In this document: positions 1 to 46,657 of the stretch, one piece after another | Position numbering within the stretch: position 1 is the stretch's first letter | How the letters are laid out: each line of letters starts with the position of its first letter | NCBI GenBank assembly: GCA_017998135.1 | Contig: JAGODS010000001.1 | Coordinates: 1 to 46,657 of the forward strand | Source of the DNA: Bacteroidales bacterium | Lineage (GTDB): Bacteria; Bacteroidota; Bacteroidia; Bacteroidales; JAGODS01 | Reading direction: 5' to 3' | Length of the DNA: 46,657 bases | Made by a program: the position numbers and the translations under genes | Notes under the pieces: generated by a model | The model's input: the letters and a program-made list of their open reading frames with translations, nothing else | What the model was told of the DNA's origin: nothing | Database searches by the model: none

Positions 1-131
1 GATATATTGGCATCTGCATCTGCATATTGTCTAATTTTAAATCCAGCAAAATTAAGACAATTGTGCTTGCGAGAAACCTATTTGTAAAATATTGATTGTA
101 AGTAACAGGTCAGGAGTTCTGAATTTACAAC

Positions 132-170
132 CGTGCATAGTATAAAAAGTCTAAAATTATTTAATATTTT
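132..170 (-). repeat. R7-family repeat copy
   Basis: The reverse complement AAAATATTAAATAATTTTAGACTTTTTATACTATGCACG matches 15346..15384 with a single mismatch over 39 nt. Confidence 0.75.
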
Positions 171-283
171 CTTTAATGCTTTAATTATCAATAGCCTCAG
201 ATAAACACATTTAAACACAGAAAAATTAAAATCTGGGAAAGAAATCTTTTAGATAAAGTTTGAAAATCAATCAGGTAAAAGAA

Positions 284-3280
284 TTAAAATTTATAATCTC
301 CGTTAACATCTCCAAAACATATAGTTTTCAGGTTGATATTTTGATTGTTAAGATAAATTGTAATTTTTTGGGGAGGAAAATACCAGTCGCCTGATTTAAA
401 GTTTTCAAGTGAGCCTATAAAACGCCTGTTAATAATAAGAGCATCAAGCGGATTTATAATATTATCAGAGTTTACATCAGAGGCTATTCGTTTTATTTTA
501 TCCGATATTTTATATCTGCTAAGATAATTATTAATAAGCAAAAGAGCATCTTCAAAATTAGAGCCGCCCCATTGTTTATTGATATTTGAAGATATGGTAT
601 AAATGCCGTTGCGTAAGTTATTAAATTGAAAATATCCTGTAGAGTCGGATAATACGGAGTCAATAACAATGCTTTCTTTATCTTTTAAGTAAAGCCTTAA
701 TTGGGTGATAGGAGTATTTTCAGAATTGGCATAAGTAATAGTGCCGTCAAGTTTGTAATAGCTTACAGGGATTATATTAATTTTAATGCTGTCGTAAGTA
801 TAGCAGCCTTTATTGTTGGTAGCAGTAACAGAATATATATGGTCGCCAAGATTTAAAAGGGATGTATTAATATTTAATTCGGGATTTTCGGAATTATCGT
901 TCCATTTGTAAAGATAATCATTATTACCGGCATTAAGAATAAAAGTCTGGTCATTGCAAATAGTTGTATCTTTTCCGAGATTAATTTCGGGGAGGTCTTT
1001 TATTTTGATGTTTATTTCGCCTTTGGCAGTACAGATGCCGTTAGAGACAGTAAAATTGTAAATAGTATTTTTTATAGGTTTAGCGTAAGGATAGGGAATA
1101 TCAATTGAATTTAATCCGTCAGCAGGCGACCAGTGAACTGAAAGCGACCTGCTGTCAAATCCAAGACTCACTTTAGCAAAGCCAGAAGTGTTGAGTATAT
1201 TTTTCAGGTAAATCCCGTCTTTATAGGTTATCATAATAACAGGGATTTTAACCTGAGCGCCATAACTTCCTGCAGCAGGAGAGACTAAGCTGTAGCTTTG
1301 CTGTTTATCCACGATAATAACAGCTTTAGCCCCGGCTTCCTGAGCTTTTAAGGCTTTGAACCCAAATTCGCAGTCGCCCCTGTCTATCATAGCTATTTTG
1401 CCTATTAATTTGTCTTGATTGAAGCCGTTGGGGGAGCAGCCGTTATAGCTATTAGCCTGGTCTTTTTCATAAACAAGATTACCTGAAATAAAAGATGTTT
1501 TAACTGAACCGCCGAAGGATGCAAGGGCTATGTTTGTGTATTTTTTATAAACAGGCTCAAATAAAATTAAATAATTTCCTGTAGGCAATATTAAAGAAGG
1601 TGTTAGTTGAACGCTGTCCATACAATTAATAGTAATTTCGGAAGGCGCTTCAACATTGAAAACCGAGATATTAACGGTATTTGAAACAGCGGCGCAGCCT
1701 TCTTTATTAGTAATTACAACAGAATAGCTGCCTGATTCGGAAACAGTCAGATTAGAATTAGTCGCTCCTGCAATATCATTAATACCTTTTTGCCATTGGA
1801 AGTTTGTATTTGGATCCGAATTAGCGAGTAGTGACACTGTTTCTCCTGCACATATATTTATTGAATCTGCAGGAGTAATGCTTGCTTTCGGAGGGTTGCA
1901 GGTGTTATAAGTATAGGCTTTAATACAGAGGTCGTAAGGTATATTTGTCCCCGTTCCAATGGCAGTCCAGTTTTTTCCATTAGTTCCTAACCAACATTTT
2001 CCCGTTTCTATGGTAGGATTGGAATAACCGTACATTTTCATTTCTACAGGTACAGGCTGATTGTAGCCCGGGGTGTAATATTTAATTTTAATAAAGAAAT
2101 CTTTTCCTTTAGTTAATAAAACTTTTGAAGGTAAATCAAAAGTATAATAACCGGGTAAAGGGCAGGTCTGTCCGTATAAAGAGGAAAGCATAGTTCCAAG
2201 AGAAGTGCCGTTGAAACTGTCGTAAATTTCAATATCAATTTTACAGTCAGAAGCAGTAACCCAGGTTCCTACTTTAGTAAGTGGGTTATTATCAACTGTG
2301 GTGAATTTTATTAGGGCATAAGCGCTTTCGTTTTTGTTACCCCAGTCGCGAACCCAGCCCAGGTCGTCATAATAATAAAGCTTTGAAGCAGCATAAAAAT
2401 CATTCTTTACAGGAAAATAAGCATTCTCGGATAAAGCAATTTTGTCATTATAAGAAATATAACCAAAGCCTTTTTCACCCCAACTGCTGCTCCAGCTATT
2501 TTTTATTATCCAGGCGCCAGTACCACCGGCGGTCTGCTTTGTATCGTTCCACCCGACTAATAAAACAGCGTGATTTGCAAATTGTGATGCATCGGGACAA
2601 TAATAGGTATAATTTGATTTGGTATAATATTCATCAGAATAATAGAAAGCCATATATAAAGCTCCATAATCCATAATTGCCTGCTTGATTGCGTCCATAT
2701 CATTAGGAACAAATCGTGCATCGCACACATAAGAGACAGGCGTAAGTCCAGAAGGGCAATTGTTTGCTTTGGCTGTATAAGGGTCATCTTTTTCAGTATA
2801 AGGACCCGAAAGCCTTGCCAGATAAGAAGTAGCCATTAAAGCATTACCGCCCATACAGGAAGCATATTCAAAGTGATGGCAATTATTCATATTGTCTTCA
2901 GACAAATCAAAAGTCCCTGCTTTAAGCATAAGCCAGCGGCTTTCAACAGCGCCTAAAGCGGCAAAAGACCAGCAGGCGCCGCAATCGCCCTGATATTTAA
3001 CTGAAGTCAGCAATCCCAAAGTCCTCAAATCATAAGTTGCAGGAAAATCGTTTTTACTTTTTTTCTTTTTCTTAAAATAATTAGTAAAGTCGGGCTTGGC
3101 GGGCGAAGGTATATAGCCTAAAGGGAAACCGTCTTTGCTGGAATTAATAAACTTATCTGCTTCTATCGCAACTCTATATTTTAAAAAATCAGGATTTAAA
3201 GGAGATAAAACGCCCTCACCCTGCGAATAAGCTTTTATGGCAAATAAGATAAAGAATAATATATATAGTAAACGCTGCAT
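284..3280 (-). CDS. Secreted multidomain papain-family (C1) cysteine peptidase with PA domain, Ig-like repeats and C-terminal dockerin-like module
   Basis: ORF 284..3322. The start is more likely Met15 (ATG at 3280), giving signal peptide MQRLLYILFFILFAIKAYSQ. C1 catalytic motifs are QGDCGACWSFAALGAVES (Cys), ANHAVLLVGW (His) and IIKNSWSSSWGEKG (Asn/Trp). PA-domain-like stretch GKIAMIDRGDCEFGFKALKAQEAGAKAVIIVD. The C-terminus DVNSDNIINPLDALIINRRFIG...CFGDVNGDYKF resembles dockerin Ca-binding repeats. Confidence 0.85.
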   Translation of the reverse strand: MQRLLYILFFILFAIKAYSQGEGVLSPLNPDFLKYRVAIEADKFINSSKDGFPLGYIPSPAKPDFTNYFKKKKKSKNDFPATYDLRTLGLLTSVKYQGDCGACWSFAALGAVESRWLMLKAGTFDLSEDNMNNCHHFEYASCMGGNALMATSYLARLSGPYTEKDDPYTAKANNCPSGLTPVSYVCDARFVPNDMDAIKQAIMDYGALYMAFYYSDEYYTKSNYTYYCPDASQFANHAVLLVGWNDTKQTAGGTGAWIIKNSWSSSWGEKGFGYISYNDKIALSENAYFPVKNDFYAASKLYYYDDLGWVRDWGNKNESAYALIKFTTVDNNPLTKVGTWVTASDCKIDIEIYDSFNGTSLGTMLSSLYGQTCPLPGYYTFDLPSKVLLTKGKDFFIKIKYYTPGYNQPVPVEMKMYGYSNPTIETGKCWLGTNGKNWTAIGTGTNIPYDLCIKAYTYNTCNPPKASITPADSINICAGETVSLLANSDPNTNFQWQKGINDIAGATNSNLTVSESGSYSVVITNKEGCAAVSNTVNISVFNVEAPSEITINCMDSVQLTPSLILPTGNYLILFEPVYKKYTNIALASFGGSVKTSFISGNLVYEKDQANSYNGCSPNGFNQDKLIGKIAMIDRGDCEFGFKALKAQEAGAKAVIIVDKQQSYSLVSPAAGSYGAQVKIPVIMITYKDGIYLKNILNTSGFAKVSLGFDSRSLSVHWSPADGLNSIDIPYPYAKPIKNTIYNFTVSNGICTAKGEINIKIKDLPEINLGKDTTICNDQTFILNAGNNDYLYKWNDNSENPELNINTSLLNLGDHIYSVTATNNKGCYTYDSIKINIIPVSYYKLDGTITYANSENTPITQLRLYLKDKESIVIDSVLSDSTGYFQFNNLRNGIYTISSNINKQWGGSNFEDALLLINNYLSRYKISDKIKRIASDVNSDNIINPLDALIINRRFIGSLENFKSGDWYFPPQKITIYLNNQNINLKTICFGDVNGDYKF

Positions 3281-3392
3281 AAATTTAAAAATGATTAGAT
3301 GCAAAATTAAATATTTTATCATATCCCTTTATGTTAATTTTTAAAAAGATTGTAAATAATTAACAATTATAAAATGTTAAACATTTTTTGTT

Positions 3393-3400
3393 TATTTTTG
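3393..3400 (+). promoter_or_regulatory. Candidate Bacteroidota -7 promoter box (TAnnTTTG)
   Basis: TATTTTTG lies 19 nt upstream of the ATG at 3419. It sits inside the 5' extension of ORF 3374, which argues for the 3419 start. Confidence 0.35.
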
Positions 3401-3418
3401 CATCTTTTTATTATTATT

Positions 3419-5761
3419 ATGAGAATTACAATATTAAGTTTCTTTATATTTATAGTTATAGCAGCTTATACACAAACAGGCTTTAATCCTGATTTGATTT
3501 CATTGTCTCCAAATGCAAAGGAAATTAAAAGCAAAAGAACGGCAAACAGCCGCTTTTATAAAAATGCTGATGGTTCTGAAACTGCGCTTTTTCTTGCGGA
3601 TAATTTGACAGGAACCTATAATCCTGAAACCGGGTCTAATTGGACAGGGTCCGTAACCGGTAATGGAGTTATACAATCTAATAATCAGCTTATGTTCGGA
3701 TATATAAGCAGTCAGTGGGTTTGCGGATGGATAAAATTTAATATCTCAGCCCTTAGTAAAGCGGCTTTGGTTAATGAGGTAAGCCTTACTACAGTCAGGT
3801 CAAGCTTTTATACGGGCAGTTATTCCGATTTACTTTTATGGACAGATATTAAAGCTATGAAAATCGACCCTACAGGTATAGTTTCAGGGTCAGAATTATT
3901 TAATCATATTGTTAACAGCAGGGTTTATGATGACACCAAGCAATGGAGCGACGATAAAAACAGTCATAGTAAATCTTTTACCAATATAATCGGGGGTGTT
4001 GGTTCGCTAGCATCTGCCGATGTTGAAGAACAGATTGATAAGGGCTGGTTTGCAATCGCTTTCAGACCTACTTCGGTTTATTATGGTTATGATACTTATG
4101 CCGAACTCTATAATGATAAAAGCGGAAATTATCATCCTGTTCTTTCTGTTACTTATAATTTACCCGAAGATGGTCTAAAACCTGTTGTTTTTTCCACTTC
4201 CCAGACCTCTCAGAATGACCAATATATTATTAATCTTAAATGGAATAAAGTTATAGATGCTAACTTATACGATTTGAATTATTCTGAGGATGGGAAAAGC
4301 TGGAAAAATCTTTACAGTGGTGTAGATAATAAATATAGTCATAATTGTGGCGATAAAGCAGCTAAGTTATTTTATTATACTGTAACTGCTCATAAAACCG
4401 ATAATACTACAATAACTTCCGAAGTTTTTAAGACTTACACTCAGGCTTCCGCACCTACTATGCCGGTTGTTTCGTCTTTGGGTAAGGATTTTATTACTCT
4501 TAAAATCGGAGAAGATAATAACAGTGATTCTGTATTATATGCGATATTTTGTAAAACTACAAGCCAGTATGTTCAGATTGACGGCAGTTTATCTGCAACG
4601 CCTGCATACAGGAGCAAAAAGCAATGGGGCAATATTAAGATAACAGGTTTGACCCTCGGACAGGAATATTGTTTTTATATTATTGCTGAAAACGGAACAG
4701 GTGTTATTTCTTATATTCCTTCTCAAAATATTTTATTCCAAAAAGAAGAATTTAACTCTGACATTATTAACAGTATTAGCAAAACTAATAAACAGGAATG
4801 GCGTTGTATTACAGAGGGTCAGCCAGAAGCAGCCGATTATATAGCTTCAGGAGGCAATAGCGGCGGTTATGCAGGGTATAAGGGTATAACAGCTAACAGA
4901 TATATGTATTCTTTTCTGCGTATGCCCTCTATCAATTGCACAGGCAGAGACAAAATTACTCTTAGTTTTGATATGGCTAATTCATTTATTTCAAGTCATT
5001 ATAAACCGACTAATCAATATGGCAGCGACAGAATAGTAGTTAGCGCTGATGATAATAATCTTAATACTATAATGGAGAAATATCTTGTTTTTGACAAGGA
5101 AAGAAAATGGGAACATATAGAAATTGATATTGATTTAACAGGTGTATCAAATAAAGCAGTAATAAATATTGTTTTTTCCATATATTGTCCTTTTGAGAAT
5201 ACCGATACCCAGATTTACCTGGCTGGAATAGACAATGTTATGGTTTATGAAAGTCTGCCGCCGCTTTGTGTTACAACCCAGGAGGTACAATATTATAAGG
5301 TTGAGGGCAAAGTTAATTATAATAATACATCCAAAACGCCTTTAAGCGATGTTACTGTTTTTCTAAATGATAAAGAAGGTGCTAAAATTGATTCAACACA
5401 AACAGATGTTGATGGAACTTATGTTTTTCAGACCGTATCGGATGGAGATTATATTATAACAGCAAAAACCAAAAAAGCACAGAAGGGAGTTAACCCGATA
5501 GACGCCTTAATAATAAACAGGTATTTTATTAGTTTATTTTCATTTCCTGATAAATTCAGGAAGTCTGCTGCTGATGTTAACAAAGACGGGTTGGTTAATC
5601 CGCTGGATGCTCTTTACATAAACAGGCGTTTTATAGGCATACTTAAATTTTTCCCTTCAGGTGACTGGTTGTTTGAAAAAGTTAATATAAATGTAAATGG
5701 AGCAGCTGTTAACCAGGATATTAAAGGAATTTGTTTTGGGGATGTGGATGCTTCATATTAA
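3419..5761 (+). CDS. Secreted protein of unknown function with FN3-like repeats and C-terminal dockerin-like module
   Basis: ORF 3374..5761. The internal Met16 (3419) gives signal peptide MRITILSFFIFIVIAAYTQ. The middle region has FN3-like segments (e.g. PVVFSTSQTSQNDQYIINLKWNKV..., APTMPVVSSLGKDFITLKIGE...). The last ~150 aa (YYKVEGKVNYNN...ADVNKDGLVNPLDALYINRRFIG...CFGDVDASY) align with the C-terminus of the neighbouring protease. Confidence 0.7.
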   Translation: MRITILSFFIFIVIAAYTQTGFNPDLISLSPNAKEIKSKRTANSRFYKNADGSETALFLADNLTGTYNPETGSNWTGSVTGNGVIQSNNQLMFGYISSQWVCGWIKFNISALSKAALVNEVSLTTVRSSFYTGSYSDLLLWTDIKAMKIDPTGIVSGSELFNHIVNSRVYDDTKQWSDDKNSHSKSFTNIIGGVGSLASADVEEQIDKGWFAIAFRPTSVYYGYDTYAELYNDKSGNYHPVLSVTYNLPEDGLKPVVFSTSQTSQNDQYIINLKWNKVIDANLYDLNYSEDGKSWKNLYSGVDNKYSHNCGDKAAKLFYYTVTAHKTDNTTITSEVFKTYTQASAPTMPVVSSLGKDFITLKIGEDNNSDSVLYAIFCKTTSQYVQIDGSLSATPAYRSKKQWGNIKITGLTLGQEYCFYIIAENGTGVISYIPSQNILFQKEEFNSDIINSISKTNKQEWRCITEGQPEAADYIASGGNSGGYAGYKGITANRYMYSFLRMPSINCTGRDKITLSFDMANSFISSHYKPTNQYGSDRIVVSADDNNLNTIMEKYLVFDKERKWEHIEIDIDLTGVSNKAVINIVFSIYCPFENTDTQIYLAGIDNVMVYESLPPLCVTTQEVQYYKVEGKVNYNNTSKTPLSDVTVFLNDKEGAKIDSTQTDVDGTYVFQTVSDGDYIITAKTKKAQKGVNPIDALIINRYFISLFSFPDKFRKSAADVNKDGLVNPLDALYINRRFIGILKFFPSGDWLFEKVNINVNGAAVNQDIKGICFGDVDASY

Positions 5762-5765
5762 TTCA

Positions 5766-5860
5766 AGGGGACTTCTAAAAACTAATTAAAATTTAACCTC
5801 ACCCTTACCCTCTCCTAATTTTAGGAGAGGGAAAACGGAGTTTTTAGAGATACCCTCAAT
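5766..5860. repeat. Nested inverted repeat (composite palindrome)
   Basis: The inner element is a perfect 11-bp stem, CCCTCTCCTAA-TT-TTAGGAGAGGG (5808..5831). The outer arms GGGGACTTCTAAAAACT / AGTTTTTAGAGATACCC are imperfectly complementary. A related TTAGGAGAGGA word occurs at about 38334. Confidence 0.6.
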
Positions 5861-5923
5861 TCAAATTGCTATCTTTATTAAAATAGAGCTAAAACAAATA
5901 ATTAATTACTATTCTTTATTTAT

Positions 5924-6802
5924 ATGTTAAAATCAATGACAGGCTTTGGCAGTGCCGAACTGCAAGGCGATAATAAAAAAATTACTATTGAAGTAAAAAC
6001 TATTAATAGTAAGAATCTTGATTTTTTTTATAAAACAAATGACCCTTTATACAAATTAAAAGAACCTGATTTAAGAATACTTGCAGCGGAAATTCTTAAA
6101 CGAGGAAAAATTGAAATAAGTATTATGATTGAGAATTATGGCAAGGAAGCTACTTCTAAAATTAATACTAAACTTGCTGAAAATTATTATAAAGACTTAA
6201 AACAGATAGCTGATGTTACTAAAATGCAGACAACAGGTATTGATTATTTGCAAATAATTATGCATCTTCCTGATGTGTTAATAAATAATTCTGAAGAAAT
6301 CAGTGAAACAGAATGGCTGAGTTTGAGAAATCAAATAATTAAAGCCTTTAATGATACAGATGAATTTAGAATTAAAGAAGGTAAAATATTAGAAAAGGAT
6401 ATTATCCAGCATATAGAAAATATACTTAAAAACCTTAATAAAATAGAAGGTTTTGAACCGCAGCGGATTAATAAAATAAAAGACAGGATAATTAATAATT
6501 TTAATAGTTTTTTATCAGACAAACAAATTGATAATAACAGGTTTGAACAGGAGTTGTTTTTTTATATTGAAAGGATGGATTTTTCGGAAGAAAAAATAAG
6601 ACTAAAAAAACATTGCGATTATTTCTTAGAAACTATTAAAGAGGAAGAATGTGGGAAAAAACTTTCTTTTATTTCACAGGAAATAGGCAGGGAAATTAAT
6701 ACTTTGGGCTCTAAAGCCAATGATGCAAATATCCAACAATTAGTAGTTCAGATGAAAGATGAACTGGAGAAAATCAAGGAACAATTATTAAATATATTGT
6801 AA
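5924..6802 (+). CDS. yicC: YicC-family stress-induced protein
   Basis: 292 aa. N-terminus MLKSMTGFG and C-terminal ISQEIGREINTLGSKAND are characteristic of the YicC N- and C-terminal domains. The yicC-gmk-nadD order is common in Bacteroidota. Confidence 0.85.
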   Translation: MLKSMTGFGSAELQGDNKKITIEVKTINSKNLDFFYKTNDPLYKLKEPDLRILAAEILKRGKIEISIMIENYGKEATSKINTKLAENYYKDLKQIADVTKMQTTGIDYLQIIMHLPDVLINNSEEISETEWLSLRNQIIKAFNDTDEFRIKEGKILEKDIIQHIENILKNLNKIEGFEPQRINKIKDRIINNFNSFLSDKQIDNNRFEQELFFYIERMDFSEEKIRLKKHCDYFLETIKEEECGKKLSFISQEIGREINTLGSKANDANIQQLVVQMKDELEKIKEQLLNIL

Positions 6803-6996
6803 ATAAGATATTTATAACAATATCTTCAAAATGTATTTATTATTATTTTTGCAGTTTTAAATTTTCACAAAAGCTGCAAAGAATTTTCTCTGCGAATTTT
6901 GTGAGAAAGAAATATTTTATTTTTATAAATAATTCAGGTTAAATCTTTTTCTTTTAGATATAAAAGGAGAGTATAGAAAAAAGGAAGCAACTTAAA

Positions 6997-7575
6997 ATGT
7001 ATATAAAAAGCAACAAAATAATCATATTTTCCGCTCCTTCGGGAGCAGGAAAGACTACAATAGCGAAAGAAATATTAAAACGTATTACTTCACTTGAGTT
7101 TTCTGTATCTGCCTGTAGCAGGGAAATGAGAGCAGGCGAAAAAGAAGGAGTGGACTATTATTTTCTTTCAGTTGATGAATTTAAGAAAAAGATTGAACTG
7201 GATGAATTTCTTGAATGGCAGGAAGTTTATCCCGGTAGCTTTTACGGTACTTTGAAAAGCGAGGTTGAGCGAATCTGGTCTAAAGGAAAAAACGTTATTT
7301 TTGATGTTGATACTTTCGGAGGATTAAATATCAAAAAGATGTATGGTAATAAAGCCCTGGCTCTTTTTATTAAAACCGATACTTTTGAAACATTAGAGAA
7401 AAGGCTTAAAGCAAGAGGGACTGAGAATGTAGAATCAATGAACAAAAGAATGACAAAAGCGAAACTTGAGTTAGCACATTCAAATGAATTTGACAGAATT
7501 ATAATTAATGAAAACCTTGAAAAAGCTATTAATGAAGTTTATAATATTATTTATAATTTTCTGAATACTAATTAA
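6997..7575 (+). CDS. gmk: Guanylate kinase
   Basis: 192 aa with P-loop SAPSGAGKTT, then CSREMRAGEKEGVDYYFLS and LEWQEVYPGSFYGT, the typical guanylate kinase core. Confidence 0.9.
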   Translation: MYIKSNKIIIFSAPSGAGKTTIAKEILKRITSLEFSVSACSREMRAGEKEGVDYYFLSVDEFKKKIELDEFLEWQEVYPGSFYGTLKSEVERIWSKGKNVIFDVDTFGGLNIKKMYGNKALALFIKTDTFETLEKRLKARGTENVESMNKRMTKAKLELAHSNEFDRIIINENLEKAINEVYNIIYNFLNTN

Positions 7576-7620
7576 TAAAAGCATAACTTATTGTTTTATA
7601 TGTATTATTCTGATTAATTA

Positions 7621-7689
7621 GTATACATCCATAATCTCAAAATTAATGATATTTAATCTCAAAGAACTCAAATAATAAAGCACAAAGAA
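7621..7689 (-). repeat. ~70-bp dispersed intergenic element (family R3), copy 1
   Basis: The reverse complement reads TTCTTTGTGCTTTATTATTTGAGTTCTTTGAG...TTGAGATTATGGATGTATAC. It aligns with the copies at 34556 and 38363. Confidence 0.7.
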
Positions 7690-7824
7690 TTATGGATGGA
7701 CATTAATGAAAGCACTATAGAAAGTATCTAATAATTAAATGATTTGGACTAAAGCCCTGATAATGTGAAAAAACTATCTATTCCCCCTATCTAAAGATAG
7801 TGGTTATTGATAATCGAAGGATTA

Positions 7825-7870
7825 AAAAAATATTAAATAATTTTAGACGAAGCGTGGATGCTTTGCCTAA
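7825..7870. repeat. Composite of AT-rich module R7 (AAATATTAAATAATTTTAGAC) and 27-bp hairpin module R1
   Basis: AAAAAATATTAAATAATTTTAGACGAAGCGTGGATGCTTTGCCTAA. The R7 part recurs at 15346 and, reverse-complemented, at 132. The R1 hairpin part TTAGACGAAGCG-TGGA-TGCTTTGCCTAA recurs at 12337, 15233 and 26223. Confidence 0.7.
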
Positions 7871-7906
7871 GGTGGTTAAAAAATTAACAAATATTCAAAG
7901 TAAACA

Positions 7907-8485
7907 ATGAAACATATAGGATTATTTTTTGGTTCTTATAATCCGTTACATATCGGGCATCTTATAATAGGCAGTTATTTTGCCGAATTTACCGATTTGA
8001 ATGAGGTATGGTTTGTTGTAACGCCACAAAATCCTTTAAAGCAGAAAAATGCAATGCTTGAAGACCATCAGCGTCTGCATTTAGTCAGATTAGCAACCGA
8101 AGATAGTATTACCCTGAAAGCCTGCGATATTGAATTTCACCTGCCTATGCCCTCTTATACAATAAACACTCTTGTAAATCTGGAAGAAAAATATTCTGAT
8201 AAAAAGTTTTCATTGATTATGGGAGCTGATAATTACCTGAGTTTGCATAAATGGAAAAATTATCAATTAATCAGGCAGAAATATAATTTATATGTATATC
8301 CCCGGAAATCATTTGAAGATATTCAAACCGATGCAGATAAAAATGTTATTTTTGCACCCGCTCCGCTAATTGAGCTTTCGTCAAGTTTTATTCGCGAAGC
8401 TATTAAAAATAAGAAAAATGTCAGGTATATGTTACCTGAAAAAGTTTATAATTATATTTCAGAGATGCATTTTTATGAAAAATAG
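7907..8485 (+). CDS. nadD: Nicotinate-nucleotide adenylyltransferase
   Basis: 192 aa. N-terminal GLFFGSYNPLHIGHL (the (T/H)xGH nucleotidyltransferase motif) and the C-terminal SSSFIREAI (ISST-like) motif are typical of NadD. Confidence 0.9.
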   Translation: MKHIGLFFGSYNPLHIGHLIIGSYFAEFTDLNEVWFVVTPQNPLKQKNAMLEDHQRLHLVRLATEDSITLKACDIEFHLPMPSYTINTLVNLEEKYSDKKFSLIMGADNYLSLHKWKNYQLIRQKYNLYVYPRKSFEDIQTDADKNVIFAPAPLIELSSSFIREAIKNKKNVRYMLPEKVYNYISEMHFYEK

Positions 8486-10637
8486 AAGTTTTTTAATTTT
8501 ACTTTTATTAGCTTTGTTTTTTTCAGGTTTTAAAGGTAAAACACAGAATAAATCAAAAGAAATTACCATAGAAGATATTTGGCTTAATTATAAGTTTTAT
8601 CCCAGAAATATAGATAATATATATCATTTAAAAGATGGAGAACATTACTGTATTGAGGAAGAGGGAAGAATAATGAAATATTCATATAATAGCGTTAGCG
8701 CAGGTGAGCTTATAATGCCTAAAATATCAATAAAGCCTGATAACTTTAGTTTTAGTGAAAACGAACAAAAAATTCTTATTGCTGCTGAAACTGAAAGAAT
8801 TTACAGATATTCAGTCAAAGCTACTTATTTTGTTTATGACATTAAAAGCAGTCAGTTGAAAAGTCTGACAGATAAAGGCAAAGTTATATATCCTGCTTTT
8901 TCACCTGACGGGTCTAAAGTAGCTTTTGTTTACGAAAATAATATATATATTAAAAATCTTGAAGATAATACGGAAACACAGATAAGCGCCGATGGATTAA
9001 AAGATAAAATCATTAATGGTATGCCTGATTGGGTTTATGAAGAAGAATTTGACCTGCGGCAAGCCTACCAGTGGTCGCCCGATGGCAGCAAACTGATTTG
9101 GTTCAGATTTGATGAGTCTGCGGTTAAGCAATACCAGCTTACTTTTTATAAAGATTTATATAACGAAACATATAATTATAAATATCCCAAAGCAGGAGAG
9201 GCTAATTCAATAGTAGAGCTTTTTATTTATGATTTAAAAAGCAAATCTGTTAAAAAAATAGATACAGGCAAAGAAACTGACCAATATCTGCCTGTGGTTC
9301 AATGGACTGCTTTAGAGGATAAATTATCTGTTCAAAAGCTTAACCGCATGCAGAATAAACTGGAAATTCTTATTGCGGACATTAATTCAGGAAATACAGA
9401 TATAATTTATACAGAGTCAAACAAGTATTATATTGATGTTATTAAAAATCTGACTTTTCTCAAAGATAATAAGCAGATAATTCTTAATAGCGAAAGAGAC
9501 GGGTATAATCATATTTATATATATAACATAAAAAGCGGGCAATATCAACAGCTTACAAAAGGGAGCTGGGATGTTACGGATATTGAAGGAGTAAATCAAT
9601 CAAAAAAAATTATATATTATAGTTCTGTTGAGGAATCTCCGCTCGAAAAAGCTCTGTATTCAATAGATTTTGAAGGGAAAAACAAAAAATTAATTTCATC
9701 TAAAAAAGGAGCTAATACAGTTGATTTTAGTAGAACTTACAGGTATTATATAAATACTTTTTCTGATAAATCGACGCCTCCTGTTTATACAATAAATACT
9801 TCAGATGGAAAAGAGTTAAGAGTATTGGAAAATAATGAAGGCTTAGCTCAGACTCTTAAGCAATATAATTTTGGTAAAACGGAGTTTTTTAAATTTAAAA
9901 CTGATGAAAATATAGAATTAAACGGATGGATGCTCAAGCCCGCCGACTTTAATCCGGCAAATAAATATCCGGTTTTAATGACTGTTTACGGGGGACCCGG
10001 TTCGCAAACAGTTAAAAACAACTGGGGAGGGCAGGATTTTGTTTGGTATCAGATGCTCGCAGCAAAGGGTTATATAATTGTTTCGGTTGATAATCGAGGC
10101 ACCGGAGCAAGAGGCGAAGAGTTTAAGAAATGTACATATCAGAAAATAGGGGTTTTAGAGAGTGATGACCAGATAGCTGCTGCTAAGTATTTAGGTGCTT
10201 TACCTTTTATAGATGCCTCCAGGATAGGTATATGGGGCTGGAGCTATGGCGGGTATATGACCGCTCTTTGTCTTACAAAAGGGGCTGAATGGTTTAAAAT
10301 GGGAGTAGCTGTCGCTCCTGTTACTGATTGGCGTTTTTATGATAATGTTTATGCGGAAAGATTTATGAGGCGACCTGTTGATAATGAAAAGGGTTATGCC
10401 CAAAGTTCTGTTATGACTTATATTGATAATTTTAAAGGCAAACTTTTGATAATACACGGTTCTACAGACGACAATGTACATCTTCAGAATACAATGGTAT
10501 TTACTACTGCTATGAATAAAGCAAATAAGCATTTTGATATGTTTATTTATCCGGATAAAAACCATTTTATTTATGGCGGTAATACCCGCTGCCATCTATT
10601 CAATAAAATAACTGAATATATATTAAAGAATTTATAA
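8475..10637 (+). CDS. Dipeptidyl-peptidase IV (S9B prolyl oligopeptidase family)
   Basis: ORF 8370..10637. Met36 (8475) gives signal peptide MKNRSFLILLLLALFFSGF and overlaps the nadD stop by 11 nt. The DPP4 hallmark DWVYEEEF, the nucleophile motif GIWGWSYGGYM, and Asp/His in HGSTDDNVH and DKNHFI are present. Confidence 0.9.
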   Translation: MKNRSFLILLLLALFFSGFKGKTQNKSKEITIEDIWLNYKFYPRNIDNIYHLKDGEHYCIEEEGRIMKYSYNSVSAGELIMPKISIKPDNFSFSENEQKILIAAETERIYRYSVKATYFVYDIKSSQLKSLTDKGKVIYPAFSPDGSKVAFVYENNIYIKNLEDNTETQISADGLKDKIINGMPDWVYEEEFDLRQAYQWSPDGSKLIWFRFDESAVKQYQLTFYKDLYNETYNYKYPKAGEANSIVELFIYDLKSKSVKKIDTGKETDQYLPVVQWTALEDKLSVQKLNRMQNKLEILIADINSGNTDIIYTESNKYYIDVIKNLTFLKDNKQIILNSERDGYNHIYIYNIKSGQYQQLTKGSWDVTDIEGVNQSKKIIYYSSVEESPLEKALYSIDFEGKNKKLISSKKGANTVDFSRTYRYYINTFSDKSTPPVYTINTSDGKELRVLENNEGLAQTLKQYNFGKTEFFKFKTDENIELNGWMLKPADFNPANKYPVLMTVYGGPGSQTVKNNWGGQDFVWYQMLAAKGYIIVSVDNRGTGARGEEFKKCTYQKIGVLESDDQIAAAKYLGALPFIDASRIGIWGWSYGGYMTALCLTKGAEWFKMGVAVAPVTDWRFYDNVYAERFMRRPVDNEKGYAQSSVMTYIDNFKGKLLIIHGSTDDNVHLQNTMVFTTAMNKANKHFDMFIYPDKNHFIYGGNTRCHLFNKITEYILKNL

Positions 10638-10640
10638 TAA

Positions 10641-11369
10641 ATGAGCACTCAGGACAAAAAAACAATAGAGGTTTGTTTTTCCCCGGTATTATATCCTTAC
10701 ATATTAAACAATAAAGACTATATTACAGTAATTATAGATGTTTTAAGAGCGACAACATCTATTTGTGCAGCACTTAATAACGGAGCGACTAAGATAATAC
10801 CTGTCGCCGCATTAGAAAGAGCCAAAGAACTTAAAGAGCAAGGGTTTACAGTAGCAGCGGAGCGAAACGGAATAAAATCTGATTTTGCCGATTTAGGTAA
10901 TTCGCCTTTTAATTTTTCAGAAAATAATGTTAAAGGAAAAGATATAGTATATAGTACTACCAACGGCACTATGGCTATAGAAATGGCTATGAAAAACGGA
11001 CCTGTTATTATTCTTAGTTTTAATAATCTTAGTGCAGTAGCAAATTTTTTATTTGAAAAAAGAAAAAATGTTCTGATCTTATGTGCAGGCTGGAAAAACA
11101 AATTTAATCTTGAAGATTCGGTCTGTGCAGGCGCTTTGGTTGATAAGCTATGTAATAAGTCTGGATTTGCTATTAACTGTGATGCAGCCTCTGCATCTCT
11201 TGATTTATGGAAGCTTGCCAAAAGCGATTTGTCAAAATATATGGAAAAAGCCCTTCACAGGCACAGATTAAAAAAAATGGGTTTAGATGATGTCCTCCCG
11301 CTTTGCTTTAGTATTGATACTTTAGATATTGTTCCTGTTTTAAAAGATGGGGCTATTGTTAAAGCTTAA
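10641..11369 (+). CDS. 2-phosphosulfolactate phosphatase (ComB) family protein
   Basis: 242 aa. VIIDVLRATTSICAAL and ERNG...DLGNSP match the ComB-family signature as I recall it. Confidence 0.7.
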   Translation: MSTQDKKTIEVCFSPVLYPYILNNKDYITVIIDVLRATTSICAALNNGATKIIPVAALERAKELKEQGFTVAAERNGIKSDFADLGNSPFNFSENNVKGKDIVYSTTNGTMAIEMAMKNGPVIILSFNNLSAVANFLFEKRKNVLILCAGWKNKFNLEDSVCAGALVDKLCNKSGFAINCDAASASLDLWKLAKSDLSKYMEKALHRHRLKKMGLDDVLPLCFSIDTLDIVPVLKDGAIVKA

Positions 11370-11370
11370 G

Positions 11371-12231
11371 TTATCCTAAAGCTATTATTGTAATAGCAAG
11401 GCAGGCAGCTAACAAGCCAAACCAATTCACAGGACGCAGCTTTTCTTTAAAGAAAAAATATCCTACTAAGGCTGTCAGACTAACGAGACTTACATTAAAA
11501 ACAGGAAAAATAAAGGTACTTTGATATGCGGAGATAGCTTTAATAAAAAAGAAAGTTCCGAAAAAGTTGAATAAACCTAACGTAAAACCCGCTATTATAT
11601 TCTTATTTTGGATTTTTTCTTTATTATAAAATAACTTGAATATTATTATTAAACTCCCTATCAGTAAAGCTATCCCAAAAATTATTATCATAAAAAGCAA
11701 GACGCTGTTATTATTTGACAAAAAAGTCTTTTGCGAATAATTTTGCATTGTGTCATTAAAACCATTAGTAGTAAATAATAGTAAAGGCAACCAGAAATAT
11801 TCTTTTCTGAATGGAATATCTTTCTCTTTTTTAAAAATCAGGTAAAAGGCAAGCAGGGTAAGAAAAAAGCCAATTATTTTATTTATATTAAAACTATCAT
11901 TAAAAAGCAAAATCCCGGAATAAACAGGAATAATAACTGACATTTTGCTTGATACTGTTGATAAAGCAATACCTATCTTTTTTACTGAAAATGCGTAAAG
12001 GTTAAACATTAATATAAATCCACAGCCTATTATCATTGCATAGTAAAACCAGGTCTCATTTATAATGCCTGTGTTTAGACTATTACCTTTGTAAAGTAAA
12101 ACGGAAACCCCCAGTGATATTACATAATTAAAAGTTATTGCCTGGAAATTATTAATGTTAAATTTGCCGAAATACTTGATAACAATACTGACAAATACAG
12201 AGGAGAGCAATGCGAGAAAGAGGTAAATCAT
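11371..12231 (-). CDS. DMT/EamA-like 10-TM membrane transporter
   Basis: 286 aa and hydrophobic throughout, with about 10 predicted helices arranged as two similar halves. The family assignment rests on architecture only. Confidence 0.5.
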   Translation of the reverse strand: MIYLFLALLSSVFVSIVIKYFGKFNINNFQAITFNYVISLGVSVLLYKGNSLNTGIINETWFYYAMIIGCGFILMFNLYAFSVKKIGIALSTVSSKMSVIIPVYSGILLFNDSFNINKIIGFFLTLLAFYLIFKKEKDIPFRKEYFWLPLLLFTTNGFNDTMQNYSQKTFLSNNNSVLLFMIIIFGIALLIGSLIIIFKLFYNKEKIQNKNIIAGFTLGLFNFFGTFFFIKAISAYQSTFIFPVFNVSLVSLTALVGYFFFKEKLRPVNWFGLLAACLAITIIALG

Positions 12232-12311
12232 AAGGTTTTGATTATATAACTGCAGGAAACATCGCTAATAACAACATATTAATAATAATAAACTAATAAA
12301 GGTTTACCAGA

Positions 12312-12363
12312 TTAGTCGAAGCGTCCTTGTTTCAGGTTAGGCGAAGCGTCCTCGCTTTGTCTA
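12312..12363. repeat. R1 hairpin family, tandem pair (one partial, one full)
   Basis: TTAGTCGAAGCGTCCTTGTTTCAGG followed by TTAGGCGAAGCG-TCCT-CGCTTTGTCTA. The stem is about 12 bp with a 4-nt loop. Confidence 0.7.
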
Positions 12364-12413
12364 TACACAATTATTTTTGTATTATATGTTCAAAGGAGAA
12401 TTAAAAATAATGT

Positions 12414-12926
12414 TTACATTCTGAGTTTTTTAAAATCTTCTTTCATACGGTTAAGGTCATTAATCCAGTCTTCAATATCCTGCTCGTGTTCCAGTTCTTC
12501 GTTAAGAATAGTAAGAGCCATCTGATGAGTATTAAAATCTTTACCGTTTGTAAATTCTGCTATATCCTGATAACGTTTGATAGCACATCGTTCGCCTTTA
12601 AGATTCTGTTCAAGTATCACTTCAATATAAGGATCTGTAGGGGCATCATAGTCGCAGGCAGCGAGTTTAAACCATTCGGAAGGATGAATAACGGGTTTGC
12701 CGCCAAGCTGTATTATCCTGTTTACAACCAAAACAGCATGATTTAGCTCTTGTGTGGCGTGTAAAAGTAGTTCAGGTTCTACTTCTGAGCGCATAGGTCC
12801 TTCCATTAGTCTTGCACCTATCCAATATTGATAATAAGCCAGCCACTCTTCAGATAAAGCAGCATTTAATTTTTTTAGTAATTCTTCTACATCTATTTGA
12901 AGAATATTAATAGCATTTTGTCCCAT
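12414..12926 (-). CDS. Dps-like / ferritin-like four-helix-bundle protein
   Basis: 170 aa. LNAALSEEWLAYYQYW...ATQELNHA...LNEELEHEQD provides the paired E/ExxH di-iron ligand pattern of ferritin-like proteins. It resembles the Dps-like (DpsL) subgroup. Confidence 0.7.
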   Translation of the reverse strand: MGQNAINILQIDVEELLKKLNAALSEEWLAYYQYWIGARLMEGPMRSEVEPELLLHATQELNHAVLVVNRIIQLGGKPVIHPSEWFKLAACDYDAPTDPYIEVILEQNLKGERCAIKRYQDIAEFTNGKDFNTHQMALTILNEELEHEQDIEDWINDLNRMKEDFKKLRM

Positions 12927-12977
12927 AATAAATATTTAATGATTTATTTTGATGCAAAAATAGTAATTTTTATTTAT

Positions 12978-14192
12978 TTATTGTATGCTTATCTTGTATG
13001 TTTTTATTAAATTGTTGGCAGTAAATCTGATAATATATAACCCGGGATTAAGTAAAGTGGTTGGTATTTTTAAATTATAAGAACCCTTAGATTTATTCTC
13101 ATTTTTAAGCAAACAGATAGTTCGTCCTGAAACATCGCTAATACTAATATTAATAATTGCATTTTCATTAATAAAATAGGTTAAATTGATTTCAGAAGAA
13201 GCGGGATTTGGAAAGGCGTTCAGATAAATTTTGTCTGAAGATGTATTATTATCTACTGAAGCAGGATTATATATTTCTGCAATAGCGGCTGCAGTTGCAG
13301 TTACAGATTGTGTTATTTTTACAGTCTGTTCTTTATTATTGGCTGATTTATCAATAAGATCATTGGCAGAATGATGATGGGGCGACATGTGATTTGTTCC
13401 GAACATAGAGTATAAGCCTTCAGAAGGCATAATTGCTTTATATCCGCTTTTCCAGAAGGCTGCCATATCCGAAGAGGCGCCATAAGGCATTGGGACATTT
13501 TTTACTGTAAAACCAGGTATATACATTGCAGTATAACCCGCATATAGCTTGCGAAAGGGAACGGAATTGCTGTCGAGATAAACATCAGAGTTGATAGGGT
13601 CGCCGGGATATAAATAGGAAATAGCATCCATAGCCATTACACCGATTATTTTATCCCCTTTTTTCTTAGCTTCTGATGCATAAGCCGTACTTCCTAAAAT
13701 TCCCTGCTCTTCTCCTGAAAAACAAATAAGTTTTATAGTTCTTTTAAAATCATAATTTGCTAAAACTCTACCGGCTTCCATTGTAGCGACTGTTCCGCTT
13801 CCATTATCATCGGCTCCCGGAGCGCTTTTGGCATACACATCATAATGTGCTCCAATGATTACTGATGTATCCTGACTTATTTTCCCATATTTAATAGCTA
13901 TTACATTTGGAATGTGTTTTGAGTTATATGAATGTAAATAAACTGTATCATAGCCAAGTCTTTCAAAATATTTTTTAAGATAATTTGAAGATACAATCGC
14001 GTCTGTGGATAATGAATATCTTTCAATGCTTTGAAGATAAGCGAGATTTTTCCATAAGGTATCAATATTAACCTTATCGACGATTTTTTGGATAGTTTGG
14101 TCATAAGGATGAAGAGATTGGGTAAAAACCTTTGAATTACTTGTAAATAATAGTATATTTATAACTAATAGTAACAATAAATAACGTTTCAT
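12978..14192 (-). CDS. M28-family aminopeptidase with T9SS type-A C-terminal sorting domain
   Basis: 404 aa with a signal peptide. M28 metal-ligand motifs are GAHYDV, GADDNGSG, FSGEEQGILGS and HHSANDL. The last ~85 aa (IYLNAFPNPASSEINLTY...GLYIIRFTANNLIKTYKISIQ) are a typical Por/T9SS C-terminal domain. Confidence 0.85.
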   Translation of the reverse strand: MKRYLLLLLVINILLFTSNSKVFTQSLHPYDQTIQKIVDKVNIDTLWKNLAYLQSIERYSLSTDAIVSSNYLKKYFERLGYDTVYLHSYNSKHIPNVIAIKYGKISQDTSVIIGAHYDVYAKSAPGADDNGSGTVATMEAGRVLANYDFKRTIKLICFSGEEQGILGSTAYASEAKKKGDKIIGVMAMDAISYLYPGDPINSDVYLDSNSVPFRKLYAGYTAMYIPGFTVKNVPMPYGASSDMAAFWKSGYKAIMPSEGLYSMFGTNHMSPHHHSANDLIDKSANNKEQTVKITQSVTATAAAIAEIYNPASVDNNTSSDKIYLNAFPNPASSEINLTYFINENAIINISISDVSGRTICLLKNENKSKGSYNLKIPTTLLNPGLYIIRFTANNLIKTYKISIQ

Positions 14193-14273
14193 AATTTGAA
14201 GGATTAATTTTTAAATTAGGTTTACAAAAGTAAATATTTTTTAATAAGGAATATATATATATAATGATATTAT

Positions 14274-14472
14274 CCAAAAAACCCCGCAGGGATGAAAGGA
14301 TGGTAAAAAATCTTTATAATAATATTTTCCAAAAAACCCCGCAGAGGGTGAAAGGATGGTAAAAAATCTATATAATAATATTTTCTAAAAAACCCCGTAG
14401 GGGTGAAAGGATGGTAGGAAATATATATAATGAAAATTTCCAAAAAACCCCGCAGGGGTGAAAGGATGGTAG
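14274..14472 (-). repeat. Tandem array 1: four copies of the 33-nt core TACCATCCTTTCACCCCTGCGGGGTTTTTTGG (read on the minus strand), period 55-56 bp
   Basis: On the plus strand the cores start at 14274, 14329, 14385 and 14440 (CCAAAAAACCCCGCAGGGGTGAAAGGATGGTA). The inter-core AT-rich segments are near-identical to each other (AAAAATCTTTATAATAATATTTT and AAAAATCTATATAATAATATTTT). Confidence 0.85.
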
Positions 14473-14567
14473 CGAAAAAATGGCAGATTATTTTCTTCTG
14501 AAAAAATTATATTATTTTTGTAAAATTATTCAAAATAAATTCTTTTAATAATTACTGGATAATAATA

Positions 14568-15113
14568 ATGGAATCTAAACTGGAAAAAATATTAACAGGC
14601 AACTATAAAGCAGAATTGATTTTATACTTAAAGCAACAGCCCGAAGCCTTTGAAGAAGCTATCCTGTTAGCCCTTTCGGATAAAAAGCCCTATTCGTGGC
14701 GAGCAGCCTGGATATTATGGAGCAGTATGGATTATAACGATAAACGCATACAGTCTTATGTTCAAAAAATAATAGAAATACTGCCATCAAAAACTGATAA
14801 CATAAAACGGGAACTAATGATGATATTGCAACGTATGGAAATTGATGAAGATCTGGAAGGAAAACTATTTGACATTTGTTTGAATATATGGGAACAGACA
14901 GATAAACAAGCCTCAGTCAGACATAATGCCTTCAGACTGATAGTTAAAATAGCAAAAAAATATCCGGAATTATTAAAAGAAATAATATTCCTTACTGAAT
15001 CGCAATATATAGAGAACCTGTCAAACGGAGTTAAACGAGCGGTTTTAAAATTACTTGCAAATATTCAAACCGACCACTCGCCTGTTCTCCCCAAAAAACT
15101 TAAGGTGAGCTAA
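14568..15113 (+). CDS. Hypothetical all-helical (HEAT/ARM-like) protein
   Basis: 181-aa ORF with helical-repeat character (SWRAAWILW, RHNAFRLIVKIAKKYPELL). No catalytic motif was recognised. Confidence 0.5.
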   Translation: MESKLEKILTGNYKAELILYLKQQPEAFEEAILLALSDKKPYSWRAAWILWSSMDYNDKRIQSYVQKIIEILPSKTDNIKRELMMILQRMEIDEDLEGKLFDICLNIWEQTDKQASVRHNAFRLIVKIAKKYPELLKEIIFLTESQYIENLSNGVKRAVLKLLANIQTDHSPVLPKKLKVS

Positions 15114-15232
15114 AACCCTCAACTCGCCTTTTTCCCTTATTCTGCTAAGAAATTGATAAATACATATTAATAAACCCTGAAAGGGCAATAAAAATTATAT
15201 CTATGATGTAACTCTAAAAAAGTATTTAAAAT

Positions 15233-15259
15233 TTGACAAAGCGTGGACGCTTCGCCTAA
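15233..15259. repeat. R1 hairpin family copy (complementary orientation)
   Basis: TTGACAAAGCG-TGGA-CGCTTCGCCTAA. The reverse complement matches the copy at 12337 apart from the loop and one arm base. Confidence 0.7.
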
Positions 15260-15303
15260 TGGTTAATGTGAGAAAACTATCTATTCCCCTATCAAAAGAG
15301 ATT

Positions 15304-15384
15304 AGCGGGTATTAGGTAGCGGGTATTGAATAATCAAAGGATAAAAAAATATTAAATAATTTTAGACTTTTTATCCTATGCACG
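15304..15384. repeat. Heptamer-repeat module (GGGTATT type) followed by R7 module
   Basis: AGCGGGTATTAGGTAGCGGGTATTGAATAAT, then GGATAAAAAAATATTAAATAATTTTAGACTTTTTATCCTATGCACG. Confidence 0.65.
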
Positions 15385-15407
15385 TTTTTAAATTTATATT
15401 TTATATA

Positions 15408-15430
15408 TTCATAATCTATTGATTATAAAT
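15408..15430. repeat. AT-rich palindromic module R9 (ATAATCTATTGATTATAAAT)
   Basis: TTCATAATCTATTGATTATAAAT. A second copy lies at 40334..40356. The core ATAATC-TATT-GATTAT is palindromic. Confidence 0.6.
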
Positions 15431-15620
15431 GTTCATATAAAACATTAATAAAAAAAATTATTCGCAATTTTGGACTTATATACAAACATTAATGATATTT
15501 TAATCTCATTTTTTCACTTTACTTATTAAAAATTTTGCCCAATTCTTTTTTATACTTAAAAAAAAATTATTTTTTTTATCATTTAACTTATTGATTTAAT
15601 AAAAGTAAACAGAATAATTT

Positions 15621-15654
15621 TTGTGAAAAAGATAACATTGTGAAAAAAATAACA
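15621..15654 (+). promoter_or_regulatory. Tandem 17-bp direct repeat upstream of the hydrogenase operon
   Basis: TTGTGAAAAAGATAACA followed immediately by TTGTGAAAAAAATAACA. Each unit begins with the Rex-type half-site TTGTGAA. The repeat lies about 100-135 bp upstream of the hydC ATG. Confidence 0.3.
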
Positions 15655-15685
15655 AAAAAAATATACCAGATATTAAAATAAGATA

Positions 15686-15693
15686 TATTTTTG
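15686..15693 (+). promoter_or_regulatory. Candidate -7 promoter box for the hydrogenase operon
   Basis: TATTTTTG matches the Bacteroidota TAnnTTTG consensus and lies 63 nt upstream of the ATG at 15756. No clear -33 TTTG was seen. Confidence 0.3.
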
Positions 15694-15703
15694 CACCCGA
15701 AAA

Positions 15704-15738
15704 CTGTTAAAAAAATAACAGTGTTATTTTGTTCACAA
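15704..15738 (+). promoter_or_regulatory. Two adjacent Rex-operator-like inverted repeats in the hydC leader
   Basis: Box A is CTGTTAAAAAAATAACAG (15704..15721; the perfect 7-bp arms ACTGTTA / TAACAGT span 15703..15722). Box B is GTGTTATTTTGTTCACAA (15721..15738, with an exact TTCACAA right half-site). Both resemble TTGT(G/T)AA-N4-TTCACAA. Confidence 0.35.
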
Positions 15739-15755
15739 ATATAAATTAAGATATT

Positions 15756-16226
15756 ATGACGGAAATAATAGAAAAAATATTAGAAAATTATCCTGATGCC
15801 AAAAGGGACAGCTTAATACCCCTACTTCAGGATGTTCAGGATAAATTGGGTTACATCTCTGAAGAATCAGTAGTAATTGTCGGCAAACATCTGAATCTGC
15901 CGACAAGTAAGATTTTTGGGGTCGCTACCTTCTATAACCAGTTCAGATTTGAACCTAAAGGCAAATATCATATACAGGTATGCAGGGGAACTGCCTGTCA
16001 CGTGTTAGGTTCATCAACAGTATTACAGGAGCTTGAAAAACAATTAAAACTAAAAGCCGGTCAAACTTCTAAAGATAAACTTTTTAGTTTAGAAATTGTT
16101 GCTTGTATTGGCGCCTGTGGTTTAGCTCCAGTTATTACACTTAATGGCGAATTTATTGCCAAAGTGGATTCTCAAAAGATTCAAGATTTAGTTAAAAACA
16201 TTAAAGAGCAGGAGATACAAAAATGA
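15756..16226 (+). CDS. hydC: [FeFe]-hydrogenase NuoE-like [2Fe-2S] subunit (HydC/HndA type)
   Basis: 156 aa. The thioredoxin-like ferredoxin pattern CRGTACHV...CIGACGLAP is typical of the NuoE/24-kDa family. The stop overlaps the next start (ATGA at 16223). Confidence 0.85.
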   Translation: MTEIIEKILENYPDAKRDSLIPLLQDVQDKLGYISEESVVIVGKHLNLPTSKIFGVATFYNQFRFEPKGKYHIQVCRGTACHVLGSSTVLQELEKQLKLKAGQTSKDKLFSLEIVACIGACGLAPVITLNGEFIAKVDSQKIQDLVKNIKEQEIQK

Positions 16227-18151
16227 GTTCAAAAGAAATAATTATCAATTTTTTAAATTGCAATATAGATGAAAATAATGCAGAACTAAAACAGCTTAGT
16301 TCTTCTTTACTCAGAGAAAAAATAGAAAGACCTGCAATCTTTATAGGTGCAGGAACTTGTGGACTTGGCGCTGGTGCTGATAAAACACTCGCTGAGGTTG
16401 AAAAATATCTGCAAACTAAAAATATTAATGCTGACGTTTATCAGGTAGGTTGTATTGGACTTTGTGCTGCTGAACCTATTATGGACATTCAATTACCCGG
16501 GTATACAAGAATTTCATATAAACATATATACTATGAAAAAGTAAATGCTTTGCTTGATAAGGTCTTCTCTCTAGATCCTCCTACAGAAGATCTTATCGGG
16601 CAGTTTACTGACAATAGTAACAGAAGCTGGGAAAATATACCTGAATTTAATGAACATCCTTTCTTTAAACCTCAAAGAAGAATAGTATTAAAAAATTGCG
16701 GAATAATAAATCCAACAAGTATTGATGAATATATTATAAGAAAGGGTTATAAAGCTTACCTTAAGGCTATTAAAACTACAACTCCTGAAGAAGTTTGTAA
16801 CATAATAGAACTTAGCGGCTTAAGAGGCAGAGGAGGAGGCGGTTTTCCTACAGGTAAGAAATGGAAAATGGCTAACAAGGCAGTTGCCGGGCAAAAATAT
16901 ATAATATGTAATGCAGACGAAGGGGACCCCGGCGCATTTATGGACAGGGCTGTTATTGAAGGTGACCCACACAGGTTATTGGAAGGTATTGCTATTGGCG
17001 CTTATGCTATTGGCGCTACCAAAGCTTATATATATATACGTGCCGAATATCCACTCGCTATCAAGCGTCTTGTTAATGCTATTAAACAAGCTAAAGAATA
17101 CGGGTTGCTTGGTAAAAATATATCTGGCAGCGGCGTTAATCTGGATATTATTATTAAACAGGGAGCGGGAGCATTTGTATGCGGCGAAGAGACAGCTTTG
17201 ATGCACAGTATTGAAGGGAAAAGAGGGATGCCTCGTCCCCGACCACCTTTCCCTATTGAAAAAGGCTTGTTTGGAAAACCTACTGTTATTAATAATGTAG
17301 AAACCTTTGCTAATGTTTCTGATATTATGTTGAATGGCGCCGAATGGTATAATTCTGTGGGTACAGCAACAAGTAAAGGTACTAAGGTTTTTGCTTTATC
17401 AGGTAAAATAAATCTTACAGGACTGGTTGAAATACCTATGGGAACAACTATAAGAGATATTATTTTTAAGATAGGTGGTGGCATAAAGAATAAAAGGAAA
17501 TTTAAAGCGGTTCAAATTGGAGGTCCTTCAGGCGGTTGCATTACCGAACAAAACCTTAATATTGAAATTGATTACGAATCACTGAAAAAGGTAGGAGCTA
17601 TGATGGGTTCAGGCGGTTTGGTTGTTATGGATGAAGATAATTGTATAGTGGACATAGCAAGATTTTTTATGGATTTTATCCAGAAAGAAAGTTGCGGTAA
17701 ATGTATCCCCTGCAGAGAAGGTACAAGAAGGATGCTTGAAATATTAGAAGGCTTAACAAGGAAACCGAATAGTAGTAATCCAAATGAAGCATTAGAAAGA
17801 TTTAAAGGAGTTACTAATATAGAAAACCTTGCCAAAGTAATAAAAGACACCTCTCTTTGCGGATTAGGTCAAACAGCTCCAAACCCAATTCTTTCAACTC
17901 TAAAATGGTTCAGGGAAGAATTTGAAGAACATTTATTTGAAAGAAAATGCAGGGCTAATGTGTGCAAAGATTTAAGAATTTTCTCCATAGATGTTGACAA
18001 ATGCACTGGCTGCACAGTTTGTTCTAAAAAATGCCCTGTTAATGCTATTATTGGTTCTAAACAAAAAGCGCATTTTATTGTTGAAGATAAATGTATAGGC
18101 TGCGGCAATTGTCTGGAAGTATGCAAATTTAATGCAGTCTTTATTAAATAA
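16223..18151 (+). CDS. hydB: [FeFe]-hydrogenase NuoF-like NAD(P)H/FMN-binding subunit (HydB/HndC type)
   Basis: 642 aa. It has an N-terminal extra [2Fe-2S]-type domain (GTCGLGAG...CIGLCAAEP) and the FMN/NADH motifs GRGGGGFPTGKKW, NADEGDPGAF and ESCGKCIPCREG. The C-terminus carries 2x[4Fe-4S] motifs, CTGCTVCSKKCP and CIGCGNCLEVC. Confidence 0.9.
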   Translation: MSSKEIIINFLNCNIDENNAELKQLSSSLLREKIERPAIFIGAGTCGLGAGADKTLAEVEKYLQTKNINADVYQVGCIGLCAAEPIMDIQLPGYTRISYKHIYYEKVNALLDKVFSLDPPTEDLIGQFTDNSNRSWENIPEFNEHPFFKPQRRIVLKNCGIINPTSIDEYIIRKGYKAYLKAIKTTTPEEVCNIIELSGLRGRGGGGFPTGKKWKMANKAVAGQKYIICNADEGDPGAFMDRAVIEGDPHRLLEGIAIGAYAIGATKAYIYIRAEYPLAIKRLVNAIKQAKEYGLLGKNISGSGVNLDIIIKQGAGAFVCGEETALMHSIEGKRGMPRPRPPFPIEKGLFGKPTVINNVETFANVSDIMLNGAEWYNSVGTATSKGTKVFALSGKINLTGLVEIPMGTTIRDIIFKIGGGIKNKRKFKAVQIGGPSGGCITEQNLNIEIDYESLKKVGAMMGSGGLVVMDEDNCIVDIARFFMDFIQKESCGKCIPCREGTRRMLEILEGLTRKPNSSNPNEALERFKGVTNIENLAKVIKDTSLCGLGQTAPNPILSTLKWFREEFEEHLFERKCRANVCKDLRIFSIDVDKCTGCTVCSKKCPVNAIIGSKQKAHFIVEDKCIGCGNCLEVCKFNAVFIK

Positions 18152-18170
18152 TTTATTAAATAATCAAATT

Positions 18171-19889
18171 ATGAACATAGAAGTTAATAATAAAAAGATA
18201 AAAGCAAAAAAAGGCGAAACTATTTTATCAGCCTTAAATCGCAATGGAATAGAAGTTCCTACCTTATGCCATATGAAAAATTTCTTTCCTTCAGGTGCCT
18301 GTCGTATGTGTGTAGTTGAAGTTAAAGGCAAAGGCAATCTAATTACATCCTGTTCCTACCCTGTTGAAGATGGAATGATAATACAAACACATTCGCCCAG
18401 AGTTGTAAATGCCCGGAAGACTATAGTAGAACTTCTCTTATCCAATCATCCTGACGATTGTCTGTATTGTGAGCGTAACGGTAATTGCGAACTACAGAGT
18501 TTATCTGAAAATCTAAATGTAAGAGAACGCCGAATAACGGGTGTGAAAAATCGCTATAAAATGGACAGGTCAAGCCCGAGCATAGTAAGAGACCCCGCCA
18601 AATGTATTCTTTGCGGCAGATGTGTCAGAGTTTGCGAAGAGGTTGAAAATGTATCAGCTATTGAATTTGTTGGCAGGGGTAATAAAACTGTTATTAATAC
18701 AGCATACAATAAAGGTTTAAACCTTTCAAGTTGTGTCAATTGCGGACAATGTATCTTAGTTTGCCCAACAGGCGCTTTACATGAAAGAAACAATCTGTCA
18801 GATGTGCAGGAAGCTCTTTCAAATAAAGAAAAACACGTTATTGTTCAGTATGCACCGGCTATTTCAATATCTCTGGCTGAAGAGTTTAACCTAAAACCCG
18901 GTAAAGATATTAATGGCATTATGAATGCAGCATTAAGAAAAGTAGGATTTGACAGAGTCTTTGACGTTACCTTCGGAGCCGATTTAACTATTATGGAAGA
19001 ATCTGCCGAGCTTATACACAGAGTACAAAATGGCGAAACTTTACCTATGTTTACAAGTTGCTGCCCGGGCTGGATTAAATATTTAGAAGAGTTCAGACCT
19101 GAATTTATACCAAATCTTTCGTCCTGCAAATCTCCTCAACAGATGACAGGCGCTATGATTAAAAGCTATTATGCTGAAATAGAAAATATAGCTCCTGAAA
19201 ATATTTACACTGTTTCTATTATGCCCTGCACAGCTAAGAAATTTGAATCTCAAAGAGAAGAAATGATAAGACAGGGGATTAATGATATTGACTGCGTACT
19301 GACTACCAGAGAACTCGGCAGATTGATAAAACTATACGGAATAGATATTAATAAATTAGAGCCCGAACTGGCTGATTCTCCTTTAGGTACAAGAAGTTCG
19401 GCAGGGAAGATCTTTGGCGCTTCAGGCGGTGTGATGGAAGCTGCTATCAGAACAGCCTATTTCAAACTCACAGGCAAAGAGATGACACAATTTAAAATAG
19501 ATGAACTGCGCGGACTTGATGGTATTAAAGAAGCTAAAATTGAGATAGGTAATATTACTCTTGGAGTGGCAGTAGTCAGTGGTTTGCAAAATGCTAAAAC
19601 CATACTAGACCAGATTGCAGCAGGAAGGAAAGATTTACATTTCATAGAATTTATGGCTTGTCCGGGGGGTTGTATTAACGGGGGCGGTCAACATATAGGA
19701 GCTGATGAAGCAGCTATTAAAGCAAGGATGAGATCACTCTACGACATTGACGATAAAGACTCTATCAAAGTTTCTCATAAAAACCCGCAGATAGTTGAAA
19801 TATATGAAAAATACCTTGAAAAACCTTTAAGTCATAAATCTCACAAACTTTTACATACTCATTATAATAAAAGAAACGTTCTATTATAA
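18171..19889 (+). CDS. hydA: [FeFe]-hydrogenase catalytic subunit (NuoG-like N-terminus plus H-cluster domain)
   Basis: ORF 18132..19889. The likely start is Met14 (18171), just after the hydB stop. An N-terminal 2Fe-2S and several 4Fe-4S Cys clusters are present. The canonical H-cluster motifs are FTSCCPGW, MPCTAKKFE and EFMACPGGCINGGGQ. Confidence 0.92.
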   Translation: MNIEVNNKKIKAKKGETILSALNRNGIEVPTLCHMKNFFPSGACRMCVVEVKGKGNLITSCSYPVEDGMIIQTHSPRVVNARKTIVELLLSNHPDDCLYCERNGNCELQSLSENLNVRERRITGVKNRYKMDRSSPSIVRDPAKCILCGRCVRVCEEVENVSAIEFVGRGNKTVINTAYNKGLNLSSCVNCGQCILVCPTGALHERNNLSDVQEALSNKEKHVIVQYAPAISISLAEEFNLKPGKDINGIMNAALRKVGFDRVFDVTFGADLTIMEESAELIHRVQNGETLPMFTSCCPGWIKYLEEFRPEFIPNLSSCKSPQQMTGAMIKSYYAEIENIAPENIYTVSIMPCTAKKFESQREEMIRQGINDIDCVLTTRELGRLIKLYGIDINKLEPELADSPLGTRSSAGKIFGASGGVMEAAIRTAYFKLTGKEMTQFKIDELRGLDGIKEAKIEIGNITLGVAVVSGLQNAKTILDQIAAGRKDLHFIEFMACPGGCINGGGQHIGADEAAIKARMRSLYDIDDKDSIKVSHKNPQIVEIYEKYLEKPLSHKSHKLLHTHYNKRNVLL

Positions 19890-19924
19890 TTAAAGAATAC
19901 AAATCTTTAATTTAAAAATTCATT

Positions 19925-21931
19925 ATGGGGCATTCAGGAAAAACTAAATTGGTAACTACTTTAAAAGACCGCTGCAGGATGTGCTATACCTGTGTTAGGG
20001 AATGTCCTGTTAAAGCTATTCGTATTATAAACGGTCAGGCTGAGATAATAGATGAGCGTTGTATAGGTTGCGGCAATTGTGTTAAAGTATGCAGCCAGGA
20101 TGCTAAAGTATTTTTAAGACATACCAGCGAAGTAGAAGCACTCTTAAAAACAGGAGACAAAGTAGCAGCTATCTTAGCACCCAGTTTTCCCTCTGAGTTT
20201 GAAGAAATAAAAGATTATCATAAAGTAATAGGAATGATAAGAAAACTTGGGTTTCATTATGTTGTGGAAGTTGCTTTTGGAGCAGATGTTATAGCAAAAG
20301 CATATAAAAAACTATTACTTAAAGGAGATAACAAACATTATATATCATCTGATTGTCCCGGTATTGTATTTTATATAGAACAATATTACCCTGAATTAGT
20401 CGGTAACCTTGCACCTATTGCTTCACCAATGGTCGCAACAACAAGAATAGTTAGAAAAAAATATGGAGAAGACCTTAAAGTAGTATTTATTGGACCCTGC
20501 ATTGTAAAAAAAGCGGAGTCCAATGAATTAAACGAAGTAATCACCTTCAGGGAATTACGCGAAATGTTTAATAAACATAAAATCAATGCTAATAATTCCG
20601 AACCCTCGGAATTTGATGAACCTATCGGAGGGAGAGGAGCAAAGTTTCCACTAAGCCGAGGCTTACTACAAAATATGAATCTTAACGAAGATACTTACCA
20701 GGGTAATATTATAGTAGCAGATGGTAGGATAGATTTCAGGGATGCTATTAAAGAATTTAAAAATGATCTTGACCAATCTTCGCATTTTGAGCTATTATGT
20801 TGCGAAGGCTGTATTATGGGACCTGGTATGTCGCCAAATGGCAAAAGATATGCCCGGCAGTTAAAACTTAATAACTATGTACGCAAAAAAAACGCAAAGC
20901 TTAACATTGAAAAATGGAAAAAAGAAGTAGATAGTTTTGCTGAATTGGATGTATCTCAACATTTTATGCCAAACGATAGACGTATAGGAAGTCCAGGTGA
21001 AGAAGAAATAAGAGCAGTGCTGCAGGATATGGGAAAATTTACTTACCGCGACCATCTCAACTGCGGAGCCTGCGGCTACGACACCTGCATTGAACATAGT
21101 ATAGCTATCATACAGGGCTTGGCAGAAACCGAGATGTGCCTACCATTCACTATTGAGAAACTACATAATTATATTAAACAATTAAATATATCTAAAGAAA
21201 AATTAAGCTCAGTCAGGGCAGCTCTGATGCAATCCGAGAAACTGGCTCATATGGGACAATTATCAGCGGGCATAGCACACGAGTTAAATAATCCACTTGG
21301 TATTATAACAATGTATAGCAATATATTGCTTGACGAATGCGCTGAGGACTCACAGTTAAGAAAAGACCTTAACCTGATTTCCGAACAGGCGAACAGGTGT
21401 AAAAATATAGTAGGCGGATTACTAAACTTTGCAAGAAAAAGCCAGGTTAATTATACAGAAATTAATGTTATATCGCTAATCAATCATTGCATCAATTCAG
21501 TAATAATACCAGAAAATGTAAAAATTAATATTATAACAGACCTAACAGATACAAACATAAATGTAGATAAAGAGCAGATGACGCAAGTGTTTACCAACCT
21601 TATAAAAAATGCAATTGAAGCTATGCCAGAGGGAGGTAATATAACTATAAGGATAGAGCAAAAAGATAATGATTTTATATTCTCTGTAAAAGATAGCGGA
21701 ATCGGAATTAATAAAGAACATTTGGATAAAAATATATTTGAACCCTTCTTTACAACGAAAAAAGTAGGTAAAGGCACAGGTTTAGGTCTAGCATTGATTT
21801 ACGGAATAATAAAGATGCACAAAGGAACTATAACAGTAGAATCAAATGCCGACCCTGCAGAAGGACCAACAGGGACAACTTTTAAAATTACAATACCTAA
21901 AAAAATTATAGAAATCACTAAAATAAAATAA
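19925..21931 (+). CDS. hydS: Sensory [FeFe]-hydrogenase-like protein fused to a histidine kinase (group C, HydS-type)
   Basis: 668 aa. It has an N-terminal 2x[4Fe-4S] ferredoxin region (CRMCYTCVRECP, CIGCGNCVKVC). The H-domain aligns without gaps to HydA but has altered motifs: ISSDCPGI, GPCIVKKAE and ELLCCEGCIMGPGM. An extra Cys cluster CGACGYDTC follows. HisKA H-box SAGIAHELNNPLG, N-box NLIKNAIEAM, G1 VKDSGIGI and G2 GTGLGLALI complete the kinase. Confidence 0.85.
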   Translation: MGHSGKTKLVTTLKDRCRMCYTCVRECPVKAIRIINGQAEIIDERCIGCGNCVKVCSQDAKVFLRHTSEVEALLKTGDKVAAILAPSFPSEFEEIKDYHKVIGMIRKLGFHYVVEVAFGADVIAKAYKKLLLKGDNKHYISSDCPGIVFYIEQYYPELVGNLAPIASPMVATTRIVRKKYGEDLKVVFIGPCIVKKAESNELNEVITFRELREMFNKHKINANNSEPSEFDEPIGGRGAKFPLSRGLLQNMNLNEDTYQGNIIVADGRIDFRDAIKEFKNDLDQSSHFELLCCEGCIMGPGMSPNGKRYARQLKLNNYVRKKNAKLNIEKWKKEVDSFAELDVSQHFMPNDRRIGSPGEEEIRAVLQDMGKFTYRDHLNCGACGYDTCIEHSIAIIQGLAETEMCLPFTIEKLHNYIKQLNISKEKLSSVRAALMQSEKLAHMGQLSAGIAHELNNPLGIITMYSNILLDECAEDSQLRKDLNLISEQANRCKNIVGGLLNFARKSQVNYTEINVISLINHCINSVIIPENVKINIITDLTDTNINVDKEQMTQVFTNLIKNAIEAMPEGGNITIRIEQKDNDFIFSVKDSGIGINKEHLDKNIFEPFFTTKKVGKGTGLGLALIYGIIKMHKGTITVESNADPAEGPTGTTFKITIPKKIIEITKIK

Positions 21932-21942
21932 AGGAGTTAATT

Positions 21943-22338
21943 ATGCAAACCGAACAAAAAACAATACTATTAGTAGATGACGACGTGGACTATTTATACC
22001 AGACACGTTTGAAAGTAGAAAGCTTTGGCTTTAAAGTTATAACCGCAGACACTCAGAAAGAAGCTGAAGAACTGATTGAAAACATTAGACCAGATTTAGC
22101 AATTCTTGACTTAATGATGGAAAATGATGACAGTGGCTTTATTCTTTCGTACAAAATTAAGAAAAAATATCCGGATGTACCTATTATTATAGCAACTGCA
22201 GCAACAGCCGAAACAGGAATCAATTTTGATATCAATGAAGATGAAAACAAACACTGGATAAAAGCTGATACATATCTTGATAAAGGTATCAGAACCGACC
22301 AGCTTCAACGAGAAATCAATAGAATGCTCAAATTATAA
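21943..22338 (+). CDS. Stand-alone response-regulator receiver domain protein
   Basis: 131 aa. It has the acidic pocket LLVDDDVD, the phospho-acceptor context LAILDLMME, and conserved T/K positions (IIATAA, YLDKG). No output domain is present. Confidence 0.85.
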   Translation: MQTEQKTILLVDDDVDYLYQTRLKVESFGFKVITADTQKEAEELIENIRPDLAILDLMMENDDSGFILSYKIKKKYPDVPIIIATAATAETGINFDINEDENKHWIKADTYLDKGIRTDQLQREINRMLKL

Positions 22339-22340
22339 TA

Positions 22341-22479
22341 AGTAGCGGGTATTGGGTACTGGGTATCTGGTATCAATTATAGAATGATAAATACTAATTA
22401 TTATATATTAAATTTTAAATGATTAGTTATGAAATTAAAATACCAAATACTCAATACTCACTACTCGCTACCAAATACT
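22341..22479 (+). repeat. Inverted pair of heptamer tandem repeats (GGGTATT family) flanking an AT-rich ~65-nt spacer
   Basis: The left arm is AGTAGC GGGTATT GGGTACT GGGTATC TGGTAT (22341..22374). The right arm is ATACCAA ATACTCA ATACTCA CTACTCG CTACC (22440..22472). The arms are about 26/33 complementary, and 4 of the 7 mismatches are G-T, so they would be G-U pairs only in a plus-strand RNA. Confidence 0.7.
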
Positions 22480-22494
22480 AAAAATTAAAAATAA

Positions 22495-23625
22495 ATGGTT
22501 AATACACCTTTAAAAATACTTGTGGTAGATGATGAGCCGGGTATATGTTCCGGAGTGATTCGTATTCTACATAACTTTAAGGTAAGTTATCCTTTTATGG
22601 AAGAAGATATAACGTTTACCATAGAAGAAGCCGGTACAGGGAGGGAGGCTATTGCGAAAATAGATAACCTAAAACCGGATATAGCTCTTTTAGACAATAA
22701 ATTGCCGGATATTGAAGGAGTTGAAGTGCTTGATTATATCAAAAAACAGCAATTGGATATAATTGTAGTGATGATAACTTCTTTTGCTTCGCTTGAACTT
22801 GCCGTTAAAGCAACAAAAAACGGAGCTTATGATTTTATCCCCAAACCTTTCACTTCTCAGGATTTGCGCTCTTCAATAGAAAATATATCTAAACATATTT
22901 TTCTAAAAAGGATGACAGCCAGGTTGAATGAATCAGCCAAACACGTAAGATTTCAATTCTTATCAGTTTTATCACACGAGCTTAAAACGCCATTAAATGC
23001 AATTGAAGGCTATCTTAATATGATGTCAGAACAACAATTTGGCGATAACATTAGCTCTTATAAAGAGATTATAGAACGTTCGCTTTTAAGATTGAAAGGT
23101 ATGAGAGGGCTGATAATGGATATGCTTGATTTGACTAAAGTGGAATCTGGAAAACCAACACAAAAGATAATAGAACTTGATTTGACGACAATAGCCCAAA
23201 GAGCAATTGATACTATTAAACCTATTGCCATTCAGAAAGATGTAGATGTTTACTTAAATACCAAAGAACAATTTATAATCAATGCCGACGAAGAAGATAT
23301 AGAAATTATTTTTAATAACCTATTATCAAATGCTGTTAAATATAATAAAAAGGGAGGGAGGGTTGATTGTTACATACAAAAAGAAGCTAACAATATTAAA
23401 ATAACAGTTTCCGATACAGGCATTGGAATGACAGAAGAAGAAATGCAACATTTGTTTAAAGATTTCTCACGAATTAAAAATCCTAAAACAAAAAACATTA
23501 CTGGCAGCGGCTTGGGCTTATCTATTGTAAAAAAAATAACAGAATTATATAAAGGCAATGTAAGCGTTAAAAGTATTCCCGAAAAAGGAACTAGCTTTTC
23601 TGTGATTTTGCCTACAAACATTTAA
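22495..23625 (+). CDS. Hybrid receiver-histidine kinase (N-terminal REC, then HisKA and HATPase_c)
   Basis: 376 aa. REC motifs are ILVVDDEPG, ALLDNKLPDIEG and FIPKPF. The H-box is LSHELKTPLNAI, the N-box NLLSNAVKYN, G1 VSDTGIGM and G2 GSGLGLSIV. There is no TM segment and no DNA-binding domain. Confidence 0.85.
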   Translation: MVNTPLKILVVDDEPGICSGVIRILHNFKVSYPFMEEDITFTIEEAGTGREAIAKIDNLKPDIALLDNKLPDIEGVEVLDYIKKQQLDIIVVMITSFASLELAVKATKNGAYDFIPKPFTSQDLRSSIENISKHIFLKRMTARLNESAKHVRFQFLSVLSHELKTPLNAIEGYLNMMSEQQFGDNISSYKEIIERSLLRLKGMRGLIMDMLDLTKVESGKPTQKIIELDLTTIAQRAIDTIKPIAIQKDVDVYLNTKEQFIINADEEDIEIIFNNLLSNAVKYNKKGGRVDCYIQKEANNIKITVSDTGIGMTEEEMQHLFKDFSRIKNPKTKNITGSGLGLSIVKKITELYKGNVSVKSIPEKGTSFSVILPTNI

Positions 23626-23663
23626 CCCGATTATTTTATGAATTTTTTCAAAAAATACATCTC

Positions 23664-23726
23664 CAGCAGATTTCGCAGATTTTCGCTGATATTAATTTTT
23701 TCTGCGTTTATCTGCGTTATCTGCGG
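23664..23726. repeat. Imperfect inverted repeat built from CGCAGA/TCTGCG words
   Basis: CAGCAGATTTCGCAGATTTTCGCTGAT ... TCTGCGTTTATCTGCGTTATCTGCGG. Three word pairs are complementary and separated by T/A-rich mismatched spacers. Confidence 0.6.
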
Positions 23727-23784
23727 GAGCTATTTGTTTCTTTGCGGTTAAGAAAAATTAGATTAAATATCGAAAAAAAACAAT

Positions 23785-24399
23785 ATGAAAAATCTTCCAC
23801 ATAAAACCGTAGAACGTCTTAGCCGATACCGGAGGTTGCTTCAGGAACTTGAAAAAGAAGGAATACACTATATCTATTCACACGAGATAGCCAAAATGTT
23901 ACATATCACACCGGTTCAGGTCAGAAGAGACTTGATGATAATTGGTTACTCCGGCACACTTAAAAAAGGTTACGACATCAGGGAACTGATAGATTTAATT
24001 ACTAAAATAATAGATACAGATGAAGGTTTTAAAGTTGCTGTGATTGGATTGGGAAACTTAGGCAGGGCAATGATAGGATATATCACGGGTAAACAAACCA
24101 AAATGTCAATAGTTGCAGCTTTTGATACCAATCCGGATAAAGTCAATAAAATGTATGCAGGCATACCCTGCTATCATATTGATAAATTAGGCGAAATAAT
24201 TAAAAGCGATAAAATTAGTATCGCTATTATTACAGTTCCTTCCGAAGAAACAAAAAAAGTAGCTGAAAAACTTATCTTATCAGGTATTAAAGGAATACTT
24301 AACTATACTTCCACTCCAATAAATGTAACCCCTGATATATACCTTGAAGAATATGATATGATTAGCTCACTTGAAAAAGTAGCTTATTTTGTTAAATAA
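23785..24399 (+). CDS. rex: Redox-sensing transcriptional repressor Rex
   Basis: 204 aa. It has an N-terminal winged-helix region with RLSRYRRLL and a Rossmann NAD(H) motif VAVIGLGNLGRAM. Length and architecture are typical of Rex. Confidence 0.85.
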   Translation: MKNLPHKTVERLSRYRRLLQELEKEGIHYIYSHEIAKMLHITPVQVRRDLMIIGYSGTLKKGYDIRELIDLITKIIDTDEGFKVAVIGLGNLGRAMIGYITGKQTKMSIVAAFDTNPDKVNKMYAGIPCYHIDKLGEIIKSDKISIAIITVPSEETKKVAEKLILSGIKGILNYTSTPINVTPDIYLEEYDMISSLEKVAYFVK

Positions 24400-24400
24400 T

Positions 24401-25336
24401 ATGAATATTTTTAGAAGTTTTGAGGAATTAGGCAAAGGGATTAACATTAGAAAACCTGTTGTTACAACCGGTTCTTTTGACGGTGTCCATATTGGACATA
24501 AAGCCATATTAAGACGAATGAGGATATTGGCTGATGATATTGGCGGCGAGACTGCATTAATAACTTTTCATCCACATCCCCGTAAAATTCTTTATCCCGA
24601 TTCTGTTGGAAAAGATTTGTTTCTCATTAATTCACAAAGAGAAAAAATAGATTTGCTTCGTAAAGTTGGATTAGATAACCTATTTATTATCCCTTTCACA
24701 TTAGAGTTTTCTCGTACTACGTCAGCGGTTTTTGTTAAGAAAATATTAATAGAAAAAATTAATTCTAAAATAATAATAGTTGGGTTTAACCACCATTTCG
24801 GATATAACAGAGAAGGTGATTATAAATATTTATATGAACTGAGTAGGGAAAACGCTTTTGCAGTTGAAGAAATACCTGAACAGGATCTGGAAAACGAAGC
24901 TGTCAGCTCGACCAAAATCAGAAAAGCCTTGTTGGAAGGAGACATACAAAAAGCTAATGCATATCTTGATCATCATTACATTATTTATAGCAAACTTTTT
25001 AGAGGTAGTCGTCTTTTGCAGGATTTAAATCTAAATACATATAATCTTTTTATTGAAGAAGATATTAAACTCATTCCGCCTGCTGGAGTGTATGCTGTTA
25101 ATTGTAATATTGATAAGCTAAATCATAAAGCCCTTCTCAATATTAAAATTGATGAAAATAATAAAAAAAAGTATCTTGAAATATATCTGATTGATGCTAT
25201 TGAAGACCATAGCAATAAACAGGTTGTAATATCCTTTGCCAAAAGATTGAGAGACGAGTATGCTTTTAGCAACAAAGATGAATTATTGAGGCGCTTGAAT
25301 GCTGATATTGAAATAGTTAATAATATGATATTTTAA
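24401..25336 (+). CDS. ribF: Bifunctional riboflavin kinase / FAD synthetase
   Basis: ORF 24389..25336. The ATG at 24401 follows the rex stop. The FAD-synthetase motifs GSFDGVHIGH and SSTKIRKAL are followed by a C-terminal riboflavin-kinase-like half. Confidence 0.85.
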   Translation: MNIFRSFEELGKGINIRKPVVTTGSFDGVHIGHKAILRRMRILADDIGGETALITFHPHPRKILYPDSVGKDLFLINSQREKIDLLRKVGLDNLFIIPFTLEFSRTTSAVFVKKILIEKINSKIIIVGFNHHFGYNREGDYKYLYELSRENAFAVEEIPEQDLENEAVSSTKIRKALLEGDIQKANAYLDHHYIIYSKLFRGSRLLQDLNLNTYNLFIEEDIKLIPPAGVYAVNCNIDKLNHKALLNIKIDENNKKKYLEIYLIDAIEDHSNKQVVISFAKRLRDEYAFSNKDELLRRLNADIEIVNNMIF

Positions 25337-26115
25337 TGACTGAAGAAAATCAGATAAAAGTAAGCTTTCTCGGTACAGGAACTTCTACGGGTGTTCCTGT
25401 TATTGCCTGTAATTGTCCTGCTTGTAAATCAAATGACTTTAGAGATACAAGACTTAGAACTTCTGCTTTAATTCAGGTTAATAATAAAAAATTCGTAATT
25501 GACTGCGGTCCTGATTTTCGTCAGCAGATGCTCAAAGCCAATGTGGATGATATTAACGCTGTTCTGCTTACTCACGAACACAGAGACCATACATCCGGAC
25601 TTGACGACCTGAGAGCTTTTAATTATATATTGAATAAACCTATTGAACTATACGCAACTGAGAAAGTTATCAATTCTATTAAAACCCAGTTCCCTTACAT
25701 TTTTGAAGAAAAAAAATATATAGGCGCTTTAAGGATTAATATACATTTAATTGATAAAAATCCTTTTAATATAGAAGGAGTTACATTTATTCCTATCGAA
25801 GTTAAACATAAAGATATGAGCGTATTAGGTTTTAGAATTGGCGACTTTACCTATATAACCGATGCCAGTTTTATCAGTGAAGATGAAAAGAATAAAATAA
25901 AAGGCTCAAAAGTAGTTGTTATAAATGCTTTAAGAAAATCTAAACATATATCCCATTTTAGCATTTCTGAAGCTGTTGATTTTCTTAATGAAATTAAACC
26001 GGAAAGAGGCTATCTGACTCATTTAAGTCATTTCGCAGGTCTCCATAAAGAAATAGAAGAAGTTACACCTCCTTTCATTCACCCCGCAAACGACGGACTG
26101 ACGATCTTTATCTGA
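25336..26115 (+). CDS. MBL-fold metallo-hydrolase
   Basis: 259 aa. The metal motif LLTHEHRDHTSGLDDL (HxHxDH) plus later His/Asp ligands are present. The start overlaps the ribF stop (TAATG). Confidence 0.75.
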   Translation: MTEENQIKVSFLGTGTSTGVPVIACNCPACKSNDFRDTRLRTSALIQVNNKKFVIDCGPDFRQQMLKANVDDINAVLLTHEHRDHTSGLDDLRAFNYILNKPIELYATEKVINSIKTQFPYIFEEKKYIGALRINIHLIDKNPFNIEGVTFIPIEVKHKDMSVLGFRIGDFTYITDASFISEDEKNKIKGSKVVVINALRKSKHISHFSISEAVDFLNEIKPERGYLTHLSHFAGLHKEIEEVTPPFIHPANDGLTIFI

Positions 26116-26222
26116 TAAGTAAGGGTATAATGTTTAATGTCCATCCCCAAAGTCTCTTTTTCCTTCTTTTTTGCGTTACTTTGCGACTGTTTTACTTGCG
26201 ACGAAATAGATTTTCAATACCG

Positions 26223-26290
26223 TTAGACTAAGCGTCCTCGCTTCGTCTAATTTACCTGCTACCCAATACTCAATACCCAATACCCAATAC
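26223..26290. repeat. R1 hairpin copy followed by a heptamer-repeat module
   Basis: TTAGACTAAGCG-TCCT-CGCTTCGTCTAA (26223..26250), then GCTACCCAATACTCAATACCCAATACCCAATAC (26258..26290), which is the reverse complement of the GGGTATT family. Confidence 0.7.
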
Positions 26291-26306
26291 AGAAAATGCA
26301 CATTAA

Positions 26307-26945
26307 TCACACATCAACGAGGAAGCAGAAGATAGTTTTAGGTCCGTGGGCACCGAGTATAAGAGTTTTTTCAATATCTGCCGTTCTGCTTGGTCCTGTA
26401 ATGATTGAAACAAATGAAGGAAAGTTGCTTGAATATTTCTTTTTTAATTTTTCAAGAGCATCTTTAAGATCACGAACAACTTGTTTGGTAGAAGCAATAA
26501 CAATATGAGCAGGCGGAAATCCTGCCATTTTTCTTCCCGGCATTTGTCTGGAAGAAACAATAATACTTCCGAGTCTGGCAACAAGATATTCACAACCTGT
26601 AATACCTGCATCTATTGAATTAAATTCTGATTCGTCCTTACTAACCAAAATATTAGCTTTATTAAGAAATTCTATTATTTTACTGTCTTTACAAAAGACA
26701 TTTTTCCAATTATTCTCACTTATGATAGAGTTAAGATTAACAGCTAATTCTGAATAATCCTGGCAAAAAATAAACTTCCCTCCCACTTTTATAAATTCCT
26801 GAGCAAAAACTATTTCATCAGGTTCAGTTGACAAATTATATACCGAAGAATCAAAATCAATATTCTGATATGGATTTTCAGTTTTATTGATTAAGGCATT
26901 CCTGATGTTTTTCAGTATTTTCTCTTTTGATGTGCTTTCTTTCAT
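26307..26945 (-). CDS. LUD-domain protein (LutC/YkgG family)
   Basis: 212 aa. GITGCEYLVARLGSIIV and ITGPSRTADIEKTLILGAHGP match the LUD/DUF162 signature as I recall it. Confidence 0.7.
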   Translation of the reverse strand: MKESTSKEKILKNIRNALINKTENPYQNIDFDSSVYNLSTEPDEIVFAQEFIKVGGKFIFCQDYSELAVNLNSIISENNWKNVFCKDSKIIEFLNKANILVSKDESEFNSIDAGITGCEYLVARLGSIIVSSRQMPGRKMAGFPPAHIVIASTKQVVRDLKDALEKLKKKYSSNFPSFVSIITGPSRTADIEKTLILGAHGPKTIFCFLVDV

Positions 26946-26985
26946 AATAGTAGCTTATTGTAAGCAGTTGAACAATGACTATGGA

Positions 26986-28950
26986 CTAAATATGCTTATC
27001 TTCCCATTGTCTTTTTCCAAAAATAGTTTCCAGATCTTCGCGGAAAATTACTTCTTTTTCAAGAAGCAATATCGCAAGTTGTTCAACTTTTTCTTTATTT
27101 GTAGTGAGTATATCTTTAGCTTTCTGATATGCACTTTCAACAATTTGCCTGATTTCCATATCTATCATTTCAGCGGTTTTTTCGCTATATGGTTTGGTAA
27201 AATTATATTCCTGCTGCCCTGATGAATCATAATAACTTATATTTCCGATTTTATCATTAAGTCCGTAAAAAACAACCATAGAATACACTTGTTTGGTAAC
27301 TCTTTCAAGGTCATTAAGAGCACCTGTAGAAATTTTAGAGAAGAAGACATCTTCGGAGGCTCTGCCTGCAAGAGTCGCAATGATTTCATCCATCATCTGT
27401 TCGTAAGTTGTGATTTGTCTTTCTTCCGGCAGATACCAGGCTGCACCGAGTGATTTGCCACGTGGTACAATAGTAACCTTAACAAGAGGATGAGCGTATT
27501 GTAACAGCCAACTTACAGCAGCGTGCCCCGATTCGTGAAAAGCGATTACTTTCTTTTCGTCCTGTGATATTATTTTGCTTTTCTTTTCCAAACCACCTAT
27601 TATCCTGTCTACAGCAGCTATAAAATCCTCTTTTCCGACTAAAGTTTTATTATTTCTTGCAGCAATAAGAGCAGCTTCATTGCAAACATTAGCTATATCT
27701 GCACCTGAAAAACCGGGTGTCTGTCGTGCAATAAAATCAACTTCAACAGTTTGATCTATCTTAATAGGGTTAAGATGTACTTTAAATATAGCTTTTCTGC
27801 CTTCTAAATCAGGAAGTTCAACGTGAATCTGCCTGTCAAACCTTCCTGCCCGTAATAAAGCCCGGTCAAGTACATCAGCCCTGTTTGTAGCAGCAAGGAT
27901 AATAACGCCAGTATTATTAGCAAAACCATCCATCTCTGTCAACAATTGGTTTAGGGTGTTTTCCCTTTCGTCATTAGCACCTGTGAATGTTTGTCTCGCC
28001 CTTGACCTTCCTATAGCATCTATTTCATCAATAAAAATTATACAGGGCGCTTTAGATTTCGCTGTTTTAAATAAATCTCTGACCCTTGAGGCGCCTACAC
28101 CTACAAACATCTCTACAAAATCTGAACCTGAGAGAGAGAGAAAAGGAACCTGCGCTTCACCAGCGACTGCTTTGGCAAGAAGGGTTTTGCCCGTTCCCGG
28201 TGGTCCTACTAATAATGCTCCTTTAGGTATCTTGCCTCCTAACTGAGTATATTTAGTAGGATTTTTCAGAAAATCTACTATTTCCATTACTTCCACTTTA
28301 GCTTCATCCAAACCGGCTACATCATTGAAATTAACATTAATTTGTGTGTCCTTATCAAAAACCTGAGCTTTGGATTTACCAAAATTAAAAATTTGAGTAC
28401 CGCCGCCGCCACCGCCTCTGTTCATCAAACGCATAAATAAAACAAAAAGCAATACAATAAAACCTATAGTGAAAATAAGATTAAGAATATCAGAACTCCA
28501 GTCTTTTCTGCTTTGTTGTTCTATATTGACATAAGGATATTTTTCATTCATATCTTTTTCAAATTGCTCTATTGTCATCAATTTATAGATATAATGAGGA
28601 ATTTTATTGTTTAATACACCCTTATTATCAAGATCTTTATAATCCTTAACTTTTTCTTTTTTTATATATACTTCAGCATACTCTTTATTAACAACTATTA
28701 TTTTTTCTACATCCCCTTTAGGTAAGAGTTCATTATAAAGTTTCTGTTTAGAGATTTCCTTTGTTTCTGGCGACCAGCTATAAAATTGCATTGCTATAAG
28801 AGCTAAAGCAATTAATGCATAGACCCAATAAATATTAAATTTGAATTTTTTAGGAGTTTTACCAGGTTTGGGATTAAAAGGTAAATCGTCTTGCTTTTTA
28901 TTATTATCCGTATTTTCCTGAGAAAAACTTTTATTACTGTAATTGTTCAT
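26986..28950 (-). CDS. ftsH: ATP-dependent zinc metalloprotease FtsH
   Basis: 654 aa with two N-terminal TM segments. Walker A is GPPGTGKTLLAKAVAGEA, Walker B IIFIDEIDA, the SRH ends with ...ATNRADVLDRALLRAGRFDR, and the zinc motif is HESGHA. Confidence 0.95.
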   Translation of the reverse strand: MNNYSNKSFSQENTDNNKKQDDLPFNPKPGKTPKKFKFNIYWVYALIALALIAMQFYSWSPETKEISKQKLYNELLPKGDVEKIIVVNKEYAEVYIKKEKVKDYKDLDNKGVLNNKIPHYIYKLMTIEQFEKDMNEKYPYVNIEQQSRKDWSSDILNLIFTIGFIVLLFVLFMRLMNRGGGGGGTQIFNFGKSKAQVFDKDTQINVNFNDVAGLDEAKVEVMEIVDFLKNPTKYTQLGGKIPKGALLVGPPGTGKTLLAKAVAGEAQVPFLSLSGSDFVEMFVGVGASRVRDLFKTAKSKAPCIIFIDEIDAIGRSRARQTFTGANDERENTLNQLLTEMDGFANNTGVIILAATNRADVLDRALLRAGRFDRQIHVELPDLEGRKAIFKVHLNPIKIDQTVEVDFIARQTPGFSGADIANVCNEAALIAARNNKTLVGKEDFIAAVDRIIGGLEKKSKIISQDEKKVIAFHESGHAAVSWLLQYAHPLVKVTIVPRGKSLGAAWYLPEERQITTYEQMMDEIIATLAGRASEDVFFSKISTGALNDLERVTKQVYSMVVFYGLNDKIGNISYYDSSGQQEYNFTKPYSEKTAEMIDMEIRQIVESAYQKAKDILTTNKEKVEQLAILLLEKEVIFREDLETIFGKRQWEDKHI

Positions 28951-28957
28951 TTTTTTC

Positions 28958-29413
28958 TTATTGTTTTATATAATCAAAATCTGCGTCAGCCCATAGTTGT
29001 TCAAGATTATAAAATGCACGGCTTTCAGCTTTAAAGATATGAACTACTATATCAATAAAGTCAAGTAAAACCCATTCTGTATTTTCAAATCCTTCTTTAT
29101 GCTTAGGATAAACGCCAAAATTCTTTTTTGATTGTATTTCTATTTCGTCAGCAATACTTTCTATTTGTTTACCAGAATTAGCTGAACAAATAATAAAGAA
29201 ATCACAGAAATGATTTTTTATTTTTTTAAAATCAATTACAACTATTTCATCAGCATTTTTATTTTTCATAGCTGTAATAATACTGTCTTTAAGTGTCTTT
29301 ATTTCAGCTTTTTTAACAGTTTTTTTTACAACTTTTTTTACAACCCGCTTTGCTTTCGTTGCAACTGCAGTTTTTGTTTTTTTGGTAGTAGTTTTCTTTT
29401 TTGTAATTGGCAT
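28958..29413 (-). CDS. rsfS: Ribosome silencing factor RsfS with Lys-rich N-terminal extension
   Basis: 151 aa. The C-terminal ~110 aa (ADEIVVIDFKKI...CDFFIICSANSGKQIESIADEI...WVLLDFIDIVVHIF...R.FYNLEQLW) match the RsfS/iojap family. The first ~37 aa are a K/T/V-rich basic tail. The gene lies 7 bp upstream of ftsH. Confidence 0.8.
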   Translation of the reverse strand: MPITKKKTTTKKTKTAVATKAKRVVKKVVKKTVKKAEIKTLKDSIITAMKNKNADEIVVIDFKKIKNHFCDFFIICSANSGKQIESIADEIEIQSKKNFGVYPKHKEGFENTEWVLLDFIDIVVHIFKAESRAFYNLEQLWADADFDYIKQ

Positions 29414-29471
29414 TATTAATTTTTTATTAAACTTGCAAATTTATAGAATTTTAACAAGCCTATATGTTTTT

Positions 29472-30230
29472 ATGAAAAAAATAATTTCTAATCACAAGAA
29501 AATTACTTTAGATAAAATAGATTCAACAAATAATTATGCTCGTGAATTAATTGGGCAGAAAGTGATAGCCGAAGGGTTAGTCATAATAGCTAAAACTCAA
29601 ACAGCAGGTAAAGGGTCAGGAAATAATAAATGGGAAAGTGAATCTAATAAAAATTTGACTTTTTCTATAATTCTTCATCCAGTGTTTATTAATATAGCCA
29701 GTCAGTTTATAATTACTCAAGTAATTTCACTCGCCATTACAGATTATCTGATGGAAGCTATTAAAAATAAAACAATTGCTATTAAATGGCCTAATGATAT
29801 TTATATTAATAATTCCAAAATTTGTGGTATTCTGATTGAAAACATTGTTAAAGGAAATATTTATGAAACTGCTATTGTCGGGATAGGGCTTAATGTTAAT
29901 CAAACCTTATTTAGCAAAGAACTCCCCAATCCAACCTCTTTAAGAATTGAATCCGATAAATATTTTGACCTTGATAAAACCTTAAATAATTTATTATTAA
30001 AAATAAATAAAAGATATAATCAATTGCTTTCAAAAGATTTCGCTTTAATTGAGTATGAATACCTTAAAAACTTATACAGGTTTAACCAAATTCATAAGTT
30101 TATGTACAAAGGAATTACTATTAATGCAAAAATTATCGGAATAAACCGATTTGGGATGCTACAATTAAAAAATTCTGAAGATAACAAGCTAATAGAATGT
30201 AATTTTAATGATATAGATTTTATTATTTGA
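29472..30230 (+). CDS. birA: Biotin--[acetyl-CoA-carboxylase] ligase (class I, no HTH domain)
   Basis: ORF 29382..30230. Met31 (29472) gives MKKIISNHKKITLDKIDSTNNYA, the typical BPL N-terminus. QTAGKGSGNNKWES corresponds to the GRGRxGRxW biotin-binding loop, and KWPNDIY is also present. Confidence 0.8.
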   Translation: MKKIISNHKKITLDKIDSTNNYARELIGQKVIAEGLVIIAKTQTAGKGSGNNKWESESNKNLTFSIILHPVFINIASQFIITQVISLAITDYLMEAIKNKTIAIKWPNDIYINNSKICGILIENIVKGNIYETAIVGIGLNVNQTLFSKELPNPTSLRIESDKYFDLDKTLNNLLLKINKRYNQLLSKDFALIEYEYLKNLYRFNQIHKFMYKGITINAKIIGINRFGMLQLKNSEDNKLIECNFNDIDFII

Positions 30231-30507
30231 TAAAACCTACCATCCTTTCATCCCTGCGGGGTTTTTTGGAAACTTTAATGATATAGATTTTATTATTTGA
30301 TAAAACCTACCATCCTTTCACCCCTGCGGGGTTTTTGGCATTCAAAATTTAAAATTCAACCTATCATCCTTTCACCCCTGCGGGGTTTTTGGCATTCAAA
30401 ATTTAAAATTCAACCTACCATCCTTTCACCCCTGCGGGGTTTTTTGGCATTCAAAATTTAAAATTCAACATTCAACCTACCATCCTTTCACCCCTGCGGG
30501 TTTTTTT
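30201..30507 (+). repeat. Tandem array 2: five copies of the core CCTACCATCCTTTCACCCCTGCGGGGTTTTTGG, with a 70-bp duplication of the birA 3' end
   Basis: The cores start at 30236, 30306, 30360, 30414 and 30476. Segment 30201..30270 is repeated at 30271..30340, including the last ~27 nt and stop codon of birA. Later units have a 54-bp period with the identical spacer CATTCAAAATTTAAAATTCAA. Confidence 0.9.
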
Positions 30508-30665
30508 AGATAAGATATGTTTAATTAATTTTAAGCAAGGATTTAAAATAAGTAAATATCTTTGCAATTAGTTTTAAAAATTTTCTAAAATAAATGTCTT
30601 TTGTCAAATCTCTTTATAGCAGTGGATTTGTAAAAAGCTTTAATTTATTTTCAAGTTGATTTATT

Positions 30666-31289
30666 ATGAAAAAAAAGAAATTTATTGTGTTTGAAGGTAT
30701 TGATGGCAGTGGTAAAAGTACACAGCTCAGGCTGCTGGCTGAAAGGTTAAAAGCTGCTAATCTTAAAGTTTATACTACTGCAGAGCCAACGGGTGGACCT
30801 GTTGGTTCGGTTATCAGAAATATTTTTAATCACAGGATTGAAGCCGATGAGAAGGTGATTGCAGGTTTGTTTGTTGCTGACAGGTTAGACCATTTGTTAA
30901 ATAAAGTTAATGGTATTTTGAAAAAAACCGAAGAAGGTTTTATTGTCATTTCTGACAGGTATTATTTTTCTTCTTTTGCTTATCACAGCAGTTATATGCC
31001 GATGGATTGGGTGATAGAAGCTAATTCAATGAGTGCTGGTTTGCTTAAAGCTGATGCAACTATTTTTATTGATATAGAACCGGGGATTGGAATGGAAAGA
31101 CTTAAAGGAAATCGCGATAATATAGAATTGTATGAGAATCTTGAAAACCTGAAAAGAGTTAGGGAACTGTATTTTAAGGCTTTTGATAAATTGAAAGATA
31201 TAGAGAATATTATTATTGTAAATGGTAATCAAAGTCCTGAACTGCTTGCTGAGGAAATATGGAATAAAATTTCAGGTATATTTAAATAA
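30666..31289 (+). CDS. tmk: dTMP (thymidylate) kinase
   Basis: 207 aa. The P-loop FIVFEGIDGSGKSTQ and the DRY motif (ISDRYYFSS) are present. Confidence 0.9.
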   Translation: MKKKKFIVFEGIDGSGKSTQLRLLAERLKAANLKVYTTAEPTGGPVGSVIRNIFNHRIEADEKVIAGLFVADRLDHLLNKVNGILKKTEEGFIVISDRYYFSSFAYHSSYMPMDWVIEANSMSAGLLKADATIFIDIEPGIGMERLKGNRDNIELYENLENLKRVRELYFKAFDKLKDIENIIIVNGNQSPELLAEEIWNKISGIFK

Positions 31290-31396
31290 TTTTCTCTAAA
31301 AGGTATTATTTTTAGTATTGTATCTGAGCGTATATAAAATTAAAGAAAAACAAACAGGTCATAGACGTTCTGTCTAACTGAAAAGTTGATTTTGTA

Positions 31397-33124
31397 TTAT
31401 GAATTAACCGGCTTGGTCTTATTTAGTTTACTTTTATTAATTCCGTAAAAGAAATAAATAAAGAGACCTGCCAGCAGCCATAGTATAAACCTTAACCAGT
31501 TAGTTATACCCAGTTCGGTCATCAGGTATAGATTTGTTAGCAAGCCAAGCACAGGTATGAGTGAATATTTTTTTGTAAAACATTTGTAGCTTAGAATTAC
31601 AGCAAATACTAAATAAACTAATAAAGGAATTTTATGTTTAAATGTCTGCCAGAAAGCTGCGAAAGAGTTTATATCCTGAAATTGAAAAAATTGTTTTACG
31701 CCCTCAGCATTAAGATATAAAAGCAGGCTGAGAACAATCGCCCAGACAGGCAGTATATAATAGCTGCTGTTTATATAATAAACCTTAAAATGAGCAGGGT
31801 TTTTATCAGGTCTTTGATTAAGCACAAGAATGCCGCCGCAAACTAATACAAAAGCGAAAAGTGTGCCTATGCTGGTCAGATCCGTTACTTCTTTAAGGTT
31901 TAGAAACAAGGAAGGGACTGCAACTATAATGCCTGTTATGACAGTAGAGAAATCGGGGGTTTTGAATTTCATATTCAGATGTGAAAAAGCTTTAGGCAGC
32001 AGGCCGTCCCGACTCATTGACATCCATATACGAGGTTGTCCTAACTGGAAGACTAATAAAACGCTTGCCATTGCTATTATAGCGCTAAAGGCTATTATAC
32101 CTGAAAGAAAATGCAGGTTATATCTGGTGAAGATATAAGCTAAGGGGTCGCCTACGGCGAGTTGATCGTATTTTACCATACCTGTCAATATTAGGCTTAT
32201 GATGATATAAAGGACAGTACAGATAATAAGTGCGTAAATAATGGCTTTTGGCAGGTCGCGGCGCGGGTTTTTACATTCTTCGGCTGTAGTAGATATAGCA
32301 TCAAAGCCTATATAAGCGAAAAAAACGCCTGAAACACCTTTTAAAACCCCTGCCAGTCCATTCGGTGCAAAAGGATGCCAGTTGTCGGTGTTTACATAGA
32401 AAGTCCCTACACTTATCACTACTAATAGTATCATTAATTTGATTAATACCATAATATTGCCTGCTATCTTTGATTCTCTTATACCTATATAAATAAGGCT
32501 TGTTATTATGGCTGTTATGCAAAAAGCCGGTAAATCGCAAATTAATCTGAAATTAATAAAATGAGGTGCATTGTTAAAGGCTAAATAAGCTTCTTTATGA
32601 AATGATGAAAGCTGTGCAAGAGAAATACCATTATTAAGTTGTAGCAGAGCTTCTTTGTGATAACGGGCAGCACTGAAATAGTCCATACTCAGATATTCCG
32701 GTATAGCAAGACCGAGACCTTTCATCAGTTCGGTGAAATAATCAGACCAGGAGATAGCAACAGCAATATTACCGACAGAATATTCCATAATCAGATCCCA
32801 GCCTATAATCCATGCTATCAGTTCGCCGAAAGTTATATAAGAATAGGTATAAGCGCTGCCGCTAACAGGTACTCTTGAAGCGAATTCTGCATAACATACT
32901 GCTGAAAAACCACAGGCTATGGCAGTGAAAACAAATAAAAGGGAGATAGCAGGTCCGCCTGCTGCCGCTGCAGTTCCAATAGTGCTGAAAATACCCGCTC
33001 CTACTATTGCCGCTATGCCAAGTGCTGTCAGGTCATATACCGTAAGATTTTTTCTTAATCCTGTTTGAGTGTTTTCCTGATTCAGGTTGTTCTCAATAGG
33101 TTTTTTTCTGAACAGCTTACTCAT
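31397..33124 (-). CDS. APC-superfamily amino acid permease (cationic amino-acid-transporter-like, with C-terminal extension)
   Basis: 575 aa with about 14 TM segments. The N-terminal GIAAIVGAGIFSTIG motif is typical of APC permeases. Confidence 0.85.
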   Translation of the reverse strand: MSKLFRKKPIENNLNQENTQTGLRKNLTVYDLTALGIAAIVGAGIFSTIGTAAAAGGPAISLLFVFTAIACGFSAVCYAEFASRVPVSGSAYTYSYITFGELIAWIIGWDLIMEYSVGNIAVAISWSDYFTELMKGLGLAIPEYLSMDYFSAARYHKEALLQLNNGISLAQLSSFHKEAYLAFNNAPHFINFRLICDLPAFCITAIITSLIYIGIRESKIAGNIMVLIKLMILLVVISVGTFYVNTDNWHPFAPNGLAGVLKGVSGVFFAYIGFDAISTTAEECKNPRRDLPKAIIYALIICTVLYIIISLILTGMVKYDQLAVGDPLAYIFTRYNLHFLSGIIAFSAIIAMASVLLVFQLGQPRIWMSMSRDGLLPKAFSHLNMKFKTPDFSTVITGIIVAVPSLFLNLKEVTDLTSIGTLFAFVLVCGGILVLNQRPDKNPAHFKVYYINSSYYILPVWAIVLSLLLYLNAEGVKQFFQFQDINSFAAFWQTFKHKIPLLVYLVFAVILSYKCFTKKYSLIPVLGLLTNLYLMTELGITNWLRFILWLLAGLFIYFFYGINKSKLNKTKPVNS

Positions 33125-33223
33125 CAGTTGTTTTTAAACGATTATAAAAACAAAATACTTTGTATTTTTTATAAGATTTATCCTAATATTCAACTATTCA
33201 TCAATGCGTTCTTTCTTCAAATC

Positions 33224-34189
33224 TTATGAAAGTGATTGATTTACTTTAGATGACTGTTCTATAACTTCCTGGTATTCTTCAGGAGAAAGGTCATTGAAGA
33301 AATAATTAACAGGGTTAACATATTTACCGTTTTTGATAACCTCATAATGGAGGTGAGGACCTACAGATATGCCTGTATTGCCAATATAACCTATAACTTG
33401 TCCGCGTTTAATTTTTTGACCGGGTCTGACAGCCAGCTTACTAAGATGCCCGTAAACAGTTTTATATCCATATCCGTGATTGATAACACAAGCTATACCT
33501 AAGCCGCTAAATTCGTTTTTCTGTATAGTGCCATCGCCGGTAGCATAAACAGGTGTGCCCATTCTTGCAGTAATATCTATACCTGAATGCATTCGCAAAA
33601 CCTTATAAATAGGATGTATCCTATATCCGAAGCCCGAAGCGACAATACCCTTCTTTTTAGAAACGGGCAAAATAGCAGGGATAGCAGTAAGTATTTCGGT
33701 TTTATTTTTGGCTAAGCTAATAAGTTCGTCATAAGATTTGGATTGTATATAAATCTCCCTGCTTATCCTGTCTAATTTTTTCATAGTACCAATAAGAAGT
33801 TCGGAGTTATTGAAGCCTTCCAGTTTGGCATATCTATCTGCACCGCCATAGCCGCCTTTTCTAATAGTTGAAGGTATAGGCTCGCTTTCAAAAATAACAC
33901 GATATATGTTATCGTCTCTGTCCTGCATATCTGCAAGGACTTTAGTCATTTTATCCAGTTTTTCATTTAATATTTCGTACTGAACTTTATATTGTTCGAT
34001 TTCTCTTTTGAGAATTCTCTCTTTAGGAGAGTCAATAAGGGTAAAAGCTATAATTACAACAATAGTTGAAAAAACCAAACCGGCTGAAAGAAAATAAACT
34101 ATTCTTAAAAAAATCTGACGAACACTTGGGCTTACTTTGTAAAACCTTAAGTGCAAAGGGTCAAAATGGTATTTGGTTAGTTTAGCCAT
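33224..34189 (-). CDS. M23-family (LytM-type) metallopeptidase, membrane-anchored
   Basis: 321 aa with an N-terminal TM segment and a coiled-coil. The M23 motifs are HSGIDI and GNTGISVGPHLHYEV. Confidence 0.85.
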   Translation of the reverse strand: MAKLTKYHFDPLHLRFYKVSPSVRQIFLRIVYFLSAGLVFSTIVVIIAFTLIDSPKERILKREIEQYKVQYEILNEKLDKMTKVLADMQDRDDNIYRVIFESEPIPSTIRKGGYGGADRYAKLEGFNNSELLIGTMKKLDRISREIYIQSKSYDELISLAKNKTEILTAIPAILPVSKKKGIVASGFGYRIHPIYKVLRMHSGIDITARMGTPVYATGDGTIQKNEFSGLGIACVINHGYGYKTVYGHLSKLAVRPGQKIKRGQVIGYIGNTGISVGPHLHYEVIKNGKYVNPVNYFFNDLSPEEYQEVIEQSSKVNQSLS

Positions 34190-34555
34190 CTATAATTATT
34201 TTGATTTCATATCTATTTTTAGATTTGCAAAGATATATAATATTTTTTGAATTTAACAAATATTAAGAGCTATCCTTTGTAATATCAGATATGAACGAGT
34301 TTTTGTATGAAATATTATTTATTATTAATTTCCGGACTGTTTAAACAATTGTTTATTAAGCGAATTATATTCCCCGTTGAATTATTAAAAAAAATAATAA
34401 TGAGTTAAACCTTAGTATAGAAGATATTCCACGAAAAATCAACCTTATTAGAAGATTAAAATAATATAATAAGGTTGATGGTAAGGCTCATTTTATTATG
34501 CTAAGGTTAATAAGGCTCAAGATATATAAAATGAGTTTATGAATTAAGTATATCG

Positions 34556-34624
34556 GCTCTTTGTGCTTTATTCTTCGAGTTCTTTGTGTAAAATTTCATT
34601 AGTTTATGAGATAATGAATGCACA
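34556..34624 (+). repeat. R3 ~70-bp element, copy 2
   Basis: CTCTTTGTGCTTTATTCTTCGAGTTCTTTGTGTAAAATTTCATTAGTTTATGAGATAATGAATGCACAC. Confidence 0.7.
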
Positions 34625-34739
34625 CTTATTAAGCAGGCTAAGAAAAACAGGAGTAGTAATTTTTATCAAATACTTTTCATTTTTGTTAGTTCTGTTTGCA
34701 TATTTAATATTAATCTTGTTAAGTATTCTCATTTTTTAA

Positions 34740-34747
34740 TAATTTTG
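34740..34747 (+). promoter_or_regulatory. Candidate -7 promoter box
   Basis: TAATTTTG matches TAnnTTTG and lies 74 nt upstream of the ATG at 34821. Confidence 0.3.
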
Positions 34748-34820
34748 CAATCTAAACCAAACTCAATAATAAAGCAAATTTTACGTTTAAATAGAGGTTT
34801 TAAAAAACCTAAAAAGGAAG

Positions 34821-37800
34821 ATGGAAGACAATTATCAGATATTAATAAGGAAATTAGACGAGTTTATAAGAAAATACTATAAAAACCAGCTTATACGCGG
34901 GTTGCTTTATAGTATTGCCTTATTATTATTGTTTTTTCTTTTGATTAATATAGCTGAATATATTTTTAATTTTGGTGTAATAGTGAGAACTGTTTTATTC
35001 TATACATATATTTTAGCTAATATTGTTATTATCATAAAGTATGTATTAATCTCTTTATTCAGGCTTTTCAAAATTGGCAAGGTTATTTCGCAGGAATATG
35101 CTGCACAGATAATAGGTGAGCATTTTATAGAAATAAAAGACAAGTTGCTAAATACATTGCAACTAAAAAAATTATCCGAGCAAAATCCATATAACAGGGA
35201 GCTGATTGAAGCCGGTATTAATCAGAAAATTGAAAATCTCAAACCTGTCCCATTTACAAAAGCTGTAAATTTTTCCATAAATAAAAAATATATAAAATAT
35301 CCTTTAATCCTTATTATTTTAACTTTTCTTATTTTTGTACTGTCGCCGCAGTTACTTACAGAACCATCAGAAAGATTAATCAAACATAATGTTTACTTTG
35401 AGAAACCAAATGCTTTTCATTTCATTTTGCTAAACAAGGATTTGCAGGCTATACAGCAGGAAGATTTTAAGCTGGATATTAAAATAACAGGTAAAGAAAG
35501 CCCCGAAAAAGCTTATATTATTGCTGATAATGTTAAATACATCTTAGATAAGGAAAACAATCTTCTTTTTCATTATCTGTTTAAGAATCTTCAGAAGGAT
35601 GTAGTATTTCAGATAGCAGCCGAAGATTATGTTTCTGAAAAATATACTATCAGGGTTATGCCTAAACCTGTTATATTAAATTTTACTGTAGAGTTAAATT
35701 ATCCCTCTTATACTGGTAAAAAAGACGAAGTTCTTGAGAATACGGGTGATTTGGTTGTGCCTGCAGGTACACTTGCCAGATGGAGATTTTATACTAAAGA
35801 TACCCGTAATATGCTTTTTAAAATCAATAATTTATTAAAACAACCGGAAAAGACTGACTTTAAATCTTTTACTTATAAAGAGTTTTTACTGAATAACATT
35901 GCATATACTATAAATCTGGAAAACCAGTATCTAAAAAGTAAGGATTCGCTGGCTTATTCAATTAATATTATACCCGATATTTTTCCTACTGTTAATGTTG
36001 AGGAATTGAGAGACAGTCTCTACGAGAAATTTATATATTTCAGAGGTGTTATTAAAGATGATTATGGTTTTAGCAAGCTTAGTTTTAATTATGAGATAAG
36101 AAATAATGATGAAAGAGATAGTCTCATTAAACCTGAAATTAAACAGTTGCCTTTTGTAAAAGACCTGTTACAGCAGCAATTTTACTATCAGGTAGATATG
36201 TCGTCTCTCAATGTAAAGCCGGGACAGTCAGTTGAATATTATTTTGAAGTCTGGGATAATGACGCTATCAACGGAGCTAAATCTGCAAGAAGTAAAAAGA
36301 TGTTTTATAAAGAAGCTACTCAGAATGAAGTGGATGAAAAATTGCAGAAAAATTCAGAACAACTACAGAAAAGCCTTGAAGATAATATTAGAGAAGCCAA
36401 ACTTATTCAGAAACGCGCTGAAGAGCTCAACAAAAAGCTTATCCAGAAAAAAGATTTAAACTGGGACGACAAACGCCAGGCTGAAGACCTTATTGATAAG
36501 ATGCAAAACCTTAAAAATAATATAGAGAACATAAAAAATACTTTTCAGAAAAACAATTCGCAGGAAAAAGTTCTTAAAAAACAGGAAAATGATGAGCTCG
36601 CAAAAAAACAGGAGGAATTAGAGAAGCTTTTCAATGAGTTGATGACTGATGAGATGAAAGACCTTATTAAACAATATCAGGATTTATTAAAGGAAATGAA
36701 TAAGGATAAAATTAATGATATGTTGGATAAAATTAAGCTCAATAATGAAGATATTGAAAAACAACTTAACCGCGACCTGGACCTGCTCAAACAACTTGAA
36801 GTGGAAAAGAAACTAAATGATGCTATTGATAAATTAAAAGAGCTGGCTCAGAAACAAAATAAACTCGCTGAAGAAAGCGTTCAGGACAAAAAAGATAATC
36901 AACAATTACAGGATAAACAGGATAACCTGAATAAAGAATTTAATGAACTGGAAAAACAACTTAAAGATCTGAAGGAGCTAAATCAGAAGCTGGAAGACCC
37001 TTATAAAATGCAGAATACGGAACAACAGCAAAACAGCATTAATAAAGAGATGCAAAACAGTTCAAATTCTTTGAAAAATAAGAATTTTAAAAATGCTTCC
37101 AAATCGCAGAAAAATGCTGCGGAACAAATGGATAAGCTCGCTGATGAAATGCAGGAAATGAAAGAGGAATCCGAACAGGAACAATTAGGGGAAGATATTG
37201 ATAAAATTAGAAACCTGCTGGAGGACCTTATTCAATTGTCTTTTGACCAGGAAAAAATTATGACCGATTTAAAAAATACGCCAGTCAATGACCCCCGCTA
37301 TATAAAGATTGTCAATGAACAGAAAAAGATTAAAGATGATTTGCAAATTGTTGAAGACAGTCTTTATGCTATTAGTAAAAGACAGGTCAAAATCAAGTCT
37401 TTTGTTAACAAAAAAATTAATGAGATAAATCTTAATCTTGCCAATTCCTTGAAGTTGTTATTAGGCTCTTATACTATTAATTATAATTCGGCTAATTTTA
37501 AGAATCAGGCAATGACAAAACAACAATATATAATGACTTCTATGAACGACCTCGCCTTGCTATTATCCGAGTCGTTAAAGGAGATGCAACAGGAGATGTC
37601 TTCTAAGATGTCGTCTAAAATGAAAAGTAATTGTAAGAAACCTGGTAACTGTAGCAAACCGGGACAGGGCAAGCCTTCAGCTAAATCACTTAGGCAGATG
37701 CAACAGCAACTAAATAAACAATTAGAGAAACTTAAACAGGGATTAACTCCTTTGAAAAACGGCAATCAACAACAAATAAATGAACAGCTTGCAAGAATGG

Positions 37801-38201
37801 CAGCTGAGCAAGAAGCCATACGCCAGAAATTGCAGCAATTGAGGGACGAATTGAGCAATAATAATGTAAATTCAAAAAATAGCCTTGACAAAGCTATTAA
37901 AAATATGGAGCAGACCGAAAACGAGTTAGTTAATAAAATTATTACACCGGAAACCTTACGCAGGCAACAGGAAATACTCACACGTCTGCTTGAATCTGAA
38001 AAAGCTGAAGAGGAAAGAGAAACTGAAAATAAAAGACAATCAACCGAAGCCAAAGATATTAAAGCTATTGCACCTAAAAATTATTTCGATTTACAGAAAA
38101 ACAAAGTTAAAGAGGATGAATTATTAAGAACCAACCTGCCTGTTTTTAATCCCTTCTATAAAAAACTAACTGATGAATATCTGTTGAAATTGTCTGAATA
38201 A
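34821..38201 (+). CDS. Large membrane-anchored protein with a ~600-aa K/E/Q/N-rich coiled-coil region (DUF4175-like by recollection)
   Basis: 1126 aa. It has N-terminal TM helices (LLYSIALLLLFFLLINIAEYIF, VLFYTYILANIVIIIKYVL, YPLILIILTFLIFVL) followed by a beta-rich region. From about residue 500 a long heptad-like charged segment begins. A short Cys/Pro/Gly basic patch is present (KSNCKKPGNCSKPGQGKPS). Confidence 0.7.
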   Translation: MEDNYQILIRKLDEFIRKYYKNQLIRGLLYSIALLLLFFLLINIAEYIFNFGVIVRTVLFYTYILANIVIIIKYVLISLFRLFKIGKVISQEYAAQIIGEHFIEIKDKLLNTLQLKKLSEQNPYNRELIEAGINQKIENLKPVPFTKAVNFSINKKYIKYPLILIILTFLIFVLSPQLLTEPSERLIKHNVYFEKPNAFHFILLNKDLQAIQQEDFKLDIKITGKESPEKAYIIADNVKYILDKENNLLFHYLFKNLQKDVVFQIAAEDYVSEKYTIRVMPKPVILNFTVELNYPSYTGKKDEVLENTGDLVVPAGTLARWRFYTKDTRNMLFKINNLLKQPEKTDFKSFTYKEFLLNNIAYTINLENQYLKSKDSLAYSINIIPDIFPTVNVEELRDSLYEKFIYFRGVIKDDYGFSKLSFNYEIRNNDERDSLIKPEIKQLPFVKDLLQQQFYYQVDMSSLNVKPGQSVEYYFEVWDNDAINGAKSARSKKMFYKEATQNEVDEKLQKNSEQLQKSLEDNIREAKLIQKRAEELNKKLIQKKDLNWDDKRQAEDLIDKMQNLKNNIENIKNTFQKNNSQEKVLKKQENDELAKKQEELEKLFNELMTDEMKDLIKQYQDLLKEMNKDKINDMLDKIKLNNEDIEKQLNRDLDLLKQLEVEKKLNDAIDKLKELAQKQNKLAEESVQDKKDNQQLQDKQDNLNKEFNELEKQLKDLKELNQKLEDPYKMQNTEQQQNSINKEMQNSSNSLKNKNFKNASKSQKNAAEQMDKLADEMQEMKEESEQEQLGEDIDKIRNLLEDLIQLSFDQEKIMTDLKNTPVNDPRYIKIVNEQKKIKDDLQIVEDSLYAISKRQVKIKSFVNKKINEINLNLANSLKLLLGSYTINYNSANFKNQAMTKQQYIMTSMNDLALLLSESLKEMQQEMSSKMSSKMKSNCKKPGNCSKPGQGKPSAKSLRQMQQQLNKQLEKLKQGLTPLKNGNQQQINEQLARMAAEQEAIRQKLQQLRDELSNNNVNSKNSLDKAIKNMEQTENELVNKIITPETLRRQQEILTRLLESEKAEEERETENKRQSTEAKDIKAIAPKNYFDLQKNKVKEDELLRTNLPVFNPFYKKLTDEYLLKLSE

Positions 38202-38290
38202 AAAAGTTCTTATTTTGAAGAATCTGTTGTTAAATGTTTATACGCAATCATAAATCTATTCAAAAGTGCTTATGAGATCGCTTCGCTTAG

Positions 38291-38319
38291 TTCACATTTA
38301 CAAAATGTGAAACATTTAA
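38291..38319. terminator. AT-rich palindrome R6 between convergent genes (possible bidirectional terminator)
   Basis: TTCACATTT-ACA-AAATGTGAA has a 9-bp stem. It lies between the 3' ends of 34821..38201 (+) and 38475..39488 (-). Confidence 0.3.
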
Positions 38320-38362
38320 TTCTCTCTCTTGAATTTAGGAGAGGATTAAGTTGAGGTATATT

Positions 38363-38430
38363 GTTCTTTGTGCTTTATTCTTTAAGCTCTTTGTGTTGTT
38401 TTCATTAATTTTTGACTTTATGGAAGTATA
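38363..38430 (+). repeat. R3 ~70-bp element, copy 3
   Basis: TTCTTTGTGCTTTATTCTTTAAGCTCTTTGTGTTGTTTTCATTAATTTTTGACTTTATGGAAGTATAAT. Confidence 0.7.
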
Positions 38431-38474
38431 ATTATTATTCAGCTTAGCTTTTCGTTTTGTTAAGGCGGAAAATA

Positions 38475-39488
38475 TTATATGATTTCGTCCTTTCTTCCAA
38501 TAAAGAGAATAAGTCTGTAGCTAATTACTGCAATAATTATCATAGCAACAAAAAACAGGGGATAAGACAAGCGCCAGTTATCTGTTCCTGTCATCATAGT
38601 CCATTCCGACATTCCGAAAATGCCGGCAAGTAGAGTTAAAGGCATAAATACAGTAGTTATAAGCGTCAGCCTCTTTACTGATTTATTAGTCAGATTAGAC
38701 ACCTTAGTCATTTGATTATTAATAATAGAAATATATAGTTCCATCAAAGCGCTTTCCATTTCTCTGTAGGTTTCGGTAAGTTCAAAGAATTTAGTCAGAT
38801 GGTCATATATATCACGATAATGGAATATAGATTTTGCCTTTATAAACTGGCAATCCAGCCTGCATATCTTTACAAGTATCTCTCTTTCCTGGAATAAACA
38901 TTTTCTCATATTTAACAAATTTCTTCTCAAAGCAAGTAAATCTTTAGGAATAAAAGTTGCCGGGTCTTCAAGAATAAGCTCTTCCATTGCTTCCAGTTCA
39001 TCTTCTATTGTTTCAATAGCAGCAAATTTATGGTCAACTATATAATCAAGGATACTATGCAAAAGTAGTTCTGCTCCCTGTCTTATTTTCCCATAATTTT
39101 GTTCAACAATTTTTTCAATATTTTTCAGGGGTTGTCTGTCTTCAGAATTTATCCCGCTTATACTAAGCAGATAATTATCTCCAATAAAAAAATTGATTTC
39201 ATCTGTATGCAGCGTTTTATTTATATAATAGAAGTAATTAAAAATAAAAAAAGTATTATCGGAGAAGTCTTCCATTTTAGGAACCTGCCTGTCGTGTATG
39301 CAGTCTTCAATAGCGAGTGGATGCAATTTGAAGGTATCGCCCAACAGATTAAGTTGCTCCGCAGTTGGCTGAAAACAGTCTATCCAGATTAAAGCTCCCT
39401 GTTGTTTGGCTTGTATAGCAGCCTCAATATTTTCTAAGATTAAAGGTTTCGCTTCTTCTTTAAAGCTAAAAATTTTGATTTCTGACAT
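38475..39488 (-). CDS. CorA-family divalent metal ion transporter with GMS in place of the GMN signature
   Basis: 337 aa. A cytoplasmic alpha/beta plus helical domain is followed by two C-terminal TM helices. TVFMPLTLLAGIFGMSEW aligns to the CorA (F/Y)GMN region. Confidence 0.7.
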   Translation of the reverse strand: MSEIKIFSFKEEAKPLILENIEAAIQAKQQGALIWIDCFQPTAEQLNLLGDTFKLHPLAIEDCIHDRQVPKMEDFSDNTFFIFNYFYYINKTLHTDEINFFIGDNYLLSISGINSEDRQPLKNIEKIVEQNYGKIRQGAELLLHSILDYIVDHKFAAIETIEDELEAMEELILEDPATFIPKDLLALRRNLLNMRKCLFQEREILVKICRLDCQFIKAKSIFHYRDIYDHLTKFFELTETYREMESALMELYISIINNQMTKVSNLTNKSVKRLTLITTVFMPLTLLAGIFGMSEWTMMTGTDNWRLSYPLFFVAMIIIAVISYRLILFIGRKDEII

Positions 39489-39626
39489 CTATATAAATTT
39501 TTTTACAAAATTAATATATTATTTCTAATCAAGATAGGAGAAGAAAAATTATACTCTCTTTCATTGTTCCCTGTATTTATTATCATACTATTTATATTAT
39601 TCTAATTCTTTTTATTAAAAAATATA

Positions 39627-39634
39627 TATATTTG
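39627..39634 (+). promoter_or_regulatory. Candidate -7 promoter box for pdxH
   Basis: TATATTTG matches TAnnTTTG and ends 14 nt upstream of the ATG at 39649. Confidence 0.4.
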
Positions 39635-39648
39635 CTTTTTTTAATATT

Positions 39649-40323
39649 ATGATTGGCAAATATCCTTTACGATATAAAATGCATTTTATAAAATTAAAAA
39701 TACGGGAATTAGTAAATCCCGGTTATTTTATATCTGAAGATAATATAAATTCTAATCCTTTTGAGCAATTTACAAAATGGTATAAAAAGTCATTAGTGAG
39801 ACAAAGAGCATATTACGATGCAATGACTTTGTCAACAGCTACGCCTGAAGGCATTCCTTCTGCGCGTATGGTGCTGTTAAAAAGTTATGATGAAAAAGGT
39901 TTTGTCTTCTTTAGTAATAGTTCAAGCAGGAAGGGTAAAGAAATAGAGGCTAATCCGAATGCTGCTCTTACTTTCTTCTGGAATAAGACTAATAAGCAGG
40001 TTAGGATAGAAGGCATACTGGAGCAGATTGACGATAATGAGTCGGATGAATATTTCTCAACCCGCCCTGTGATGAGCAGACTGGGAGCCTGGGCATCCAT
40101 TCAAAGCTCAGTAATTTCAGACAGGAAATATCTTCTTAACAGGCTAAGGGAATATGAGTATAAATTTAAAGATGCTGAAATTCCGCGCCCTCCTTACTGG
40201 GTTGGTTTCAGGCTTATACCTGCAAAAATAGAGTTCTGGCAGGCAAGAGCTAACCGCCTGCATGATAGATTTCTTTTTACAAAGGATAATAATAAATGGA
40301 AATATGTAAGACTCTCGCCCTGA
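39649..40323 (+). CDS. pdxH: Pyridoxamine 5'-phosphate oxidase
   Basis: 224 aa. ARMVLLKSYDEKGFVFFSNSSSRKGKEIEANPNAALTFFW...QVRIEG and the C-terminal EFWQARANRLHDRF...RLSP are the classical PdxH signatures. Confidence 0.85.
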   Translation: MIGKYPLRYKMHFIKLKIRELVNPGYFISEDNINSNPFEQFTKWYKKSLVRQRAYYDAMTLSTATPEGIPSARMVLLKSYDEKGFVFFSNSSSRKGKEIEANPNAALTFFWNKTNKQVRIEGILEQIDDNESDEYFSTRPVMSRLGAWASIQSSVISDRKYLLNRLREYEYKFKDAEIPRPPYWVGFRLIPAKIEFWQARANRLHDRFLFTKDNNKWKYVRLSP

Positions 40324-40333
40324 TGATTTAATT

Positions 40334-40388
40334 CTTATAATCTATTGATTATAAATATTTCACATTTGCAAAATGTGAAAACATTTAA
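40334..40388. terminator. R9 module followed by R6 palindrome between convergent genes
   Basis: CTTATAATCTATTGATTATAAAT, then TTTCACATTT-GCA-AAATGTGAAA with a perfect 10-bp stem (40358..40380). It lies between the 3' ends of pdxH (+) and 40467..41315 (-). Confidence 0.3.
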
Positions 40389-40466
40389 ATCTTTACCAAT
40401 TCAAATAAATTATTTGCTAATTAGTTACAATTATCTTTATTATTATAAAGAATTTATCTTAAAATG

Positions 40467-41315
40467 CTAATTATTACCGGCAAGCCAGCGGAGCATAGCG
40501 GCGAAAGATTTGCCATAGTTTTTCCATTTTTGGAAACCTGCTCCCCAGTGAGGTGAAACATCAGATGCAAAGGCTATACTGCGACCTTTTCCGAATTTAT
40601 GCGCTACAATAAACGGGTCATTAAAACCTTTAACCTTTGCAATAACTTCAGCATCAGGTTTAGCAATGATACGGTTATAGCCGCTGAATGGAGGACAGCC
40701 CTCCCAATTTAAGCCTTTAACAACAGGGTGTTCAGGTTTTAATACTTCTATATGAACTCCTTCAGGTGTTTCATTTCTATCGTCATTGGCTTCTAAGCAT
40801 TTAACAGGCAAAGCTTCCTCAACAGGTGTATTTCCCCAGTTACCAATGCCACGTCTGCCTGTGAATGATTGCCAGCCGCCTACCATCATAAGCCCCCCGC
40901 CATTTTGAACAAATTCCCTGAGTGCGTAAAGTCTGTTAGGATCCATTATAGTATCCATTAGCCTTGCCCAGGGATATAATACTAAGCATTCCTGCTCTAT
41001 GTCAGAGAGAATAATTACATCCCATTTGGCAGCTATATCTTTGGCTGTCTCCGGTAACTCAGCGATAGCGCGCCAATTGGTCATATGTTCTACTTTAATA
41101 TCAGGTTCTTTAGCCAGTTCGTCAAGCAGAGGCTGACACCAGATATGCACTTCATAGCCTTTTTGCTCGTAATAAAAAGGAGATGCAATGATATTAGGTC
41201 CTAAAACCACACCTGCGTCGCCTATATACAAAACCCTTATAGGTTTTGCTGCTCCTGATGTTAAAGCAACAAAAATTCCTAAAACTAAAACTGAAATAAA
41301 TAAGTTTTTTCGCAT
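40467..41315 (-). CDS. Secreted class-I glutamine-amidotransferase-like fold protein (DUF1355/ThuA-like by recollection)
   Basis: ORF 40467..41342. Met10 (41315) gives signal peptide MRKNLFISVLVLGIFVALTSG. The motif NGGGLMMVGGWQSF is typical of the putative-GATase family. The function is not established. Confidence 0.55.
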   Translation of the reverse strand: MRKNLFISVLVLGIFVALTSGAAKPIRVLYIGDAGVVLGPNIIASPFYYEQKGYEVHIWCQPLLDELAKEPDIKVEHMTNWRAIAELPETAKDIAAKWDVIILSDIEQECLVLYPWARLMDTIMDPNRLYALREFVQNGGGLMMVGGWQSFTGRRGIGNWGNTPVEEALPVKCLEANDDRNETPEGVHIEVLKPEHPVVKGLNWEGCPPFSGYNRIIAKPDAEVIAKVKGFNDPFIVAHKFGKGRSIAFASDVSPHWGAGFQKWKNYGKSFAAMLRWLAGNN

Positions 41316-41595
41316 TTTCTTAAGTTTAAATTTAAAATGCAAAACTATAAATTTGTTTTATAATAGTATAGTATTTGTTATTATTTTTACTTTTGCTCAA
41401 AAAATAATTCTTTTCAGCCCGTTTATCTTCATTAATGTAAAAATCTGATGGGTAACAGTCTGAATATAAGAAATACTTTTTATTTCTATACTAACAAACA
41501 GAAAGAAAATAGCTGATGTTATTAAACTTATTGTAATTATTCAGCAGGTTTAAATGCTTTATTAATAATATTTTAAAAGAAACATTTTTAACACA

Positions 41596-41693
41596 AGGTT
41601 CACAAAGAAATTGTCACAAAGAACATAATGTATTGTATTTCAGAAGTGTGTTATTTTGTGTCCTTAGCGTGTTCTTAGTGTTCTTAGTGTTTA
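41596..41693. repeat. Divergent R3-like word repeats plus tandem 9-mer GTGTTCTTA
   Basis: CACAAGGTTCACAAAGAAATTGTCACAAAGAAC is the reverse complement of the TTCTTTGTG words. GCGTGTTCTTAGTGTTCTTAGTGTTTAA lies at 41667..41693. Confidence 0.5.
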
Positions 41694-41783
41694 AATATTT
41701 AAAAGTCTAACAAATAACTCAGCTGAGTAGTTACAACTTATTAGTTTTTTTTTACTATAATTTACTGATTAAATTATTTTCTT

Positions 41784-42620
41784 ATGAAATATTACAATTA
41801 TCATACACACACCAATTATTGCGACGGTTCTGCAACACCTGAGAAATATATAGCCCAGGCTAAAGAAATGAAGATGTCAGCTTTAGGGTTTTCTGCCCAT
41901 TCTCCTCTACCTTTCATAAATACCTGGAGTCTTAAAGCCGATATGGTCAATGATTACCTCACTGCTATAGATAATCTGAAGAATATATATATAAAAGATA
42001 TTGCAGTATTTAAAGGATTGGAAATAGATTATATTCCCGGTATGAGTTACAATTTCAGAGAAATGATTAAAGTCTATAAGCTTGATTATACTATCGGTTC
42101 GGTTCATCTTGTAAAAGTAGAAAGTAGCGATAAACTGTGGTTTATTGACGGACCTGCGAATAAATACAGTGAAGGTTTAAAAAATTTATTTAATAATGAT
42201 GTAAAGCTTGCTGTTACTAATTATTTCAAACAACTCAGGGAGATGATTGTCAATGAAAAACCTGATATTATAGGACACCTTGACAAAATAAAGATGAATA
42301 ACAAAGAACAGTTTTTCAGTACACAGGATAGTTGGTATAGAAAATTAATCTCTGACACTTTGAAAACTATAAAAAATTCAATAGTTGAAATCAATACAAG
42401 AGGTTTATATACGGGAAAATATGATGAGTTTTATCCTGCAGCTTTTGTGATAGAAGAATGTTTTAAACTTGATATACCTGTAACCATAAGCTCAGATGCC
42501 CATAATCCTGCTGATTTAACAAGCTATTATGATGAAGCTGTTTGTATGCTTAAAACTATTGGATATAAAGGGGTGAGTGTCTTTAAAGGCAATAAATGGC
42601 AGTTTGAGAAATTTACCTGA
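41784..42620 (+). CDS. HisJ-family histidinol-phosphatase-like PHP-domain protein
   Basis: 278 aa. The N-terminal YHTHTNYCDGS, GFSAHSP, GSVH, IGHLD and SSDAHNP are the PHP metal-ligand motifs of the HisJ family. Confidence 0.75.
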   Translation: MKYYNYHTHTNYCDGSATPEKYIAQAKEMKMSALGFSAHSPLPFINTWSLKADMVNDYLTAIDNLKNIYIKDIAVFKGLEIDYIPGMSYNFREMIKVYKLDYTIGSVHLVKVESSDKLWFIDGPANKYSEGLKNLFNNDVKLAVTNYFKQLREMIVNEKPDIIGHLDKIKMNNKEQFFSTQDSWYRKLISDTLKTIKNSIVEINTRGLYTGKYDEFYPAAFVIEECFKLDIPVTISSDAHNPADLTSYYDEAVCMLKTIGYKGVSVFKGNKWQFEKFT

Positions 42621-43065
42621 GCCTGTCTGCTGATTTAATTTTTTGTATATCTTTATTGATATAGGTACCTGAAAGATATATCAATACCATTGTTATTAAT
42701 GGTAGTATGGATAAAAAAGTAAAATTGGTTTTTGTTCCGAGTTTAGCCTCAATATTATCTGTATAAAAGAAAATAACCACAACAAATAGAAGGTTTAGTA
42801 AAAATAGTATTTTTACTATTAAAACTTGTCTTTGCATATTTTTATAAAGGAAAATATTGACCAGCGCCCCAAGACCGATAAGAACTGCAATTATTATCAG
42901 GGGCAAAGTATTGACAGAAATAGAAATGCTTGGAACAGGGGTTAATTTAGTCAGGCCTGTAATAAAAAATATATATTCGTAATATTTAGCCACAGGAAAG
43001 AAAAATATTACTGTAAAACAAACAAAGGTAATAAAAAGAAATATTGATTGTATTCGTTGTATCAT
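42613..43065 (-). CDS. Small 4-TM membrane protein (DUF4293-like by recollection)
   Basis: 150 aa. The N-terminal MIQRIQSIFLF and C-terminal KSADRLR match what I remember of DUF4293. The 3' end overlaps the convergent PHP gene by 8 nt. Confidence 0.6.
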   Translation of the reverse strand: MIQRIQSIFLFITFVCFTVIFFFPVAKYYEYIFFITGLTKLTPVPSISISVNTLPLIIIAVLIGLGALVNIFLYKNMQRQVLIVKILFLLNLLFVVVIFFYTDNIEAKLGTKTNFTFLSILPLITMVLIYLSGTYINKDIQKIKSADRLR

Positions 43066-43100
43066 TATTTAGATATTTTATTTGATTCGGATTTAGTCTA

Positions 43101-43715
43101 TTATTTTTTATTTTTCAAACTATCTTTTAGTTTGATTTCCTCTACTATCTTAATAATATCATCTTTGGCAAATTTTCTTATCCAATATACCCACATTATA
43201 AAAGTAAAGAGGTAAATAATATAAGTAAAAAGTAAATGGTGGTTAAAATTCATATATTTTGGAGCATATATAATAGTAAAGACTAATCCAATTACTCTTA
43301 AAACATTAAGAAAATTAATAACAATAATGCCAAGAGGAATATACCATAATTTCTGTTTCCAGGGACCCCAGAAAGCTATTATAAAAGCGCTATAGGTAAA
43401 CATTAGTTCCAGCCCTAAGCAACGGTTAGATATAAAAAGCTCATTATAATTATTATAATTAATATCACCATTATAGAAAACTAACATATCATGTGGGGCA
43501 CCCTTAACTCCGTTAGAAGCATAAGAAAGCACTGTCAGATCCATAAAATTACTAAGCAGATTTAATAAGCCTTTGCTAAAAAAAAGGACGTTTCTAAGTA
43601 CAAGACTATTGACAGCCTGCCAAAAACGTGTTTCCCGTAATATCTCGTTAAAGATATACCAGATTAAAAATAAAATACAGATTTTAATGAGGAATACAAC
43701 TAATTTGCTCTTCAC
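43101..43715 (-). CDS. Exosortase/archaeosortase-like polytopic membrane protein (candidate XrtF-type or unclassified)
   Basis: 204 aa with about 5-6 TM segments. The ordered candidate catalytic residues are Cys99 in SNRCLGLE, Arg140 in NFLNVLRVIG (41 residues after the Cys) and His159/160 in NFNHHLL. This is the Cys...Arg...His layout of the exosortase family. The call rests on motifs only. Confidence 0.5.
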   Translation of the reverse strand: MKSKLVVFLIKICILFLIWYIFNEILRETRFWQAVNSLVLRNVLFFSKGLLNLLSNFMDLTVLSYASNGVKGAPHDMLVFYNGDINYNNYNELFISNRCLGLELMFTYSAFIIAFWGPWKQKLWYIPLGIIVINFLNVLRVIGLVFTIIYAPKYMNFNHHLLFTYIIYLFTFIMWVYWIRKFAKDDIIKIVEEIKLKDSLKNKK

Positions 43716-43758
43716 TGGGATTTTGTGCTAAAATAGAGTTTACAGAAATAAAAGTTAA

Positions 43759-43965
43759 CTATTTCTTTAAGATAGATTTTTTTAAAGCGTAAAATCTTTT
43801 TGCACCATAAGCAATGCCGGCAGTCAATAAATAAAGCAAACCGCCTTCTAATGGGATACCTGGTCCGCCTCCGCCTGGAGGGTCAATCGGGAAAGGGGGT
43901 GGTGCCTGAGCAAAAACTGCAACAGCAAAGAAAATCAAACAATATGTAATTAATAATTTTTTCAT
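43759..43965 (-). CDS. 68-aa protein made of a signal peptide, a Pro/Gly-rich linker and a PEP-CTERM-style sorting tail
   Basis: MKKLLITYCLIFFAVAVFA|QAPPPFPIDPPGGGGPGIPLEGG-LLYLLTAGIAYGA-KRFYALKKSILKK. It lies 43 bp upstream of the exosortase-like gene on the same strand. Confidence 0.5.
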   Translation of the reverse strand: MKKLLITYCLIFFAVAVFAQAPPPFPIDPPGGGGPGIPLEGGLLYLLTAGIAYGAKRFYALKKSILKK

Positions 43966-44017
43966 TTTGGGTAAATGATTTAATCTGCAAAATTAATAAT
44001 AATTTTTCTATTAGCAA

Positions 44018-44455
44018 CTATTTTTTGTTAATTTTTTTTAATTCAATTTGAACTGCATCGGCTAAAGTATTGTTTTCCAGTATTCTAACTGACTCATCTC
44101 TAACTTTTTTTAATATATATTTTAGTCCGCAAATATTTTCATCTTTATTATGGCAGCATTTTTTATAATATTTATCAGAAACACAGGGAAGTAGGGCAAT
44201 AGCACCGTCAAAATGCCTGATTATATCCACTAAGTTTACTTTTTCAGGTTTTTTCTTTAGGAAATATCCACCACCTTTGCCTTTTTTACTCATTACTACT
44301 CCCAAAGATTTAAGTTCATACAATATGTTCTCAAGAAATTTTTTTGGAATATTTTCACTCTCAGCAATTTTACTGATTAAAATAGGACCTTTATTATAAT
44401 TTCTCGCAAGCATTAAAAGGGCACATAAAGAGTATTCGGCTTTTTTGGATAACAT
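44018..44455 (-). CDS. Rrf2-family transcriptional regulator, Cys-rich (probable Fe-S or redox sensor)
   Basis: 145 aa. MLSKKAEYSLCALLMLAR and the wHTH region are typical of Rrf2. The Cys cluster is PCVSDKYYKKCCHNKDENICG. Confidence 0.8.
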   Translation of the reverse strand: MLSKKAEYSLCALLMLARNYNKGPILISKIAESENIPKKFLENILYELKSLGVVMSKKGKGGGYFLKKKPEKVNLVDIIRHFDGAIALLPCVSDKYYKKCCHNKDENICGLKYILKKVRDESVRILENNTLADAVQIELKKINKK

Positions 44456-44460
44456 AATAA

Positions 44461-46599
44461 TTATCTTATAATTGTTAATTCATCAATTATATTTTTTGCA
44501 CCTGCATATTTGTCAATTATAAAAAGGCAATATCTGATATCAAGGCAGATATTGCGGCATATAGAGGGGTCATAAAGTATATCGCTCATTGTTCCTTCCC
44601 AGTTGCGGTCAAAATTAAGTCCTATCAGGTTGCCCTCGCCATCTAACACAGGGCTGCCCGAATTGCCGCCGGAAGTATGATTTGAAGCTATAAAACATAC
44701 AGGTATAGTGCCGTTTACTGCATAAATCCCATAATCTTTATTTTTATATAATTCTTTAAGCTGTGAAGGAACAGCATAATCATAAATCTCGGGATTATCT
44801 TTTTCCATTATCCCATCAAGAGTAGTATAATATTTATAATTTACTGCATCTTTAGGCTTATATGCTTCAACTTTGCCAAAAGCCACCCTTAGGGTAGCAT
44901 TGGCATCGGGATAGAAAATCTTGTTTTTCTGCATTTCCATTAAACCTGCCATATAAAGGCGGTTAAGACTGTCTATTTTGGCTGTTATTGGTATTTTCTT
45001 AGTCTGGTAGTTTGCTATATAGTAATCTCTTGCATCATTAGCCAGCCTGCATAAAATATCTTTTGATATTTTTTCATAATCTTTTGATTTCTTGCTTTTC
45101 AAAATTTTAAATAAAATTGTGCTATCAGCGAAAAGTGATTTATCATAAACCCCTTTCATATAATTATTAATGTTTTTCTTATATTTTTTAACAAACAATT
45201 CAGAGAAGAGCGGAGGATATTTATTTTCGGGTATATTAGATACAAAAAGCCTTGTCATCTCAATAAATAATTTTCTGTCAAGGGCAGGATTAAAATTTTT
45301 GTAAAAATCCAAACTTTGCTTTGTATATTTGTTAATATCGTCAGCTTTGCTTTCTTTGTTTAGGTTTACAAATTTTGCAGAAAAATTAATTAATTCATTA
45401 AGCCAAAAAGCTTCAATAAAATAATTTTCCCATTCATTAATTATTTTCTGTTTGTTGTAATATTTGTCATATTCAGTTAGCACAGCAGCATATTTGCTTT
45501 TGTAATAAGGATTAGATAATGCCCAGTTATTAAATTCCTTTTCAAAATTTATTTTTCGTGTTAAGGCATCATTAAGCTTTAAGCCGTAATTCTGTCCAAT
45601 CCATTTTTTCCAGCCATTAGCCAGTCCTGCCTGCTTGGCAGAATACTGTATTCTTACTTGTCTGTCATTATTCATAGCCTGAGTTATAAGATCTAATTTT
45701 TTAGTTCTTATATCAATTTTAATTCTGTTGTCTGTTTCGGTAATAAGCCTGAGAGCATAAGAAGGTATATATTCATAAGTATAAAAAGGATAGCCGTAAA
45801 CCATAGTAAAATCGCCTTCTTTAACACCTTTAGCTGAAATGTTGAGAAACTTTTTAGGCTGGTAGGGTTTGTTGTCTTTTGAATAGGCAGCAGGTTTGTT
45901 ATCTTTATCTGTATAAATTCTGAAAATAGAGAAATCGCCGGTATGACGGGGCCACATCCAGTTGTCTGTATCGCCGCCGAACTTGCCAATTGCTGATGGC
46001 GGAGCTCCCACTAAACGTATATCTTTATAAGTTTCTGTTACATAAAGAAAGTACTGGTTGCCGTAATATAAAGCTTTAACCGAAGCTTCGTAATGAGTAT
46101 CTTTAACAGCGTTATTGACAATATCTGTAATTGCTTCATTGATTAGTTTAGTTCTTTCGCTTTCTTTCATATTGTCTTTAACCTTTAAAAGAACTTTTGC
46201 TGTAACATCTTCCATTCTGACGAGAAAACTGACAGAAAGGTTTTTTGCCGGCAACTCTTCAGACAATTGCCTTGCCCAGAAGCCATTAGTGAGCAGGTCA
46301 TTATCTAAGCTGCTATGTTCCTGAATAGTTCCGTAACCGCAATGATGATTGGTAAAGATAAGCCCTTTATCAGATACCAGTTCGCAGGAACAGCCTCCGC
46401 CGAATAAAGCGACTGCATCCTTAAGACTGGAGTTATTAATACTATAAATAGCCTCGGCAGGCAGTTTAAGACCTTTTTTAACCATTTCCTCGTATTTGGT
46501 ATCTTTAAGCAATATTGGCAACCACATACCTTCATCTGCATGGCTATAATTAAACAAATTAAATAATAATAAAATCAAGTAAAGCCTTAATAAATTCAT
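44461..46599 (-). CDS. S46-family dipeptidyl-peptidase, DPP11-like by the S1-pocket residue
   Basis: 712 aa with a signal peptide followed by ADEGMWLP. The catalytic His is in TNHHCG and the catalytic Ser in GGNSGSPV. Arg lies 18 residues after the Ser (FDRNWE), the position that is Gly in DPP7 and Arg in DPP11. Confidence 0.9.
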   Translation of the reverse strand: MNLLRLYLILLLFNLFNYSHADEGMWLPILLKDTKYEEMVKKGLKLPAEAIYSINNSSLKDAVALFGGGCSCELVSDKGLIFTNHHCGYGTIQEHSSLDNDLLTNGFWARQLSEELPAKNLSVSFLVRMEDVTAKVLLKVKDNMKESERTKLINEAITDIVNNAVKDTHYEASVKALYYGNQYFLYVTETYKDIRLVGAPPSAIGKFGGDTDNWMWPRHTGDFSIFRIYTDKDNKPAAYSKDNKPYQPKKFLNISAKGVKEGDFTMVYGYPFYTYEYIPSYALRLITETDNRIKIDIRTKKLDLITQAMNNDRQVRIQYSAKQAGLANGWKKWIGQNYGLKLNDALTRKINFEKEFNNWALSNPYYKSKYAAVLTEYDKYYNKQKIINEWENYFIEAFWLNELINFSAKFVNLNKESKADDINKYTKQSLDFYKNFNPALDRKLFIEMTRLFVSNIPENKYPPLFSELFVKKYKKNINNYMKGVYDKSLFADSTILFKILKSKKSKDYEKISKDILCRLANDARDYYIANYQTKKIPITAKIDSLNRLYMAGLMEMQKNKIFYPDANATLRVAFGKVEAYKPKDAVNYKYYTTLDGIMEKDNPEIYDYAVPSQLKELYKNKDYGIYAVNGTIPVCFIASNHTSGGNSGSPVLDGEGNLIGLNFDRNWEGTMSDILYDPSICRNICLDIRYCLFIIDKYAGAKNIIDELTIIR

Positions 46600-46616
46600 A
46601 GTTGAAATAATTTCTG

Positions 46617-46624
46617 CAAATATA
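46617..46624 (-). promoter_or_regulatory. Candidate -7 promoter box for the S46 peptidase gene
   Basis: The minus strand reads TATATTTG (TAnnTTTG), ending 17 nt upstream of the ATG at 46599. Confidence 0.4.
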
Positions 46625-46657
46625 TAATATTTTTTTCTTTATATAAATAGAGAGATG

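What the first reader, a model, noticed from the sequence alone, without database searches (positions are those of the whole stretch)
19925..21931. Hydrogenase-like sensor fused directly to a histidine kinase, immediately downstream of the catalytic hydABC genes
The N-terminal 330 aa align without gaps to the H-cluster domain of the adjacent HydA and carry two ferredoxin-type 4Fe-4S motifs. An extra CGACGYDTC cysteine cluster follows, and a complete HisKA/HATPase_c kinase ends the protein. This is the architecture proposed for H2-sensing group C [FeFe]-hydrogenases. It sits 35 bp after hydA, so a single transcript would encode both the H2-producing or H2-consuming enzyme and its putative H2 sensor. 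To my knowledge such systems are essentially uncharacterised in Bacteroidota.
Basis: partly seen in the sequence, partly recalled or inferred. Interest (0 to 1): 0.6.

Follow-up and report, generated by a model that had tools for sequence, protein, structure and literature searches.

The report
Histidine-kinase-fused sensory [FeFe] hydrogenase
The gene encodes a hydrogenase-like sensor fused to a histidine kinase, placed right after a bifurcating hydrogenase operon; this is a catalogued but biochemically untested type of putative H2 sensor that is common in Bacteroidales.

Summary
ORF 19925-21931 (+) encodes 668 aa with this order of parts: two [4Fe-4S] ferredoxin motifs, an [FeFe]-hydrogenase H-domain, a Cx2Cx4Cx16C motif, then HisKA and HATPase_c. 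It starts 35 bp after hydA of a hydCBA operon. One detail is wrong: it aligns to HydA at 29% identity with 16% gaps, not "without gaps".

All four H-cluster cysteines, Lys358 and Glu361 (CpI numbering) are kept. Met353 is Gly, Met497 is Leu, and the proton-relay Cys299 is Asp.

In a tree the sensor domain separates from group A and group B enzymes. It sits in a clade that holds all the histidine-kinase-fused relatives sampled.

The type is not new. HydDB (2016) defines "[FeFe] Group C1, histidine kinase-linked (putative)", and a C1 gene near an Hnd hydrogenase was reported in the Bacteroidota isolate Petrimonas mucosa. Relatives of the sensor domain (E <= 1e-110) occur in 171 of 401 sampled genomes of the window's order; about 150 of them are C1-type. 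The synteny hydCBA-hydS-REC-REC/HK is nearly invariant.

No paper in the searched library reports biochemistry for a kinase-fused member. Sensing of H2 is inferred, not shown.

Added here: Rex boxes upstream of hydC that co-occur with a downstream rex gene; a second PAS/PP2C-type sensor in most related loci but not in this window; and an Asp that is specific to this clade.

Verdict: a real, ordinary new member of a known kind.

The parts
15621..15655 (+). Two tandem Rex-like operators (TTGTGAAAAAGATAACAT and TTGTGAAAAAAATAACAA), 17 bp apart, at -135 and -118 relative to the hydC start
   Evidence: They match TTGTKAA-N4-TTMACAA with 2 and 1 mismatches. Related loci that carry rex show the same 17-bp tandem spacing.
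15721..15738 (+). Third Rex-like box (GTGTTATTTTGTTCACAA) at -35 relative to the hydC start
   Evidence: The function is inferred.
15756..16226 (+). hydC, a NuoE-like [2Fe-2S] subunit of the trimeric hydrogenase
   Evidence: PF01257, E = 1.7e-49. NuoE/HoxE family matches in NCBIfam.
16223..18151 (+). hydB, the NuoF-like FMN/NADH-binding subunit
   Evidence: Complex1_51K, NADH_4Fe-4S and Fer4 domains. TIGR01959 scores 473 bits.
18132..19889 (+). hydA, the catalytic group A [FeFe] hydrogenase. It carries TSCCPGW, MPC..K..E and the FMACPGGC motif
   Evidence: NF040763 scores 832.8 bits, above its cut-off of 765. It lies in the group A clade, support 100*.
19925..21931 (+). hydS-HK: a 668-aa soluble sensory hydrogenase fused to a histidine kinase
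   Evidence: No transmembrane segment: the highest 19-residue hydropathy is 1.19.
19964..20104 (+). F-domain with two ferredoxin-type [4Fe-4S] motifs (residues 14-60)
   Evidence: All eight Cys are invariant in 50 homologues.
20159..20824 (+). H-domain (residues 79-300). The H-cluster ligands are C144, C192, C293 and C296. K195 and E198 are kept
   Evidence: PF02906, E = 4.4e-46. Site table. Foldseek matches to CbA5H, HydA and CpI at E of about 1e-19.
20351..20353 (+). Codon for Asp143, at the position of the proton-relay Cys299 of CpI
   Evidence: SSDCP or TSDCP in all 120 closest homologues. Invariant in alignment A2. No Asp at this position in the 80 more distant group C-like representatives tabulated (38 HK-fused, 42 not).
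21062..21139 (+). C-terminal Cx2Cx4Cx16C motif (C380, C383, C388, C405), a presumed extra [4Fe-4S] site
   Evidence: PF04060. Motif count. It is described as the hallmark of groups C and D in PMC8163306.
21251..21904 (+). HisKA (H-box IAHELNNP, His452 at 21278-21280) and HATPase_c (N, G1 and G2 boxes)
   Evidence: The boxes are invariant in 50 homologues. The best solved matches are ZraS and KinB. Foldseek TM-score of 0.76, normalised to the target, against ZraS.
21943..22338 (+). Stand-alone receiver protein (131 aa, REC domain only; D12-D14, D56)
   Evidence: PF00072. Sequence. Conserved directly after hydS in almost all of the 80 loci.
22495..23625 (+). REC-HisKA-HATPase hybrid protein (376 aa; D67, H171)
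   Evidence: Conserved in synteny.
23785..24399 (+). rex, the NADH/NAD+-sensing repressor
   Evidence: Put_DNA-bind_N plus CoA_binding domains. Present downstream in 37 of 53 assessable loci, where its presence goes with Rex boxes upstream of hydC.

Best explanation

Proposed mechanism, with the status of each step:
1. The N-terminal 410 residues bind two ferredoxin-type [4Fe-4S] clusters, an H-cluster and a fourth [4Fe-4S] cluster at Cx2Cx4Cx16C. This is inferred from conserved ligands, not measured.
2. H2 reacts at the H-cluster. Asp143 probably serves as proton acceptor in place of the usual cysteine. The resulting change in redox state or conformation passes through the Cx2Cx4Cx16C domain and a helix of about 35 residues into the DHp helix. 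This changes autophosphorylation of His452. This step is inferred, and the route of coupling is unknown.
3. The phosphoryl group then goes to the two conserved downstream receivers: the 131-aa REC protein and/or the REC domain of the REC-HK hybrid. This is inferred from synteny. The final output protein is not encoded in the cluster.
4. The likely physiological role is to match expression or activity of the adjacent NADH/ferredoxin-linked HydABC hydrogenase to the H2 level. It would act alongside Rex, which reports NADH/NAD+ and has candidate operators upstream of hydC.
For: - Domain order and intact motifs.
- All four H-cluster Cys, plus Lys358, Pro354 and Glu361 equivalents, are kept. Met353 is Gly, as in the other group C-like and group B rows tabulated here and in TmHydS (PMC8163306).
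- The canonical proton pathway is lost: E279 to A, E282 to K, S319 to A. Cys299 is Asp, the one substitution that keeps 30-80% activity in CpI and HydA1 (PMC6226526).
- In the tree, groups A (100*) and B (94) fall outside. The window protein lies in a 97* Bacteroidales HK clade, which lies in a 100* clade holding all 38 HK-fused representatives.
- The same sensor module is fused in other lineages to sigma54-AAA+/HTH or to PAS. This is typical of an input domain.
- The synteny hydCBA-hydS-REC-REC/HK is near-invariant in 80 species-level loci.
- The fold model matches [FeFe] hydrogenases over about 430-460 residues and ZraS over the kinase part.
- hydG and hydE maturase genes are present in the genome.
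- The kinase boxes are invariant.
- TmHydS and TamHydS, the nearest studied relatives, bind an H-cluster and behave like sensors (PMC10055695, PMC8163306).
Against: - No experiment exists for any kinase-fused member in the searched library.
- In TamHydS the C-terminal cluster did not change redox state with H2 (PMC13104023). This weakens the simplest relay model.
- No DNA-binding response regulator is encoded in the cluster, and no sigma54 promoter lies upstream of hydC. The regulated target is therefore unproven.
- hydF was seen only as a fragment in this 79.6%-complete MAG.
- The AlphaFold model is only moderate (pLDDT 75.6). It is poor exactly at the linker, residues 423-452.
- Co-transcription was not tested.
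Confidence: 0.6

Rival explanations
1. It is a redox-pool sensor rather than an H2 sensor. The Fe-S clusters report the reduction state of ferredoxin, or O2/CO. The H-cluster site is empty or plays only a structural part in vivo.
For: - Four Fe-S sites are present. The N-terminal dicluster domain is a typical ferredoxin-type electron entry module.
- The sister PAS/PP2C paralogues in Bacteroidales have lost Lys358 in 9 of 9 cases and the Cys499 ligand in 3 of 9. So this lineage can tolerate decay of the H-cluster site.
- The Hydrogenedentota study could hardly find the H-cluster motifs in its 'C1' proteins (PMC11406978).
- hydF was not found intact.
Against: - In the kinase-fused clade every H-cluster ligand, plus K195, E198, P191 and D143, is invariant across 50-120 homologues at about 60% identity. 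That points to selection on the 2Fe site.
- hydE and hydG are present.
- The gene always sits next to a hydrogenase operon.
Confidence: 0.2
2. It does sense H2, but its target is not hydCBA. The REC and REC-HK relay would feed a distant regulator of fermentation or another cellular process. hydCBA itself would be controlled by Rex alone.
For: - The cluster has no DNA-binding output.
- Rex boxes lie upstream of hydC and co-occur with rex: 30 of 37 loci with rex have a box, against 3 of 16 without.
- The closest characterised kinases, AtoS and ZraS, pair with NtrC-type regulators. The genome has two sigma54 activators on other contigs.
Against: - Sixteen assessable related loci keep hydCBA-hydS-REC-REC/HK but lack rex, and 13 of these also lack a Rex box. 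The sensor's link to hydCBA therefore does not depend on Rex.
- Adjacency to hydA is almost universal.
Confidence: 0.12
3. It is an extra catalytic or electron-transfer subunit of the HydABC complex. The kinase domain would be vestigial.
For: It is co-located with hydCBA. Asp at the Cys299 position is compatible with turnover (PMC6226526).
Against: - The kinase H, N, G1 and G2 boxes are invariant.
- Two receiver proteins are conserved next to it.
- The rest of the proton pathway and both active-site methionines are replaced.
- It scores far below the group A and group B family cut-offs: 103.5 against 405.95, and 170.8 against 450.
Confidence: 0.04

Closest known systems
HydDB [FeFe] Group C1, 'histidine kinase-linked (putative)' (Sondergaard, Pedersen and Greening 2016, PMC5037454). 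An example was reported in Petrimonas mucosa ING2-E5A (PMC7768429)
   Same: A sensory-type H-domain linked to a histidine kinase. It lies next to a multimeric NADH-linked group A hydrogenase. It occurs in Bacteroidota.
   Different: Nothing essential differs. The HydDB classifier itself could not be run here. Published use of the labels C1 and C3 is not consistent with domain content (PMC11406978).
Thermotoga maritima HydS (group C, M2f; PMC10055695)
   Same: F-domain, H-domain and Cx2Cx4Cx16C motif. Met353 is Gly. The Cys299 relay is lost. It is encoded with a hydrogenase operon.
   Different: TmHydS ends in a PAS domain, whereas this protein has HisKA and HATPase directly after the cluster motif with no PAS. 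TmHydS has Ala at the Cys299 position and Ser at Met497; here they are Asp and Leu.
Thermoanaerobacter mathranii HydS (group D, M2e; PMC8163306, PMC13104023)
   Same: The same three Fe-S modules around the H-domain. Leu at Met497. It is encoded next to a bifurcating hydrogenase, with a separate kinase-like gene nearby.
   Different: Group D has Ser or Thr at Met353 and no fused signalling domain. Here the position is Gly and a kinase is fused.
Regulatory [NiFe] hydrogenase HoxBC with kinase HoxJ of Ralstonia eutropha ([NiFe] group 2b)
   Same: The logic is the same: a low-activity hydrogenase signals to a histidine kinase that controls hydrogenase genes (established knowledge; PMC5037454, Table 1).
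   Different: The metal site and fold are unrelated. The sensor and kinase are separate proteins. The response regulator there binds DNA, and no such regulator is encoded in this cluster.

Membership tests
[FeFe] hydrogenase group C (putative sensory) | H-domain with the four H-cluster cysteine ligands (CpI C300, C355, C499, C503) | tested here: met
   C144, C192, C293 and C296 align to them and are invariant.
[FeFe] hydrogenase group C (putative sensory) | [quoted passage not shown] | tested here: met
   The definition is taken from PMC8163306.
[FeFe] hydrogenase group C (putative sensory) | The group A proton pathway (C299, E279, E282, S319) is not conserved, and Met353 and Met497 are replaced | tested here: met
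   The residues are D143, A126, K129 and A163, with G190 and L291 at the two Met positions. Asp can still carry protons (PMC6226526).
[FeFe] hydrogenase group C (putative sensory) | Phylogenetic separation from groups A and B | tested here: met
   In the IQ-TREE quick tree, group A is 100*, group B is 94 and the C-like clade is 99*. No HydDB, TmHydS or TamHydS reference sequences were available to include.
[FeFe] hydrogenase group C (putative sensory) | Binds an H-cluster and responds to H2 | not testable with these tools
   This needs maturation followed by FTIR/EPR and kinase assays.
HydDB subgroup C1 (histidine kinase-linked) | Linked to a histidine kinase | tested here: met
   HisKA and HATPase_c are fused in the same polypeptide.
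HydDB subgroup C1 (histidine kinase-linked) | Assigned to C1 by the HydDB k-NN classifier | not tested
   The classifier is not available here. Some kinase-bearing proteins have been called C3 by HydDB best hit (PMC11406978).
[FeFe] hydrogenase group D (M2e) | Ser or Thr at Met353 and no fused PAS or kinase domain | tested here: not met
   The position is Gly190 and a kinase is fused.
[FeFe] hydrogenase group A (catalytic) | TSCCPxW, MPCxxKxxE and ExMxCxxGC motifs, and a score above the TIGR02512 cut-off | tested here: not met
   The motifs are SSDCPG, GPCIVKKAE and ELLCCEGC. TIGR02512 scores 103.5 bits against a cut-off of 405.95.
[FeFe] hydrogenase group B | Score above the TIGR04105 cut-off, and placement in the group B clade | tested here: not met
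   It scores 170.8 bits against a cut-off of 450. It lies outside the group B clade.
HisKA-type two-component sensor kinase | H-box histidine and the N, G1 and G2 ATP-binding boxes | tested here: met
   H452 in IAHELNNP, N558/N562, D590-G592-G594 and G617-G621 are all invariant. E = 1e-30 to the ZraS structure.

The most novel reading that the evidence does not exclude
The Bacteroidales kinase-fused clade may be a turnover-coupled H2 sensor. Its invariant Asp at the proton-relay position would keep the H-cluster catalytically competent, unlike TmHydS with Ala. Kinase output would then track the H2/H+ redox poise, not just H2 binding. Together with Rex, the cell would read two of the three couples of the bifurcating HydABC reaction, H2 and NADH/NAD+, at a single operon. 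The adjacent PAS/PP2C paralogue, which is losing H-cluster residues, would be a decaying or repurposed second channel.
Probability: 0.2. Interest if true: 0.6.

Novelty: new member of a known kind. Interest (0 to 1): 0.35.

Why it matters
No sensory [FeFe] hydrogenase has yet been shown to transmit an H2 signal. The two studied proteins, TmHydS and TamHydS, have no enzymatic output that can be assayed.

A protein with the sensor fused directly to a histidine kinase, and with its two receiver partners encoded next door, gives a simple read-out: autophosphorylation and phosphotransfer with and without H2. It could settle whether group C enzymes sense H2 at all.

The family is very common in anaerobic Bacteroidales from sediments, digesters and guts. 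If it works as proposed, it probably shapes how these fermenters adjust H2 production.

This particular gene is one ordinary member among thousands. Its value is as a representative, not as a discovery.

Tried and rejected
- Sigma-70 promoter and terminator scan of 15000-26400: counts were no higher than in shuffles, so it was uninformative. Bacteroidota promoters are not covered by this scan.
- Sigma54 -24/-12 promoter search: fewer hits than expected by chance, and none upstream of hydC.
- Sequence search of solved structures: only group A hydrogenases and kinase domains were found. No group C or D structure is available to compare with.
- I tried to read Greening et al. 2016 (ISME J) for the group C definitions, but the paper is not held.
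- I could not obtain TmHydS, TamHydS or HydDB reference sequences. Tree groups were therefore labelled by domain content and NCBIfam cut-offs instead.
- Membership of groups A, B and D was considered and rejected (see the membership table).
- The phylum-wide search shows the type is rare outside the anaerobic orders, at 8 of 401 genomes. 'Common in Bacteroidota' would overstate it; 'common in this order' is accurate.
Full report
**1. Observation.**

The ORF at 19925-21931 (+) is open and encodes 668 aa. Pfam finds five parts:
- two ferredoxin-type 4Fe-4S motifs, residues 14-60;
- Fe_hyd_lg_C, residues 79-300 (E = 4.4e-46);
- the small 'FeS' family PF04060, residues 378-407;
- HisKA, residues 443-505;
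- HATPase_c, residues 548-660.

No PAS domain is found. The cysteines are C17/20/23/27, C46/49/52/56, C144, C192, C292/293/296 and C380/383/388/405. The last four form Cx2Cx4Cx16C. hydA ends at 19889, so the gap to the ORF is 35 bp.

Upstream lie hydC (NuoE-like), hydB (NuoF-like) and hydA. hydA scores 832.8 bits on NF040763 'NADH-dependent [FeFe] hydrogenase', above its cut-off of 765.

BLASTP to HydA gives 29% identity and 16% gaps over residues 16-249.

**2. Anatomy of the sensor domain.**

I aligned 112 sequences: the window protein, Bacteroidales orthologues, 80 diverse representatives, ten group A HydA and four group B enzymes. In CpI numbering:
- The H-cluster ligands C300, C355, C499 and C503 correspond to C144, C192, C293 and C296.
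- P354, K358 and E361 correspond to P191, K195 and E198.
- Met353 is Gly190 and Met497 is Leu291.
- The proton-pathway residues E279, E282 and S319 are Ala126, Lys129 and Ala163.
- The relay Cys299 is Asp143.

Loss of the Cys relay, of the pathway residues and of both methionines is what has been described for the putative sensory groups C and D. Gly at Met353 is the TmHydS state, whereas group D has Ser or Thr (PMC8163306).

Asp143 is invariant in the 120 nearest homologues and in the 50-sequence full-length alignment. It is absent from the 38 kinase-fused representatives of other lineages, which carry Pro, Thr, Ala, Ser, Asn, Phe, His or Leu. In CpI and HydA1, Cys-to-Asp is the one substitution at this site that keeps substantial H2-release activity, 30-80% (PMC6226526).

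The protein has no hydrophobic segment, with a maximum 19-residue hydropathy of 1.19. It is therefore cytoplasmic.

**3. Fold.**

An AlphaFold2 model built from 50 homologues has mean pLDDT 75.6. It is high over the H-domain and the ATPase domain, and below 50 in the linker at 423-452.

Foldseek against the PDB matches about 430-460 residues to [FeFe] hydrogenases at E of about 1e-19. The targets include CbA5H, T. kivui HydA, DdH and CpI, including the C299D variant. The C-terminal part matches the ZraS cytoplasmic domain with a TM-score of 0.76, normalised to the target. No group C or D structure appeared in either search.

**4. Phylogenetic placement.**

- 530-600 bits to kinase-fused orthologues;
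- 305-409 bits to PAS-type paralogues;
- 88-118 bits to group B enzymes that pass the TIGR04105 cut-off;
- 41-73 bits to HydA.

In an IQ-TREE 'quick' tree (112 rows, 337 columns), group A is one clade (100*) and group B another (94). The remaining 98 sequences form a clade (99*).

The window protein sits in a Bacteroidales kinase-fused clade (97*). That clade lies inside a 73-row clade (100*) holding all 38 kinase-fused representatives. So it does not cluster with catalytic enzymes.

Two caveats apply. Support is SH-aLRT only. And no HydDB, TmHydS or TamHydS reference sequences could be fetched, so groups are labelled by domain content and NCBIfam cut-offs.

**5. How common it is, and what surrounds it.**

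- The large protein collection returned 7251 hits. The best 120 have the same architecture at 59-68% identity and come mostly from Bacteroidales MAGs. They are annotated only as 'ATP-binding protein' or '4Fe-4S binding protein'.
- In species-representative genomes, at least 515 loci encode a relative of the sensor domain.
- In a sample of 401 genomes of the window's order, 171 have a match at E <= 1e-110. About 150 of these are at least 50% identical, with an open frame of 660-690 aa.
- Across the phylum sample, only 8 of 401 genomes match. The type belongs to the anaerobic lineages.
- The exhaustive representative search found 961 clusters at E <= 1e-30.

Synteny in the 80 best loci is striking: hydC-hydB-hydA-hydS, then a REC-only protein, then a REC-HisKA-HATPase hybrid, in almost every locus that is long enough. 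Both receiver proteins in the window have intact acidic pockets and phospho-acceptor residues, and the hybrid has an intact H-box. Neither has an output domain.

**6. A second regulatory layer.**

rex follows the hybrid kinase gene in the window, and in 37 of 53 assessable loci.

Upstream of hydC the window has three matches to TTGTKAA-N4-TTMACAA, at 15621, 15638 and 15721. The first two are 17 bp apart. The same tandem 17-bp arrangement recurs at about -85/-65 in related loci.

Boxes occur in 30 of 37 loci that carry rex, against 3 of 16 that do not. The loci are related to each other, so this is descriptive and not a statistical test. The motif resembles the Rex operators known from other phyla (my own knowledge of the Rex literature). 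Binding is untested.

**7. A paralogous sensor that is missing here.**

In 35 of 53 assessable loci, a divergent gene pair lies upstream of hydC. It encodes a 613-649 aa protein with F-domain, H-domain, Cx2Cx4Cx16C and PAS, plus a SpoIIE/PP2C phosphatase. This is the phosphatase-linked arrangement.

In the window this place is taken by an M28 peptidase with a T9SS sorting domain, a ferritin-like gene, a 181-aa ORF and a tandem repeat array.

These PAS-type paralogues are sister to the kinase-fused Bacteroidales clade (support 93). They have lost Lys358 in 9 of 9 cases and Cys499 in 3 of 9. The kinase-fused proteins have kept everything.

Other relatives of the sensor module are fused to sigma54-AAA+ and HTH domains: seven of the seven long non-kinase representatives I scanned. 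One module joined to several kinds of output domain is what one expects of a signal-input domain.

**8. Mechanism.**

Shown by sequence: intact ligand sets for four Fe-S sites and the H-cluster, an intact kinase, intact receivers, and a conserved operon-like arrangement. The genome also has hydG and hydE above their family cut-offs. hydF appears only as a fragment in this 79.6%-complete MAG.

Inferred: H2 reacts at the H-cluster. The signal reaches the DHp helix through the Cx2Cx4Cx16C domain and the connecting helix. His452 phosphorylation changes. The phosphoryl group passes to the REC protein and/or the REC-HK hybrid. Hydrogenase expression then follows.

The weakest step is the coupling. 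In TamHydS the C-terminal cluster did not respond to H2 (PMC13104023). The output is also unknown: the cluster encodes no DNA-binding regulator, and no sigma54 promoter lies upstream of hydC.

**9. Comparison and novelty.**

[quoted passage not shown] A C1 gene close to the Hnd hydrogenase genes was reported in the Bacteroidota isolate Petrimonas mucosa (PMC7768429). Hydrogenedentota genomes carry C1 and C3 genes next to group A3 hydrogenases (PMC11406978).

Full-text searches found no biochemical study of a kinase-fused member.

The finding is therefore real and correctly interpreted, but it is a new member of a known, catalogued kind. I checked the first two here.

**10. Verdict.**

- Observation: confirmed, with one wrong detail.
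- Interpretation: supported.
- Novelty: low.
- Interest: moderate-low (0.35). The main reason for interest is that a fused kinase makes the open question 'do group C [FeFe] hydrogenases sense H2?' directly assayable.

Noticed in passing
L015:582-3653 (-), and the equivalent place in 35 of 53 related loci; absent from window 12000-15750: Most related Bacteroidales loci carry a second, divergently transcribed sensory hydrogenase (F-domain, H-domain, Cx2Cx4Cx16C, PAS) plus a SpoIIE/PP2C phosphatase upstream of hydC. One hydABC operon is then flanked by two different putative H2 sensors. These PAS-type paralogues lack Lys358 (9 of 9), and 3 of 9 lack the Cys499 ligand.
   Followed up: partly
P0167, P0190, P0155, P0177, P0165, P0188, P0194 (representatives): The same sensory hydrogenase module is fused directly to a sigma54-interaction AAA+ domain, in six of the seven with an HTH domain also detected. 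These look like one-component H2-responsive enhancer-binding proteins. I did not check whether HydDB or the literature names this architecture.
   Followed up: partly
window 15621-15738: Three Rex-like boxes lie upstream of hydC. Across related loci, the presence of boxes goes with the presence of a rex gene downstream of the sensor cluster (30 of 37 against 3 of 16).
   Followed up: yes
window 14270-14475: Four tandem copies of a unit of about 57-60 bp, with the core AAAAACCCCGCAGGGGTGAAAGGATGGTA, lie in the gap between the M28 peptidase gene and the 181-aa ORF.
   Followed up: no
G000 contig C369, L002:1300-3093 (-): A second group A HydA (597 aa; NF040763, 895 bits) reads TSCSPGW in motif L1. 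That puts Ser at the position of the cluster-ligating Cys300. It could be a real variant or a single-base error in the MAG.
   Followed up: no
window 14568-15113 (+): A 181-aa ORF with only a weak HEAT/adaptin-like match (E = 1.9e-4, below the family cut-off) lies between the repeat array and the 640-bp hydC leader. It has no counterpart in the related loci.
   Followed up: no
window 12978-14192 (-): An M28 peptidase with a Por_Secre_tail (T9SS C-terminal sorting) domain. This fits a Bacteroidota origin for the window.
   Followed up: no

Follow-up and report, generated by a model that had tools for sequence, protein, structure and literature searches.

Systems of the kind treated here are already curated in NCBIfam and Pfam (NF046080-82 and PF28310), with models for the PID-CTERM sorting domain, the exosortase XrtX, and an XrtX-associated membrane protein. 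Our literature search on PID-CTERM or XrtX found no relevant paper and no published experiment. The only superfamily member with a demonstrated mechanism is archaeosortase A of Haloferax volcanii, which acts on PGF-CTERM proteins by cleavage at the motif and lipid attachment and requires Cys173, Arg214, and Arg253 (PMC9263693); it serves as our model for the corresponding step proposed below. Among Bacteroidota exosortases, the XrtF system is the only one with a phenotype. Surface colonization and biofilm in F. johnsoniae require both xrtF and its partner (PMC10936215). Dedicated enzyme-target systems are recognized by consecutive enzyme and target genes, a tripartite tail, and an N-terminal signal peptide (bioRxiv 10.1101/2023.06.07.544157), all of which we found in the cassette described here.

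The cassette lies in a stretch of 46,657 nucleotides from a Bacteroidales bacterium, all of which was analyzed and which we refer to as the window. Its first gene is a mini-ORF at 43759..43965 on the minus strand, which begins with ATG, encodes 68 aa, and ends with a TAG stop at 43759-43761. No in-frame start was found further upstream. The coordinates, translation, and segments given in a preliminary description of this ORF agree with ours, apart from two small points on the segments that are corrected below. We conclude that this 68-residue gene is a real, divergent, and unannotated member of the PID-CTERM family, and thus a new sub-threshold member of an already curated kind of system. We also consider it probable that its product is the dedicated mini-substrate of the adjoining exosortase, the two together representing a divergent PID-CTERM/XrtX member of the Bacteroidota.

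The PID-CTERM sorting domain (NCBIfam NF046080, Pfam PF28310) has a homolog in the C-terminal tail of the mini-ORF product, I37-PLEGG-LLYLLTAGIAYG-KR. NF046080 aligns residues 39-59 to positions 3-23 of its 25 profile positions at 21.4 bits (E=1.6e-4; cutoff, 26). An HMM that we built from 265 canonical tails, all from other lineages, scores the window tail at 33.1 bits (E=1.9e-9), which is the sole significant match among 862 six-frame segments, the next best window segment reaching E=0.43. These comparisons support homology to PID-CTERM, but by the curated cutoff the tail formally falls short of membership. Neither the 99%-identical protein (P0001) nor the L002 ortholog is annotated with PF28310. 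The sole Pfam match of the mini-ORF, obtained with a copy of Pfam that lacks PF28310, was to ATP-synt_E and was rejected as spurious. A single-sequence search with the 68-aa protein returned one relative only, itself 99% identical, and the homology was visible only via synteny and then profiles. The tail-only profile matched at least 2656 clusters (50% identity), of which the best 150 are all 40-119 aa long.

Compared with P-I-D-G-G, the window motif P-L-E-G-G carries the conservative changes I to L and D to E. Among the best 120 family matches, 110 read PIDGG, 6 PVDGG, and 2 PLDGG. The motifs of the clade relatives are PIGEN, PIAGN, and PITDN, so that Asp/Glu is lost in three of four clade members, which makes the recognized motif uncertain. 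The preliminary description had proposed IPLEGG, or else a PID, as the motif. The first choice is favored, as it aligns on V-P-I-D-G-G. The second is rejected: PID26-28 lies in the mature peptide and scores -3.3 bits, the HMMs place the domain on I37-PLEGG, and the triplet reads PVD in the 99%-identical contig L024.

The precursor has a three-part layout. Residues 1-19 (MKKLLITYCLIFFAVAVFA; 43909..43965, minus strand) form a predicted signal peptide, in which MKK precedes a 16-residue hydrophobic core (residues 4-19; mean Kyte-Doolittle, 2.69), a judgment made on inspection and on comparison with the family. The predicted signal peptidase I site is VFA|QA. Signal peptidase I is blocked by Pro at +1. 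For this reason, and because Gln is the usual +1 residue of Bacteroidetes SPI substrates (the Q-rule; PMC5837995) and a small-x-small|Q site occurs in 110 of 150 family representatives, the most likely cut is VFA19|Q20 and not AQA21|P22, so the signal peptide probably does not end in -QA as had been suggested.

The mature segment, residues 20-36 (QAPPPFPIDPPGGGGPG; 43858..43908, minus strand), is Pro/Gly-rich, with a G+C content of ~64% and a start, QAPPPxP[ILT][DE], that is conserved within the clade. Together with I37-P38, and possibly L39-E40, it is predicted to be the sole part that survives both cleavages. Family-wide, the mature segment has a median length of 13 residues and consists of 18% P, 16% D, and 14% G. 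The Pro/Gly-rich stretch as previously delimited, P22 to G42, comprises 21 residues instead of the 22 reported.

HMM alignments place the signature motif, I37-P-L-E-G-G42 (43840..43857, minus strand), as the counterpart of V-P-I-D-G-G in PID-CTERM, and its P38 is invariant in an alignment of 12 members (A2). A predicted hydrophobic helix follows (residues 43-55, LLYLLTAGIAYGA; 43801..43839, minus strand; mean hydropathy, 1.62), in which L46, G50, and Y53 are invariant in the same alignment. The putative cytoplasmic tail, residues 56-68 (KRFYALKKSILKK; 43762..43800, minus strand), is basic, with 6 K/R and 0 D/E, and a basic cluster is present in all homologs. As is characteristic of PID-CTERM, helix and basic cluster occupy the extreme C terminus, the protein ending at residue 68.

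The composition of the gene is distinctive. The codons of residues 20-42 have 64% G+C, versus 33% for the window, and 65% of these residues are Pro or Gly. Six-frame translation of the 46.6-kb window showed that 21-residue segments with at least 12 Pro/Gly occur only at the mini-ORF locus, in its own frame or antisense. Among the window ORFs, the mini-ORF alone has a motif/hydrophobic/basic ending, and a single PID-CTERM-like tail is found in the window. Compared with its homologs, the mini-ORF shows differences of 0.46/0.34/0.59 at the three codon positions, and every indel is in frame. This codon-position pattern, the in-frame indels, and the 64% G+C of the Pro/Gly part indicate coding constraint. 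The two ORF substitutions in L024, the nonsynonymous I27V and one synonymous change, are too few for dN/dS. The mini-ORF was skipped by gene callers in two related contigs. A noncoding RNA was rejected, as Rfam gave no match above noise; a defense system was rejected, as a PADLOC search gave zero matches; and a lipoprotein was rejected, as a lipobox is absent and the sole Cys, C9, falls within the hydrophobic core.

An XrtX-like exosortase of 204 aa is encoded 43 nt downstream of the mini-ORF (43101..43715, minus strand). Its GTG start is confirmed by ten full-length orthologs, and one public gene call gives a truncated protein of only 147 aa. The protein scores 48.5 bits on the exosortase/archaeosortase signature TIGR04178 (cutoff, 23). 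XrtX is the best-matching subfamily, with 109.5 bits on NF046081, short of the cutoff of 170; XrtF reaches 54.4 bits (cutoff, 90) and XrtY 53, and the orthologs of the window enzyme score 106-115 bits on the XrtX model. Identity with the XrtF system was rejected on the basis of these 54.4 bits and the absence of a TIGR04127 match. Archaeosortase models gave at most 28 bits and Pfam Exosortase_EpsH 15.3 bits (below its cutoff of 25.7), TIGR02602 did not match, and a search for solved structures of relatives returned none at E<=1. Residues C99, N137, R140, and H159 are invariant among 23 aligned XrtX, XrtX-like, and XrtF sequences. In a neighbor-joining tree, canonical XrtX is the sister group of a set of sub-threshold XrtX-like enzymes that includes the window clade. 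The gene had been called exosortase-like in the preliminary description, an identification that TIGR04178 confirms and the subfamily scores sharpen. Alongside the tail matches (NF046080, E=1.6e-4; tail HMM, E=1.9e-9), the 48.5 bits argue for the accompanying idea that the adjoining enzyme may recognize a PEP-CTERM-type tail.

The third cassette gene of the clade (42613..43065, minus strand) encodes a 150-aa DUF4293 membrane protein (PF14126, 95.9 bits). It lies directly downstream of the exosortase in all four clade contigs with a readable layout; three layouts were read from DNA, and that of the P0008 contig solely from a table of called genes. The exosortase/DUF4293 junction is a 4-nt stop-start overlap in the relatives versus a gap of 35 nt in the window. 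NF046082, the model for the XrtX-associated membrane protein, did not match this gene. A diverged form of NF046082 was rejected, given no BLASTP alignment and an hhalign probability of 0.5% (alignment A3 versus A4), as was TIGR04127, which had no NCBIfam support. Our literature search on DUF4293 found nothing relevant.

Gene order is conserved well beyond the window. Orthologous exosortases with 50-67% identity occur on three other distinct contigs, each with a positional mini-ORF homolog; the mini-ORFs of L001, L003, and L004 are 40-45% identical, keep the three-part layout, and lie upstream of the orthologous exosortase. The loci were found by an alignment-based scan of genome contigs; a scan with a single exosortase confirmed nothing, and metagenomes gave 2 loci. 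Of the 20 XrtX-type loci examined, 14 have a mini-ORF directly upstream of the exosortase (the window, L001/L002, L003/L008, L004, L005, L010-L015, L019, L021, and L022). An adjacent mini-ORF is absent from the other 6, and none was found upstream of the sub-threshold XrtX-like genes of L009, L017, and L018. The preliminary description had named a lack of small-ORF homologs in genomes with the exosortase-like gene as evidence against itself, and these 14 loci speak to the contrary. Canonical XrtX loci contain 56-72-aa "VPIDGG" mini-ORFs, and the Hymenobacter cassette consists of a 56-aa PID-CTERM protein (48.7 bits), XrtX (233 bits), and the XrtX-associated protein (103 bits).

The 52-nt spacer between an Rrf2 gene and the mini-ORF contains a putative Bacteroidota-type promoter, TTG-N19-TAATTTTG, with -33/-7 elements (43988..44017, minus strand). 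We take TTG-N19-TAnnTTTG to be the promoter consensus of Bacteroides/Flavobacterium. It has one exact match in the window versus 1.6 expected by chance, a count that is not enriched, and the orthologous loci L001 and L003 also have TAnnTTTG ~20 nt ahead of the start codon. We infer that the element at 43988..44017 functions as a promoter. A sigma-70 scan yielded 12 matches versus 12.4 expected and is uninformative for Bacteroidota. No intrinsic terminator was predicted between the mini-ORF and the exosortase.

Based on the layout, the conserved enzyme residues, and the gene order, we infer the following processing steps and product fate. The mini-ORF would be transcribed from its own Bacteroidota-type promoter, probably together with the exosortase and DUF4293 genes. 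After Sec export, signal peptidase I would cut the 68-aa precursor at VFA19|Q20, and the new N-terminal Gln would probably be cyclized to pyroglutamate, as it is in most proteins that Bacteroidetes secrete. The helix of residues 43-55 and the +6 tail would keep the precursor anchored in the inner membrane, tail facing the cytoplasm, which would hold I37-PLEGG42 at the periplasmic membrane face. There, the exosortase (Cys99, Arg140, His159) could cut in or just after I37-PLEGG42, and the upstream piece may be transferred to a lipid or glycan acceptor, by analogy with archaeosortase A, or else released. The predicted product is a Pro/Gly-rich oligopeptide of ~19-21 residues, pGlu-APPPFPIDPPGGGGPGIP(LE). 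As such a product would be too short to fold, its role may be that of a tag, stalk, or handle at the surface or envelope and not that of a protein domain. Points that speak against this reading are the scores below both curated cutoffs, the missing PF28310 annotations, the lost Asp/Glu in three clade members, the lack of the canonical third gene NF046082, and the 6 XrtX-type loci that have no adjacent mini-ORF. The sequence evidence is thus in line with the short anchored or modified peptide envisaged in the preliminary description, for which cleavage and fate would be as proposed here.

We regard it as unlikely that the mini-protein is instead a stable single-pass partner of an exosortase/DUF4293 complex (a pseudo-substrate, regulator, or scaffold), with helix and tail retained and the Pro/Gly part forming a short periplasmic arm. 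A tight operon with two membrane proteins would suit a complex, and family conservation peaks in the helix (L46, G50, Y53) and not in the mature part; however, a conserved helix is also typical of sorting tags. Three clade members lack the signature Asp and still keep the helix, yet the layout as a whole is exactly of the cleaved-tag type, with an invariant-Pro motif, a helix, and a C-terminal basic cluster. The mature part, with a median of 13 residues, does seem very small for a functional product. Against this, the exosortase keeps its catalytic Cys and Arg, which points to catalysis on some substrate, and other candidate substrates are absent nearby.

We give little credence to the idea that the mini-ORF encodes the precursor of a freely released peptide (a signal, an antimicrobial, or a RiPP-like product), for which the exosortase would be a maturation protease that hydrolyzes without transfer. 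Genes for modification enzymes, transporters, or receptors are not linked at any locus, and lipid attachment, not release, is the outcome for the single archaeosortase studied (PMC9263693). The ~20 residues left after both cuts do match the typical size of peptide signals, and a pyroGlu end with high Pro would confer protease resistance, as the Q-rule papers propose. As in peptide systems guided by a leader or a tag, the tags stay conserved and the mature sequences diverge strongly among lineages, but what is conserved in the mature part is composition (P, D, G) and not a specific sequence.

It is scarcely credible that the mini-ORF is a chance frame, or that it encodes a lipoprotein or some ordinary small secreted protein with no relation to the exosortase, and this reading is already refuted as far as sequence evidence can do so: similar-sized ORFs are common by chance in the AT-rich window, gene callers skipped this one in two related contigs, and a single-sequence search returned only the 99%-identical relative, but position and layout are conserved across contigs whose exosortases are 50-67% identical, the HMM match reaches E=1.9e-9, the composition is unique in the window, the substitutions are codon-like, and neither a lipobox nor an Rfam match was found.

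By itself, the mini-ORF adds little, being a missed sub-threshold member of an already modeled family. Its wider value is that current models and gene callers are seen to miss a whole lineage, that XrtX-type systems gain further motif variants (PLEGG, PIGEN, PIAGN, PITDN) and a further partner gene (DUF4293), and that attention is drawn to a large family whose cargo is almost only two sorting signals. As the substrate is tiny and encoded beside its enzyme, the cassette would offer a convenient system for bacterial exosortase chemistry. More tentatively, and with considerable doubt, the window clade might represent an exosortase subtype of its own and not just a divergent XrtX, with a motif that has drifted from PIDGG to P-[IL]-x-x-[GN]-L and with DUF4293 recruited as partner. 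The only task of its enzyme, and of those of the PID-CTERM family in general, would then be to make a pyroGlu-capped, oligoproline-like peptide of ~10-20 residues, either linked to lipid or glycan or released. If true, the peptide would represent a so far undescribed kind of Bacteroidota envelope molecule, and the cassette would be the first tractable one-enzyme, one-tiny-substrate model for finding the attachment acceptors of bacterial exosortases.

In comparison with known systems, the window cassette shares with classical PEP-CTERM/exosortase A (XrtA, EpsH) of Proteobacteria a tail of Pro motif, helix, and basic cluster, a signal peptide, and a polytopic Cys/Arg membrane enzyme. The P-E-P motif found there is absent from the window tail, and the window enzyme is ~200 aa long versus the ~280-500 aa of classical exosortases. 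The classical system is one-to-many, with dozens of varied cargo proteins, and is EPS linked, whereas that of the window looks one-to-one; we found no polysaccharide genes in the window. Unlike classical PEP-CTERM cargo, that of the window is almost only sorting signals.

The XrtF system of Flavobacteriia (TIGR04128 plus TIGR04127) resembles the cassette in having a small exosortase with the same invariant residues and a downstream small membrane protein. However, the window enzyme scores ~54 bits on XrtF versus 109.5 on XrtX, and its partner is not TIGR04127. The XrtF locus L020, unlike the window, scores 230 and 142 bits on the XrtF models and has no adjacent mini-ORF. Cys173 and Arg214 of Haloferax ArtA correspond in kind to the Cys and Arg of the window exosortase, but the PGF-CTERM/archaeosortase A system is archaeal and only distantly homologous, with a PGF motif and large S-layer glycoprotein cargo. 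JDVT-CTERM and its adjacent intramembrane protease (Haft, bioRxiv 10.1101/2023.06.07.544157) follow the logic that appears to hold in the window, one target per enzyme with consecutive genes, but the enzyme there is Rce1/CPBP-like instead of an exosortase, the motif contains Cys, and the cargo is a real protein.

The closest parallel is PID-CTERM/XrtX, as in Hymenobacter sp. BT559 (L005). The window has PLEGG, and its closest relatives PIGEN/PIAGN/PITDN, in place of the family PIDGG. It scores below the model cutoffs (21.4/26 and 109.5/170 bits), NF046082 does not match, and its third gene is DUF4293, without detectable NF046082 homology. The window exosortase is also ~20-30 residues longer and has its own branch among sub-threshold XrtX-like enzymes. 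The two systems both occur in Bacteroidota and combine a signal peptide with a small-x-small|Q site, a short Pro/Gly/Asp-rich mature piece, the sequence features [VI]-P-[IL]-[DE]-G-G and LL..G..YG, and a tail rich in K/R. They also have in common a precursor gene directly upstream of a ~175-205-aa exosortase with invariant Cys/Asn/Arg/His, which is followed by the gene for a ~150-aa membrane protein.

Three genes lie in order on the minus strand of the window: a 68-aa mini-ORF (43759-43965, ATG to TAG), a polytopic membrane protein of 204 aa recognized as an exosortase (43101-43715, GTG start, 43 nt downstream of the mini-ORF), and a 150-aa membrane protein of family DUF4293 (PF14126; 42613-43065). 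No intrinsic terminator was predicted to separate the three genes. The 52-nt spacer before the mini-ORF holds a putative promoter, TTG-N19-TAATTTTG, the window's sole exact match to the Bacteroides/Flavobacterium -33/-7 consensus, and a TAnnTTTG element lies equally far upstream of the orthologous mini-ORFs in two related contigs (L001 and L003).

Upstream of the mini-ORF, an Rrf2 regulator is encoded along with a Dpp7-like peptidase of family S46. Elsewhere the contig has the ordinary gene content of a chromosome from an anaerobic, Bacteroidota-like organism ([FeFe] hydrogenase, T9SS-tailed peptidase, FtsH, CorA, and others), and no polysaccharide genes were found within the window. An M28 peptidase with a Por_Secre_tail sorting domain (12978-14192, minus strand) and a 1,012-aa protease of the papain family that also has lectin and PA domains (284-3322, minus) indicate that the organism also uses type IX secretion C-terminal sorting, independent of the exosortase cassette. 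A 668-aa protein (19925-21931, plus) combines a domain like the [FeFe]-hydrogenase large subunit with Fe-S modules, HisKA, and HATPase_c. It lies right after a trimeric-type [FeFe] hydrogenase set (15756-19889) and right before two response-regulator genes (21943-23625), and resembles a hydrogenase-derived sensor kinase for H2 or redox state.

Retranslation of the minus strand reproduced exactly the mini-ORF protein of the preliminary description. Residues 1 to 19 comprise MKK and a 16-residue hydrophobic core (mean Kyte-Doolittle hydropathy, 2.69), residues 20 to 42 are 65% Pro and Gly, residues 43 to 55 are hydrophobic (hydropathy, 1.62), and residues 56 to 68 include six Lys/Arg and no acidic residue. 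The Pro/Gly stretch, previously counted as 22 residues, is 21 residues long (P22-G42). Signal peptidase I is blocked by Pro at +1, which argues against the cleavage site first proposed, AQA21-P22. Gln at +1 is typically exposed in Bacteroidetes signal peptidase I substrates (PMC5837995), and on both grounds the likely site is VFA19-Q20. Codons 20 to 42 have a G+C content of 64%, versus 33% for the window, and neither a comparably Pro/Gly-rich 21-mer (six-frame translation) nor a second ORF with a motif/hydrophobic/basic ending was found elsewhere in the window, which together indicate that the mini-ORF is more than a chance open frame.

The C-terminal tail places the protein near the PID-CTERM family. 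Residues 39 to 59 align with positions 3 to 23 of the PID_CTERM profile (NF046080) at 21.4 bits (cutoff, 26; E=1.6e-4). An HMM of 265 canonical tails, containing zero sequences from the window clade, scored the mini-ORF at 33.1 bits (E=1.9e-9), the sole significant match among 862 six-frame window segments, and aligned pdvPIDGGLSlLLAAGagYGvKK with PGIPLEGGLLYLLTAGIAYGAKR. The preliminary description had offered either IPLEGG or PID as the motif. The HMM places the domain on IPLEGG and gives the internal PID (residues 26 to 28) only -3.3 bits; we therefore regard IPLEGG as the counterpart of VPIDGG and reject PID26-28 as the sorting motif. Across an alignment of 12 mini-proteins (A2), P38, L46, G50, and Y53 are invariant. 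A P-[ILVT]-[DE] element also opens the mature peptide, here (43882-43890) and in orthologs, inside a clade-conserved PPPxP[ILT][DE]; it looks like a partly duplicated copy of the sorting motif, and contig L024 (99% identical) has PVD at this position. The string D[IV]DPEV-PIDGG is frequent in canonical PID-CTERM members.

Searched as a single sequence against 5.8 billion proteins, the 68-aa protein had just one relative, 99% identical; on that relative's contig (98.95% identical) the mini-ORF differs by two substitutions, one conservative (I27V) and one synonymous. About ten orthologs of the exosortase share 50-67% identity with it, and a mini-ORF lies directly upstream in every orthologous contig with readable upstream DNA. 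The small homologs that the preliminary description proposed to look for are indeed present: 67 aa in L001/L002 (L001 3755-3958), 68 aa in L003/L008 (L003 3669-3875; an uncultured Bacteroidales MAG), and at least 63 aa, reaching the contig edge, in L004. Public gene calls skip the mini-ORF in two of these contigs, one from ENA (L001) and one from an NCBI MAG (L003). The common plan runs from a signal peptide ending small-x-small/(Q/G) through [AG]PPPxP[ILTG][DE] and a short, variable segment (acidic or Gly) to [IVG]-P-[IL]-x-x-[GN]-L, then LL..G..Y, and a C-terminal basic tail. Counted by codon position, pairwise differences were 0.46/0.34/0.59, and every length difference was in frame, a pattern expected of a translated gene under constraint. 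Throughout these contigs DUF4293 follows the exosortase. Its start codon usually overlaps the exosortase stop codon, by 4 nt in three relatives, and the two genes are probably translationally coupled in the window clade. This linkage may be a first functional hint for DUF4293.

The exosortase passes the exosortase/archaeosortase signature TIGR04178 (48.5 bits; cutoff, 23). Its closest subfamily is XrtX (NF046081; 109.5 bits, below the cutoff of 170), followed by XrtF (54 bits) and XrtY (53 bits). Cys99, Asn137, Arg140, and His159 are invariant in 23/23 compared sequences, XrtF included. In a topology drawn by hand from hydropathy and the positive-inside rule, one helix bears Cys99 at its outer end and leads into a cytoplasmic loop (PWKQK); the next helix has Arg140 in its outer half, and the periplasmic loop after it contains His159. 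Catalysis on the outer face of the membrane would fit this arrangement. In a rough neighbor-joining tree, the window clade forms its own branch within a sub-threshold XrtX-like group that is sister to canonical XrtX; this group includes loci with canonical PIDGG mini-ORFs (L011 and L014) and loci without any (L009 and L016-L018). The exosortase on the window's own contig is publicly called at 147 aa (P0002), and ten full-length orthologs support 204 aa. The L004 ortholog (239-925) has a ∼24-residue insertion (PHGWYQTTGPEMLPPNSHNLIIGGL) in the loop preceding the catalytic-Cys helix, partly repeating the flanking SHNFITGAP.

A profile built from A2, which contains the signal peptide and could thus be biased towards small proteins, matched 3055 proteins (E<=1e-3), of which the top 120 were 44-104 aa, with PIDGG in 110, and several matches carry the NCBI name "PID-CTERM protein-sorting domain-containing protein." Because of this possible bias, we searched 1.84 billion cluster representatives with a 33-position tail-only profile, recovering 2656 clusters at E<=1e-3. 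The best 150 were all 40-119 aa, so the tag, among the strongest matches, seems essentially confined to mini-proteins. Between the predicted cleavage before Gln and the motif, these 150 have a median of 13 residues (range, 6-65; Pro 18%, Asp 16%, Gly 14%); 18 residues lie between Q20 and P38 in the window protein, which is typical in that regard. Family examples include L010 2488-2667 and L012 2694-2903, and in one large subfamily of 59-aa proteins only Q[NSK][CS][ND]PN[VI], often with a conserved Cys, separates the signal-peptidase site from PIDGG.

Tail homology, an enzyme family with conserved residues, and conserved gene order, all seen here, support the earlier interpretation of a tripartite tag paired with the neighboring exosortase. 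The precursor would be exported by Sec, cut by signal peptidase I at 19/20, and left with an N-terminal pyroglutamate under the Q-rule (PMC5837995 and PMC10653852). Its C-terminal helix would retain it, with the +6 tail on the cytoplasmic side, and on the periplasmic face the exosortase Cys would attack at P38-L39-E40 or beyond, so that an N-terminal fragment, about 19-21 residues long, would be passed to an acceptor or released. Haloferax ArtA, the sole experimentally characterized superfamily member, cleaves PGF-CTERM to a lipid-anchored product and needs Cys173, Arg214, and Arg253 (PMC9263693). The mini-protein could instead stay uncleaved and serve the enzyme complex as a subunit or pseudo-substrate: the helix is its best-conserved part, and the motif drifts in the window clade. 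It could also give rise to a peptide that is released. Within the reach of sequence evidence, a chance ORF, lipoprotein, RNA element, or defence gene is excluded. Across the family, such cassettes join an exosortase to a substrate of little beyond recognition signals, and could offer a simple system for studying bacterial exosortase action.

XrtF is the sole Bacteroidota exosortase with a phenotype, surface colonization and biofilm formation in F. johnsoniae requiring it and a partner protein (PMC10936215); no mini-ORF was found at the one XrtF locus examined. Mini-ORFs adjoin 14/20 XrtX-type loci and are absent beside 6. Hymenobacter sp. BT559 (L005) shows the canonical arrangement: a 56-aa protein, MLRLVPIAALLLIALASQA/QPGSGGPTPTG-VPIDGG-ISVLLAGGAVYAV-RRLRRRA (PID_CTERM, 48.7 bits; PF28310), precedes XrtX (233 bits) and the XrtX-associated membrane protein NF046082 (103 bits), and at further XrtX loci on genome and metagenome contigs the gene directly upstream is a mini-ORF of 59-72 aa bearing [VI]P[IVL]DGG. 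This kind of system is already curated and experimentally unexplored, and we found no literature mentioning PID-CTERM or XrtX. In contrast to the canonical loci, the window clade scores below the curated models or is missed by them (21.4 against 26 bits for the tail, 106-115 against 170 for the clade exosortases, NF046082 unmatched), and neither P0001, the 99%-identical relative, nor P0028, the L002 ortholog, bears a PF28310 mark. The canonical motif Asp is Glu in the window mini-ORF and is replaced in three relatives (PIGEN, PIAGN, and PITDN), whose tails the canonical-tail HMM recognizes weakly or not at all. Whereas the canonical third gene is NF046082, DUF4293, with no detectable relationship to NF046082 or TIGR04127, takes its place in the window clade. 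Judged by its sequence, the locus is a previously unrecognized, sub-threshold member of the PID-CTERM mini-protein and XrtX-type exosortase system, set apart by its variant motif and its third gene.
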